This document shows positions 1-64,000 of a stretch of 64,000 nt of DNA, in pieces. The notes beneath the pieces were generated by a model. The model did not search any database, was not told the DNA's origin, and saw only the letters and a list, made by a program, of their open reading frames with translations. The stretch lies in contig KZ537993.1 of NCBI GenBank assembly GCA_000934665.2, forward strand, positions 124,001-188,000, given 5' to 3'. The position numbers and the translations under genes are program-made. Origin of the DNA: Catajapyx aquilonaris (Eukaryota). The stretch's first letter is position 1; each line of letters begins with the position of its first letter.

Positions 1-1642
1 GGTTGCTGCTGCTGAGGCTGGACGGGAGATGGGGTACGGTGGTCGTAGTACACCCTCGGGTACAGCTGAGCAGTGCTGGATGGGGATGACGACTTGGGCT
101 GCTGCTGCTGCTGCATATGATGCGGCAGAGGAGACCTGGAGGGCTGCTGACCACCGTACGGCCAACATGGAGGAGACGAGGTAGACGGACGTTGCTGCTG
201 CTGCGGCGGCGATTGTTGAGGAATGTAGTAGTCATTGTTGCACACCACCACCCCTCCCCGTGACGAAGGGTAGGATGCCTGGCCGGAGTATGCCACTACA
301 GAGCTAGGCTGGGAGATCATTGAGGAGGTTGAGGACGACGAGGAGGAGGAGGAAGAGTGGGGGTAGTCCTCTCCGCCTCGCATGATGATGTTGTGGAGGA
401 TATCTGTCCGCTTGAGTTGCTCGGCGGTCATCTTGGGTCCCTCCATCAGACTCTTGGCAAGCGTGGAGTGGGTGCTGCTGAGCGGAGCCCCGGAGGAGGA
501 GGGAAGGGGTGCCAGGAGTGCCGCAGAGAGCACCGACATTGGTGGTCCCACCGGAGGTGAGGCCGAAGAAGTGGACGGGGAGCTGCTGCCCACCGAGGAA
601 GTGGAGGACGGGGACATGGCCGAGGGCTGGTGGGGATAGTGCTGCTGGTGCTGGTAGGCCAGGTGGGACAACATGGCTGGGGAGGACTGGTGCTGGGTGA
701 CGGGGCAGTACCCGCTGCTGGCACTCTCTGGCTCCGGGGTGCCCTTCCGCAGAGCCCGGAACTTCTTATGCGGCTTGTATGCCTCGTCCATCAGGAGGTT
801 GGTGTCGTACAGCGGAGGCGCCTGCAACGCCCGCTTCAGCACCGGCATGTCCTCGATGCTCTCGCTCCCTTTCTCTTCGTCCTCTTCTTTCACCTTATCC
901 TCCACCGAGGACCTGGGGCTGGAACACACCGACGTCGGCGCACTGGAACTGAGCTTGTCCGCCTTCTCCGGTCCCGACTCGATCCCGGAGTCGGATGGCG
1001 AGTCCAACTTCCTCAGTTTCAGTGGGCACTTGGGCGAATCGCCCGCACTAGAGCACTCGTCCCCAGAGGTGGATCCGCCTTCCGAGTGGGAATTGTCTCT
1101 CCGCCTCTTGTTACTGTTTGGCGCCAGGGCCGCGGCCAACACGCCCATCGCGGCTACACCAGCCGCGGTTCGGACGTCGGTCAGGGTGGCCACTTCGCCC
1201 GAACACACAGATTCACTACTGGACACCGATCCCAGCGGCGATTTCACACCCTCGTACATGGTCTGGTAGGCCTCCTCCTTCACCTCGGACCACACCGGAC
1301 TCTTGCTGTCGTCCCAGGAACCTTTACTGCTCTCCTCCCAGATGCTGCTGGCACTGCTGTTGCTCCCACCCATCGCCTGCCGGTACAACTGGCTGTTAGG
1401 GCTCAGCTGCTGCAGGTGCTGTTGCTGTTGTTGCTGCTGTTGTTGCTGCTCCGTCATCTTAAAGGCCAGCAGCTTCTCAGAGTGCAACGTGTTAAGTGTC
1501 CGAAGATCCGGAATCTTCTTGATCAGCTCCTGGTATACGGTGGGATTATCCGGGTGGGTCTGGGCCAAGGCGGTTTGCAAGGCACCTTTCAGCTTGCTCT
1601 GCATCTTTTCGATCAGCTCCGTGTTACGCAGACCAGGCCGAT
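1..1642 (-). CDS. E75: E75 last large coding exon: end of the LBD plus long Q/S-rich C-terminal (F) region, open past the window start
   Basis: Acceptor tttacag|AT at 1643/1642. Translates DRPGLRNTELIEKM...IPDLRTLNTLHSEKLLAFKMTEQQQ...KSPLGSVSSSESVCSGE...RKLDSPSDSGIESG...IEDMPVLKRALQAPPLYDTNLLMDEAYKPHKKFRA...LSSTHSTLAKSLMEGPKMTAEQLKRTDILHNIIM. No stop was seen before position 1. Confidence 0.95.
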
Positions 1643-1726
1643 CTGTAAAGACAAACCAGGAATCGCACCGTCATACACCTGCTAATGCTCGCCATTTAAA
1701 TCCCCAACAACCAGCCCTCTCCTTAC

Positions 1727-1901
1727 CTGAAGATATGACGACAACGGCGCAAAAAAGCCCGATTTGAGCATCTGTTAGCCGCAGAGCGTTGAGCCTGTCG
1801 GCAAAGTCGAACATGGAGTCCAAGAGGAAGCGGGCGTTGCAGCTGTTGTGCACGGCCTCCCTCCGCACCACCTGCCCATTCAGACACAGCATGCTGTTGG
1901 T
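1727..1901 (-). CDS. E75: E75 LBD exon
   Basis: acag|ACC...TCA G|gtaagg; 175 nt; TNSMLCLNGQVVRREAVHNSCNARFLLDSMFDFADRLNALRLTDAQIGLFCAVVVISS. Confidence 0.95.
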
Positions 1902-2166
1902 CTGTAAACACGGGAAGGAAGGAAGAAGTGGTACCGTTAAAAAGGTGCCGGGCTTCGAACCTATTTGAAACTACGGCCTCGTTTCTAGGAGAAGAGAGGG
2001 CGGATAATAACCCACCCAGGGCGGGGATTTTTGGGAGCAAGCCTTGGTGTGTGCCTGCTGGTTTGCGGCCCATTTCGGGTCGGGGGCATTCCTAACGGTA
2101 CACCTAGGCAGGTGTGAGGCCTTGATCCCCTGAAGGTCGAATCAAAAGTTGCCAATTTCCTCTTAC

Positions 2167-2385
2167 CTGCGAGTCAAACATGCAGGCCAGTCGCACCAGC
2201 AGCACCTCGAAGACACCGGCCTTCAGCAAGGTGACCTGGTCATCCTGGGCCAGCACAGAGAAACCCGGGATGCGTTTGGCGAATTCGACCACCCCTCGGA
2301 TGGCCGGGGAGAATCGCTCGGAGAAGTCCTGCAGCAATTGCTGCTGTCCGGTCAAAGGTTGTGGGTTGGGGTTGAGTGGGCAAGC
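2167..2385 (-). CDS. E75: E75 LBD exon, containing the ACPLN heme-ligand cysteine motif
   Basis: tcag|GCT...CAG|gtaaga; 219 nt; ACPLNPNPQPLTGQQQLLQDFSERFSPAIRGVVEFAKRIPGF...LLKAGVFEVLLVRLACMFDSQ. Confidence 0.96.
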
Positions 2386-3857
2386 CTGAGAAAAGACATA
2401 CAAAAACGCAAGTTCAGCAGTGTCCGGATGCTTACACAACTGACGCCTACACACACTTGGCCGCACCGAGTCCAAAATAGACCCGTAAATAGCTTTGCTT
2501 ACTAGATTCAAGGTTTCGGCAGGGTTGTGGGTGGTGGGGGTGCTGCAATCGATCTATGTTGCGAGGTAAAAAGCACCCAATCAATATGGAATGACCTCCC
2601 GGTTCGGACGTGGGTGGGATAGGTGTGGAGTATTATTTTCTACGACCTTGGATACCAGATACGCCGTTACACTTTTGTCAAAATTTAAACATCCCCCAGA
2701 AGTGCAAAAAAAAAAAAACGGGCAATGACCTTACGACCATCGATTTCACATATTGGGAAGCGGCATCATCGCACGACCTCGCTCCATTTCCAAATTTTTA
2801 CCGAACTCTGTACTACCGGCCAAACAATTTTCAGACCATTAATAACACCAAAAATTTACATTCGCACAAAGGCAACATGGACCCCCTTTATTTCTCACGC
2901 TGGATCGGAAGTGGGTGGACCAACCTCCCACCCGAAAAAAATAATGTAAAAAAGTGCATGGCCTGCAAAGCGACCCCAATGGCTTTTTCAGACCGGGTGT
3001 TGTATGGGGAAGGCTGAGGGAGGATTTACGGCACAACGACGTTGGGCGACGCGACGCCTTTTTCCAAGGCTGGCAGCTGCTGCCCCTCCCCAGCCCCCCT
3101 GCCACCTCTTTGTGTTTTTGGAACACGGCCCAGGTGCAACACGGGGCGGATGACCTTCGAGGGGGCCTGAACGTCACCCCTGGGTTTTTGCGACTGATCT
3201 TATTAGGTTCACGACCCGATTAACCAGCCCCACATTTACACGTGCCGGGCCTCCCCTCTCTTTGCAAATGTCTCATCCTCCAGAAGTAGAAAGGGACGGC
3301 GGGGGTGATCAAGGTTGCCAATCAGGAAGAAACCTTCGACTAACCCTGAGAAGACCTTGCCGGGGCGAAAACGGCCAGTGGAAAAAAGTAAAAACGGATC
3401 GCGCGCATCATTTTCCTGTTGTCAGCACATTCTGGGGGTGTCCTAACATTATAAGGGTCGACCTCGTCCTTGTATTGTCCGGCAACAGATTAAACGAGCC
3501 TTGGCCACTTCCGCCTTGGTCACATTGTTGCGGGGTCGTGTGTACGAGATGCTTCCGGTGTGACCTATCTGGGTCGATCCAATTCCTCGGCAAGGATTGG
3601 TGTCAAGGGTCTCTCACACACTTAATTTTTGGGCCGACCAAAAATTTCGGGGGGTCCATATTTGTCGACCTCACTTTCACCTCCTCCTTTCGACGTCCTT
3701 GCCTATATTTCGGCACTAGGCCCCACCGGTCATCCCTCACTTTCTCTTGGCCTCGCCAAAGAGGGAAAGTGACGAGAAAAAGCGCGCGCGCTCCAAGACT
3801 GCCCTATTTCCTGTCCCACTAAAAAACCCACGTATACACAAAACGGTGTCAACTCAC

Positions 3858-4099
3858 CAAAGTTGTGGGGCACACGGACAATCCGGGCTGCTCACGTGCC
3901 CGGACAATCATGGGCTCCACCTTATCCCGTGTGAAGTCGCAGGTGTCCAGATGTGCCCGGATCACCGTTGCTGACAACTTGTGCTCATCCTCCAGTTCGG
4001 TAGCCAGCGCCTTCTCCTGAGACTTGGCGTTGGACGACTGCTGCATGGCGGCCAGTATCTTGGCCTTCTCTCGTTTGGGCACGCGGCCGAAGCGAACCG
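3858..4099 (-). CDS. E75: E75 CTE/hinge exon
   Basis: acag|CG...TTG|gtgagt; 242 nt; (A)VRFGRVPKREKAKILAAMQQSS...RAHLDTCDFTRDKV...CPTTL. Confidence 0.96.
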
Positions 4100-4201
4100 C
4101 TGTAAAAATTTTAATAGAAAAATCCAATGATAAAAATGCACATGTTACCGGCGCACTGATTTAAACAGACACACAAAAAAAAAATTCGGGGTGACACGTA
4201 C

Positions 4202-4277
4202 GTGCATTATGATACCGGTATGTACAATCCCCTTTCAATATCCCCTTCAGTATCGGAAGATCGTCCGTGTCACTCAT
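4202..4277 (-). CDS. E75: E75D-like alternative first coding exon (isoform lacking the DBD)
   Basis: ATG at 4277; MSDTDDLPILKGILKGDCTYRYHNA plus phase-1 donor C|gtacgt. Joins exon 4099 to give ...YHNAPVRFGRVP, matching the LPILKGILKG...YHNAPVRFGRVP N-terminus of insect E75D. Confidence 0.88.
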
Positions 4278-5856
4278 TGTCACTATCACTGCCACTGTGA
4301 ACCCGCGGAATCACCAACACTTCATTCCAACAAAAGCGCGGTCAACACACTGACACGATCTCCAGGCCGTGCTCCCAACGTCCTAGCATGACGCGTAGCT
4401 GAGAGAGATTGGCGCGAGTGGAGGCCTCGCACGCGCGCCTCAGCTTTGCCCTCCCTCCCTCTCCCTCTCTCCCGCTGCACCGCCTCCTTTCCCCCCCCCC
4501 NCCCCCCCCCCCCCCCCTTCGCCACTACGCCCATCCCTTTGCCCTTGAACTTGGACTGGGGCGGAGAGAGAGAGGGAGTCGACGGGCGGTGAGGGGAAGT
4601 TAGCGCGGGGGAACCTCGACCTACTTCCCCCCGACGAGTGACCTTCAATCGGACCTCCGATGCTGCGCGCGGGGCCGCACAGCCCCGCTCGAGGCATATA
4701 CAGGGCGGGAACGGCTCACGCGCCTCTGTATTGTGACTGCCGGTCAACGGTAACCCCGGAAAAATTGCGTCACTGGCCCGGATCAATGGCGTCACAATCC
4801 GGAAATTTCGTCGCCTCCCCGTACAAATGACGTTACTGGTCCGTACAAGTGACGTCACCGGCCTGCACTACTGACGTCATATTCCCGGATCCTCACCTGT
4901 GCGTCGGATCCAACGGGCGTCATCCGGAACTGAGGCGCCCCAGGCGTCCTCTGATTCGCACATAACCATGGTCACTGCACTATCACAGGGTTAAACCACA
5001 AGTGTCGGAAGGGGTGTCAAATTTCCGGCATCCTTCCGCCATTTCTAGAGATTCGCGAACACAACCTCTCCCAACGGAGTCTGGCGGGGTTTTGCGGGAC
5101 CATGTCCTAGGTTTGGGCCCGGGGGAGGAGGAGGAGGAGTCCAGGAAGCGTGACCTGGCCCCATGCACTAGGCCACTGCCCGTGACGTCACAGGCGTGAA
5201 CTGACCTCGTTTTATCCCCAGCGCCCCTAGTGGCGCCAGACCGGAGGGGGTTCATCGGTACAAAGTTGGGGCTGTCCGGAACAGCAAAAAGTGAAACGTC
5301 CTTCGGGGTGCTAAAGATACCTGTGAATCAGCCTTTGCTGACTTTAAGGCCGTAATCAAGGATGAGCCCGTATTTCCGGCTCCATGGCCACCAGTCGTCC
5401 CCACCCACACGGACAGTAGGAGAGGCAGAGCTCTCAGAAAACGCGACAAAGCCCAAAAAGGGGGGCTGGAGCTATGAATGGTGGCTAGAGCGGATATCGA
5501 TCTGTGCAACCCTCGTGTCCCACCCTCCCCCCAGCCAGGCGCCATTCATTCACAAAGCGCCTGGTCGTGGGCAACCCCGGCGTGCAAACGCGTCTGAATG
5601 GTTATCTACATGCCAGGATACACTTCCGGGCAGTATTTCGGGCCCGGGTTTTGGCTAATCCCCGCCTATCGGGTGAGTCAGATTAAAAGCCCCCGTGCCC
5701 TAAATACTGAAGGGGACGATAAGGGTTCCCAGAAGCGCCCGGTTTTTCCCCCGAGCGGGGGTCAACGGCCCCGGCAGAGATAACGGAATTTACAGCACTC
5801 GTCACGCTACGTACACTCCCCGCGACTTTTTTGGCAATGTCCATTGGTACACTCAC

Positions 5857-6001
5857 CATCTCGGCTCATTCCGACAGCGATGCACTTCTTGAGGCGGCAG
5901 TACTGGCACCGGTTCCGGTTGATCCTGAGGATGGAGCACTGCTGGTTCTTGGTACACGGCCGGTACTGTATCTTCTGCTGGATGCTCCGGCGGAAGAACC
6001 C
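5857..6001 (-). CDS. E75: E75 second zinc-finger exon
   Basis: ttgcag|GGG...GAT G|gtgagt; 145 nt; [48 protein letters not shown]. Confidence 0.97.
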
Positions 6002-6022
6002 CTGCAAGTCAGATCCGCACAT
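6002..6022 (-). CDS. E75: Possible E75B-like N-terminus, contiguous with the second zinc-finger exon (one-finger isoform)
   Basis: In-frame ATG gives [13 protein letters not shown], with an in-frame stop further upstream. The acceptor at 6002 has almost no polypyrimidine tract. Confidence 0.45.
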
Positions 6023-9000
6023 GTCATCCACACATTGTACACACAACACAGTGTCACACGCAATGCACTCTCTTCAGCGCGCCGATGCAGACTGTGCGAG
6101 AGAACGTGGTGCCGCTGCCAGCACCGGCAGACCGTAGCGGTACCTCGAGGCGGCCTTGTTTATTTTCAGCGGTCGCTGACCCACTTAAGGGCCGTTGACC
6201 CTACTCCGAGGGCCCGCTCCCGATTCCCTCCTCCTAGGCGCTGCCGAGCGGCCGAAAGGGAAAGTACAACCGATGGAGATTTTTCGTGACGCAATGCGTT
6301 AGTTATCAGCGCCGCCGCCTGGCCCATTACGGTAACCTCCCTCGTGGAATACAACAGAAAAGAAAAAAAGAAAAGAAGTAGGTCTCGCACCCTCTCACTG
6401 CCCATCGGAGGCCACGTGGTTTGGGACAGGACGTTGCCCCCATGCTTTACTCCTACACCTATCGGAGGAGCACGCCTTATCATTTTCTGGAATAGTGCGC
6501 TACTTGGCTCGCGACTAGATTAGAAATAGAATGCTCCAGAAAATCCGATATGAACTATCGGCCAAATATTTTGTGGACACTTTCCGGAACTAAGTATGCA
6601 AACGATAAATATTTGCGATATTGCAGGCTTCATTAAATAGTGATCCGGATGTGTCGTAATGGTGCGAAAGACAAAGGTCAGGGCGAGTACTTCTCCTCTC
6701 GCTGAGCGATGCAAGTGGATCAGTAACCGACTCAGCTTGAGGTCATCCACCCCTAGGTAGGTCACTATCGGTCGTTCACCTCGGCGCGCAAAAAGGCAGC
6801 CTTGCCGCGGCTTCCTCCTCACTTTTTCCCACTCTACATTACAGTTGGCGAATCCTGTGCAATTACGTGTGCCCCGAATTTTTGCATACATTTTGTCGGA
6901 CATGTCTACCAAATATTTACATTGCACATTTTTTTACCCACAAAATTTAAGGTCGATAACGGCCACTCTGCCACAATAACAACGTAACTCATCGACCACA
7001 AATTGTTTACTTATGAATCAGCCGGTTCTAAATAAGTCAACATCAGCTTAGAAAATATTTATATCTAATTTTCAATATTAGCAGCCCCGTTACTCTGAAC
7101 ATCCAACATATTTAAAAAATCACTACATCATGCACACTATTTACCTATCTGAAATTTTCATTCAATTTTGAGCACTTAAGAGTTTCAGTGTAATTATGCC
7201 AATTCATAATTACAGCCTGCACAAGGTCGTTGTACACGCCTATCTGTTACTTAACAAATCCAGTCTTGAACCCAGTTTCGTGTGACCCAAGTACGTGACC
7301 GGACCTGGCCGGCCGAAGACCAACGTAACTTCCCTAGATCTAATCCGTTGACAAGCGATTTCCATACCACGCCTGCTAGACTGATATATGGCCGAGTCCA
7401 TTCACTTGTGCAAGCCTATCGCATACTATATCGTATATTTTATACGCCTTTTTATCCTTCTCGCGCTCCACTTACATCCGTTTCACCTGGCTCAACATGC
7501 AGATAACCCAGGGCTCTGATAGGATATCGCCGCCTATTTCCATACGTGAAATCGGATTTGGTCCATTTGTGTCAATACTGACGTCGCAAATATTGACGTC
7601 AGGTAAATGTCGACGACCCGATCACTGACCTCTCCCATTCCCCTCAGTTGACCGACTAGCACGATAGTGCTTAATCAGCCATAATTGGCAAACTGTACGG
7701 GAAATGTGGGTGGGAGGTCGGGATCGGTGGGTGGGTGGGTGGGAGTCATAGTCACGGAAGGTATAAAATAGTCTGGCAATAACCCTAGCGGCTATGGATG
7801 GTTATTTTTTTTTCTCGCAAAAAGGTGAACGACCAGGTTGTTTTCCCAATTATGGTACAGATCCGTACCGATGACCTCCTCCTCCCCACCTCCCAACCAG
7901 GTTGTTGAGCCGATTTTCGCGCGAATACATTACCCCGCCCAAATATCGCAACAAAGGGAGTGACGTCAAAATTTTTGACAAGTCCTCACAAAAGAGGTGT
8001 CGTCCGAGGTCGCAAGAGATTATTGTCCCTTCATTTTTTGCATCCTGTTGTTTTTTTTACACGGTGCAACTAACCCTTTATCGCGCCCCGACTTTTATTT
8101 TTAAATTATATTAAATAGTGTCCACTGTTACCAACCTCTTCGATAGTCAGTAGGTCACCATGCCTGCCAGCAGCTCTGGGCAAGGTCGCTACCAGTTTCA
8201 TAACCTGATGTTCAGTGATTCACGATTGCTTTTTTATGCCCCTGTGGGCTCCGTCGGATGTGCTCAATTTTGCCCCCGCCCCCGCCTCCCCCACAGTAGG
8301 TCATTTCACTTAAGCCCCGTGGCCAGCCCCGGTGACCTCATCGTTAAAAAGTCGGTAACCCTGACTTCGATTGGTTTAATGTCCCCAAGGTTGTTTCCAC
8401 CACCAATCGCCAACCGGCCTCTATACGCATGCCCTCTCGCACCATTATAATACGCGTATAGAACACACACAAAAAAGTGAGAGTGGGTGAATGACCGCCG
8501 GTTCTAGTACCAATGTGTTTTTACCCTCAGGTTGAGCGCTGGTATGACGCAAGCGCATTTTCAAGTGAAAGTTTGGTATTGCGGCACGCCGAAGAGATGT
8601 GCATAACATGACATAACGAGTGCATTCAAGCCGGTCCGCATTTTCGTCTTTATGGGGCCCATTCCTTGGGGGGACTCACAACAAAATTCTCCAGATAACA
8701 ATAATGTCGACCCCAGTCTAGTAACCCTGCCGGGAGACAAACAGCGGTCATTGGCAGTCAGCAACCGGCCTTCAACCCAGTCAGGGGGGAAAAGGCGGGC
8801 ACGAGTTCTCTCCCAAAAGGCCTTGACTCGCCCACAGAGTGCCAAGGGGGGTTAAAGGAACCCCGGGGCAGGACGAGGGGTGGGCGCAATTACAAAACGA
8901 TCAAAATATGACGTCTATTTGTCCCACGACTACACCAAGAATGAAATTGCCAAGAAGCCAATAAAGCTGCAAAGTGAATGAAATATCGAAGTAATATTAA

Positions 9001-9150
9001 TAGAATTAATAATAAAAATTACCGGTCCCTATGGGTATGTACACTGCACCAGCTTTATCTATGCAAAAATATTTCATGCCCTTAGCGAAATATGCGTATG
9101 GAATTTCCAGTGTACTGTATGAACCGGGCTATCCTGGCGAGTATGCCACC

Positions 9151-9164
9151 GGGTTGAATGCACT
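9151..9164. promoter_or_regulatory. hsp27-type EcRE-like element
   Basis: GGGTTGAATGCACT versus the Drosophila hsp27 EcRE core GGGTTCAATGCACT, one mismatch. Confidence 0.45.
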
Positions 9165-9187
9165 TCCGCTCGTCGCCGGGTTATTTA

Positions 9188-9328
<141 letters not shown>

Positions 9329-9782
9329 TCAGCACCGGGTGTCACATCAATAGGCACAATGTAACACTATAGTAATGACCAATCATCACTACCTATCTTA
9401 ACATTATTAACCACCACCGCCATTGTCAGCAATGTTCCGGGCCAACCGTCCGGATCACTTTCACTGGGTCATCTAATCCGTCAGCACCGGAATCCGGCGA
9501 CCAGTAAGCAAGTCCCACCCCCCTAATCCGCCACTTAGGATTGGTGGAGCCCTACCCCCCTCTGCACCCCTACGTCATTGGGACATTGACCTGGATTCGA
9601 TCGTCCTCCGGGTCGTAGTCCCCCCGCCGGTATGACCCACGTGCTAAGTAGCATGTGACCCCCAAAAATGGTCGATATTTCGGGGGTGGAAGCCGGGCCT
9701 TTGACCAGGGATATACCCGGCAGTGCAAAGCCCTCTCTCCCCCTCTCTAGCTCTCTTCTCCGGGGATCGATCGGCGTCCTCC

Positions 9783-9795
9783 GGTTCAATGACCA
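9783..9795. promoter_or_regulatory. EcRE-like IR1 in the first intron of the E75A-like unit
   Basis: GGTTCA-A-TGACCA, one mismatch to consensus. Confidence 0.5.
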
Positions 9796-9856
9796 CCCCC
9801 CCGGAGTCCGTCGACACAACACCCCCTCTTTCCCCCCCTCTAGTACAGCGACATAC

Positions 9857-9953
9857 CTATATTGAGATCTGGTTCCCGCCGATCGTGGTGTTCGACCTGC
9901 GGAGGCGGCGGCATGCTGCGCAACATTTGTAGGTCCTTGTCGTTCAAAATCAT
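9857..9953 (-). CDS. E75: E75A-like alternative first coding exon
   Basis: ATG at 9953; MILNDKDLQMLRSMPPPPQVEHHDRREPDLNI plus G|gtatgt (phase 1), giving REPDLNIEFDGTTV. Resembles the REPxLxI-EFDG end of E75A N-termini. Confidence 0.88.
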
Positions 9954-12240
9954 GCTACTAAACAACCACCACACTGCACTCCGCACTGTCCTGTGTCCAC
10001 TACGCGACTTCCAAAACTGGTCTGCCCCAAGCCCGAGTTCTCAGCTCCCTTCCACCCCGAAAAAAAAAAAAATATATAGAGGAACCAAGGCTCCGGCCTT
10101 GGTTGGGGTTTTTAGTAATGGACCGAGGGGAGGGAAGACCCTGTCGAAGGTCACCGGTGACTTGGGCCTCCAATGTGGGTTGGATAAGGAGCACACCACG
10201 CACAGGACACGGCCGGTCTCCAAAGAGAGTGAAAGTTCATCTAAACTGGATGAGAATGAGGATGGGACATGTACCTGGACCGGGTGGAGGGGGGGAGCGG
10301 GTTTCAGTGTTGAGGGAGGGTGGGGGGGAGGGTGAAGGTCCTATCGACCAATGCCAGGCGTGGCTGCCGGGCCTGAGCCAATCGGAGGGCAGGTTGCAAT
10401 CCGGGCGGCAGATGCTACGGGCTTTCCCATTGGTCACCGGCGTTTTTTCGGGGTCCCCCCCCCTCCCCCCCACCTCGCGCCCAAAAGTAACCCCTCCACA
10501 CCTTGGGAGGGTTCAACGTACCTGGCTTCCCAAACCTTGACTGACTTACCTACACTGGTCTATCCGGAGTACAGATTGATGGCAACTACCGGAAATTTTT
10601 GTATCTTTGTCGCGAGTACCTGAGGTATGGTGCAAGTGCAATGTCCTACCACCCACAATGGCGTGGCATTGCCCACAACCACCTCCCATCTCATTTAAGC
10701 CCATTCCCCTCCTTCACCTTCCAGGTGGCCAAATTCCACCTGGGCCCAGGCCATTGAACTCCTGAGGAACCTCCCCCCCCCCCCACCCCCAAAGAATTGA
10801 ACAAACTCAACCCCTTTTACCACCTTGCCCCAGAAATAGACAATTCTTCCAACCCCTTTAGCCCCCTGTAAATATACGTTTTACAAGGTGGCATGGGGAA
10901 TCACTATACAAAAAGGGAAACAACCCTAGAAAATTTTTTGGGTGCAAGTTCGGTGCCCTCGACCAAGGCCGTGTTGCTTATTATCCTGCGTAACTAGAAC
11001 ACCTTTTTGGGAGTGGAAAATAGTGAGACAAACGAAAGGGAACATTGTTACTGTCTTTGCCAAAAAATCCGTTGGCACAGTAATAAAAAGGGAGAGTTTT
11101 TTTTTAAAAAAAAGTTTAAATTTCGGAAGGGGGGTTGTTACTGGTGAAATGTGGGGCTGGTTGGTTTGTGTGAAGCAGAAGGACAGGACGAGCCTAAATG
11201 TCCGGCCCTGAACCCATGACAAGAGGGCAACGATTCACCCACAAGAGGGGGGGGGATCATGCCTGGAAATAGGTTTTTGGGCAGGTTGGGAAATGTCGAT
11301 TGCTGGCCCGGGGCCCGATTAGATTTTGAGGTGGTTTTTCGTGTGGGTGGGGGGTACAAAACTCTGGGTTTTTGGGAGGCAATTAACCCAACGGGTTCAC
11401 GGTTGAGAAACACTGCCGGGAGGGGGGGGGGTATTTTTGGAGCACCTCAGAGTGCCTGTATTGCGTTCATGTCGCAAGTACACCAAATTTCGCGGTCTAT
11501 ACAGCCGGTGACAGACATCCTTAATAATTACCGGATCAAAATATTATGAAAAACATTTCATAACTACGGAAGGTTCCGTGCCTGTCATTCAATCCTATTT
11601 TTAGGATCAAAAATTTCTCAAACCCCTTTTCCTATAATAGTACGTTCTTTCCCTCCCCATTTTTTTGATCCGGGCGCAAAAGACGTGAAAGCCTGTCATC
11701 ATCACGTCTTTTCTTCTTCCTCTTCAGCAGAAAGGGATAGTGGGTGAAAGCTATTTCCACCGCTGGATCCCCCCCCCCCCCTCCTAATGGCCCACCCCAT
11801 CCGGTTTCAAGGTCAGGCCTTGGGGAGTTGGGCCCTGACCCTGGGCCCTCCCCCACCCCTACTCCCGAAACATCACAAAAATTTCCCCAACTCTTCGGAG
11901 ACTCATCGTCCTTCTATGTATAGGGGAGGGGAAAAGCCCACACTCCGTTTCAATCATCTACCCCCTGGGTGCCATGTGACCCTAGACTCCTAAATCCCTA
12001 CCCCCCTCAAGGTCTTAAGACCCGAATTTGGACACTCGGGTGAAGGACCGGAGGAGACGAACTAGTCAAAAAGGTCAACGATCTATTTCAAAATTCAGAT
12101 TTATTTTTTGTAGTCCCCCAGCTCCCTATTTCTGATGCGACAAAGGATGTTCCCTACATTTGTTTTTCCAATCCCGAATAATAAAAAAAATCCCGAATTT
12201 AAAAATAAGCCAGCGCATTCCCCCCCTTTGTTTCCAGACC

Positions 12241-12253
12241 CGGTCACTGACCT
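12241..12253. promoter_or_regulatory. EcRE-like IR1 upstream of the E75A-like exon
   Basis: CGGTCA-C-TGACCT, one mismatch to consensus. Confidence 0.5.
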
Positions 12254-15200
12254 AGGTTACAGACAGAATCTCCCCAAATACTGAAGCATTCTCCAACTGA
12301 CGGCTCCCAAAATAGGTTTTCCACCCTGGGCCATGCAAGATGAGCCCACCCCCTCCCCCCTCCCCCCTGAAAATAAGAAGGGGGAAAGTAATCACGAACT
12401 TTTGACGCTTTCCACCTGTTCGAGTTTTTTGTGCTCCGTATTATTAACCAGCCTATAACGGGAGCACCTCCCCCCCNCCCAATATGTTTAGTACATTTTG
12501 GCACCGTGGTATCGATATGTCAATTTATTTCCGGGGCAGGACATTTTGGAGTTCAAAGGACTGGGAGCTTAAGCAAGGTGTTGAGAAAGGGGTTTGAGGT
12601 TGGTGACCGGTGGCGTCCCGTTTTCCACGGGGTAAGAAGCAAAAGAGTAAAAGAAGAGAGGAGGGGAAGAGACGAAGAAGAATAAGTAAGAAGGGAAGGA
12701 ACTGGATCTTGCAGCCCGTAAAAGGCGGGCAGGGGCAGCGAACTTTCCCCGCTTGGCCGTGGCCACAAAGCGGGTCAATGTCAGGCGGCGCCATACGGCC
12801 ACTCTGGACGTTCACCCACTCCCTGGGCTGGCTGGCTGGATGGGCTCAACACACATAAGCGCACCTCCCATTTCCTTCGCCTTCATGCCAACTTGGCCAC
12901 AAAGAGATGGGGGTTTTACAGGCGCCTGGGATGCTAGACTTGGGTTTATACGTTGCGTCACTTTGCATGGAGCTGGAGGGGGGTGTATAGACTCACATAA
13001 TAGACTCTGCATAATGGAGTAATTGGACGTGACGGTCAAACTATTCGCAACATATTCAACTATTTTTCTGCAATATATCGGATATTAAATGCAACAAATT
13101 AGGGCTATTTTAATGCAATATAACAACAATGCAGCTCTTCTAAAACCAATGTGTCGGGTCGGTAATATCAACGGAAATAATACAGTTTATCCCGTAATTG
13201 TACGTGTAGAGCCACAACAATGGGCTATAAAACCCTACAAGCCTACATCAATGAGAAATCCCATATAATGTATCACAGATATTACCCGTCATTTTCGCCT
13301 TTTTCTTAATGCGGAAAGTGAAAATGTAGAGCTACAGTTATTATGGAGAGTATGCATAGCAGATTTCACTCTTACTTTTCGTTCTTCAAATCAAGAGAAA
13401 ATATCTGATTCTGAAAGCTTCTGTAAATCAGATATTTTTCTTAATTTGTGATCATGCAACAGAGTGTAATTGGCAATGTGTCAGTAGGGTGGTGTTCAAG
13501 TGCTAATTGAAATTTAACATTCTCAATATTTTTTTTTGTAGCCCACCTGCAAGGGACATGCACGAACAAGATAGCCAAGAATGGCATGGCCGATGCTATA
13601 ATGACCATCCCCATAAAAATGAGCCAGATACGGATTTTGACCTCGGGCGATCATTGCCTTTTTCATGTAGTGGGTCATCTTGAGTCAGTTACCCCGAATG
13701 GGCCAGGATCACAACCGGAAGCCCGTACCCTAATCTCGCATCAGTTTATGTAAATAAGTCACACTTTATAAAAAGTGCAGGTGTTTATTGCATCGCTTAA
13801 CTCGTGGCAGGTCAGAGACCCAAACTCATTTTTTTCTCTCCCCCAACCTCCCACCATCTTGTACAGTGGGTGGACAAACTTCCGCACGTTTTGTAGCCTA
13901 CTGCAAATTAGCACCAGCCAACCATGAACCCTCATATAGGCTACATGCATCAAGTACTGTAGCAATTTGGATTCAATCTCAAAGACCTGTTTACACTAGG
14001 CATTTTACACACAATCGCTAGACTAGTTTCCCAAGGAATAGGCGGTTGGAAGTAATGGGGGGGGGGTTATACAAGTCGGTCAAGTTTTTGCTCGCATTCT
14101 GCTTCTCATCCTTGATGGCCTCCAGAGAAGAAGTGTCAGTGACATTGAACCTTCTCCTCCTTCACCACAATGCGGAACGGCGTTGAACTCTACATACGTC
14201 TCTTAGTTCTTTTCGTGAGTCATCAGAGTTTTAGCTTTGGGATTACGAGGGGGGCGGGATACTGACCCCCCCCCCCCCTCAAAAAAAGTGGAAAAAAGAA
14301 ATGGTGGCCGATCGATTGTGGGTGAATGTACCCCTGGCGTGGAGTTTGCAGAGATCTTTCACCTTTTATAGAGGGTGGGATGGCGTGGTGGTGGATATAT
14401 ATATATATATGACGGGTGGGTATATCGATTTGACGCCGTCGCCATTTTGGGCGGGAAAAGTTCACTGCCACCGACGCCTGCGACGCTTGGGGACGTCACG
14501 GGGAATGTCGTGGAATGCCGAAAGCCAGTCGACGCCACTGGCGTAGTTGTACGCCACTACTAGCACGTAGACCCCGTTCAATGTCGGCGAACTATAGCTG
14601 GAATCGTCAATGGAAGGAAAGTTCTGGATAATAGTGGCACGACCATGATATCACTACATTTTGATGGCTAATAAATTTTTTGTTTCGTATTAGAGCAGGT
14701 GCCTATCTTCTTGAAAGATTTATTTACTTTTTTTTAAAATTTAATTAATTAATGCAACCTCCTTGCACGAAGGTGTTGAACCACCTAAATGCTTTCCCAG
14801 TCCATTCCACACAAAATAATCTGGTGCCTCTGTGGACCGGATTACTCTGTCTAGCAGAACAGGCATGAGCATGTCCAACTGAAAGCTCCTCAAAACGAAC
14901 TCTAATGACCACCATAGAAGGCTTGTGAACGGCAGTAAATACCACTGAACTCCAGTTAAAACGCCAGTGGCACCGTGAAAGAGAAAATTACTGGCTCCCC
15001 CCCCCCCCTCCCCCCCAGCAGAGGATGGGCAGCGACCTTCAAGGTCTTCCGCCAGTTGAGGGCACTCAACCCACCAGGTGGAACACCTCGGAGGACTACA
15101 ACCCTGCATGTTCAAATTAGGGCAATAACAGGACTTGATGTCGCAACCGGGGTGGTCACTCTTCTCCTACATGTGGGCTACACGTATGGGCTACTGAATA

Positions 15201-18200
15201 GGTGGTGATGGTCAAGTGTGGGGGGAATTTCCGTGTATTGAGGTGGCGAGTATTGAAGGAGGCAGATGGGGTAGGGGTAAAAGTAAGGAGGGGTTCATCC
15301 CATTTTGGGGTTGGCGTGTCGAGACTGGATATTGTGGCTGCCAAGTTCCCGTTGGACAGACACATCATGGCTGTCCCCCTACTGATGGCTGAAGGTGGGG
15401 GGTTGGGGTGTAAATCTCTCCTTTTGAAAGGGTGAACGAACCCACAGAACAAAAGTGTATCTCGCGAACCCGAATTGTGACGTCTTTTTACCTGCACGAA
15501 CATGTCACACCTTCCGACATAGCCATGATTGTGAATAATGCTGGAATGAAATAAACGTATGGTAATTAGGCGTCGACAGGCCTATCGAATGACAGCAAGA
15601 TATATCAGCCGGCTTCTAGGATTACAACAATTAGGAATCTCATTTGATATCCCACGTGTTACTACCTTTTTGATGACACGTGACAATAGACGTAAGCTAT
15701 CAATGAAAAAAATAAATATCAGGTCACATGCATTTATCAATGACATTTACTACAAGTAGTTGCATCAAAATGCAAGCAGATAATTAAATCAACGACTTCA
15801 GTTGCCAGTAGCTGATTTCCCACGGATTTACATCATGCATGCAAGTAGTATGCGGGGGTTAAGTGCTGATGTAACATCTCCGCGGAGGAAAAAAAAATCT
15901 GTCAAGTTGTTGCTGTTCAGTATTACGACGTGAGGAGAAAATATTATGCATTCACTTTCACTCGGGAAGGTCAAGAAGGCGGGCATTTTAATCACACCCC
16001 CAGTCTCTTATGCGGTTTGAGGTCAAATGGTCATTCACACCTGGTGAGATCACATATTACAACATCGGCGCCTATATTATAGCCACTTTGTATAATTATG
16101 TTATAATAAATTAACTCAGCCCAATTTTCATTTTTTTTAAACGAGTCTGTACGGTCAGGCCAATCACTCCCATCCGAAATTGCAATAGGACACGCGACGT
16201 ATCTGAAATTAGAGTGTCAGTGACCCTCCTAGTGAATCCATATATCCATTTTCACGCGCCCATTCATTCCGTCCATGACCTTTCCCCCTCCTTCCCCTCC
16301 TGGTACCGCAAGTATGTGAGCGTATGTGCGAGGAATAAGACACACTGCTAGGACCTCTTTTCCTACTTTTTCGGGTTCCTAACCCAACCGGACCGGGGAG
16401 AGTGATTGTTGGCCTGGGTGATAATGTAGGTGGAGCTCCAGCAACAGCAGCAGCAGGGAATAGGTGGTGGTCGGTAACGGTACTTGTAAAAGGGGTGGGT
16501 GGTAGGTGGGATCTCCATCAGCCCGTGGCCGGCCAACTGTTCACACACGCACGCATGCCTCGTATTCCATGCCTCCGGAAGCACAGGAAACTCTCCCCTG
16601 AGAGGAATGACTCCGTGACGTCACAACTGCCCTCCTACATTTATATTATCACCTCTTCCTATTTCGTCACCAGGGAGGGCGAAAGGGGTTATCGACACGG
16701 ATCTCATTTCGGATGGAGGGAACCTTATTCTAGGGGGGGAGGTCAGGGGGATGCGGTGACCCCGATTGGGGAGGACCCAAAAATTGACCTTTGCTAATCG
16801 CCCATTTTCTGCCCGGGGTTCGCCTGAAAAGAGTCCTTGGCCTTCCGCAATCCTCCAGATCTCCCACTTTTCTCGCACGAAATATGCTTACCCGAACCCC
16901 CGGTTTACTTTTCCCACCGGTTTTGACGACTGGTTTCATCGAGATGCCAATATATTCGAGTTCCCCCCCCCCTCTCCTCACTCTGTTCTTTCGGGGCCAA
17001 ACAAGGGCACCCACTGCTTTGCCCATAGTTTTCGCACGCACCAGGAATCTAGAAGATGACCAGTTTTGGGTGCCGACCTCGCCACGGGAAACATTTCTGG
17101 GAGGCCATTGGAGTGTCTGACTGCCAAAGAACCGGGAAGAGTGTGGCATAAGAAGGCTCCCTCAGGAGGTCATTGTCCCCTGGTGGAACAACCACGACGG
17201 CCGCAGGGTGTTTACCTACCAGCTCACTTTCGGTGTGCGCTTCTTGGTTCAAGGGAATTCAGTCACTCTCACGGGGGCCAAGGCTCAAATTCTCGGTAGG
17301 CGGTCATATACCCGCCCAATTTACGTCAATGTCAGGGTATTGACGTCGATGACCCTACCCCCGAATAGGGTGACCTCATGTAAGGGGGTCAATCGGTTGC
17401 GCAAGCCCTTGGCGGGCCAACCCGTTTCCTTCCGCGCCTACCTGTTGGCTGGACCGAAGCTTCGCAATGCTTTTGAGGACGTCGACCCAACGGTACATAG
17501 CTGCAGTGGCGCGGCCTTATACATGGAAAGTTGCGTCACGCGTCGGGCGAACGACCCTCCACAACAGCCATTACAGATACCCCCTCATCGCGAGCTCATG
17601 CTGATCTACTGGAGGGCCGGAACGGGATGACCTTTCAGACTGAGCTAAATATGGGTGAGCCTCGCATTGTTTTGCAACACAGGACGGGACCTAAATACCT
17701 ACCCGATGCGAGTTTCGCAATGGGGAAAAAAACGTTCGACCGAAAAATATGCAGCGTCTGGAAGTGTGTGGCTTATGGGTCATGGGAGTGCACCGAGGTC
17801 CTTCCCCTCCACCTCAAATCTTTGATCTCAAACTCGATCGATACCTGTGGGCGTGCATGTATAGCCAAGGCTCTAAGGGGTTATTCACCCACCTTTTAAC
17901 CCCCCCATTCCCTACCCCCCTCTCCTCACCCAACTTCCAAAAACTCCTCCCCTATTTTCATGGGGGTCTAACTGTCCACGGTCATCTACCCCCGCACAAG
18001 AGGCAATGGTTTCCAGGCGAAGCAGCGCACACTTTTCTTGCCCAAAGACCAAGGACCCAAAAATGGTGGGAGGGAAAGGTTCTCGACCCATCTGGTCACA
18101 CTGTCTGTGCATGGCGGGGGTTGGCTCACATGGCCTCCCAAAACGGTACCTCAGCCCATTTTCTACTCGACGCAAGTAGCGCAACCAGATTTAATTGAGA

Positions 18201-21200
18201 AACCAGCTGCACTACAAGTATGCAGTCACGTATACAACTATTCAATAGGAGGAAACCATTGTTGATGGGAAATGTGTTTACAGCACACACGAATTAAATT
18301 ATTTTCTAACAATCATTTCCATACGCACTAATACTGCCATTTATGATAATAAACACCTTTATGTGCCACTCCAGATGTGGGCATGCCATAGCTGCAATTT
18401 GCCCGCATACATGAATAAGGAAGTGTGGAAACATGTGATTCACGCTCCATCCTATTCAATCGGCTTATCCATAACAAGCGAAGGTCAGTGACACATGGCA
18501 GGCAAAAAGGCAAAAAAAAGGGAGATTCTGCAGTTAACGGTATGAAGAATGGGAGGCGGCCGCGGATGTTGGCAAAAACAGCCATCATCGCCGCGAGACA
18601 TTGTCCACGGTGACCTCAGAACCGTTAAAGCTCACGCTCGGCTTGTAGTATTTCGGGGAAAACTGACGTTCCAAATCACGACCACATGCGTCATGGCGGG
18701 TACTGAGGTCATTAGCACGGGAAAATTCCAAATTTTTCATACTCTTAAAAAATTTTGTTTAAAAAAGAAAAATGCTACGGTTGACCTAGGTTGACTTACA
18801 CCTAGTTTGGAAATATGTCAGAAAAGTTGGGAAGCCTTCACTTTCGCCACATTTATTACGCCTCGACAACCGTCACGGTCACTGTTATTTGGCAAAACTG
18901 TTCTCTCAACGATGCTGTTGGCCCCAATCCTTAAAGATTCTTGCACTGTTTCACCGGCACAGTATACACACAACACCTGCATTGTTTACAGGAACGTGTT
19001 TGTATTGCCTGCCAATATGTGCAAGTGCACTGCATCATTTCATTTTTAACTTTTTTACTCATTTCATTATTTTATTACTGACTCTTGTCAGACTGGCCGT
19101 TCTTCCTCAGCCGTTTATAACTAATATTTATAAATATAAAGATAATAAACATGAAGTTACTTTTGACACTTTTAGTTGGGAGCATAATTATAGTCCACAA
19201 TGCTACCGAAGTGACAAGCAATTTCCGGCTGCCCAAAAATGATGGCCCATGTCGCCCTCAATTTCCCAAAAACCCGCGCCTGAAAATAGGTCCTCACAGC
19301 GGCAGCACGGAGTCGGTTGGGTTTTCTGGACTCTTCCAATCCCGCTATTTGTCCTGGATCCATTAGCTGAAAAATCTAGAAGTCGCGGTCACCCCGAGGA
19401 AAAGTCGTTACACATTTCTCGCCGCTTTTGTGCCGTCCATTACACAACCCATCCTGAAATGACCTGGAGAGCCAGGTCGTGCGAAATTCTCCGAATCGCG
19501 AATGAATGTTTCATGTGGGTAGTTGACCAGGCAATAGTAGGTGTAAGTGACCCCCCCGGGCTGTCTCCTTCCGACTCTTTTTTTTTCGGGGTCAATGGCT
19601 GGGTGTAGACCCCGCATAAAACGTCTAGCCAGAATCGACTAACAGCTATAGGCGTCCGCGCGGTAGCCTGACGATGACCCCGAACGACCCCCCGTCCAGG
19701 TGTATATGACAAAAGACCCGGACCTTTGCAGGTTGGTGGTCTCCGGACCTATCTCTCTCTCTATAGACATGTCACCTAAATATCCCGCCTCCTTCAAAAC
19801 TAATCGCTTTGCCTCCCACGGGAGTGACCTCTAGCGGGTCTCCCATTCGAATCGGTCACTTTTGGTAGCAGCCATGGGGGTCACAAATACTCCAAGCAGA
19901 TGGGCCAAATCCCCTGTACTGTTAGCCCCAAAGCGTGCTCCCTTATAGTATTCCACTCAAATTGAGGGTGATGCACCCTTAAGTACCTGCACCGTAACCG
20001 GAATATTTGTCTCTCCAAGATTTCACTTCCTGAATTGTTATCAACTCTTCCTGTTCGGTCGTCTTGTCCATAATTTGTTTCGCGTGCCTCCTTTTTTTGT
20101 CTGGCTCTGAAAACATGACCGAGTTCAATGCTCCAAGTTAGTCGGTCGCTGCCTCCATTTGTAGGAAATTCTACCGGGGAGGGGAAGGCGGGGGAGGAGC
20201 TGTAAATATCACCCTTGCTAATACTAGAGCCAATAACCTGTCCAATATGGATTTCGCAAATCGCAAAAATTCCACATGACAAATTAATAGTGCCATTGTG
20301 TTTCGTGCCATATTTACCACCGAGCAACAATACAGAGGGCAAAGACCTAGATCCTTACATCCTATTCGGAAGATTGTGGATACCTAACATGAATAATAAT
20401 CCTGGATATGCGCCATTTTAGTTCGCTTATTTTTTCCTCCCATCCCCTCCTCCCCCCATTCCCTACAGGGGATGTCGTTCCTCCCGAGCTCTTATCCGTC
20501 CCAAACACAAAAGTACTGTTAGGAGTGAGTGGCCTCTCGTCGGTTCAACGCCCAGCACACTACATGCCAGGCAGGCAGGCAGCGGCCTTGGGAGGTCTGC
20601 ACTCTTGGGGTTGCCCACATACCGACCACATATGCTCGCCTTTAAAAATGGCGACCGAGTAAGCTTTAAACGCCTTTAAATTAAAACCGCGCCCGATTAA
20701 ATAACTGGACGATGACTCATAACTAACCAGATTGGTGTTACTACATCTTTGCGTGAACTTTCCTTTTGCTGGCAAAATCCTGACCTGAATGTGGGTCGTC
20801 GACCCCATGTACGAGTCTGTTGGAACAAACTACCCCACCACCTCCATCTTACCGAGCCCCCTTTTCCACAGTTTCGTTTTCAAGGTTGAGTTTACTTTCA
20901 TATGCGGGCTGCTGGCTTGCTGGGCCATAGTCCCGGGGGCTCCACTTACGTACTACTCTACTACTAACTTCTTCGGGCACGCCCTACTTACAGGGCAAAG
21001 ACCCCGCAAGACTTGAGAGATCGTATAATGTTGCCTTTCACGTCCATTTTGTAACTCCGGAGCTTGGAATTTGACGCCCTCTAGCCCCCTTCGGAGATAG
21101 TTGGGGGGTGTCGATTGTGCAACTATGGAGGGAGATTTTGATATTGCTCTGCTCTTGACTCGCGTAATGTCCGTGGCTAGATTTGGGTGTTGGGAAAGGA

Positions 21201-21759
21201 GGAAGGGATGATGATGATGATGATGATGATGAATGCTGGTCGATTTGTAGGCCAAAAGTGGTGGGGAAGGTTGGAAAACGGTATTTTGGATGAAATGAGG
21301 TGGTTATGTAGGGTAAGTCAATAGGATTGGGAGAGATGATGGAAGATTGATTTGGAGGGAGCAATTTAATATGCTCCCATCATTTCAGTTCGTACAACCG
21401 GCTCTTAGACAATGTTGTATCAGTTATCAGAGCAAATAAAGGGAAAAGGTTTCAGATTAATATTATGGATGTTATGGGTAATATGAGATTTTCTCTTTCT
21501 TGCTGCTACACACAGACCTTTGTTCTTGCAAATATTTGCCTATTGGATTACACAATTGTTGCATTTCAGTTGCATTGGGAGTTTTATATCCCATTGTTAA
21601 CATCATAAAGCCAGTCTGATGGAATTTTGTGTGTCTGTATAACGAGTGAGCACAATAACCTTTTCAATATTGAATCATTGTGGATAATAATAGGACAGAA
21701 TGTAGTCCTATATTGTTATTTCAAGCGACAACTCTATAGTTGCACACAGATTATACCGG

Positions 21760-21821
<62 letters not shown>
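21760..21821. repeat. (AAT)n microsatellite
   Basis: About 20 perfect AAT units. Confidence 0.95.
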
Positions 21822-21829
<8 letters not shown>

Positions 21830-23584
21830 ATAGTTCGTCAAGCACAGATCAACTATTTCTCGCAGAAAATTCTAAATTTCAGTCATTATTGGCTCATGAA
21901 ATGACATGAATTTGATAAACACGTGGTATACGAAATATTGATGCGATAAGAAGGCCATGCATTTTTCTAATTAGCCTTGCATCAATTTCTTATGAAATTT
22001 GCTCAAAAATGTCATCATCCCCACAACCATTATGACATCTTGATAAAACGGACAGCGATAGTTCAAAATTACATAAAGATTGTGACTGAAAAATCGTTCA
22101 CTGATTCACACTACAAACTCCGAGGCATACGGCCAACAAATTGCAATCCAAAATTATTTACCACACAATACCGCACCATTGCTTGCAATCACCTCTGATC
22201 TGCATGCAACCGTACTAATTAACCGGTTTCATTCATTACACAACCGGCATAGACACCGCATTGCGCAATCGCGAATTGAAAAGCGTTTAATTCATACCGC
22301 CATGTTTGTGCAAAGAACAAAAAAGAAATAAATAAAAAAGGAGCGAGGGGTGTAACCAGTGTGAATAGTAGAAAGGGCCACGACCCACTTAAAGGTCGTC
22401 TACCTCCGTGGAAGCCTCCTTTTTTCTGTCTTACAACCCTCCCCCCTCCTTCCCCCCTACCCCGCCAAAACCAAGGCCAGCTTTACTTTCATCCATAACA
22501 AACGGTGCTGCACCCCCGCGGTGAACTCGCGCACTTCAGCGAATGACCCACATAGTGGGCATTCACCTGGCAGACCTCCTTTTTTTTTCTCTATCCATTT
22601 CGCACGTAACCGCTGGCGTCACGAGTGAAGGGAGGGAGGGTTATGACAGAACACTAGAGTTGTATCACGTACCCTTTTATGCGACAGGTGTAAGTGATTC
22701 AGGGAATTGTGACGTCAGGACGGTTCTTGCTGCCTCATAACGGAATTAGTTATGTTATTTTCTGGGAACATATTAATTCGTGTGGGCCACGAAAAGGTCA
22801 CGAACCTTTTGAACTGTGGTATGGTATTGTTGTGGGTGCTGGGTTGCTTTTATGTCATTAGGGCTGGTTTTATGAACGCTAATTATTTCATAACGCCAGA
22901 TTGCGTATGGTGAACATAAGTGGATATTTTCCTAATGAGACTTGTTAATTTTGCTGGACTAAAATGTGCAAATTCCACGAGTTAAATTTAACGCATAGCT
23001 CAATATCTGAGCATGGGATTTTTTTAAAAAACATGCAGTATAGCTATTCGCACACATTTAAAAAAGGTGTTTACGTACATTCATATTAAGAGTGTGCAAT
23101 ATTTCTTACAAACTGCCACAATTACATATTTTGATTTGCTCTTACTTCTTTTAAAAATTTCACATATTTCAACAGCAGTAGGTCATTACAATGCCAATGA
23201 CCCACTGTAAAAGGCGTTGAACCGCAATTTTCCTACCAACATCACCCCAATTAAAAACTTCACCTGCTCTACCATTACATCCACCGCAATTGCGTAACTC
23301 TCCCCACATTGACTCCCTCCCCTCCTGCATATGTGGTGCCTTTGATCACGTAACTCACATCCGCGCGCACACTTACGGGAATGTGGTCCGACGTTCGAGA
23401 GGTGGGAAAAACAAGGCTGCGAGCGCGCGCTCATGCCCTCCCGCCATCTACCGGCGCTTCTCCCAAACATTCGCGCATCAAGTTCGATCAACCGCCCACA
23501 GATGGCGCATCCGCTGAGCCGGCCGCGGCGCGACATTTACGTCATCTGAGACCGAACCACTTACGTACTAGTAGTAACACTCAC

Positions 23585-23635
23585 CGATGACCCTCTTCCC
23601 ACAATCCCATGGCAGACTCCACAAATGGGGCTTAC
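23585..23635 (-). CDS. E75: 51-nt in-frame E75 cassette microexon / recursive-splice exon
   Basis: TACTAAT branch-like motif, T-rich tract, then tag|GTAAGC...ATCG|gtgagt. Phase 1-1 with no stop: (G)KPHLWSLPWDCGKRVI(E). Confidence 0.8.
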
Positions 23636-26600
23636 CTATAAGAAAAAAATAACAATAATTAGTACATCTCGTTATTTTTACGAAAATGGTAGGGTACCAT
23701 TCAGTACACTTCACACACCGAAGTTCAAGGAACGTCTTATCTGACTTAACTGCACGCGACGTTAAGCTATTTTTTTCTGTTGTTCTGTTTCCACGAGGTG
23801 ATGATGACCTTTAGAGCTGCACAGTACATGTGAACTTCCTCGTAAGTCGTTCCCAGTACCAGCACATTGTTACACTATTCCGTTCTTTTAAGCTCGCTTT
23901 CGTTGATTGTGTCCGGAGTGAGGGGCCGGATTATGGAGCGAAAATTCGAAAATTCCCTCGGCAATTTTTTTTTGCCACGAGTTTGCGCAGTGTGTAAGTC
24001 GGGCGGTCGACGACCCTACGACATAAGTAGAACGTGGAGTCCTTGAGTACTCCGGCCTGCAAAATGCGAAGGGGGACGAATTCTGAGGGGGAAAGTGAGT
24101 TCTACTAAATGATCTATCAATTGTAACGTAACCGCAAGGACCAGGTTCACATATGGACCCAAACAATTCGGGTGGACTATTATAACGGTTAATATTTTTT
24201 AACATAATAGGCTTTATATTAAGCCATCCATAAGATATATGTAACAAAACATTGCCCAATGATGGCTGAAGGCTCATAAAAATATGCAAAATATGTTGTT
24301 GGATTTGCCTATATGTAAACACACTTAAATACAATTTTTGCACCCGCCCAATATAGCCCATATTGCACGTAGCCCAGTACACACGCGGTCACAGACCCAA
24401 AAACTGGGCTCAAAAAACTCGAATGAAATTTTTTCGAGTCCACAATGGCCTGAGGTGAATATCCCGTTGCACAAGCCCCTTACCTCCCCACACTCGATTT
24501 TCACTCTCCTTCAAGGCTACACGCTTTTCCTTCACAAGTCTTGACCCCCTTGGCGGTCGTTTCCCTCCCGAGCTAAAGACACTGAAAGCGAAGCCGTTTT
24601 TTTTTTTTAACTTTACTTTTACTAACCACCCCTCCTTCATGGTCATAACACATTCGCTTTTTTTTAAAGGTCAGATCTCACTTTTCAAGATCCTCTCTAT
24701 AGGAATGGGTCCACTCTCACTCGCATTTTTGGATGGTTTAGAAAGCCGGTTTACCTGGCAGGAGTCCTACAGGCGCTTCTTCCTGACCCATGAGTATGGT
24801 CTCCGATATGTCACTTTGGTATCACAGCACTTGGCTCCGACTATCAGGCACGAGTCACCCAGAAGCTCCCATCCGATCAGGGAAGTGTTTCGGAAATGTC
24901 CGTTTTTGCACCCCCATGTCTTCTTGTCTTAACCCCCCCCTCCCACCCTTCCCTGCATGTGGGGTGGGGGTGTGACCGCGTGCTTGTTATCTGCGAGTTG
25001 CAACGGAGACTGGACCCCGATTTAACCGAGGGGTGAATGACCCTCCGGTTTGGAACTAGAACCTGCCACCCTCCCCATCCAACCCCCTGTCGACGTCACA
25101 AGCCAAGCGCGCCATCGATCCTCATCTCGCGCCCTAGGGTGGGGGTGGGGTGAAATAGTCTATGGGGGGGATTTGGACTAGCACATTCGCACACTTCCCC
25201 ATCCCTCCAAAAAGGGGTGAATGAACCCATCTACACTCGAATCGCCAATTTTGTCCAATATTGGCAAAAAAATTTGCATAATTGCACAGGTGCGAGTAAT
25301 ATCACATACTGGATCGGGTGTAAATTTATTAAAACCTACACATTTTTAATGTCCCTATTATAACCAGCTATTCCAAATTCGCGTTGATTAATCCACACAT
25401 CGGTACCTCTAAATATGTGACCTAATTGGCAGGCCCGGATAGCCCAAATAGTGCGGTGCAATAACCTCGCCCGACCCGTCTGCGCAAGTGCATGGGGGCC
25501 GCCCCCTACCTATGCGGGGGCGGCGATTATTCGGGGGAGGACCACCCCAATCTCACCTCATGTTTGAAAATACTAACTAACCACATCTTCCGGGGCTCGT
25601 TATCGAAAAAATAACCCCCTCACGTCCGTCTAACCTTATCCCTCGCGGTCTGTATATTGCGAAAGAGTAAACAAGTCAGCATAGTTCGTCCCTGACATCT
25701 CTGGAGCATTTATCGGCCACTAGCATACTTGGAGAGTGTTGAACCCAAGAGCTTTGCTTCTCTTTTTTTTTCTTTCTTTGTTAATGTTATCAGGCTGGCT
25801 CATCGGCCTAGAAATCGGAGAGACTTATCTCCATATTTTGCCGGGTTAAGTAACGCTATTGACCTGGATGGCAAACAAATTAAAACGGCTGTCCTTATGT
25901 GAAAGGGTGGGTGGGAGTTGGGTGGAGGGGAAGAACTAGTCATTTTAATCTTTAGGATTAGCGCAAGTTCGTTCCAAGTTATAGACTTGTGGCCTGAATC
26001 ATCGGTTTGTTTTGCAAGCGATTAGAGCACGGTGATAGGAAGGGTTCGACAGTCTCTAAGAGGGTTTGGAGAACAGGGCAAAGATTTCTGGAAAATTAAA
26101 AGGTGTGTGAACAGTGCCGTTAAATTTGGCGATATGATTGTGCGCAGTAAAGCCGAATAAGTGGGTGGAATGAGTTACGCAAAAATAAACCGGCTCAAAT
26201 GAAGTCATCAAAGTCATGTAGGCCTACATTTTGAGAAAGCGAGTCGTAAACAGAATTTCCCCTCAAGGCGCGTCATGCCCATCAGGATTTCATTACAATA
26301 GTTGACCTTTGTTACTCTATTAGTAAAATATTGCAGACAGGTATTGTCTGGAAGATTATCACTACATTAGCCGATTAGCGTATTGAATGACATGTTATTA
26401 TCCTTCTAACCATGTTTCAAGTGCTAGCTAGCAACGTTTGTATAGCTTACACTTTCATGAGACCACAGCATAAAAATACAATGTGAAAGGTCAGCCTTTT
26501 CTATTTTCTACATTTCTTGTTTACCATTACAGAACTCACTTATTCAGTAGTACCTAGAAGTGTTAAAGGGCTGTTATCTATTTCTGACCGATATCAAATC

Positions 26601-29600
26601 CAAAAACAAAGAAAAAAGCAATTTCCTTCTTGTTCTAACCACATAGTATAAAATTAGCATTTCCAGTATACCAGGAATTTTATCGGCTTATTTTTAGGCC
26701 ACCACCTCCAAAACACACATTGTGGCATAGTTCATACAATGATGTCATCCCCCCCCCCCCCCACCACCCCCACNAATAGCGTTCTGAACAGCATACCATA
26801 TAAGGCATAACGTCAACTTTATTTTTGGCAGCCTCAACTTGCCCCTGTAAGTTATACGTCCGGTGTCAACAGAAGCTGATGGGTTGCCCTGCACAGTCAG
26901 GATAACCTTTACTTTACTTCCGATCGGCATGGCTTGCCCCTGTATATTATACCGTCTGGTAGTGGTATGGCAAAAGCGGCGCATGGGTTGCCCTATACAG
27001 AGTCAGGATAACCACTTTCGCACAATACATGCTCCAGCGTCATTACCAGGTGCACTGTAAAGCCAGGTGTCGCTCCATTTGTCAAGTACCAGCAGGTGCA
27101 ACTCCCATCTGCTTTCCCAAAAACACCCGTAAAAAATAATAGCAGAAAACGCATTTCGCGATGGGAAGTGAAACTTCCGCCGATTATCTAACTCCCCCCT
27201 CCCCCCCCCTCTCCGTAATCATTCTAATACACTTTCTCTGGGATCACTTTTCCTCTCAGAAAGAACCCCTCCAGTCCGATGACGTCTATATAACCCCCCC
27301 ACGTATAATCCTCCCACCCCGGCCACTTCCGTAACCTTGTTAAGGTTCGTTCAACCCGACCCCACCGGCGCAAAGTAGACCAATTGGGCAGCAAAAACCA
27401 AGATGGCCGCGCATGCGCAGGTTCAGCACAAAAAAAAACCGAAGGCAGCGCTCTGAACTGGGTCATGGCGAGTGTGGAGAAGACTAGTAGATGGGGGAGG
27501 TAGGGAGTGGAGGGGGACCCTTTTTGCACGGGGGTGGGTGGGTGGATAAAGAGTCAGTAACCTGCATGTGGGTCACGAGTGCCTCTCACCGTGGAAGTCT
27601 CTCTCTCCCGCGCGCGCTGGGTTCGCGATCAATGCTAAAATGGCCGACTATATGTAATATGACGGAGGCCCGGGGATCTAGGTCACGGAAGCTGGACGGC
27701 CGAGGCTAGTTCATTGACTTCAGCCCGCCCACCCATCCCCGGCTCTACCTTGGGCTATTGGGGTTAGTCGTCTCCAAACTGATGTAGTAGCATTCATAAT
27801 CCTCCCCCTCCTCTCCCTATCCCTGTTCTACAACTAGTTACCTGTGGAGGCCATTTTTGCTGATGGTTAAATGGTTTCTCCGCTCCCTTGTGCATCTGGT
27901 GACGTAACGAGAGGGGGGTAGAAATGGAAAGTGGCTAATCCTGGTATCATGTGCCCTTGCCCCTTCTCGCTGTAATGTGAGCATCAGGTCTGCTACCTTA
28001 CTCATTGCCAATATGTGGGGCACATGACAGTAGTCCGGCAATAGACCGTTAGTCTAACTGCTTTATGTCATCTGCAGGCGACAGGCAGTAAAGAGACATG
28101 GGTCTTATGAGCGGCAGTAAAAATCCGAGAGTGAAAAATAATCTTCCAAATCAGGCTCGTATATCTGCGCGAACCATTGTTGAACACAGCGGGAGCAGTG
28201 TCACGCTCCACGGAGCCTGAAATGTTTTACTACCCACCGTTGGCGATTATCTCATGATAGCTATGGTCAGCATACTAGATGTGCTGAAAGGTCAGTTTTC
28301 TCTGCCACCGTGCGGGTTTTCCAAAAAAAAAATGTATCGAGGTCACCAGTAACCCTAGCTGTATATACGAGACTCGTAACAAAGATTGAAACCCTTTCGC
28401 CCTGGCTGCAAATAGGCTCGACGAGGCCTACTTTCAATCCTCCAGTACGTTGAACCCACCCACATTTTTCGCCCATTACCAATATCGCCAGGGAGCACGC
28501 GTCAAGCCATAGTGACGCAAATTTTGCTGACACATATCAATTTCAAATATGTCCGTCATTCCAGTACAGAGATGCTTGGAATGTGGTCGAATTATTCCTG
28601 GATCCCTCCAGGGAGGGGTAATTAGACCACAAACCAACCGAGCCGAAATTGCCAACATAACCCCAAAAGTGGTCGTCTAGGCACGCCATGTTTATTCCGG
28701 GTAGATGTTTTCTTCCGAGGATAGAATTAGCAGCGCCGGGTCTAATTCGAGGTCTGCGCAGACATCGTTGGTAGAAGGGAATTCAACTGGCCGATTCGGC
28801 GCAGAGCAAGAAGTCCGCTGCTGGCCCAATTACCCCTCCAGTGACGTACTGTAACGTTACTGGGGGCAGGTAAGGCAGGCCTCCCTATAAGCCCCGGGTG
28901 AATGAACTAGCCTCTCCCCAAGTCCCGTTGGCCTAGTTTCGCCAATATCGGGAATACACCGCGATTACTGTATCACATTACACTTCATAAAAAATCATCA
29001 ATAAATACACCCCAGCTAACTACAGCTCCATCTATCATATTGGCACCGAGGCCAATATGTCCCAGTTGGTGATGGCATTTCTGCTTAAAAGAAAAAAAAG
29101 GACAGGGTCCTACATTTCGCGAAAAATGGTGGGGTGGGGGAGGCGGGGGTAGAAATGGCGCGCGGAAGGCCAGGCCAGGGAGCATTGTCCTAGCCTCATC
29201 CGGGGATACCACTGACCTCTTTTCCCCTCACCACGATGGCCGCTTACGAGTCATGAGGACATTGAAAGTGAAAAGGGGGCGGGGGTCTGTTGCGAGGCGT
29301 TCTCTGCAACCCTCCCCCACCTTCCCCCCTCTAGTTTGGCACCTGCGTAAGTCCCCGCCATGAAGAAAGTGTTGTAAGCAGGTCGGGCGGGCGTTGCACT
29401 TACGAGGCCCTTGTCACTGTCCTCCTTAATGCTCTTGCTTTCCACCCACCCACCCCTACCTCCCAATAAGTGTTTACTTTCGACTAGTGAATCTGATCGA
29501 TCATGATGCAAGGCCAGTGATTAAGATGCGCGAATTTTCAGTATGACGGGGTATGACTAATGGCGGATATCAGTCAAGGGCGGTGGATGGCACTTTTTTT

Positions 29601-30067
29601 TGCAGATTTCAGGAGTTACACATGCGCAACCTGCCTATCAATAATATTCGCTCACGGTTATAGTTAGCAATATTGTACTGCCAGATCGATCGACTGATGG
29701 TAACTTTTGATACACGTCATGTGCACTATTGTATAAATTCGCAAGAGGCATAGTCTGATTGTGTATTCTATTGTGCTTTGTACATAATCGGATATTTTCC
29801 ATTAATTTGTTTGTTACTTTATTTTTTATACGAAATAAAAATTTAGCATAGAGTGTGAAAGTAGGCTATGTGTGCCTTTTACTTTCTCTGAAGGAAAAGT
29901 AACCTTATTGTTTGGAGAACGTAAATGACAGACACCGCTTTGTCGTACTGTAGCTTATAATGTGCACCGTCTTATCCTGTAGTGAGCCTCTTTCTTGCTT
30001 CTTATGGAGGTAAATTTTACCAGTCTAGTACGTGTCCCTCCAAAAATGCCAAACACTTGATATCTAC

Positions 30068-30173
30068 CTGCTAACACACGTCCTAGCAGCTGCTCGTCAC
30101 TGTCCTGCACAGGCACCGCTTCAGGTGAAGGCGACGTCTCCACAGACGCCGGTTTGTAGTCCTTAACTGTCAT
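30068..30173 (-). CDS. E75: E75 alternative first coding exon ('LLGRVLA' type)
   Basis: ATG at 30173; MTVKDYKPASVETSPSPEAVPVQDSDEQLLGRVLA plus G|gtagat (phase 1), in frame with EFDGTTV. Confidence 0.7.
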
Positions 30174-33100
30174 GTCGCACAAAAACACACTATTCAAATG
30201 TCAAACTACCGAAATAAAGGACCACCTAACCGCACTATCTCCTGTCACAAACACAACCTCCAGAAGTCTAAGCCTCCTCCAGGTGCCATCGTCCTGGTCA
30301 AAGTTGAATCACCGTAAGTGACATGTACTTCTCAACACGTGGTGCTGACCACTAACCACATGGTTTGACAGCACTAGGAAACACAGCCACTCTGCACTGA
30401 GCACGAGGCAGGAATAAAAGCAAAAGGGCCATAGCAAGCCCAGGCTGCCGGAGAGCGCGCGGGCTGGGAGAACTTCCACCTACACTACTGCCCTCTACAT
30501 CTCTTTTTTCCCGCCCACAAAAGCCGATTTCATTTTCCTGACCCACTAACTCAGTTTGGGAGGAGAGGAGAGGAGGGCTATGGGTCAGTAGCCATCACTT
30601 TTACTTGCTTGCCCATACCACCATCTCCCCTACCCCCCACCTCTCTTTTGTATGTGTACTCTCACAGTGGTTCATTTTGGATCCATACACGCAGTTACAC
30701 CACGACTTTCACTGAAGGGCAGCGTCTCCTTGCCAGACTGGTGCGATTTGAATGCTTTCAGGTTCATTTGCAGGGTTTTTGCTCAGTTTTGTATGCGATC
30801 GTTTGCATCTGGATTGGAATTGCGAGGAAATTGTGGATTTACAGATAACTGCTATTAAGCGTTTCTGGCACTTGGAGGTGGCTTTGGCTAAATATTGTAT
30901 TTTTGCATTCTGATTTAATTTATTCATTTACATGTGGTACCGTAGTGTACTGCTCATATTTGTAGTTCAAGATGGGGCCAAGGGAAATGCTATGAATTTC
31001 TTGCTCCAACAATCAGTTTGAACAAAAATGCACTAGTTATTAGATGAGTTACTGGCTGCTGAACCACATCTTCTCCCTAATATTCCCTCCTGAAGTGAGG
31101 GCATAGGCAGTGCAACGTCCTGTTTATTGCTCGTGTAAGCAATGTGTGCCTGCTAACCCATCAAAATTATAAACTGTTTTCCCTCTTCTAAAGTTCAGGA
31201 CAGCCAAGGTCTTGCTTGGCTCCCTATTGTGTACCTTATACTGTACACCGCTTGCTCTCTATATACTGTATGTTATACTGTGCTGGCGACGGCCTGTTAA
31301 TAAAATGGACATATGACAAGCGTGTCTGATATTGAATATGCGGGCGAATATTGCATTTTAATAACTTGTTTATGTTCATACAAGCGTCAGGTGACACATC
31401 ATGAAGATAGAGGTGTCAGTTTCAATTCAAATGGCTATGACTATTATTTTTCGATTTGGCTCATGTCACAATTTGGCGATTGTGAATGCAACCCGCCATT
31501 CACCCTTACAAAACGCTCCACGAATTATTTGCACACCGCTAAATAACAGCTGGGCCAATGTGGGTACGTATACAACGTGTGGGTGAGTGGAATTAATTTC
31601 GCCACGATGAGAACGTCCAAATCAACTTTTCTCCTCGGCAGCAATTTCGCCACCCCGAATAAAGCAATGGGATCTCTCTCCTGTCACCATTTCGACACGT
31701 TGCACCAAAAACGATTATTACCCATTTCGAAGTGGCGACCATTGAGGGTAACGAAATGCCAAGCGCACATGGCCCAAATGGAATGGGGAACATGGCAATA
31801 TAATATACGGTATACCCCCATCGTGTTGTAAGCCTCCGAAATGGACTTCAAAATTAGCAACGCGACACTTTCACTTTCCAAAGCTTGCTCTCCTTTTAAT
31901 TGCCGATTACATGTACACATCATATTGTACAAAAAATTATCAAATTCAATAAATTGACACAAGGGCATATTGCACATTTGTTCCAAAACCTGTGAAGTGT
32001 GCGATAGTGAAAGACATTGTGACATGTACAGTATGAGAAAAAAAAGTGTCTCCATGGAACCCATCACTGCCATGATCTATTTTCCTGACTCCCCGATTCG
32101 GACCGTCAGTCATCCCGCAAAGGACCGAGAGTAACAGTCCGTTAAGAAAATCAAAAGTCGCGTCGATTATGAAGAATCCCGTTAGTTGTTTATACAATAC
32201 AGTTTTGTGGGAGCTGAGTAAACAAAACAAAAAAGAACAGGTCGGGAATGATTATAAAGGTTGCGGCTTCGGGTCTGGAGAGAAACTTGTTTCCCAGCCC
32301 TCGTTTTCGCTCTCGAAGGTGAAACGAGGAAGTTTCTGCAGGAGTTACGGGGCCAGTTCTAAATTTTTCGTTCTAACATGCAAAGTATTAATCCCTTTCA
32401 ATTTACACGCACACTCATTTTTTTCCACGTTTCGGTGCAATATGTAATAACCGGTCGGCTTATGTACGCAGGATTACTTAGCAACTCCGCGAAAACCAGG
32501 TTTTGGCGTCATATTTTGACTGCTAAATAAGGTTGATTGCACATGCTTTGTTGTAATATATTTTGCTTAATTTGTAGCCGGTTGTGGTATAATTGCGGAC
32601 GATTTATTATTAGGAGGCAGTAAAAGTTTCATTGCTGCAAATCACTCAGGTGGCAAACAGTATTTACTTTCCACACTGTAGGACGTTGATCCTTTGACGT
32701 GTGAAGCGAAATTAAGCAGAATATCTCTGGATTTAATATTACAAAACAGGCATGCAGTAGAAGCAGTACCGTTACTAGCCAGGTAACTGCATGAAGTGCA
32801 GAAAACTGAATACCAACGAATGTGAAAGTGACAAATCTTGACAACCGTTTGTAACACCTAAGTACTCATTCTGTCCACAAACATCTTAATCATGTTAAAA
32901 TATAAAATTAACACACCAGTAACCTAGTGCCAATTATGGAGTGAAGGTGTCTCAGGTCGTTCACCTGAGAGAGAGAAAAAAAAACCGCTCCTGAACCCTG
33001 ACACAATTGAGTTTCAACAATTTAAAGGTCTTGCCCATCTGAGCTCATGAATATTTCTGCAGAAACCGAAAGTAATAGTGGCGACCCTCGCACAATTCCA

Positions 33101-36100
33101 GGCACTCTACATTAAAAGTTTATAATTCAGCAGACTAATCTATTAATCAGCTCCCCTGATGAGTTCCGACCAGTAATAGACAAGTGACATGATTCGTGAA
33201 CATCCAACTTGAAGGCACTAGTCACGATCAATCCCCGCGGGCCAAAATTCGCAATATTTTAATTCCGTGAATCACGCCCTAGCCAGTTGTTTCAAAACAA
33301 CGTTTTGCATAACCGTGAAAAGAGGTATATTGTAAAAAGGGTGCACACCGCTCATGTGGTCTCGCACCCGAATTGCAAATTAAAAAGTGAGAGATGGCAA
33401 TGTGGCACACGTTCAGAGCAATGGCCCAGGGTAATGATAAAAAAGAAAAAAGTAAAAGGGATCAGAAAAAGGGCCACCAGATCACAAAAAGTGAGTCCAC
33501 CACCCTCACCTCGTACTATCAAATTGACTCCGTGCGTGATTCTTGAAGAGGTTGAGATATCGTTAGGTAAGTCGAGGGGACTCATTCACGTGTCGCCGGT
33601 TCCTTCCCAAACTGTTCCACTTCCACTTTCTCCTATCTCTCTCTCCAGGTTTACTCTACAAGACAGTTTTCCCCCCTGGACTGTCCTCTTCGCACTGGAC
33701 TCTCCAGCATTTAGATGCTGAAAGTGAAAATTCAAGCAAGAACAAGAAGCGATTTCGCTCATCGCTGTTGGACACGAAGAGTACTCCCGGAAATGATTGA
33801 TTTCTATACCTGCCATGCTCTCTAATGAGTGATTTTATTGACTTTCTTTACACACTAATATATAGCCTTTGGCTTTTCAGGGGCTCTAACCCTAATACAA
33901 ATAGGCTACATATAGACCAAAATTATTATTATTATTATTATTATTAGAAGGTACCAACTGTACGTTGATATATGCTAATGTGTGTAGTGAAAAGCGAAAG
34001 TGGACGACTTCTCAGGATGAGGTTTATTTTTTCGCTTTGATTATTAAGCTTTCTAAATACCGGTATCATACTGCCCTTTGCTCTCACAGTCAGTCACACA
34101 GGATTTCTTTCGCTTCCGACATCCAGGATTTTGACAGTATTATTAGGTCTACACTAGATGCACATTTTAGAGTGCCGAATTAGAAGGTCATTCTTCACAT
34201 AAAAAATTAATTGTAGAATAACAAAGTGTGATATGTTGCCCTCTTTGTTAAGTAATGTACGCACAAATGAAAGTAGAGTGAACGTATCACGCCTTTAAAA
34301 ACTGAGACAAAATCAGCTCAAGGCATCCGACTTCTAGCAGGGCACATATTTCCCTTTTGAGCCACACAAATTCATTTTCATTTTCAGAAAAAAAACAGTC
34401 GAGAAATGATATTAACATACATGGCCCACAAAAATTTCATTATACTGTAGTAAATGAAACGCGACGTAACTGACACAAAAAGGCGGATTCACTCGCGGGC
34501 TATGTAGTACAAAAAGTCAACCCTAATTTCCATACAAAGTACAAAGAAGCGCATGAAGCATCAAGTGTATCAGTACAGCTTTTCATTCTGCAAAAATAAC
34601 TGGGCTGGGAACTCGAAAGAGGTCGGGGGTAGCAGTGAGGACACTCGGCAGTTTATAAGCGGCGAGAGTGAAGTTCGTTGACCGGCGCCGCCTTCGAATG
34701 GTGTCAGTGTGTCATTTGCAGAGCAGAAAAGAACTGGAAAAATAAAATAAACTGTGCCCCTCTACGGTGACCTATCGGTACCAATCTGCATGGACGCATC
34801 TGACTCCATTTAAAGTCCTGAAGTGTGGCTATCAATGCATCGCTATGACAGGTTGCATAACTTCAAAAAAATGTTGACATATCGTATGTTTAAAGGAGGC
34901 CTCCCTAATTCAATACGGTCAATTATAACGCAGCGTAGTACATTGGTTTCTTGCACTTTCCCAGTCAGCAGGTAACAAGGACAGGCGAATAAGAGTGAAA
35001 TCAAGCTTCAAAACCTACTGTTTCTTTTTTGCCTTTAACCTCCTTACACTGTCTCTAACTCTCTCCCTTTCTCCTTCTTCTCATTTCCCTGCCTAGAAGA
35101 ATGTGTCCACAACTCTTCTTTGGTGTTACGTCAAAGATCAGGTCGATTCCTTTTAAACGAGCCCATTTTCCATCCTGTGTACTGGCTTATTGCTGGAACT
35201 AGGCCAAAATATTTAGATGATGTAAGGCTATATTTGTGTCGTTATATGATGTAAAATTATTTGAAGCGTTTTTATCTATTTCTACATCTAAAATTCCATT
35301 TCAGTAAAATTTACCAAACAGTCTACTCGATTCATTAATTAAATAATTTTCCATGCAGTTTATTAACCACATTTCTATTATCGCTTGTATTTAATATTTG
35401 AAAATTAAGGTACTGACTCGAGCGAAACATACATTTTCCCCATTAGATAAAGCTTAAATTACTCGCAACAACTTAGAGCGCACACGACCTTAATTACGTC
35501 CTGCCATCATTATCTAAATCATGAGTTAACAAATGTCACGCACACGCCGCACTTCGGCTCGGTACAAGCTGTAAGACTTTTATTAGCTGATGTTTGATAA
35601 TATAGGATCAAAGATGTAGGCTGCGCCTTGGTACTGGCGTCACTACCAGGTTATTGTCCTGTGGATGCATTATCTTCATTAATAATCTTTTAGGCGACCT
35701 CCATTTACAGCCTAGATAAGTTAAGGCAGGACTAATTTGCTTAGAGTGAACTACTACACTATGAAGGTCTATTCAGTGCTTTATAGTTAACTTACAGATT
35801 TTTTACTCGAAACAGTAATATATTTTTATATGTAGCTTATTTCGCCCTGATCCTGTGATCCAGGTGCCGAAGACGCTATACAAAAATAACAACTTCGGGC
35901 GATACTAGCGATAGCCAAATACTTAGAACACCCTGTACATAAAAAGTGCTCAAATGTCCTGAAAAAAAGTTGACAAAACACCCAAATTTTGGCACAACTT
36001 TATTTCTGTAATCTGTTCCTCTGCCAAAATTCCAATCCCTACCCATGTTCTGCATACATCTCATACCTTCCCAATCGGTGTGGACCGTTGATGAAATAAC

Positions 36101-39100
36101 TATCGAGACTCTCACACACGCACAAAAAAACGTCTAATCAAGGCTGTTAAAGCATGTTACTTCACCCGCTTCATCTCTCCTTCGCCTCGGTTGCCTCCAA
36201 ACAACAAAAGTAAACCGAGTAAGCATGTTACTTTTCCTTTCTTTCCGCGCGTTCCAGATAAAGTTTCACTCTCGGGCCTTCGTCTTTAGCCTGTCCCTCA
36301 ATTCAACCACCGCTACCCCACCCCCCTCTCCTGCATCACCGGATTGAGACACACTCATATACACATGCATACGTATACTCCAGCCCCAGGAAACTGTGTT
36401 AGTGGAAGTTGACCTACTCGCAGGACGTTCAACTGCCTTCCAGCTTGGGCTTTCGCTGATTTTCTGAAGGCCAAACTGGTGGATACCAGGCTGGGAAATA
36501 GAGTGCTCAACAACTGCTGTTGATATGAATCGTGTTGAACAAACGGATAAATGGTGGGTAGATAAGGGACAAATATTTGAGTGAAAACTATAACAGGGCT
36601 TTCAGTTAGGTCCGGGCTGGTTTTGAAAGTTGAAAGCGGGCTTTTTCATATTGGAGTGAATGACCATTTTATATGGGATTATGCAATGCGTGACTGCGAT
36701 GAGGCTCTTTTGTTTTGGGAAGGTTATGAACTGCGAGCGAATTCGGATATTTTGTGTGAAATTATAATGGGATGGGGTTTTCACTATGTGCAATTTGCAC
36801 AGTTACAATGGAAAATCAGCTCGAAAAAGCATGATGGCATTTACAATTCAGTCACTCATAAACAAATTTATATGCGTATTTTAAGCACTAATTTGACCGG
36901 ACAAGACAACTTGGCCTACCGTGTAAATGTACGCTTAAAATTTATGTTTAAAACAGAAAACACCGACATTGCCATGTTAAAGTGATAAATCATGTGGCTC
37001 CAACGAATTAACAAATATTTACTACAAACAAGCGTGACAGTAAAATCTACTACAGCATAATCAATAGGCATATCTTTTTATTATGCGTGCAAATCTCATA
37101 ACACGTTACAGTATGCAAAATAGTCCGTCGTAACCATTGGCGGTACTTCGAAGCCTGCTTCTAAGCCCGGGTCAATGGTCAGAATTGAGGGTGTCCGAAA
37201 TGGGATTAACGCCCCCATTACGAGAGGTTGAGCGAAAAATGCCTCGCGAGGTCACTGCTGGTAATCTCCTAAGTGGCGTAACCGATGAACCACTGAGCTG
37301 ATTTTTTTTTCACAAAAAAAATTTATGCACACAAAAATGCTAATGTTTCCCCCCAAAAGAATGAGTGAGTGTGTTTTGGGTGAGCGAAGCTCGCATAATT
37401 CGAATGGACTTCAAAATAGGCTTCCCGAAGGCTGTTGGACTTTCACTTTTGCCCTCTGGACACACGATTTGCAAGCCTGTCCCGAGGAGCGGCCAATGCC
37501 AAGTTACACCACTCTGGGAAATAAAAAAAAATCCTGTGACGGCACACAATTTTTGCCAATTTATGTAACACCAAAAGTCAATTTAAGCTGTTGAATAATA
37601 GCAGACTTGGTGCATGGCGATTTAATCGCATGATGGACATTATTTTATTTATACGATCCCCCATGAGAGGGTGCCTATCATCATTAATTTTTTTGTCATA
37701 TTTTTGTCAATATCCAATTTGCATATAAGTGTCGATGAGATGATTCTGTATTCTGTAGACATTTTATAAGATTGGCGGCTGATTATTATTGGTTGGCTGC
37801 CTAGTACAGTCTGAAAAAAATTCATAAGATGCAAAATTTCTTAAAAATTTATTGTCGAAGTAATCAATTAATAACCCACTCTGACCGACATTTCAAACTG
37901 CCTCAAGAGCACCCATCCCCATATATGCACAAAAAAATTCCCCCACATCTATTTCCAAGCAATGAGCGAACGAAAGTGAAATCCGGCGCGAAGTGTGTTG
38001 GCGAGTCCTCCGACCTGAATTCGCAGAGGGCACTAACCGCAATGGAGGTGAACTCGGTGCCCACACTTCGCAACCGTGCAAAGCAAGCCCTCCCCCTCTA
38101 CTCTACATCACAGGCCCTTCTTGCACCAAGTCCCCACTCCCCAGAGGCCAGTGCCCCCAACTCAGACTCCAATTGAGCACAAGGATGACAGTGAAACCGC
38201 GATCGCAAGGCTGGAATGGCGTGCACCTTTATGTTAAGGCAACGGCACACGCGCATGGAAAAAAAATGGCGGATTTGAGTTAGATGGAACGAAGGTAGAT
38301 GGCAGCACACTGAGGGAGAGGATTTTGATGTGAATGGGCTAGGGAAGTTATGACGGAGTTTCTGCTAGGTCGTGGGCGGATTAATTGGGTTGTGGTTTAT
38401 GGCATAATGTCTAAATTTTCATTAATGATTCCCTTATTGAATTAGGGCTAGGAGCACATCCCAGATTGCTGGATTAATGTTACTAATGGACGTTGGTGTA
38501 TCGCATTAATTTGATTTTGGTTGGTAGGTACCTGGTGTTTAGGATGCATTGTCGTGGTGGGTACCCTGAGCTCGAAATGTCATGCGGGGTTTAAGGCGTA
38601 AGTCATTAGCGCCTGAAATTATATTGCATGAAGAGCGGGAGTTTTGGTAAAAACGCTGCCATAAATGTAGGCTTACGGCATCTATTTTGTTGTATAGAAC
38701 GTAACCTTACAATGTACTAATGTGTACAATTGACGTCATGGTCAGGTCGTAAATCAATGAATCGGTTGTAGTTGATAGCCGTCTTTATTGATGTGACACT
38801 GGCACACCAGGTTGTCATAGGACCCTGAGGAGCATCAGTTTCTAGATTGCATATAATTTCGCAATCGGATGTAAGGATTGGCATCAGACCAAAGCAATAT
38901 TAGTGTACACTAACAATAAGTTAAGGCGATAAAACAGTGTCGGATCTCGGATGTGTTGATACACAGATAACTATGATAAGAAAAGCGCATATTACCATAA
39001 CAAACGCAACGAATTATTTTCCCAAGCATTACTTAAAAATATACTATTAGTTCCTTGCCCCTATAGGCCTATACACTCAGCATAGATTATTTCTCAAAAT

Positions 39101-40027
39101 AGTTGCAACAACAGCCCATAATTTAAATATGCCCTGCATAAGTCCATTCTCCTTGACCGTGTGTCACCCCAACGTACACGGAAGTTCTCTTCCACCACAC
39201 CGATTTCATAAATAAAATGTCAAAGACCTCCCTCAAAACAAGAATCTACTGCTACCTTCTTTTGCAGGTAGGCTACCTGCCCAGAGTTCGCGTGCACAAA
39301 AGAGAAAATATTGACGCCAGCAGGAAACAGAAAATACAGGGCAAAATAGAAAATGGACGTCGTTGAAAAAGGAAAAAAAAAAAAAAACGACCAACCGATG
39401 GGAAACACTCCTCCTAGCTTCTCACGTGGGCCATTGTCACAGATTTTTGCACCGCGCAGATTTCGCAACTCCCGAACTCTCGAACCCCCCCTAGTTGAGT
39501 TTCTGGCCGACAGATGGCGGGAAATGAAAGGTTTTCTCTTGGCGAGGGCCAGCAGAGTTGGCGCGCTCCAAAAAGTCCCATTTTTCTATAGGTTGGGAAT
39601 GGGAGGGGGAGGGGGGTTTGGGTGGGTGGAAGGGGTCGAGGGGAGGTCGTTGGAAACCCTGGGACCTTGGCCTCCAGTTTTGCACGCAACTTCTGCGAAT
39701 GCACCGTAAATTGCGATGTGTTGCGCCGCAGAGGCCAAGGCCTATACGCACTTTTTTTATTGCTTTCAAATTGAACCCACACCATTTTGTAAACTGATAT
39801 GATGATTACAGTATTGGTCGCAAGGGGAATTTTCTGGTCTTTTGTCCCCTGAGTCACGGGATATTTGCTGTACTATCGATTGAGCTCAGGTGCCCATGAT
39901 GAGAAAAAAAGTTCTGCTTCTTCTTCTCATGACGTCAATTCTTTGTGGTTATTTATATGGAGCAGTGTCCACAAAAGAGAGCCCTGTCTACTGTAGATTA
40001 CTTTTTAAAAGTTTCCTCTGCCACGTG

Positions 40028-40090
<63 letters not shown>
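40028..40090. repeat. (ATT)21 microsatellite
   Basis: Perfect ATT tandem run. Confidence 0.95.
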
Positions 40091-41825
40091 GCGCTGCAGT
40101 TGATGTACAGTAGTAGCTATAGCCCTGTACAGTCTAACAGGCTTTTATTGACGGCGCGCAGCCTGTAACTCAGGGTCTGCAGCCGACCCTCCTGTTTCAG
40201 CTAGTGACCTTGACCCTGTAACCCTCCACCCCCCAACTCCCCGCACCATCCAACCCACTCCCTCCTCCCCGTCGCCCTATAGAACGAGCAGAAACCTGCT
40301 GCTCACCCTCAGCTTCTTACTCCCGATCGATGCTTTCCATAGACGTAGTACTAATGGTAACCATGTACTACAATTAGCGCCCTAAAACGGCCACTAATGC
40401 GCCAATATTCAAACGTTAAACAAATGCCAACCACTTAATTACCGACCCACATTTTGTCTCATTTTCAAGCTTAACACACTGTGCGTCAATATCCACCTTA
40501 GCATTGCATAACAAGCTGCATCACCCTTTATGCAAATTCAGTCTTCAGTGGAGCCAATGGAATGAATGGGAATCGCAGGGTAGCCTGAGGTCATGCCTCA
40601 GCCTGCAATGCAGGCAACCCTGCCAGACAAGAGAGGCACTTGGGTTGCCTGCTACCCAGGATGAACCTTTCCAAGGCTATGTTGCATTATAGTCAATCGG
40701 AGGATGACATCCGGATGGACTAGCGTGCATTCTAGTGCTATTACCGGGCCTGGCAGAGGGTATTGGCGTGGGTGGCCGTACCATCGCCTGCTTACAAATG
40801 ATCCCGATTTGGCCACTTTTTTAAGTAGTTCTTCTAGGGGTTATTAAATGCCAGGGAGAGAAGGATCATGCCCTTCAACTGAGCCTTTTGGGTGTCGTTT
40901 TTCAGTCTGCTGAATTAACCCGATTAATGACGCACCACGCTTTCCCTATTCACAAGCCCTTGTAATTAGCTTGTATGGAACTCGAGCTTCTAATAGCAAA
41001 GGTCGGATCCGGTAGTTGACATCTGCTTGAATTGGCTGAGAAATTAGCAGACAAATTGTGCACAAAATGTCACGCGCTACACTGTATGCTTCGGATATAA
41101 CTATGTAAATTGTATACCGCTGGTTGGTTTTTCACCTTACGGAATGGAATATGTTCCAGGCTATTATTGAACTTGCTATGCATTAAACAACGGTATTAAC
41201 CTTGATTGTGGCGTGCGCATGGAAGCGATTCAGGGTCACTTCCATTGCCTTTGTGTTTAGCCCTGACTCGAATCCAACAAAATTTCGGGGTATCCCATCA
41301 TCCAATTCTGGGAACATAGCAGCGCAGCCGCCCCTTCCGGGAATCAGATTCCTCTGCGGGCTCCAATCCAAAATCTGACCCATATTTTAAGGATTGTAAA
41401 CTACCGGTCGGATAGGACGGAAAGGTTGGTAGGCCTGGCAGGATTGAAGGGCTGACCTTCCCGGAGGGCGCAGAAGAACCGGAATGCTCGACCTTCAAGG
41501 ACAGGGCGGGCGGTTGAAAGGGAAAGCTTTTTTGGGGGTTGTCGGGGTGGCTGCGGACCACCTTTTTTTGTGATAGGGGGCAACGTTGCCCTCCGGAGTT
41601 GGTCAGCCTCAACCGCCATTATTTGCACGGGAGAATCATGGAAGCGGCAAAAAAAATTTACTTTGGCATTAGATCCGCACGAATCGCTTGACCAAGGTCA
41701 AGGTCACTGACTAGTAATCCCGGAAATGAGCAACAATGCGCTCTTATTCCGTTGCTTAACAACATATAACACAGGACCTTCTAACCCTCCAGTCCGTTCG
41801 TGTCCTATCATTTATTCTCCTGATC

Positions 41826-42815
41826 ATGAGCTGTTCAAAAATCAACTTGGATGAGCTAGTAGCCCAACACTACGCCGTCACCCCCTTACGGGTGGCCTTC
41901 CAGGACTACTACAGCAAGGACCTTAACTACGAGCCCGAGGTCACCCTGGAAGTCCCTCACAACACCACTCATGACAAGTTGAGGGCCATTGTGGCTGAGA
42001 AGCTCTGCGTAGACCTCTTTCACCTCCAGTTCTACCGATGCAAAAGAGGCAAGTGCGAACCCGAGCTCAACCCAGTGCCCTTCAAATACCCAGGCAGCGT
42101 CGAAGACCTGGTAGGCTTCTTGAACCCGGAGGCGACCAAGTACATGTTCTACAACATTGTTCCGTTGCGGTTCGACGAGCAGCACGGAGACTACAAGTTC
42201 CGCTGTACCTGGGTGAGCATGGACCTGAAGAATTCCAGGAACTTGGTCTTGAGGCTGCCACAGCATGCCACTGTTAACGACGTCCTATGCCTGGTGCGTA
42301 AGGAGATGTGCTTGCCAAAATGCAAGGTCCTCAGGCTTCTGGAGGTGGTCGGCGACAACATTTACACCGAACGACCCGAACACATCACCTTGAGTTTGTT
42401 GGAAACCATGTGCCTGAGGACATACCGCGTCGAGGAGGTGCCCGAGAGCCAGCAGGAGCTAGCAGATAATGAGTTTCTCATACCTGTCGGGCACTTTTTC
42501 ATGAATGAGAAATGTGAAATGGTTACATTCGGAACGCCATTTTTCCTGATGGTTAGAGTCGGGGAGACAGTGTCTATGCTTGCAGAGAAGTTGCTGACAC
42601 TGCTTGCGGAGATGGAGGTCAACCCTGGCAATTACACGTTCCATCTGGTCCAGCGGAGAAAGGTGAGAATGATTCTGAAGGCCAATTTCCAAGTGCGGCC
42701 ATATGATTTCAACTGGTGCAACAGCACCGACGGACACAAAGTACCGATGCGGACTTGGTTGGGCTTGCAGCATGTGAGGCTGAGCAAATTGTACAAACCA
42801 GGAGCAGCACAGTAA
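41826..42815 (+). CDS. USP7 C-terminal ubiquitin-like domain (about UBL3-5)-only protein, copy 1; intronless, nested antisense in the E75 intron
   Basis: 329-aa ORF with LQFYR, FRCTW, LRLLEV, YRVEEVP, IPVGHF, FGTPF and WLGLQH, colinear with USP7 LQFFK/FKCIW/LRLLEI/FRIEEIP/VTVAHF/FGIPF/WLGLDH. AATAAA at 42835-42840. Confidence 0.88.
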   Translation: MSCSKINLDELVAQHYAVTPLRVAFQDYYSKDLNYEPEVTLEVPHNTTHDKLRAIVAEKLCVDLFHLQFYRCKRGKCEPELNPVPFKYPGSVEDLVGFLNPEATKYMFYNIVPLRFDEQHGDYKFRCTWVSMDLKNSRNLVLRLPQHATVNDVLCLVRKEMCLPKCKVLRLLEVVGDNIYTERPEHITLSLLETMCLRTYRVEEVPESQQELADNEFLIPVGHFFMNEKCEMVTFGTPFFLMVRVGETVSMLAEKLLTLLAEMEVNPGNYTFHLVQRRKVRMILKANFQVRPYDFNWCNSTDGHKVPMRTWLGLQHVRLSKLYKPGAAQ

Positions 42816-43027
42816 ATGTGACAATGCTGTGAACAATAAATTATTAACAGCCTCTATCGTCTATAATGTAGCGTGTATATAGTACTCATCTACCTCATTA
42901 TCTTGTCATTCATCAGCAGTTAGGTATTACTAGGGTGACAACAACTTGAGGTTGCATTGTTTTCCAATACGGAATTTCAACAAGCAATCACCAAGACTAC
43001 GTAGTGTTCGCACATTATTATTCGAAA

Positions 43028-43549
43028 ATGTCGGGGTACAGGTTGGACTTGAACAAGTTTTGCAGCTACTGCCGTGCTGAAGTCACCTTCTGCGACGTGG
43101 AAATGCGAGACAACCCAGGCTGGACGCTGAACCTGAGCCAGTGCATGAGCTACTCTCAGATGTGCGAAGTGGTGGGAGCCCACATCAAAGTCCACCCTTG
43201 TCTCTTAAGGTTCTACAGGACCACCAGACACAATCTGCGAGGTCTTCCCATTCCTTCCGACTTCAAAGGAATCCTTCGCGACATGGCCAAACCGGGTTGG
43301 ATGAAGCTGTTCTACCAGCGACTTTCAATTCCTGTCACAAAAGAGGAGCAGCAATACAAGTGCTTCTGGATCGACCCCGAGTATGACACCGAAGTGGCCA
43401 TGAATCTGTATCCGGCCAAGGGCGGAGCAGTGCCCGACCTTCTGGCTGAAGCGCGACTGCAGATACAGAGAAGCGGCAAGCTCAGGCTGCTCGAGATCAT
43501 CAACAACAAGATAGTCAAAATTTTCGCTGACGACACCCCTCTGGAAAAG
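43028..43549 (+). CDS. USP7 UBL-domain-only protein, copy 2, exon 1
   Basis: ATG at 43028; VTFCD...LNLSQCMSYSQM...LLRFYR...KLFYQRLSIP...YKCFW...LYPAKGGAVPDLL...SGKLRLLEIINNKI; donor AAG|gtaatc. Confidence 0.85.
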
Positions 43550-43801
43550 GTAATCTGCTTTTGTGTACCTATTTGTATACTCCCCAAATAATTTGACTTC
43601 TTAACACTTGAAATATCTCCCAATACTTTTGGGTCAGTAACTTTAAAAAAATTCTCAGAAAATTTACCCTAAATCAGTAAAAATGGCCAGTTGAGGAAAA
43701 ACGTCAGTCAAAATAAGTGATGCTATTTCAAGAGTGATATAAGGCCACTCAAAATAATTTACGGCCCATGACATGGATCAACATGTCCCATATATACGCA
43801 G

Positions 43802-44170
43802 ATCCGCCGTGGAATTTCGACATCCCTTCGGGTCGAAGAAGTCCCGGCGGACGAGGCCACTTTAACCCAAGACGAGGTGTTGGTCCCTGTAGCGCACTTT
43901 GACGCAGTCACCTTTTGCACCTTCGACACTCCATTCCTGGTGAAGGTCAAACACGGTGACGACTACGACAAGGTGCAACGTCTGATCCGTACCAAGCTCG
44001 GGATCAGTCCTGAGCAATTCGGAGAATACCGGTTGGCCGCAGTAGTCGCCGGACTGCCTATGTACCTGACCCAGCGATACAAAGTGGATGCCCAGCTACT
44101 GACCAACAACAGCTTCTGGTTCGGGCTGGACCACCCCATGCGAGGTCAGAAACGCCGCCATGACCACTGA
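43802..44170 (+). CDS. USP7 UBL-domain-only protein, copy 2, exon 2 (296 aa in total)
   Basis: Acceptor acgcag|ATC in phase 0; IRRGISTSLRVEEVPADE...LVPVAHF...FDTPFLVKV...WFGLDHPMRGQKRRHDH*. ATTAAA at 44190-44195. Confidence 0.85.
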   Translation: MRRGISTSLRVEEVPADEATLTQDEVLVPVAHFDAVTFCTFDTPFLVKVKHGDDYDKVQRLIRTKLGISPEQFGEYRLAAVVAGLPMYLTQRYKVDAQLLTNNSFWFGLDHPMRGQKRRHDH

Positions 44171-47100
44171 CACCTTTCGTTTTCTGGTTATTAAAAACTT
44201 TGAGCATACAGGTTTTCGCATATGGGCGTGCCCTGGGAGGAAATGGATACAAATTGGGAGTGGAGGGAGGGGGGAAGGTTTTTTTAAAAAATGAGAGGGG
44301 GTAGATTTCGATGGTGGGGAAGGTCGATGTCCCCTGCCTCCTTCCGTTGCCCTGGCAACCCCCCTAGCCTTAAAATCTGCCAGTTCAACGTCTCCCCCAG
44401 CATGCACTTTCGCTTTTTTTTCGCATGTCTTTTGTAGCTAGCACGAGGCTGCGGCAACATTGCCCTGCCCAAGGCCCGTCCTTGACTTCCTCATCCCAAG
44501 TCAATGGCCGAGTGTCTTGTTGCCACATGTGCCGTTGACCCCCCTCGATATACCTACACACGCACTCACGCACTGGGCCTTGAAATAAAAATAAAATGGG
44601 TCTAAATTATTTCCTTCCCTACCCCCTCCTTGAAAGCTATATCTACATAAGGGTGCTGAACTTGCACCTGATTGGCTCACCTGCGTTTACATGCACGATA
44701 AAAATTTCCTCATTAATATCTGCACTGGATTTTGAAACTAGTTTATCGCCAGGTAGATAGAACGGATGTAGATATGAGGGGGCAATATCTGGAATTAGGA
44801 GGCTCTCTGCAAGGTGCAAGTAGCGTCATATAAGTTTGGTGCTTAATTGGAGCTGGTGGCCAGTTTGGGAGTGAGTGGTGGTGGTGGGGGCTGACACTAT
44901 GACGCTGATAGTCTCTCCCCCCTGCCATTCTATTCCAATAGCAGCCGCAGCGGCATGTATGAGGGCCCCAGATTACCTACAGACCTTGACCTAAAGCATA
45001 CCGCGCCTGTGCGGGTTTACAAATCCGACGCGTTCATATCACGTAATAACCAGGACAAAAGATTCGACCAAACTACCAACAATATGAGCAGCCATATGTC
45101 ACCTTTGCAATATATTGTCTTGGACAAAGTAATGACCCGGACATTGAACCGTCACCTCCCACGCGGTCTGAGTTGCCATAACGCCACTGACGTTCCTTTA
45201 AAAAAAAATCAACATCCCAATTTGCTATTAGTGTAGCCGAGGTGACCTTTGATAGATTAGGTATATCTGCAGGTGCCCTCCAGAGAGATACAACTGGGTC
45301 GTTGGCTTTCATTCAGGGTGACATTTGCGATGAAATTGCACCCAGTATGTACGTTAATAAATTTGCAATTGTAGTAGTTAGGAGAGGGGAAATGCAATAC
45401 CCATACATGGAGGAACTCAAGCCAGACCACTTGAGGGTAAGTGACCTTCACGGGGGTGAAAAACTGGTCTGGGATGTTGGTGGGTTACGCCATCGAGCCG
45501 GTTTCTTCCTCGTAGACGTCATGGTGCGAGTAGGCCTCCAGCTAAATAAGCAATATTTTTTTTTATTACACTCTTCGGCTTACGTCGACATAGAAACCAC
45601 GCGGTTTTCTTTTTCGTGTTTCGCACTTACGCAACCTACTCTCAATATTTTTGCTGAAAACTGGGTCAAGTTCAAGGCTCCTGAGTGCTGGCCAATGATG
45701 GCTTTCTTGGGCACCCAACCAAACACTCTCGCCGCGGGATTGGTCAGGGTTATATAAACCGGCTTGGAAGGCCCACTCTTTTTGTTGCCGAAGAAAACCG
45801 CGTCGTTTATTTTCCCCCTTCTAATATTTAATTCACCCTGGTAGTTAGATCACACGTGTGAGTCAATATTGCCACGATGTAGTTATGTAAGTCTCCTTCA
45901 ACAAAACTGACGTAAGTCACGTCCCTGTAAGAGTTGGCCCAATACAGACCCAAGTGCAGTTGTTTCCTACTTGCTATAATTGTTGATTCGGCTATGCCAA
46001 GGGCTGGTTATGCAGTCAACGCAGGTGAAGGTCAATGTCAGATACTTCGGGTTATTTAACTCACAATTTGCGTAATTTTATTACGCTACTCCATTACGAT
46101 ACATCCTGCTTCCATGGGAGACCAAAATACGTACTTTTCTACCCAAAACCAGCAAGTTTGACATATCAATAATTCAACAGGAAGAGATCCGAATCATTCA
46201 TGACATCAGGGGATTCCTCTCTTTCTTTTTTTATCGCCCTCTTCTTTATTTTCGGAAACCATTTAAGCATCCCCTCCTTCTTTCGAGACTTAAAAAATTC
46301 GGTAAAAAACGGTGCGAAGTTTCCACCACCGACATCCCTCGAGACGGGGAAGGGTAGGGGGAAGAAAAGGAAGCAAGATGGAGGCTATTTCCAGAAGGGG
46401 AAGAATTAGGGGAAGGGGGAAAAAAAGAACGCGTGCTGCCAGGCGACATATCCAGATGGGACAGGAAAACATGGCGGAAGTGAAGGAAACCACTAAAAGT
46501 CTGAAGAAGAAAAAAAAATCTGACCTATATATACGACCGTATGACGTACTTGTACCGATACATATTCTTACAGGGTCGACATCCGCGGATACCTTTTGTC
46601 TCAAACGTGCGTAAACAACCCCCGAATAAATTGGTGGCATAACTCCGGATGTCCTTGCAGTTGTTTGTTACGCCGTGCTGGGATCCGGCTGGTCACAGCA
46701 AATTCCGGCAATTAAATAAGCGGGTATATACTATAGTGTCAAGATCGATCGTTGGCAAAGACGACGACGAAAAAAAAAAAAAGAGGGTAAAAGACATAGG
46801 AGTCTGCGTTTTCCTCCCTCATTTCTCCCCAACCTCACCTTGAACTTCCCCAAGGTGACTGAGAACGGCTAGAGTTGCATTTAAAACCCGGTCGTAACAT
46901 GAGCCTTGCTTATTTGCATTGACGGAGGCTTCCCAAAACTCGATATGCTGCTTTCATTTCATTCCCAAATAAATTGAATTAGTTGCAAAAATTGGGGTGA
47001 CCTCTGTATGCTATGCCAAATTATTAAGGCACTATTCGCAAAATGCCGTGGCCTAGAACCTAGAATCGCTCTAGCCTTGAACTTCGGAACACAAATTTCG

Positions 47101-48161
47101 ATCGGCCTCGACAGGTGCAAGGGGCTACAGTTGGGATCAAACCCTATATGGTTTCGGTGCGAAATATTTTTATATCCAGATAATCTGCGCATGCGTTAAA
47201 GGTATAGTACATATACAGGGCCATATCGATGCGGGAAATAGTTCGTTGTCCTCTAGAAAGCCACTGCGGAGTTGGCTATGGCAGCCAAGGGCAGGGACGG
47301 ATTAGGAAACCACATGACATGACGAGGCCCTAGTGCCCCACTTATAACCCATTTTTAACCGGTCAATTATGCGGAGGTCAATCAATGACCCCCTCGCACC
47401 ATATATCCTGCCTATGCTCATTTGAATACGCAGCTGCTGAATTAATGCAAGGGTGTGGACAAAGATGGCGGTATAACCTGGGTTTTAAAATATGGGTACA
47501 GTGCGCACGCTTTGCATCGATTCATTGGTAGGGTTCAGCGAACGCACTTTCAGGATCGGAAAAAAAAATTCGCAAAAAGCCTTTCCTGATTTGATATATT
47601 GCACGCGAATTATAACCGCAACCCATTCCGCAACAAGTGAGTCATGTTTGCGGTGTGGTGCTAATTTGGTCAAACACCAACGACCTCTCAAGGTCAGTCC
47701 CTTTAATTCTTAAAACTACCCTATATGTGGGTGGAGGGTGAGGCATATAAACAAAAGTGTTATCACGTCTACAAATAAAACTGCCCCCTATAGTACGAGA
47801 CCCCACCTTTTACCAGCAGATACGAGGGTCGAAAATTAGCTGAAATACGCACAGACATGCGTAAATGTGGTTCCCACAACCCTCGTTTTAGTCATATTGA
47901 TCATTCAAATCTGGGTAGGGGGGGTTGGGCCGACCCTCCCATCAAACCCGAAATCTGATTACGCACGCCATTCCCCCAACCCTCTCTAATCCTCCACATA
48001 TAACCCCCTAAAAACTAACAGTCTGGCAACAATGCCAGGGATCCTCCCCCGCCTTTAGGATATTGATTGTTTTACGCCACAATTCCGGAAACTAGGGGAC
48101 GAGGAAGATTCCCCCATCCCCTACTGTCCCCTATCTTATAATAAGCTATAAGAGATCATGC

Positions 48162-48174
48162 GGGTCACTGACCT
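48162..48174. promoter_or_regulatory. Consensus ecdysone response element (IR1)
   Basis: GGGTCA-C-TGACCT matches RGKTCANTGAMCY exactly; about 1.2 kb downstream of the E75C-like exon. Confidence 0.65.
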
Positions 48175-49402
48175 GCAATCCGCAATGGTGTCCATTTTAG
48201 ATATGAAGGGCAGGGAGAAAAACATGTTAACCGCCACTTTTTCTTCCGAGTATATGCAAATATGTACATTGTACAGCCAAAAAAACAGGGCCCCCCAGGA
48301 AACTTCCAAATTAGCCGGTTTTATTAATAATTCGGGCGTAACTAAATTATAAGCCGAGTTCAAAAGGCGGCCATCTTGCTCCATGGCTGGCTAATTGTAA
48401 ATGGCCGAGTTTGGCAGTGGCGTTGGGCCTGCGTTCGACCCCTGCGAAAAGCACACTATAGTTCATTGGCCTCTGTGGCTTTTGGGGAACGACGGGGGGA
48501 ATGACGTGAGGCTAGAAGAATATAGTAGCGCCGGCGCACACCTTTGCTACACTCCCATAAAAAGCATTAAATAGTGTGATAGTTAAATGGGTGATTAGTG
48601 ACCACCCAGAGCAGCCATCTTTGCGCCGGTTAGGAGAATTTCCCCCCTTCGTCAATCTATAAATACACGTGCCTTTACTGGAATGGGGAGGCTGCTTGGA
48701 GGGCGTTCACTGTGGCACGAAATCTGTCTGGCAACTGTGATGGCCCAGACTTTGGTTCAATGTCGAGGACTGTGTGCTTAAGCCAAAAGGGCTAATGTTT
48801 TTCCCCATGTCATCATCGAAGTATTGATGTGTATCATGTCAACGACTTGAATCGACCCAATTATGACGTCATTGTTAAGGGGGTGTCTGATGACACAGGT
48901 TTTCTCTGGAAATATGAAACGACTAAAAATGAGGGAGGGCCAACCACCCTCACTAGTCACGCGAATATTCGAGCAACCAGGTGAATGCCCTCCTTCTGTA
49001 GGAGCCATGCGCATAGAATTTTTTGGGGGGTGTCAATATACCTAGTTGAAAGCAATTTTGAGGGTTACTTCCTGATCCGGTTTTAGGGGACATATTTGTA
49101 CAGGTCCAAATGTTTTTCAAGGGGGGTCCACATTTTAGGGAGTTGAGAGTAGGAGGGGGTGTTAGGATCCCACCGCGCAACTCGAGGTCTTCGATTCTAG
49201 GACCACCCTCCCCCTCACCATAACTTCACCCCCTCACCAGGAGCAATGGCCAGCTCCAAGAGCATCGAACCAAGGCCGGTTCTTAACCCAAACCCCCAAA
49301 TCGTACCTTTTTAGGCTACTGCGCATTTCCCCTCCAAAAAAAAGCCGGGTCCAACAATGGCCCATGTGGCTTTTACCCTAATAATTTCAGGAAGTATCTT
49401 AC

Positions 49403-49520
49403 CTAAATCTGGTATTGAGCTAGATGGTTCCTCATGGTCCTTGTCCTTATCCAGCTTAGACTTTGGAGGTGGAGGTGGAGGTGGCCGCATGACCATCGAA
49501 GTTGTAGATGACACCGCCAT
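49403..49520 (-). CDS. E75: E75C-like distal first coding exon
   Basis: ATG at 49520 after an in-frame stop; MAVSSTTSMVMRPPPPPPPKSKLDKDKDHEEPSSSIPDL plus G|gtaaga (phase 1). MRPPPPP...EEPSSSIPDL is the known E75C-type motif. Confidence 0.9.
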
Positions 49521-51215
49521 CGCACTATCAGGTCAAGGTCAAGTCACTATCAGATGACCACTCTCACTCACACGCACCCGGCATAACACGAATTTGGAAA
49601 CCCCGCCAGTCAAGCCAGCCAACAGGAGACGAGTCCCCGTGCCCAGCCGTACAGTAGGCTACAGTAGAGTATGACTGTGAGAGAGGAGTGTGGCGGAGCT
49701 CGTGGGGGCCGCGGCTGGAAAATAGCACTTGGCCTTGTCCTTGAACGAGGCTCGTGAACTCGGTCGCTTATCGATTCGCGCCGACGTGCTGGCATCTACC
49801 GGACGGTGGACCAACCACAGAAAAGGTACGATGGAGGGGAGGACCCAACCGGACCCCTCAACAATACATGTATGATCGATCATACCCAAGCCCCCCTTGT
49901 GGTTGGATGTGTACCTTTACGTAACTTGTAGGGGACTCATTTTTAGGGGGGAGGCAACAGGGGTTATGTAAGGTCTAAGGTGGTTTAGGGGTCAAGGGTG
50001 AGTTTGCATATATAGGGAATTTTTGCACTATATTGGAAATGGGAGTTATGTAAAGGTAATTTAGGAAAAATGGAGACCTTGCCTGCCCACCAGATTGAAG
50101 GTCTGGACCAAGGACAGCATCCGGGGTCATCCAAGGGTCAATGTGAACGGTGCGTATTTAGGCAGGTGTTGCGCAGATCCTGGGTCAAAGTCTTCGGGTG
50201 TAATGAGGTCAGCGGCAGATAGCTGCTACAATGTCACCTACACATTTAGTGATAATGCGTGTCATTAACACAGTTTTAATTCGTGTTTTTTTTTTGCAAA
50301 TTGGTGGTGGGGAAATATTTGGTTAATATTGGGATGTGATTGTGTGATAGAACTGGTCCTACACAGCGTTAGAGATAGATCGGATGCTGGGAAGGTCAAG
50401 GACGGGATAGATCGAAGTTGGAGGGTAGGGGGCGAGGAATATAGAAGGGGTGTAGGATTGGGTAGGAGGGGCTTCTGTCCTACCTGGACCCCTGTGGGTG
50501 GTAGTGGTAGTAGTATACTTGTGACGTCAGTAGTGCGACTCCCATTAATTACTTATTTGATCATATTTTTATAAGGCTTTTCTTCCGCAAACTAACTCGT
50601 AAATATTTATTCCTATCTCATTACATGGTATTGCACATGTAAGCTTACATCATGTTCCTTCAGGACATACTGTAGGCCTATACAGATTTTTTTAAACGTC
50701 ATCCAAGAGTGCCTGGGGCATACCGGTGAAGCAAACATCACGCGACAGATCGATATATTATTAAAAGTGATGAAAATATTCAGCTCGACAAATAGGAATG
50801 GTGGAAATTTAGAAAATTGGAGGACGGCGTGTCACTTGGAAAATCTATGCAAAGCATCCAAATCGTGAGGTATTGCATAACATTACTAAGGGAGACGGCG
50901 CTGTGCCATGCAGAGACGCTGATGATTTGTGCGACGCAGTAGATTCTGACATTGCTGCTGCTCGGTGACAGGGAAAGGGGTGGGAAAGGGATTCCAGGAA
51001 AAGTTGATTTCCGGGAAGGAAAGTTCAAAAATAGGAGGACAGTTCTTATTATTATTGCTGAGAACTCGCTCGTTATTTTAAATTGGTTTCACTTTTTATT
51101 GAATTACTTGTCGTTTACATTCGTGTTGTACAGGGTGATCCAAAATGCTTGTGTGATTTCAGCTAAGATATTTTCGCAATAAATTGTTTATTATTATGCA
51201 GTTACTTTTGAATAA

Positions 51216-52514
51216 CACAGCGCAACAAAAAAAAACTTTCGGCGTGTTATTCGGAAACCACCATGCACATCATGTTAGTAGGACCCAAAGTAGCTGGGAA
51301 AGGCCCGGGATTTCTCTCCCAAAATGTGCAGTGGGTCAGGGTGACCAAAAATCCGAAAAATTCAAAATATTGACGTTTTTTGGCCTATTTCCAGGTCTGG
51401 CAACCAGTGTAAGTTTCGGATTTTGTTTTTGCTGGCATTAGGTGTTACCTGGGTCTAGTCTGAAGCCACTATGGTGTTTAAAGTAAATCTTTTATAGAAA
51501 CTGTGGTTTTCCAGGGTCCTTTTTATGGAAAAAATTCCGTTTTTTGGTACTTTTTCGTCAATTTTTGGGGAACAGTGTATGGACTTTTTTTTTTTAAAAA
51601 AAAAAGTGTAGCGTAATGGGCTCTTTAGAGACCCTACAATCAAGGAATAAAAGTAGAACTTTCCTATGCAACCCTAGTACGCGTGTGCAAAAGCCTAATC
51701 TTGGGTAAAATCGCGTTTTGTCGCATTTTTGGTGATTTGACTTTTTTCAACATTTAAAACCAAATATTCCTCGGCTTTAAAATATATGAATTCTTCTTAG
51801 TCTAACAAACTGTCAGGGACCCCCATAGTATGGAAAAAGACTACGATTTCCATAAGAAACCCATGTACGCGTGTATTTTTTTGTACCCGTACGCGTACAT
51901 GGGTTTCTTATGAAAATCGTAGTCTTTTTCCATACTATGGGGGTCCCTGACAGTTTGTTAGACTAAGAAGAATTCATATATTTTAAAGCCGAGGAATATT
52001 TGGTTTTAAATGTTGAAAAAAGTCAAATCACCAAAAATGCGACAAAACGCGATTTTACCCAAGATTAGGCTTTTGCACACGCGTACTAGGGTTGCATAGG
52101 AAAGTTCTACTTTTATTCCTTGATTGTAGGGTCTCTAAAGAGCCCATTACGCTACACTTTTTTTAAAAAAAAGTCCATACACTGTTCCCCCAAAATTGAC
52201 GAAAAAGTACCAAAAAACGGAATTTTTTCCATAAAAAGGACCCTGGAAAACCACAGTTTCTATAAAATATTGACTTTAAACACCATAGTGGCTTCAGACT
52301 AGACCCAGGTAACACCTAATGCCAGCAAAAACAAAATCCGGAAATAGGCCAAAAACGTCAATATTTTGAATTTTTCGGATTTTTGGTCACCCTGACCCAC
52401 TGCACATTTTGGGAGAGAAATCCCGGGCCTTTCCCAGCTACTTTGGGTCCTACTAACATGATGTGTATAGTGGTTTCCGAATAACACGCCGAAAGTTTTT
52501 TTTGCTGCGCTGTG
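51216..52514. mobile_element. Non-autonomous foldback DNA transposon (CAC termini, TAA TSD; Chapaev3/CMC-like)
   Basis: Inverted arms 51216-51872 and 51891-52514 with an 18-nt spacer. Termini CACAGCGCA...TGCGCTGTG, with TAA on both flanks (51213-51215 and 52515-52517). The superfamily assignment is tentative. Confidence 0.85.
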
Positions 52515-55500
52515 TAATTGATGTGGTTTACAAAATATTAGCTACTACTATTAGGTTGTGTGTGCGCCTACCCATACTTTATGAAGCATGCAAAGGGGGT
52601 CTGGTCTGCAAAAATGGATTACGTATAAGTCGTATATCATTCACATTTGATGTCAATGATTTCAATGGGCCATTTCGCAATCGTAACGTCACTATACAAT
52701 GCAAGGAATGGATGTATCAATGTATCATGCATGATTCAATTCAGCCTAATATTAAAAGCTTATGCTTTTGATAACCACTGAAAGTAACTGAGTAAGCACG
52801 AGTACCTGATGCTTAATAATAGCCAGATATTAGGAAAAAACTGCAACAGCAATTGGACAAGTATTTTGCATCACCATTGCATGTGTATTTTGACTTAGAC
52901 ATATTTTCGTATTGTCCCCTGGTAGAATATTTTGACTGGTCTTTTTCAGTACTGAAGTTTTCAACTTCCGAGTATTTAACCTATAACATTTGTTTCATTT
53001 TTAAGTAAAACATATAGCAGGTCTATATTTGATTTTTTCTGGGCCATTTCTAATCCATTAGGACATTTTCAAAATATGAAGTCTTCATTTGCATCACATT
53101 CTCTATCTACTCGTACATGGTGCGGAAATTTAACGTAAGTTACAGTCACTTTGGAGGATGGTTGAGGGGTTCTAGGAGATCATTTTGAGTAACTTATAGG
53201 TATCGTTGGTCTCCGCAGTTTAGTTGCCGAGATAATTAGCATTAAATAAAGCGTGCATTATATTAGGGGTTTCAAATATGACCAGCACTGATTTTTTTCC
53301 CGAACAAATGATCCCGCCCAACAAATTAACGACCTTGCACAATTGAATCGTAAACCCATCCCCTCTGTTCAGCATATGATGGGTGGTCCTGCTCGGTCTT
53401 GTCTGGAATTTCCAGGAGAGATAAGGTCAGATAACCGAGCAGAAAGTGTCATGGAGAGTGGAACAACGCATCATCATCAAATTAGGGAAAACGTCAATCG
53501 ATTAGAAATTTGGCAGAGAGCTAAAAGACAGTCTGGGGAACAGTTTCTCTCTCTAATCCATGTGTTTGAGTGGTGTAAAGCAAAGGGAACTGAGAGTGGA
53601 GAACCTCAAGACCCAATAAGACGCGAAGGACGCTCTCCGCTGGAAAAGTTATGGCGACTTTTTGGGGGGATTGTAAGGAAAATATTCGTGTTGATTTGTT
53701 ACCAGAAGGCAGAACAATCACTGAAGAATAGTATTCAGCCATTATCTTAACAGAGGTGGAGAAACAAGTCCGAACCAAGAGTAAGACTGGAGGAATTCGG
53801 ATATGCTTCCTCCAAGAGAAAGCGAAACCCCACACCGCCAAAAACCCCCATCAAAAAGTAAGGTGCCCCCCCCCTTCTAAACTCACTCTTTATTCCAGAT
53901 GTGACCTCAAGTGATTTCTACTTGTATGAAAGACTTACGTACGTCGGTTACAGCCGCAGTGCGCAGTGTGAAGACAACCATGCTGTGGTGGCAATTGTTC
54001 TAATAGAGTGGATACAATCAAAAAACATTTTTGAAAAGGGTATAAAACAGCTACCAGAACACTGAAATATTTTTTTGTAGTACCCAATGGGGAGTGTCTT
54101 GAAGGGTGGCATGTAAAAGAAGTCAGTGTGTAATATAAGGAATGTTCTTAAAAAATTCAGTCCTGTTCATATCGGAACAACCTATTACCTATATAGTACC
54201 ATCTTCTATAATTATGTAATGATGGATACTGCCTACGACACTTCCATCGCCTGGGCCACTGCTCCTATACACCCGATGGGATCGTTTATCTTAAATTAAA
54301 CATTATGGTAACACCTACCATTAAAATGAAAAGGCAAGGTCGCCTGGAGGGGGCAGGATATTTCAGTTTACTTTGTGTTTGGTGCCCATTAATTAACTAT
54401 GTAGCCTAACTAGGCTGCCGGAGACCCACGATAACGACACATCACGAATCCCTATACCATCCTCCAAAGTGACTGTAAGTTAAATTTCCGGCTCCCTGCA
54501 CAATATCCACTGCATCATAAGGGTTGGCTGCTGTACCAATGTACTGTATACAGGTCTACTGAACTGTAATTCGGCGCAGAACCTAAGAAGTAATGGCCAG
54601 TGTAAAAATAACATTGATCGTTAAATTGGTCAAGTCAACCGTGCCTGACACGTAGTTTCGTACCAAAGACGCAATAAGTTATCTATACTAAGGACGGAAT
54701 CGGAATGTGGTTATTGACTGATGTCAACAGTGACAGCAATTAAACTAGAAGACGGCCAGCTCTTCAGTTCGTCAGTGTCCCCAAGGTCCACTATCGCGCT
54801 TATATATATTTATATAGGCCTACACAATGTAATACATTGTTACTAACCGATTAGAATTAACACGCTGTATTATTGGTATTAACGGCCACAGCTTGTATCG
54901 TATGGAAACATTCGGTACATTTGCAACTTTGCACAATTTGCATGCTGCCACCTATAATTGCAAGTTGTACAATGTACAGTGTCAAAGCCTATGTCATCAA
55001 TGTTAATGGATGGCGCGTACACCCTGCGGTCGACGACTGGAGCAAGGCAGAAAGCGATTCTATAGACTTTACAATAGGCTTTGACTCCTTTGAGTCCTGC
55101 TGCAGTTACCACGTGCCGAAGGAACTGAAGGAAGGATGCTTTCTTGGAAGTAAGCCTCTGTGATATGATTACCATTACGAAAAATACGCTAATTAATATT
55201 AAATGAAGCGGACAAATTCTCCTAGGATATTATGTAATACATTGCTATTGAATTGTAATCATGATAAAACCACATCAGCTTATTCACTTTGAGTCAGGAG
55301 CGAGGCTATCCCAGTATTGCACAATACAATGTTGTGTGGGTATAGCGTCGTAGTAGTTGGAAGGTGAGGGATGGAGGGCCCCGATTGGGGTGTACGGGGT
55401 GAAGGGTGTTCGACCTGGTTTCACCTTGTGCCCGATTTTGGGGCAGTTTGCAACCAGATCGATCTCTTGGTCCCCTCCCCTGAGCTCGCCCACGCCACAA

Positions 55501-58500
55501 CTATTCTCTCCTTCAACCTCACCTCCTCAATAATTTTGTCACCAGGATCCGATTTGATATCGTGCTACTGCCTCGGCTTATTTAGTTCATGGCCATTGGC
55601 ATCGAGGAGATGCGCGCGCAACCTCCTGTTTGTTCGACGCCCCCAACTGACCTTCCTAGGGCATTGCTTGCACAACTATTTCGGCGGCACCAGAGGAGGG
55701 CCTTTGTTTCCACCAACTTGGGTTCAACCCGGCCTACTGCCAATTTCTAGCAAAAAAATAAAAATAAAAAACACGCAGAATTAAGAAACATTGTCGCAAT
55801 CTCCATATTAGTTTTTAACAAGTGTATAACATTGTAAGCGATAGTGCGAAGACATTGTTTGCAGCATGGCACGTAATGTGCCAAAGGGCAACATGGTTTA
55901 ATCAGCGATTCGCTGATAAGGTTCCCATATGGACGATTTTAACCTAATTCAAAAATAATTTTGTTCCGATAACAATTATACATATTTTGACCAAAAAAAA
56001 GAGGGCGTGGGTGTTGGCAATTTGGCAATGGGGAATAGTGTTGGGGCCATCGCCCCTCCTTGCCAAGGTCTGAAAAGGGGCAACGAACGCTGGGATTTTG
56101 TGAACAATGACTACGTCCCAATAACAAAAATTCGCCCCCCTACTGGACCCCCCTCCCATTTTTGCCATTTGTTGTCATACGGCAATTTTGACGACACCAC
56201 AATAGAATTAGCCCATCATAGACACCCCCCTCTTTTTTTGTTGATTGTTTATGGCTCCCTCCTACCTCCCTCTTGGTTTCCCGAAAGCCGAGGATAGGTC
56301 AGCTACCCTAGTGGCTATTTTGCCTCTTCTGCATGCTGGAGGTCGACTAGGTCAGTTATAAATGATCCAGGTGCCAGGGTACTTGTTATGGCGGAAGGAT
56401 GACTATAGAAAGGAACTATAGGTCTAGGAGTTGTCTAGACAAGGTTTGATAGCATATCGGGATTTTTTGTCCTACCGCTTTTTCTTTAGACTTTGGATAG
56501 AACTCGGGAGATAAGATCGAGCTTAATCTGCCTCTAATTAATAGTGCAATAAATATAATAGTTGCAGCTATAGAATATGATGTCACATGAGAAGTGCATG
56601 CCCATTGCCTTAGACAACCGGCCATAGAGCCTGTTATAGCACCAGTCCCGGTCATAAAACACGTGCGAGACTGATGGCATGTGGGTTGCATACGTGCAGG
56701 ATGCATAAAATCGTCTGGAGCACTTCTAAAGAGGGCAAACTCTGGACGTTTTGAGTCATCAGGATTCTGAGAAAAGCATTTGGAGAAGGAAACAAGGCGA
56801 TTAAATAGCGGAAAGAGAGGAAGATGAGAATGAAAAAGAGGTTTTTGGATGATGGCAGGCATCCAAGGCGGGTAGGGAGCAACGCCCTAGGGAGTTATCC
56901 TTGGATTCAACACCAAGTCTCCTCAAGGTCAAAAGAGGAGAGTTCGGATGCTGCTCGATGTGGACTTTTTCCATCGACTTGTTGACGGGTGTGTTTGTCA
57001 ACATCAGTCCAGGTCACTTACCAATCGCGATGACATTAGCCAGGAAATATATTGTTCTAAGCCATTGAGTCACTTCTGGTGCCTGATCTGTGGAAGTCCA
57101 CACTAGTGAAAACTATTCTGGAAAAAAAAACTGCATTGAATGTGACAGCTCAGCACGTGACTCAAAGCGATTTATCTCCATGCCTAGCATTTTGTCCAAT
57201 ATCACGCGACACGACTGCTGCATAACAGAACAATGATATAAGAATATTTTTTGAGCTGAAATTACCCAACAGGAATTTCCAGAATGTAACAATATATGTA
57301 TTGTAGAAATTTTTTGCATACCAACTAAAATACCATATTCATTGCTATATCTCAGGTTGCGCCAGGTAAAGTTTTACGAAGCACATACATACAGTACAGC
57401 ATAGTTGGCACCACTGCCCCTTTTCCTGCACCACATTTGGCTTCACTCGAAAAAAAATGTGTGTATTTGAGGGGTGTAGAGGGGGGAGCACAGGAGCTCA
57501 GCTATTTGGGATGACCTCCGAGGATGAATGGCGAGGGGTCGCGGGCCAGAATTGGAAACGAAATGGATCCGGTTGTAACCTTCCCACCACCACCATCACC
57601 ACCAGGGACATCTTTGCCCAATTTTGGGCCGTGCCCCCTTCAACTTCTTCCCCTCTTTCATTCGGGTGCAAGAATGACTCGCAGTCTATTTTTTCTCCTG
57701 GACTAGCTACGAAAAGGGGCATAAAAAGCAGGATGGCCCGAATTTTTTTTGCTGTTGTCTTCCTTTCTTCTTTTTTTTTCTGAACCAGAAGCAAAATGTG
57801 GGTAGGCAAGCCATGATTTTTATTTTGGAGGTCAGCAACCTATCCTCGGTAGAGACCTTGAGGGAGGAGTTGATACCACGTTCATGGCCGCACATTTCCT
57901 TGCTTGTGTTTATGCGTGACGACCCCGACGAAACCTGCCATTTACTACACCCTGCTTTTGTTTTCGGGGAGGGCCAGATTGAACTTTTTTTTTTTTTGAG
58001 GGTGTTTGATAGCCTGGTTGGTTGAGAGTAAGGTCGAAGTGATCGTTTTTGCAAATTGAGCAAGGTTATGTTGAACAGTGGACCTGAAACAGTGTGGTGT
58101 TGAATGAAAAATGTAGGCCTACAGGTCAGTTACGCCTGTACGCATTTTGATGTTTGTAATAGACTTTCAGCAGTAGACTGTGAAATTGTAAACAAGTTTT
58201 TAAATTTTCTTATTACTGACTTCAAAATAGGTTTTAGAAGAAAACAATATTGTTATTACGAAGCAGCTGTAGAGATATTAGTGTCAAAGGCAGATCAAAT
58301 AATCGGGGGCAGGGAGGATGAGTCAACACACTGGTTCACATTTTTGTCCTTAGAAGTATAGACTTCCAAACTGCTTATAAAACTAATAACAGAACTAAAT
58401 TGATCCTAGCACAAATTGAGCTCTTTCACCAGATACTTACCATGGAAACAATTATTTTCCACACGCAAGCTAATGGAAGCTCTTTTTTAATACACGTGGA

Positions 58501-61073
58501 GAAGGCATTTCAAAAGATTGCCTGTGAAAAATTATATTGTCTGTAAGAACAGCCAGTAAAAATCCGGTTGAGAGTGTTTTAACATGACATTATGCGATCC
58601 CGTTATCATCAAAGACTGCGGGTCGCATGTTGTGATTTGGTTTGACTTCTCCTTGGTTAAAAATGCACTCATGGATGATAAAAAAGGTGAATGGTTAGAA
58701 CACAGTTTCGTATCGCTGAAGCCAAGGGAGAAATAACACGCTTATTTATGCAGTCATTATTTACGAGCCGCAAGATTTATCATATTACTGTTTCTTGCAT
58801 ATTTAAAAAAACAAAAAAACATTTGCTTTGAAATAGACCTACCTGTACGGGTATTTGTCGGACCATACGGCGTATGTAAAAAATGAATAATGGTTTGTAA
58901 CTTGATCAATGCTCTATAATAAGTATAATGGCAGATGGATTTATTACATCTCTTGATCCAAAATGAAAGGGTAGTGACCGCATTAGTGACGAGGAGGGTG
59001 GAGGCTTGAGATGAGCAGCTTAGTCAGGATCGACGAACCATTTCAAAATGATTGACCGCCTCCTTCTGCTGCCCACTCACCTTCTTAAAATGAAAATGGC
59101 CTCCCCCATACCGTACCTTCCTCCCCTACCCTCCCACGTATTTTATTTCCCCGCAACTGAATTCTCGAAAGAATCTAGTTAACTGCGCATAAAACAATTA
59201 TTGCATTTCGACTTGGGACCAGGGATGGACTCCCTAATATGATATCTCATGTCACCAGACCTAACGTAAAGTGTGGTATCACTGCTTTCAAAGGTTGGCT
59301 CGGTGGCATATGAACCATTAGTGGAATGTTTTGGTTTGACAGTACTCCGGTTTCTTTCCTTCATGGAAAACGGAATGTGACTGAAAACGAGAATCGCCCA
59401 GTCCTTTTTTCGAATCTGATATGGACAACAAAGCGCTCGGTTTGTTGTAGTAAACGAAGTTTATAAACATGTGAGGACATGGAGACCTTGGGGTGAGCCT
59501 GTATCGCGTTTTCCTTGACTTTGGATTCTTTGAATTGTACTGTACTGCGACGCTCTGAAATTTGAACTGATGGTATCCCTTCCCATTCCTGGATGCTGTA
59601 TAGGAATACTGGAAATACAAAATGACTGCTCCTATCGGCAATGAAAAAACCTAATTCAAAAAAATGGCTGTGATATGGGCATGAAATTGAGTAAAAATTG
59701 GAGTAATAAATTGGCCCGCTCGCCCCCTTGATCCCTCAACATAAGAAGAAAGGACCATACTAGCTCAATATCTCACTTCACAACCTATGTATGAACAGTC
59801 CGTAAAGCTACCGTATGGTTCACTCAATGGACAGTGACATCCACTGTAGTAATAATTGAAAGGCGAGACCTTCTCTACGTTCCTCCATTTTTCACCCAAC
59901 TTGGTCAATTTAAATAAGAACAGCAAAAGTTATGCCATCGTTGTTATAATTCATAGTGCTAAAAATAATTTTATGGGTCTTGCAATACCTAATGATGAAC
60001 AAGCACCACTAACTTCCTCATGGGTGTCTGCAAGCCACGTGTCAAACCTCACCTATTTTCCAAACTCGTAGGAGAGGTAGCAGCACTTTTTCTTAACAAC
60101 TGCAGACTGGAATTAACCTCCCCTCCTCCCTATTTTTGGACCTAGGATGCACACCCTTCCCCATTTAAAAAAGAAAAAAGAAAAAAAAGAGAACTTGTAG
60201 TCGCACCATGTCACTGCTGGAGCGAGCAAGATAGCTTTGAAAGTCATCATGTATCTCAAAATCTCTTTATTTCACAGTCAGTAACCAGTAAACATGACTA
60301 GCTTCTCACAGCTTTGAACTACCTTTGAACACAGCCATCACGGAGATGAGATCATAAAAGTGCAAATGTGTAAGAATAAAATGTGTGGGTGATTTAAGAC
60401 ACTCGTGTTGCAGAAAGGCACATTCTACAAATAGATCTTTAAAATTCATCAGTCTGCAGCTCAAATCTCACAAGGAATAGAGCATAAGTAGGTCTCACAT
60501 ATTTGCTTGTAACGAATGGCATGTAAATCTGAGTCCAATCTTCGCTGCAGAAGGAAATGGGCCATTTTATGAGTTATGAGAAAAATAAAAATTGACTTTC
60601 AGTCTGCATATTAAATTCGGGACTAGTTGCATGGTCATACGTTCACGTCACCTTCTCCTTCCTACTTGTGTGGGAAGTCAGAAAATAACTTAGAACTTAT
60701 CACTGATACCTTCAATCAACCTTCATCATTGAAGTTTCAGTTCATTAATAAACCATCATGCCAGATACATGCAAATCTGTGGACACAACTTGCTGCTCTT
60801 CTTCATCAGTTCCTGACATACAAGAAGACAACTTTTATAAAATTGCTAGTCACATGCCAGTAAAATCTTTGACTTTCTTCAATCTTGACATCATAAAATT
60901 GTTTCATTAAAATGGAGAAGTTACCAGGTAATGAGGGGGGACAAGAGCAAACTTCCCTTCCCAAGTAGAAACGCCCTTTTCAGGTTAGATAACCCTTTCT
61001 CCTCTAGAGGTAATGTTACTTTCTAAAAACAGCATGGAAATGAATAACCTGACCATATTTGGGCTGAGGACAT

Positions 61074-61702
61074 TTAGTGGAAGATAGGAGGAGTGCTTTT
61101 GGCTGAGAGTCTTACAGTTTTCAGTCGGATTTTGACATTGCTTTGTGCTGATTTTGAGCCTGTCTTTTTCGAACAGGTAGTATGGTCGGCAGATTTTCTG
61201 AATATAGCTTCGGAGGTGCAGTACAATCGGGTCGCTTCAGCAAAGTCACCTTGTTCCTTGTGAAAAATTGCAAAATTCCTCAGAATCTTTGCCACCAACA
61301 CATGCTCATCACCATAAGCCTTTCTGCACATCTCCAAGGAACTCTCATATAAACTCTGAGCATCATACATTTTCCCTTGCCTGGAGTACAGTATAGCCAG
61401 ATTTAACCTCGCTTGCAAAGTTATTGGATGCATGTCTCCAAGGGTTGCTTGGGCTTTCTTCAGTGCAGCTGCCTGTCCTGCCTCAGCCTCCTTCACATGT
61501 GCTGTGGCTTGGACCGCATTAAGTCTCTCAGAGACAAGGGCAGCCAAGCGGGTCTTTCCGTGGGTGCGGTACAAGGTCGACAGGGATTCCAATCCACGAC
61601 AGAATATCGGGTGTGAAGGAGGGAGATGGTGGGAGTAGATCTGGAGGGACTGCTTCAGAAAAGCCCGGGACAGGCTGCACTTTCCACATTGGTCATGGAG
61701 CT
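61074..61702 (-). CDS. Terminal coding exon of a TPR-repeat protein (kinesin light chain/nephrocystin-3-like TPRs)
   Basis: Acceptor ttctaatttcag|AG at 61703/61702. LGDMHPITLQARLNLAILYSRQGKMYDAQSLYESSLEM and YGDEHVLVAKILRNFAIFHKEQGDFAEATRLY are KLC-type TPR repeats. Candidate AATAAA on the minus strand at 60271-60266. Upstream exons were not identified. Confidence 0.78.
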
Positions 61703-62414
61703 CTGAAATTAGAAATGGATGGATGAATGAGAAAGTAATGAATAATTGAGTTCCTCTGCAAGCAATAATGGGCAGTCCATAAAATCCATGGACGGGAAAA
61801 GGGGGGTCCTCAATTGTACAATACGGGGAAGGGGATTCACAATAATCGTATATGTATACAGCATTTTTGTAGGCGGATTTATGATTTAGAACCAATTAAC
61901 CAGTGACAAGGTTGAAGAGGGGCAGTGCCAGGCTGACTGTACATTTAAATAAAGGGGGGGGGGGNGGGGGGGTACACGAATTGTATACAAGTGTCTACCG
62001 GGGTGGGGTGGGGGTGAAAATAGTGAAAAAAATGTCTACATAATTTATGAACAGTCTCTAAATACTACATCACTAAAAAGATTCAAACAATAATTTTGCA
62101 TCGAAGTGAAATTCAATATTTTCTCTCTCGATTTCTGATCAAATGCAGCATCCATCCTACCCTTTCTTCCAGTGACGCATGTCACAAACATTCCAAATAA
62201 TTATGACCTGTTACTGGTGAGCAAAAAGAGTGAAAAATATGCTGCAGCACAACATACAATTTTTGGTTCATATTCAGATGCTCAAATTAGGAGGGAATGG
62301 CTTAAGTCTGGCACATTTTAATCAGAATGACTGGGTCTAAGAAAAATAGAATTTCAAAATAATGTGACACTATTGTGAACTAATATAATTATGATGACCA
62401 GGAAGGCTTATTAA

Positions 62415-62885
62415 CCCTTAATTACGTAGGGGGAGCCTGAGAGGCTCCAAGCACTATTTAAACGCATGTAACTTTTTCATTGAATTTTATTTTCCCCTGT
62501 CCTTCCGTGACTTTGTCAGAAAAACCTTCCTAAGCATGAAAAGGAAAGAATTTTTTTTAAAGTCCCTATTCTTTGGTTTAAAAAAATTCGTAACGAGGAA
62601 CAGGTCCCTCCTGTAACCGCTCAGGCTCTATATCTCGTAGGTGAAGCCTGAGCGGCTCAAGCATGATGTAACCTTTTAATTAAAATTTTTTCCTTGTCGG
62701 AATGTGCTGACTCAGCGTGTGATTTTTATGTTTTCGGAAGCCTAATGATCTGAACTGCACTTTCTGTATTTGAAAAGTCCAATATAACAATTTAGTTGAT
62801 AAGCAGAAATTTAAATATACTGTTGGAGCCTCTCAGGCTCCACCTACGTAGTTAAAGGTGTTTCGCCCACCTACGTAGTTAAGGG
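62415..62885. mobile_element. piggyBac-type MITE
   Basis: TTAA|CCCTTAATTACGTAGG ... CCTACGTAGTTAAGGG|TTAA, plus a subterminal inverted GGAGCCTGAGAGGCTCCAA. Confidence 0.85.
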
Positions 62886-62936
62886 TTAAGTGTCAGCAAG
62901 TGCTAGCTCTTGGTTCAGCTAGTACGCTGAATAGTA

Positions 62937-63095
62937 CAGTTCTGGTCATACATCGAGGCAACTGCCAGCGACATTTTCTGAAGCAGCAGAAGAAGGAATC
63001 GAAGATAAGCATTTCAAGCATGGGCGAGGAAGATTCCTTCTTCTGCCGCTTCGGAAAATGTCGCTGGCAGTTGCCTCGATATATGACCAGAACTG
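62937..63095. mobile_element. Tc1/mariner-type MITE (159 bp)
   Basis: TA|CAGTTCTGGTCATA...TATGACCAGAACTG|TA; 64-bp TIRs at 62937-63000 and 63032-63095. Confidence 0.85.
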
Positions 63096-63477
63096 TACAG
63101 TAGCTTTGTACGCAGCAGTTGTCATATATACTCCTAGTATTGCGACACAAAACTGTTATTTTGTAGAGCTTTAAAACTATGCATTTTAGAATGTGTTTAA
63201 TTTGCTCATTGGCACTTGCAGTGCTGCCAGGTTGTGCTTGAGACTGGAAGGAACTAACTTCAAAATGTGATTCAGAATATGAATTACCATATGTTATGAA
63301 TGACTTTCTTACACAATGGTTGCAATGGCTAATAAATTATTAGGCCTATTACGATTTTAAAGATCCACTTTGTCACTGCAACTACTCTGCCCTCTGATTC
63401 TTACCCTCCTTTATTAGGATTGTTTCACATAGGAAATTTCATGTGCCACTGTGATGTTTTCCACATGATTTGGCCAA

Positions 63478-64000
<523 letters not shown>

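Follow-up and report, generated by a model that had tools for sequence, protein, structure and literature searches.

A candidate recursive-splicing exon in the long E75 intron upstream of the first zinc-finger exon in Catajapyx aquilonaris

E75 is an early ecdysone-response gene, and its long introns are thought to help time the response. In the E75 gene of Catajapyx aquilonaris the exon encoding the first zinc finger is preceded by an intron of 40.1 kb, and deep within this intron an acceptor AG is followed directly by a donor sequence and, 51 nt later, by a second donor. The question raised by this locus is whether such an arrangement serves to remove the intron in steps and whether the 51-nt exon that it delimits has a function in the protein. 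A preliminary description of the locus proposed both, taking the site for a ratchet point and at the same time for a switch that adds a 17-residue, W- and C-containing insert next to the first zinc finger. Here we present an analysis of the site within the window (the whole 64,000-nt stretch of contig KZ537993.1 that was analyzed), to whose numbering all positions refer; a slash in a sequence marks a splice junction.

The coding exons of E75 that flank the site are the following:

49403..49520, minus strand: E75 'A-type' first coding exon (MAVSST...HEEPSSSIPDL), ending ...GATTTAG/gtaaga, phase 1
30068..30173, minus strand: E75 alternative first coding exon 'MTV...LLGRVLA', ending ...TTAGCAG/gtagat, phase 1
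9215..9303, minus strand: E75 DBD exon 1 (first zinc finger), starting at 9303 after tttttgcag, the acceptor that ends the 40.1-kb intron

The ends of both first exons (49403 and 30068) recur in many insect E75 proteins, and the best full-length matches of the window E75 are to Hymenoptera, with 60-65% identity among the best 25 matches. An E75 protein from the same species was not found in the protein database among proteins of 305-973 aa and 974-2780 aa. The intron extends from 49402 to 9304 on the minus strand (40,099 nt) and carries the candidate site in sense orientation. By the coordinates, the site divides it into 25,767 and 14,281 nt, in agreement with the split of about 25.8 and 14.3 kb in the preliminary description.

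In one public sequencing run of unspecified kind, a fraction of 0.25 of the words from window positions 1-9400 was present. Over positions 3800-23799 the public run gave a single contig of 4,721 nt, which covers only 4399-4202 and 4099-3857 and thus reaches neither the DBD exons nor the 51-nt microexon.

The features of the site, in their order along the minus strand, are:

23664-23658, minus strand: branch-point-like TACTAAT (direct read), with the branch-type A at 23659, i.e., position -24
23657-23638, minus strand: T-rich polypyrimidine tract (direct read)
23637-23636, minus strand: acceptor AG (direct read)
23635-23630, minus strand: candidate ratchet-point donor GTAAGC, abutting the acceptor AG to give AG/GTAAGC
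23635-23585, minus strand: candidate RS-exon of 51 nt, phase 1-1, stop-free
23584-23579, minus strand: RS-exon donor TCG/GTGAGT (direct read)
23564-23559, minus strand: second donor-like GTAAGT, 21 nt past the RS-exon donor GTGAGT

The stretch separating the branch-type A at 23659 from the acceptor contains no AG on direct reading, and TACTAAY occurs only twice across the 40,099-nt intron. The 20 nt upstream of the acceptor at 23636 consist of pyrimidines to 80%, with T at both -5 and -6 (sequence ...tttttttcttatag). Read together with the G before it and the AG after it, the candidate RS-exon gives GKPHLWSLPWDCGKRVI-E with zero stops, and its product would be GKPHLWSLPWDCGKRVI inserted ahead of EFDGTTVLC. 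Joined to the site, the exon ends TTAG and GCAG would rebuild a donor as TAG/GTAAGC after the 49403 exon and as CAG/GTAAGC after the 30068 exon. The preliminary description had reported TACTAAT, the pyrimidine tract, AG/GTAAGC with a GTGAGT donor 51 nt later, a stop-free phase 1-1 exon placed before the DBD, and the regeneration of AG/GTAAGC by the distal exons; the minus-strand read and the translation with the flanking exons bear out each of these points.

There is ample documentation of recursive splicing in Drosophila, and the literature covered here is that on Drosophila and mammals. A ratchet point is described as a tandem acceptor/donor in a long intron, together with a cryptic exon some 50 nt long that has its own donor (PMC8605326). 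The ratchet motif is described there as conserved and the body of the exon as poorly conserved. The ratchet points of Drosophila (Burnette 2005; Duff 2015; Joseph 2018; Pai 2018; Joseph & Lai 2021) share with the window site the pyrimidine tract, the TT at -5/-6 and AG/GTAAG. Further likenesses are the location of the candidate deep within an intron of more than 40 kb, the short exon (about 50 nt) that terminates in its own donor, and upstream exons ending in AG, by which the donor would be rebuilt. According to the Duff preprint, TT at -5/-6 is present in 196 of 197 Drosophila ratchet points, compared with 43.76% of all introns, and ratchet points with GTAAGC are common in the published Drosophila list. 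Judged by sequence, nothing that marks a Drosophila-type ratchet point and its RS-exon is missing from the window site. It differs from the Drosophila systems in that it comes from a different insect lineage and is described here from its sequence. The exon also preserves the frame, whereas the cryptic RS-exons of Drosophila are 'generally out of frame' (PMC8605326), and this is a counterpoint to reading it as a recursive exon.

The frequency with which such a site arises by chance was estimated from the window itself. On the two strands, AGGTRAG occurs 20 times, and in a single case (1/20), the candidate site, do the upstream 20 nt contain at least 75% pyrimidines; on the sense strand inside the E75 intron, an acceptor-like tract accompanies one of seven AGGTRAG sites. 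Dinucleotide-preserving shuffles of the intron (n=300) contained one or more pyrimidine-rich AGGTRAG in 14 cases, with a mean of 0.047 sites per shuffle. GTRAGT is found 15 times in the intron, and the probability of one falling within the 61-nt span located 30-90 nt downstream is 0.023; the joint chance of both, calculated as a product with independence assumed, is about 1e-3 per intron. A chance pseudo-exon, whose motifs the spliceosome ignores or uses as noise, would be consistent with the 14 of 300 shuffles that yielded an equally good juxtaposition of acceptor and donor, and with a site chosen post hoc out of 64 kb. We consider it unlikely in view of the distal donor and the TACTAAT at -24, which bring the expectation to about 1e-3 or below per intron, and of the sense orientation of the site within a long intron, in a gene whose fly orthologue is listed as recursively spliced. 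The AG/GTAAGC site with its RS-exon appears to exceed what chance would produce. That the exon keeps the frame and has no stops adds little to this, because 36% of the 51-nt windows of the E75 intron are stop-free in the same phase and one length in three keeps the frame (a prior of about 0.12 for both together).

The fly member of the E75/NR1D3 family, Eip75B, likewise has a very long intron, for which recursive sites are listed. This intron (3L:17986096-18051336) is presumably the one that ends at the first zinc-finger exon. Supplementary file 1 of Pai et al. 2018 enters it under FBgn0000568, which is Eip75B (PMC1847479), as a recursively spliced intron of 65 kb on the minus strand. The recursive sites given there are 18032387, 18026810, 18014771 and 18008627; three are of high confidence (Pai et al. 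2018), and one is also found in Duff et al. Motifs at Eip75B such as ...CTACTTTCAG/GTAAGT and ...CCATTCCAG/GTGAGT have the same form as that of the window candidate. The number of sites differs, with four listed in 65 kb of the fly intron as against one convincing site in 40 kb of the window, plus a weak one at 32964. A literature search for Eip75B or E75 with recursive splicing gave nothing relevant among the papers listed, judged by title or abstract, and a search for an E75 microexon with ecdysone returned nothing; Eip75B is also absent from the supplements of PMC8605326.

Further precedents come from Hymenoptera. In Megachile rotundata, E75 isoforms X4/X6 and X3/X5 differ at the same junction by E versus GKSNPAFWHVNQ (33 nt), the cassette following two first exons (...SSIPDL and ...LLGRVLA), and in Dinoponera quadriceps isoforms X1/X3 differ there by E versus GKSDMPVDQLAVMPESPSK (54 nt). 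The cassette-bearing isoforms are X3 and X4 of Megachile and X1 of Dinoponera, and the pairs are otherwise identical. Both cassettes are arranged like the window exon, i.e., between a first exon and FDGTTVLC, in the same phase and with a GK start, but they measure 33 and 54 nt as opposed to 51 nt. They begin with GKS, as a phase-1 G/GTAAGTC would encode, and diverge afterwards; apart from GK(S) the three peptides (window, Megachile and Dinoponera) are unrelated. (Note that these cassettes are database gene models seen at the protein level, where GK fits GTAAG without proving it, given Gly GGN and Lys AAR.) That they are in frame carries no weight as evidence, because a protein database reveals in-frame cassettes only. 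Among the 264 DBD-bearing E75 proteins, three carry an insert of any kind and none a peptide like the 17-aa insert of the window, the peptide for which the preliminary description had suggested a search in other arthropods. When the Megachile cassette region (residues 50-92) was used as a query, the protein from which it was taken was the sole match to exceed the DBD-only background (91 bits versus at most 49).

The strength of the donors was compared by their U1-duplex energy, which is a crude measure. The rebuilt donor scored -9.4 kcal/mol after the A exon and -11.0 kcal/mol after the MTV exon, values that match or exceed those of the native donors of the 49403 and 30068 exons, and the RS-exon donor GTGAGT at 23584 scored -11.3 kcal/mol. 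All of these lie inside the range of the five constitutive donors of the window E75 (-9.2 to -11.5). The distal donor equals or exceeds the rebuilt one in strength, and donor competition would favor inclusion over skipping, which is a further counterpoint to the recursive exon. An ordinary cassette microexon with conventional skipping, whose GTAAGC start is coincidental and never serves as a donor, would agree with an in-frame exon between a strong acceptor and a strong distal donor, and the cassette behavior of the hymenopteran inserts would be equally expected of it. Exons that open, at their very first base, with a near-consensus donor are, however, rare, as the single acceptor-like tract among the seven sense-strand AGGTRAG sites indicates, and the GK(S) start of the two hymenopteran cassettes would turn one coincidence into a threefold one. 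In Drosophila reporters, moreover, mutation of the ratchet donor showed that such exons are handled by resplicing (PMC8605326). Conventional skipping of an ordinary cassette appears very unlikely to us on these grounds.

The best-known exons of comparable design are mI and mII of Ubx (Hatton, Subramaniam & Lopez 1998), which PMC8605326 describes as 51-nt, in-frame exons that start with a donor consensus and are either kept or respliced out. The window exon resembles them in its length, its phase 1-1 frame without stops and the donor consensus at its start. It differs in the conservation of the exon body: the Ubx exons are described there as ultraconserved at 51/51 positions and abundantly included, whereas for the body of the window exon no conservation was detectable among the 264 E75 proteins. 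If the site were a ratchet point and a regulated switch at once, a functional E75 isoform with the 17-residue W/C insert before the first zinc finger would be made in the manner of Ubx mI/mII. Rebuilt and distal donors of similar strength make both splicing outcomes plausible, in-frame cassettes are annotated at the same junction in Megachile (after two first exons) and Dinoponera, and expressed RS-exons are known in Drosophila (PMC8605326). The same source describes functional expressed RS-exons, e.g., Ubx m1 and sm, as deeply conserved, including the wobble positions, unlike the window peptide. What the window, Megachile and Dinoponera peptides have in common is GK(S), which the donor motif forces; inserts are confined to 3/264 proteins, in-frame cassettes are all that a protein database can show, and a frame kept without stops had the prior of about 0.12 given above. 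We regard the switch as quite improbable. Of the dual role put forward in the preliminary description, the ratchet point has good sequence-level support from the anatomy, the chance estimates, Eip75B and the GKS cassettes, while the W/C-insert switch found no support.

Our best explanation is that the window site is a genuine Drosophila-type recursive-splicing exon in the long E75 intron that leads up to the exon for the first zinc finger, a reading that we hold to be about evenly balanced between right and wrong; the exon is probably mostly skipped. We infer its use in Catajapyx aquilonaris, and with it every splicing step given here, from the sequence anatomy, the improbability by chance and the insect E75 precedents. 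The 51-nt unit would be recognized via exon definition, with TACTAAT, the T-tract and AG at 23636 forming a strong 3' splice site and GTGAGT at 23584 serving as the donor. The first exon ending at 49403 or 30068 would then be joined to 23635, which would recreate the donor (T or C)AG/GTAAGC. In most transcripts the rebuilt donor would be spliced to the acceptor at 9304/9303, and the 51 nt would be lost with the second intron segment. The resulting mRNA would encode ...L-E-FDGTT or ...A-E-FDGTT, as in other insects, and the 40.1-kb intron would be taken out in two steps, the first of 25.8 (or 6.4) kb and the second of 14.3 kb. Were the distal donor used instead, a minor isoform longer by 17 in-frame residues would result, which we take for a by-product and not for a conserved protein switch. 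The mechanism itself is not new, and it is plausible that the window site is a fresh example of known recursive splicing.

It is conceivable, if doubtful, that the exon is an ancient feature of E75 across the insects, placed ahead of the exon for the first zinc finger (in the window lineage, in Hymenoptera with the GKS cassettes and perhaps in Diptera with the Eip75B ratchet points), with an acceptor/donor core that is kept, a body that drifts, and occasional use of the distal donor adding a lineage-specific peptide beside the DBD of a primary ecdysone-response factor. If this were true, recursive splicing would act in the ecdysone cascade as a conserved checkpoint on timing or fidelity, and it would also supply new receptor isoforms. 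If the window site is used, the stepwise removal of the E75 intron would be older than flies, and the GKS-starting isoforms in the E75 gene models of bee and ant would be explained as leakage of a ratchet exon.

Other identities of the site were considered and rejected. The 650 nt around it are unique in the window and contain no tandem repeat at the site, which speaks against a repeat origin; the same uniqueness, together with the lack of any Rfam family in the window, speaks against an ncRNA. An alternative first coding exon was rejected on the ground that the 80-codon open frame running through the site has no Met. The ORFs that overlap the site or lie directly downstream of it gave no Pfam match. 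The second donor-like GTAAGT at 23564-23559 would, if used, leave the mRNA with a TAG in the reading frame, and its U1 duplex of -6.8 kcal/mol is weak.

A nuclear receptor gene, E75 (NR1D3, Eip75B-type), lies on the minus strand of the window; most of it is included, and its exon model of 876 residues is stop-free, incomplete and continues past the window start. The exons of the model and a second first exon are listed below.

E75 exons in the window
49520-49403, minus strand, E75 exon (A exon, the first coding exon), exon model without stops
30068 (end), minus strand, second E75 first exon (MTV exon), MTVKDYK...LLGRVLA, read in the sequence
9303-9215, minus strand, E75 exon, exon model without stops
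6001-5857, minus strand, E75 exon, exon model without stops
4099-3858, minus strand, E75 exon, exon model without stops
2385-2167, minus strand, E75 exon, exon model without stops
1901-1727, minus strand, E75 exon, exon model without stops
1642-1, minus strand, E75 exon, exon model without stops, open at window start

The ligand-binding domain was found in two of these exons (Pfam). The top database matches were insect E75 proteins; the best 25 full-length matches came from Hymenoptera (about 60-65% identity), the best match to the last exon was the E75 of Thermobia (63%), and an E75 protein from the same species was not found in the protein database. The A and MTV exons both finish in ...AG, phase 1, and in the E75 proteins of relatives both first exons run straight into one common 15-letter protein segment.

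Within the 40,099-nt intron (49402-9304, minus strand), an acceptor AG (23637-23636) abuts GTAAGC and is preceded by TACTAAT (23664-23658) and then a T-rich tract; GTGAGT begins 51 nt on, past the candidate exon (23635-23585). The branch-type A lies at -24, with zero AG between it and the acceptor, and the exon translates, with flanking G and AG, as the stop-free GKPHLWSLPWDCGKRVI-E. On re-reading the sequence, the coordinates, phase and peptide of the preliminary description were all correct, as was its division of the intron into 25.8 and 14.3 kb. On the most likely reading, to which we give about even odds, the candidate is a real recursive-splicing exon (RS-exon), mostly skipped; the intron ahead of the zinc-finger exon would then come out in two stages. 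The intron just downstream is GC- and CpG-rich (23450-23560, minus strand, gtcgcgccgcggccggctcagcgg...), and a 116-codon ORF there (23536-23186, minus strand) has no Pfam match. The candidate region is not a repeat, contains no tandem array and matches no known RNA family.

How often such a site arises by chance bears on the alternative that it is an unused pseudo-exon, which we regard as unlikely. Among the 20 AGGTRAG sites on both strands of the window, the candidate alone has a preceding 20-nt stretch, up to its AG, with 75% or more pyrimidines; with the donor relaxed to AG/GT, 10 sense-strand sites have a pyrimidine-rich tract, and a consensus donor occurs only at the candidate. In 300 dinucleotide-preserving shuffles of the intron, AGGTRAG with at least 80% pyrimidines occurred in 14 (mean 0.047 per shuffle). 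With 15 copies of GTRAGT in the intron, P = 0.023 for one 30-90 nt downstream; for CTRAY within the 20-nt branch window P = 0.065, and TACTAAY occurs twice in the 40 kb. Multiplied on the assumption of independence, the joint chance expectation is estimated at about 1e-3 or less per intron, to which an in-frame, stop-free exon adds little weight (0.36 x 1/3). The runner-up, at 32964 (minus strand) between the A-type and MTV exons, reads tttttttttctctctctcag followed by GTGAAC (cag/GTGAAC), with 85% pyrimidines and a poor donor.

According to the available part of Joseph & Lai 2021 (PMC8605326), a Drosophila ratchet point is a tandem acceptor and donor within a long intron that needs joint recognition with a short cryptic RS-exon (~50 nt) having its own donor; skipping or inclusion depends on competition between donors, on exonic elements and perhaps on the exon junction complex, expressed RS-exons number fewer than 50, the 51-nt Ubx exons included, and the signature is a donor motif that stays conserved as the exon body drifts. 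Like the ratchet points in the accessible portion of the Duff et al. preprint (196 of 197, vs 43.76% of all introns), the candidate site has TT at -5/-6, and many similar motifs, including GTAAGC donors and TAG acceptors, are in the supplementary list of Pai et al. 2018 (file 1). In a crude U1-duplex calculation, the rebuilt donor (GTAAGC joined to the upstream exon) scored -9.4 kcal/mol with the A exon and -11.0 with the MTV exon, and the distal donor -11.3; all lie within the range of the five constitutive E75 donors of the window (-9.2 to -11.5), and the outcome of donor competition is therefore not predictable. The distal donor is, if anything, at least as strong as the rebuilt one. A plain cassette exon is a quite improbable reading.

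The fly intron 3L:17986096-18051336(-) presumably ends at the first zinc-finger exon. It is the 65-kb recursive-site intron of FBgn0000568 in the table of Pai et al. 2018, and this identifier is Eip75B in the nuclear-receptor table of PMC1847479, as far as the available parts of both sources go. The sites below come from four of the six rows for this gene in file 1.

Recursive sites of Drosophila Eip75B (Pai et al. 2018, file 1, available part)
18032387, 3L, minus strand, sawtooth, not high-confidence
18026810, 3L, minus strand, junction reads, high-confidence
18014771, 3L, minus strand, sawtooth, high-confidence
18008627, 3L, minus strand, junction reads, high-confidence, shared with Duff et al.

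The mechanism is a known one, and recursive splicing is already on record for the fly orthologue. A literature search found no article that treats a microexon in E75 or its recursive splicing; the supplementary PDFs of Pai et al. and the supplements to the Duff preprint may contain further Eip75B data.

Inserts at the same junction were surveyed in the 264 of 415 fetched E75 proteins that contain the first zinc finger, an indirect, protein-level survey in which out-of-frame cassettes would not appear; six depart from ...E-FDG(x)TVL. Among these survey proteins, P0084 is N-terminally cut, P0125 uses a different first exon that ends in K, and P0273 (tardigrade) has D in place of E; three of the 264 carry an insert, all clean cassettes. 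In Megachile rotundata, GKSNPAFWHVNQ replaces E (33-nt cassette) after the LLGRVLA first exon in isoform X4 and after the SSIPDL first exon in X3, which outside the cassette equal X6 and X5, respectively. In Dinoponera quadriceps isoform X1, GKSDMPVDQLAVMPESPSK replaces E (54-nt cassette), the rest being identical to X3. Both cassettes open with GKS, as a phase-1 exon starting GTAAGTC would encode, and otherwise share nothing; this common start with a divergent body resembles the RS-exon signature in the available part of PMC8605326. No other carriers emerged from a protein search with the Megachile cassette as seed. Conservation lends no support to the functional 17-aa switch proposed in the preliminary description, which we consider improbable.

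The one public sequencing run listed (run X1, of unrecorded kind, with 0.25 of the words) was compared with 3800-23799 and gave one contig, linking 4399-4202 to 4099-3857 and on into the next exon, with 102 nt (4100-4201, GT..AG borders, minus strand) omitted. The contig stops short of the DBD exons and the candidate microexon and is uninformative on both readings of the site. It reveals an alternative 5' exon (4202-4399, minus strand) spliced to the hinge exon at 4099, and the isoform encodes MSDTDDLPILKGILKGDCTYRYHNAP joined to VRFGRVPKREKAK, an E75 without either zinc finger. Since Dinoponera isoform X4 (survey protein P0414) has a similar N-terminus, MGDELPILKGILNGVVNYHNAP, a DBD-less E75 isoform seems to be conserved.

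Within the E75 intron, three long plus-strand ORFs (41760-42815, 42950-43591 and 43772-44170) match only C-terminal parts of USP7 (USP7_ICP0_bdg and USP7_C2, twice in tandem); the span 41760-44170 resembles a partial USP7-like gene or retrocopy that is duplicated and lacks introns. Upstream of E75, a 273-codon ORF (61074-61895, minus strand) encodes TPR repeats of the nephrocystin-3/kinesin-light-chain type (TPR_12, TPR_10; TPR_NPHP3 below cut-off). Near-identical ORF translations on opposite strands, 51455-51673(-) with 52090-52302(+) and 51157-51441(+) with 52299-52541(-), indicate an inverted repeat of ~500 nt per arm (51157-51673 and 52090-52541), perhaps transposon ends. The window end (~63450-64000) is a T homopolymer of more than 500 nt on the plus strand (GC down to 28%, AT skew -0.38), possibly an assembly artefact.

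Follow-up and report, generated by a model that had tools for sequence, protein, structure and literature searches.

In USP7/HAUSP, the partners GMPS, DNMT1, ICP0 and UHRF1 are reported to dock on Ubl1-3, with the key pocket D762/D764 placed in Ubl2, and in the same reports no binding of the ICP0 peptide was seen with an Ubl345 construct (PMC6335408, PMC4457826). Ubl45 deprived of its C-terminal tail associates with the catalytic domain weakly in vitro, with a KD of about 420 uM. In Drosophila, a review presents GMPS-USP7 as a corepressor that the ecdysone receptor recruits (PMC5131776), in agreement with the link between USP7-GMP synthetase and EcR that a preliminary description of the present locus had stated. 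A different line of work concerns genes nested within other genes: the internal nested genes of Drosophila are described as small, with few short introns, fast evolving, on the opposite strand in 71% of cases, and often young testis-specific duplicates (PMC5174743, Assis 2016).

Both lines of work meet in a stretch of 64,000 nucleotides from Catajapyx aquilonaris, hereafter the window, where a pair of genes with intact frames, coding-type composition and the domain content and fold of the USP7 C-terminal region lies on the strand opposite to the ecdysone-response gene E75. We consider it reasonably probable that these are two real coding genes, lineage-restricted and non-catalytic partial duplicates of USP7, each encoding Ubl3-Ubl4-Ubl5 and nested in their host by accident.

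The E75 host locus and the structure of the nested genes

The exons of the host gene were inferred from homology, splice signals and phase:

49403-49520, minus strand: E75A-type first coding exon (MAVSSTTSMVMRPPPPPPPKSKLDKDKDHEEPSSSIPDL), found by homology, with a GT donor at 49402 in phase 1
30069-30173, minus strand: alternative E75 first coding exon (MTVKDYKP...GRVLA), found by homology, with a GT donor in phase 1
9215-9303, minus strand: E75 exon that encodes the first zinc finger of the DNA-binding domain, its acceptor reading ...ttttgcag followed by AG
3-6019, minus strand: remaining E75 exons, located by tblastn with Thermobia domestica E75
about 5855-6019, minus strand: second zinc finger (same tblastn search)
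about 3858-4100, minus strand: hinge (same tblastn search)
about 2137-2385, minus strand: ligand-binding domain (same tblastn search)
3-1670, minus strand: last exon, continuing beyond the window edge

The most distal of these exons received 11 matches from N-terminal E75 sequences of, among others, stick insect, ants and bees (best E 2.4e-05) and the alternative one 12 matches, the best being Blattella germanica E75 (E 1.1e-05), while the acceptor at 9303 is phase-compatible with both phase-1 exons upstream. The gene pair falls wholly inside the first intron of the E75A-type isoform, which spans 40 kb, and the antisense nesting originally proposed is thus borne out by 5' exons with homology, GT donors and matching phase. 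On the plus strand the following features were recognized:

41692-41706, plus strand: overlapping Ftz-f1/NR5A consensus matches (CCAAGGTCA, TCAAGGTCA), as motif matches only
41764-41769 and 41789-41794, plus strand: putative core promoter of gene 1, TATA-like ATATAA and Inr-like CCAGTC, at consensus level
41826-42815, plus strand: gene 1 coding sequence, 329 aa, intronless
42835-42840, plus strand: AATAAA poly(A) signal of gene 1, read from the DNA, 20 nt past the stop codon
42876-42911, plus strand: putative core promoter of gene 2, TATATA at 42876 and Inr-like TCATTC at 42906, at consensus level
43028-43549, plus strand: gene 2 exon 1, 174 codons that cover Ubl3 and the greater part of Ubl4
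43550-43801, plus strand: gene 2 intron, 252 nt, GTAATC...CGCAG, phase 0, GC 0.34
43802-44170, plus strand: gene 2 exon 2, 122 codons plus stop, with the end of Ubl4, Ubl5 and the basic stub GQKRRHDH
44190-44195, plus strand: ATTAAA poly(A) signal of gene 2, read from the DNA

With its 329 aa, gene 1 is the longest ATG ORF at 30-60 kb, where 200 shuffles gave a mean of 129 and a maximum of 230. Exon 1 of gene 2 lies in a 187-aa ORF starting at 43028, the intron holds an in-frame stop 14 codons in, and the spliced product, obtained from the DNA read and a script, has 296 aa and one terminal stop. Both leaders are free of ATG between the putative core promoter and the start codon, which is preceded by an in-frame stop 22 (gene 1) or 26 (gene 2) codons upstream. 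ORFs, splicing and Pfam matches therefore confirm the earlier view of two intact, mutually divergent UBL-only genes, in which ATG, stop and poly(A) signal are separate for each. Among eukaryotic USP7 ORF fragments, some start 4-8 residues before YRxEEIP, near the position of the gene 2 intron. A single inverted pair occurs at 38-48 kb; it forms a local hairpin of 23 nt and lies upstream of the genes, at 40.6 kb.

Domain content of the two proteins

Both proteins consist of the end of USP7_ICP0_bdg (PF12436) and the entire USP7_C2 (PF14533), equivalent to human USP7 ~771-1083/1088, i.e., Ubl3-Ubl4-Ubl5. The gathering cut-off of USP7_C2 (29.4 bits) was passed by both genes with essentially full coverage of the model: in gene 1 with 80.4 bits (E 1.9e-22, profile 2-200 of 204), and in gene 2 with 44.7 bits for exon 1 (E 1.7e-11, profile 1-89) and 65.7 bits for exon 2 (E 6.1e-18, profile 93-202), ranges that make the spliced product collinear with the family model. 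The USP7_ICP0_bdg cut-off (27 bits) was also passed, by gene 1 with 28.9 bits (E 9.3e-07, profile 171-240 of 241) and by gene 2 exon 1 with 44.8 bits (E 1.3e-11, profile 167-240 of 241), coverage being confined to the last 70-74 of the 241 profile positions (Ubl3); the ICP0/GMPS-binding part is absent. Residues 33-318 of gene 1 align with human USP7 803-1083 (E 8.5e-26), and in gene 2 residues 14-173 of exon 1 and 6-118 of exon 2 align with human 791-960 (E 5.4e-25) and 967-1088 (E 1.5e-13), respectively. For gene 1, AlphaFold gave a model (pLDDT 88.0, pTM 0.75) with three beta-grasp units; its Ubl45 unit can be laid over 5JTV at 3.4 A across 201 columns, and all of its top 10 Foldseek matches are USP7 structures. 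The profile matches and the top structure matches agree with the USP7 C-terminal UBL hits that had been anticipated. All eight invariant or nearly invariant columns of a 50-row alignment carry the family-wide residue in gene 1.

Ubl1 and Ubl2 are absent from both proteins, a point that the preliminary description had not emphasised, the human USP7 alignments beginning at 791-803 and the gene 1 model holding three Ubl units. The sequences end 11-13 residues past WLGLQH / WFGLDH, neither C-terminus shows similarity to the conserved EKxIKIxN activating tail (human 1083-1102), and a search of the window's plus strand found no tail-like mini-exon. Neither the TRAF/MATH domain nor the UCH catalytic domain with its Cys-His-Asp triad was matched in either protein or in a tblastn of 25 full-length USP7s against the window, in which 60 of the 63 HSPs fell inside the pair and the other three had E values of at least 0.1. 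Upstream exons supplying a catalytic domain were likewise sought, and UCH, MATH or USP7 matches were found in none of the 148 ORFs scanned out of 156 (at least 45 codons, plus strand, 14-41.85 kb). The absence of TRAF, catalytic domain and activation peptide, stated in the preliminary description, accordingly stands in both the proteins and the window. Since the protease domain, TRAF, Ubl1-2 and the activating tail are all missing, these proteins can neither deubiquitinate nor activate USP7 by the canonical route.

Coding constraint, divergence and origin

The two proteins share 27% identity (75/274), with a local score of 176 against 33.6 +/- 4.4 in 200 shuffles, and are 29-37% identical to the best canonical USP7; Ubl3 of gene 1 reaches 18% (20/113) with sea-urchin USP7. 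In 13 canonical sequences 59 columns are conserved, of which gene 1 keeps 29 and gene 2 keeps 35. At the observed divergence, none of 1000 neutral simulations by point substitution remained stop-free for either gene. GC at the three codon positions is 0.53/0.32/0.71 in gene 1 and 0.57/0.37/0.69 in gene 2, to be compared with a GC3 of 0.76 in the E75 last exon and with GC values of 0.34 in the gene 2 intron, 0.36 in the spacer and 0.47 in the flanks. Open frames, GC3 contrast and simulations together indicate selected coding genes. Codon usage correlates with that of E75 (rho 0.53 for gene 1 and 0.59 for gene 2), but the frame+1 control of gene 2 does so too (rho 0.41), which makes this measure weak for gene 2. 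Between the paralogues, NG86 gave a dN of 0.97 and a dS of 1.66, at which dN/dS is saturated.

No orthologue or close relative was found among 1.84 billion cluster representatives. Both genes fall inside the metazoan-type USP7 clade (SH-aLRT 99); without constraint, the tree separates them and gives both long branches (2.49 and 1.5, median 0.68), and the AU test does not reject a tree constrained to one clade (p 0.511, lnL 0.08 better). They stand in tandem on the same strand, and both proteins start alike, with MS... some 10 residues ahead of the first strand of Ubl3. These data would allow the two genes to share one origin. Regarding retrogene signs, gene 1 is intronless and gene 2 has an intron, while a poly(A) tract and flanking direct repeats were not found; the USP7 ORF fragments that start near the position of the gene 2 intron hint that this intron may have been inherited from the parent USP7.

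Alternative explanations

The two ORFs might instead belong to another transcription unit, as terminal exons, alternative 3' cassettes or a bicistronic transcript. About 190 nt separate the poly(A) signal of gene 1 from the ATG of gene 2, a spacing that would also accommodate other transcript structures; a pyrimidine-rich stretch followed by AG, noticed by eye, directly precedes both ATGs, and the same domain boundary starts both proteins, as it would in exons placed after one parental splice site. We nonetheless regard this as unlikely in view of the in-frame stops upstream of the ATGs, the separate poly(A) signals, ATG-free leaders and putative TATA-like/Inr-like pairs at classical spacing, the lack of a recognisable coding exon in the 148 of 156 upstream plus-strand ORFs scanned, and the lack of any USP7 piece in the rest of the window by tblastn. 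That the genes are untranscribed or recently dead pseudogene relics of a USP7 duplication would agree with the missing orthologues, the very long branches, the low identity of gene 1 Ubl3 and the loss of the functional tail; it becomes quite improbable when 329 and 296 codons have stayed open at 27-37% identity, a result that no neutral simulation reproduced, GC3 is 0.69-0.71 against 0.34-0.47 in the adjoining non-coding DNA, the splice sites of gene 2 are intact and in phase, and the fold of the gene 1 model is confidently predicted, although a very recent death would still be compatible with these features. Delivery by a transposable element or virus with a captured USP7 fragment, for which the compact genes, one of them intronless, and the intronic location could be invoked, is scarcely credible: direct repeats and flanking terminal inverted repeats were not found at 38-48 kb, for 17 of the 18 neighbouring ORFs Pfam gave nothing above cut-off and none of the 18 matched a transposase or reverse transcriptase, codon usage is host-like, both genes belong to the metazoan-type clade, and a viral contig collection gave no match in a search that detects close relatives only.

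The preliminary description had also suggested that the proteins may be a lineage-specific family of USP7 decoys or adaptors, possibly modulating USP7-dependent repression; taken further, this reading has them tune USP7-GMPS-EcR corepression of ecdysone targets, the location in E75 reflecting shared hormonal control. The recruitment of GMPS-USP7 by the Drosophila receptor, as reviewed in PMC5131776, speaks in its favor, together with an abundance of nuclear-receptor motifs: the window holds 13 Ftz-f1-type matches (4.76 +/- 1.94 in shuffles) and 15 EcRE-like palindromes with one mismatch at most (2.13 +/- 1.35 in shuffles), including a perfect one at 48162-48174. The two overlapping Ftz-f1/NR5A matches precede the gene 1 ATG by 120-134 nt, and direct Ftz-f1 targets are reported to carry the motif (consensus YCAAGGYCR) within 500 bp of the start site (PMC7239656); judging from the motif, this pair is a possible promoter-proximal element or E75 enhancer. 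However, E75, as a primary ecdysone-response gene, could alone explain the enrichment, no EcRE-like site occurs within 1.2 kb of either gene, and nesting in long introns is presented as common and mostly incidental (PMC5174743). Moreover, the proteins begin at the Ubl2/Ubl3 boundary and therefore lack the D762/D764 pocket; because GMPS, ICP0 and UHRF1 dock in this pocket, the proposed role is weakened, as it is by the failure of Ubl345 to bind the ICP0 peptide in the cited reports (PMC6335408, PMC4457826) and by the low affinity between tail-less Ubl45 and the catalytic domain. We hold this reading to be highly unlikely.

Under the preferred reading of partial USP7 duplicates with incidental nesting, the 3' part of USP7 would have been duplicated once, and a subsequent tandem duplication would have produced the pair. 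Both genes would then have evolved fast, gene 1 faster, under selection for an open frame and a correctly folded Ubl345 protein, and the products may act as non-enzymatic binding modules. Candidate targets are whatever touches Ubl3-5 in USP7, for instance at the second substrate site of the p53/Mdm2 type (residues 801-1050), or else the catalytic domain, the latter being doubtful because the affinity of Ubl45 without the tail is so low. The long E75 intron may simply have offered a safe landing place, and in that case the main consequence of the location would be possible transcriptional interference with E75A. Expression would be narrow, probably germline- or stage-restricted, by analogy with small internal nested duplicates; of the earlier suggestion of ordinary nested, germline-biased duplicates at an incidental location, the fit to the Drosophila nested gene profile (PMC5174743) holds, whereas the germline bias is borrowed from that analogy.

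Comparison with known systems

Like the Drosophila internal nested genes as characterized in PMC5174743, the pair is short, antisense, fast-evolving and duplication-derived, with no or one short intron. It differs in being very divergent, and hence not obviously young; as regards retroposition, gene 2 has an intron, and neither a poly(A) tract nor a target-site duplication was seen. With the catalytically inactive DUB relatives discussed in PMC5381560 it shares the derivation from a DUB and the inability to hydrolyze ubiquitin, but those relatives keep a degenerate protease fold, whereas here the whole protease is gone and accessory Ubl domains alone are left. The closest likeness in domain content is to the USP7/HAUSP constructs Ubl345 (human 776-1102) and Ubl45-deltaC: the pair starts at the equivalent of ~771-776 and comprises Ubl3-Ubl4-Ubl5, as the former does, and is devoid of the activating peptide 1083-1102, as the latter is. 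Gene 2 retains a short basic tail stub, up to the equivalent of human 1088, and gene 1 none. While the constructs are fragments of an enzyme, the two Catajapyx genes are natural separate genes, 29-37% identical to canonical USP7.

Gene models and genomic setting

The pair of USP7-derived genes is a naturally separate module of the last three ubiquitin-like domains of USP7 (Ubl3-Ubl4-Ubl5, hereafter Ubl345), devoid of the C-terminal activating peptide (the tail) and duplicated in tandem. Reading of the DNA and a script reproduced the gene models of the preliminary description to the base. The gene 2 ORF begins 212 nt past that of gene 1, and its unspliced frame meets a stop 14 codons inside the intron.

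Elements of the tandem pair
41826-42815, plus strand: gene 1 ORF, 329 codons from the ATG
42835-42840, plus strand: AATAAA, poly(A) signal after the gene 1 stop
43028-43549, plus strand: gene 2 exon 1, ending ...GAAAAG then GTAATC
43550-43801, plus strand: gene 2 intron, 252 nt, phase 0, ending ...ACGCAG then AT
43802-44170, plus strand: gene 2 exon 2, to the TGA at 44168-44170; spliced product of 296 residues
44190-44195, plus strand: ATTAAA, poly(A) signal after the gene 2 stop

Putative TATA-like and Inr-like elements (consensus-level matches) lie at classical spacing before both genes, with leaders free of ATG. No third copy occurs in the window, the remaining tblastn matches having E of at least 0.38, and no Rfam family was matched across its whole length.

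The surrounding gene is E75; its upstream exons were located with the N-terminal parts of 52 E75 proteins as tblastn queries.

Exons of E75 and the neighboring frame
3-1670, minus strand: last exon
~2137-2385, minus strand: ligand-binding-domain exon
~3858-4100, minus strand: hinge
~5855-6019, minus strand: second zinc finger
9215-9303, minus strand: first zinc finger
30069-30173, minus strand: alternative first exon, Blattella germanica type (12 tblastn matches, best E 1.1e-05)
49403-49520, minus strand: E75A-type first exon, stick insect/ant/bee type (11 tblastn matches at 49404-49538, best E 2.4e-05)
61074-61895, minus strand: open frame of 273 codons upstream of E75, with TPR_12/TPR_10 and a nephrocystin-3-type match (TPR_12 E 1.2e-19), probably the last exon of an adjoining TPR gene

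Each first exon has an ATG, a GT donor and a phase-1 end, and the final G of either, joined to the acceptor of the zinc-finger exon (...ttttgcag then AG), yields a GAG codon. Exon matches and splice phase thus place the pair inside an E75 intron on the opposite strand. Homology and splice logic support the antisense nesting previously claimed, specifically in a predicted intron of about 40 kb belonging to the 49.5-kb isoform and upstream of the 30.2-kb alternative start.

Perfect arrays of trinucleotides also occur twice in the E75 intron, as (ATA)20 at 21761-21821 and (ATT)21 at 40028-40090. An unbroken run of 520 T (63481-64000) extends to the window end and reflects either a giant homopolymer or an artefact of assembly, and single isolated N bases occur at 4501, 12477, 26774 and 61965, the sequence around them being continuous.

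Domain content and fold

Both proteins match the Pfam family USP7_C2 over the whole model and USP7_ICP0_bdg over its last 70-74 positions only, in each case above curated cut-offs. In gene 2, exon 1 matches USP7_C2 positions 1-89 and exon 2 positions 93-202, so that splicing rebuilds a collinear domain. In comparisons with solved structures, gene 1 aligns through its residues 33-318 with residues 803-1083 of human USP7 (full-length chain, E 8.5e-26), and gene 2 with residues 791-960 plus 967-1088. Since published constructs delimit Ubl345 as 776-1102 and Ubl4-Ubl5 (Ubl45) as 886-1102 (PMC4457826), both proteins comprise Ubl3-Ubl4-Ubl5 and start at the Ubl2/Ubl3 boundary.

The fold was predicted for gene 1 alone, with a 50-row alignment as AlphaFold2 input, and the model contains three beta-grasp units (mean pLDDT 88.0, pTM 0.75). 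All ten of its best Foldseek matches in the PDB were USP7 (2YLM, E 1e-25). Its Ubl45 unit superposes on 5JTV over 201 columns at 3.4 A. A different orientation of the domains relative to one another keeps the global TM-score at only about 0.5. The structural part of the preliminary interpretation, a content restricted to the USP7 C-terminal Ubl region, is thereby supported, by Pfam for both proteins and by Foldseek for gene 1.

The lack of TRAF domain, catalytic domain and activation peptide claimed for the pair was borne out as well. Pfam found no TRAF/MATH, USP catalytic or Ubl1-2 match in either protein, nor any relevant match in the 148 upstream plus-strand ORFs scanned (those from 15.2 kb on, out of 156 ORFs in the 14-41.85 kb interval with 45 codons or more). 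When 25 full-length USP7 sequences were used in tblastn, 60 of 63 HSPs fell within the pair and the other three had E of at least 0.1. Both proteins end 11-13 residues past WLGLQH or WFGLDH; gene 2 retains a short basic stub up to the equivalent of human 1088, and gene 1 nothing recognisable of the tail. The conserved EKxIKIxN end is absent from both, and the plus strand of the window contains no tail-like mini-exon.

Coding constraint

Taken as sequences, both genes argue strongly for long-term coding constraint. Their proteins share 27% identity (75/274 aligned positions), with a local score of 176 against 33.6 +/- 4.4 in 200 shuffles, while identity to the best canonical USP7 is 29% for gene 1 and 37% for gene 2. 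In simulations of drift to the observed identities, by point substitutions only, none of 1000 copies of either gene stayed free of stops. GC at the three codon positions is 0.53/0.32/0.71 in gene 1 and 0.57/0.37/0.69 in gene 2 (GC3 0.70 and 0.68 in its two exons; 0.76 in the E75 last exon), and non-coding GC is far below the GC3 of the pair (gene 2 intron 0.34, spacer 0.36, flanks 0.47). CpG observed/expected is 0.64-0.95 in the genes and 0.65-0.83 in the background, ranges too similar to be informative. Relative synonymous codon usage correlates with that of E75 (rho 0.53 for gene 1, 0.59 for gene 2), compared with 0.09 for the +1 frame of gene 1, -0.22 for intron DNA and 0.41 for the +1 frame of gene 2, a value that makes this control weak for gene 2.

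Thirteen canonical sequences share 59 conserved columns, of which gene 1 retains 29 and gene 2 retains 35. Tajima tests show gene 1 evolving faster than gene 2 (61 unique changes vs. 39, p 0.028; 63 vs. 36, p 0.007). Erosion of gene 1 is greatest in Ubl3, which is 18% identical to sea-urchin USP7, compared with 33% for Ubl45. The NG86 dN/dS between the paralogues is 0.97/1.66 and saturated.

Origin and relatives

Gene 1 was searched exhaustively, without a profile, against 1.84 billion cluster representatives. Of the 145 proteins returned at E <= 1e-3, 23 reached E <= 1e-10 and none E <= 1e-30; a sea-urchin USP7 of 1126 residues headed the list, and none of the 145 exceeded about 35% identity over long stretches. 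Several short matches carry the canonical tail at their end, and their clusters, among the members listed, are unnamed or named USP7 and come from contigs of mostly ~1-11 kb; where checkable, the short matches look like pieces of ordinary USP7. A gene 2-like orthologue would be expected in the same search, because genes 1 and 2 match each other at about 70 bits; none of the 145 was nearer to gene 2 than canonical USP7 is.

Word-index protein searches gave no match, either for gene 1 (near lengths) or for gene 2 exon 1 (longer lengths). In the ESM Atlas gene 1 led to generic USP7_C2 clusters only and gene 2 exon 1 to no unnamed cluster; the viral contig collection gave no pattern match, and of 265 pattern matches in metagenome contigs none was confirmed. 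With E75 as query, the best match in the collection searched with gene 1 was the firebrat Thermobia domestica (62% identity over 300 last-exon residues; next best 49-56%), the source organism being apparently not included, so that "lineage-restricted" here means only absent from the sampled taxa. These E75 similarities make an early-branching insect the probable source of the window.

In a 35-row tree, from which six near-identical isoform rows had first been removed, both genes fall inside the metazoan-type clade (SH-aLRT 99), apart from each other and on branches of 2.49 and 1.5 (median 0.68). A tree forcing them together is equally good (lnL 0.08 higher, AU p 0.511), a result that, given the long branches, is permissive and not proof. 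Both proteins begin MS..., about 10 residues ahead of the first Ubl3 strand. This identical N-terminal boundary, the missing tail in both and their arrangement in tandem on one strand favour a single truncation, after which the gene was duplicated in tandem. Gene 1 has no intron, and that of gene 2 lies at about the equivalent of human 961/962. Some eukaryotic USP7 ORF fragments start 4-8 residues ahead of YRxEEIP, which suggests, as a lead only, an intron near this position in the taxa concerned; other fragments continue through it. Neither repeats nor transposon domains were detected around the pair, and the viral contigs searched yielded no relative; a transposable-element or viral origin was rejected, no signal of any kind having emerged.

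Possible function and the ecdysone question

The preliminary description had proposed that the pair might be USP7 decoy or adaptor proteins, possibly modulating USP7-dependent repression. In human USP7, GMPS and DNMT1 are described as using Ubl1-3 as a platform, and Ubl1-3 as leaving activity unaffected; activation of the catalytic domain comes from Ubl45 together with the tail (1083-1102), in trans with an apparent KD of 110 uM. Tail-less Ubl45 is reported to bind that domain at a KD of ~420 uM and not to bind its ubiquitin-loaded form (PMC6335408). ICP0, GMPS and UHRF1 rely on the Ubl2 residues D762/D764, an ICP0 peptide is reported not to be bound by Ubl345, and a second p53/Hdm2 site has been mapped to 801-1050 (PMC4457826). 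Missing Ubl1-2 and the tail, the pair therefore lacks the only well-defined docking pocket of the GMPS type as well as the activating peptide. By the known binding mode a GMPS/EcR decoy role appears unlikely, and competition for the catalytic domain would need an affinity far higher than that of the human fragment. With the Ubl2 pocket gone, the domain content does not support the ecdysone-regulatory link. The most defensible mechanism would be a non-enzymatic Ubl scaffold for partners specific to Ubl3-5.

Hormone-receptor motifs are nevertheless enriched in the window. The Ftz-f1/NR5A consensus YCAAGGYCR occurs 13 times (4.76 +/- 1.94 in shuffles, none of 100 reaching 13), exact TCAAGGTCA six times (0.60 +/- 0.70), and EcRE-like palindromes RGKTCANTGAMCY with at most one mismatch 15 times (2.13 +/- 1.35).

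Hormone-receptor motif matches
11807, 40205, 41698, 47688, 49533, 56923: Ftz-f1/NR5A 9-mers
120-134 nt upstream of gene 1: two Ftz-f1-type matches (YCAAGGTCA)
49533-49541: Ftz-f1-type copy directly upstream of the E75A-type start codon
9580-28908 and 45435-48472: EcRE-like palindromes
48162-48174: sole perfect EcRE-like site, GGGTCACTGACCT, 1.2 kb into the intron past the E75A-type first exon

EcRE richness is expected of a primary ecdysone-response gene such as E75. The Ftz-f1-type sites and the EcRE-rich locus leave a small opening for an ecdysone-regulatory reading. In one such scenario, the pair would be trans-acting, tail-less Ubl345 regulators of USP7 or its substrates, switched on by the competence factor Ftz-f1 at the tandem sites upstream of gene 1 and off by antisense read-through upon firing of the E75A promoter. 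We consider this scenario highly improbable; if true, the ecdysone cascade of an early-branching insect would have a deubiquitinase-modulating step built into its timing. The pair without a moulting-hormone link is a modestly interesting lineage-restricted gene birth.

Comparison with known systems

USP7 is an essential, single-copy and heavily studied hub enzyme, and to our knowledge its C-terminal Ubl domains have so far been studied only within the enzyme or as laboratory fragments. In the literature searched, no published description of stand-alone USP7 Ubl genes was found. Separate Ubl3-5 proteins whose frames selection keeps open would offer a natural experiment on the capabilities of these domains when both protease and activating tail are missing, and on the recruitment of accessory domains from an essential single-copy enzyme into new genes. 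In Drosophila about 10% of genes are nested, 71% of these on the opposite strand, and internal nested genes are described as small, with few short introns, fast-evolving, often testis-specific and typically young duplicates; the pair fits this general description (PMC5174743).
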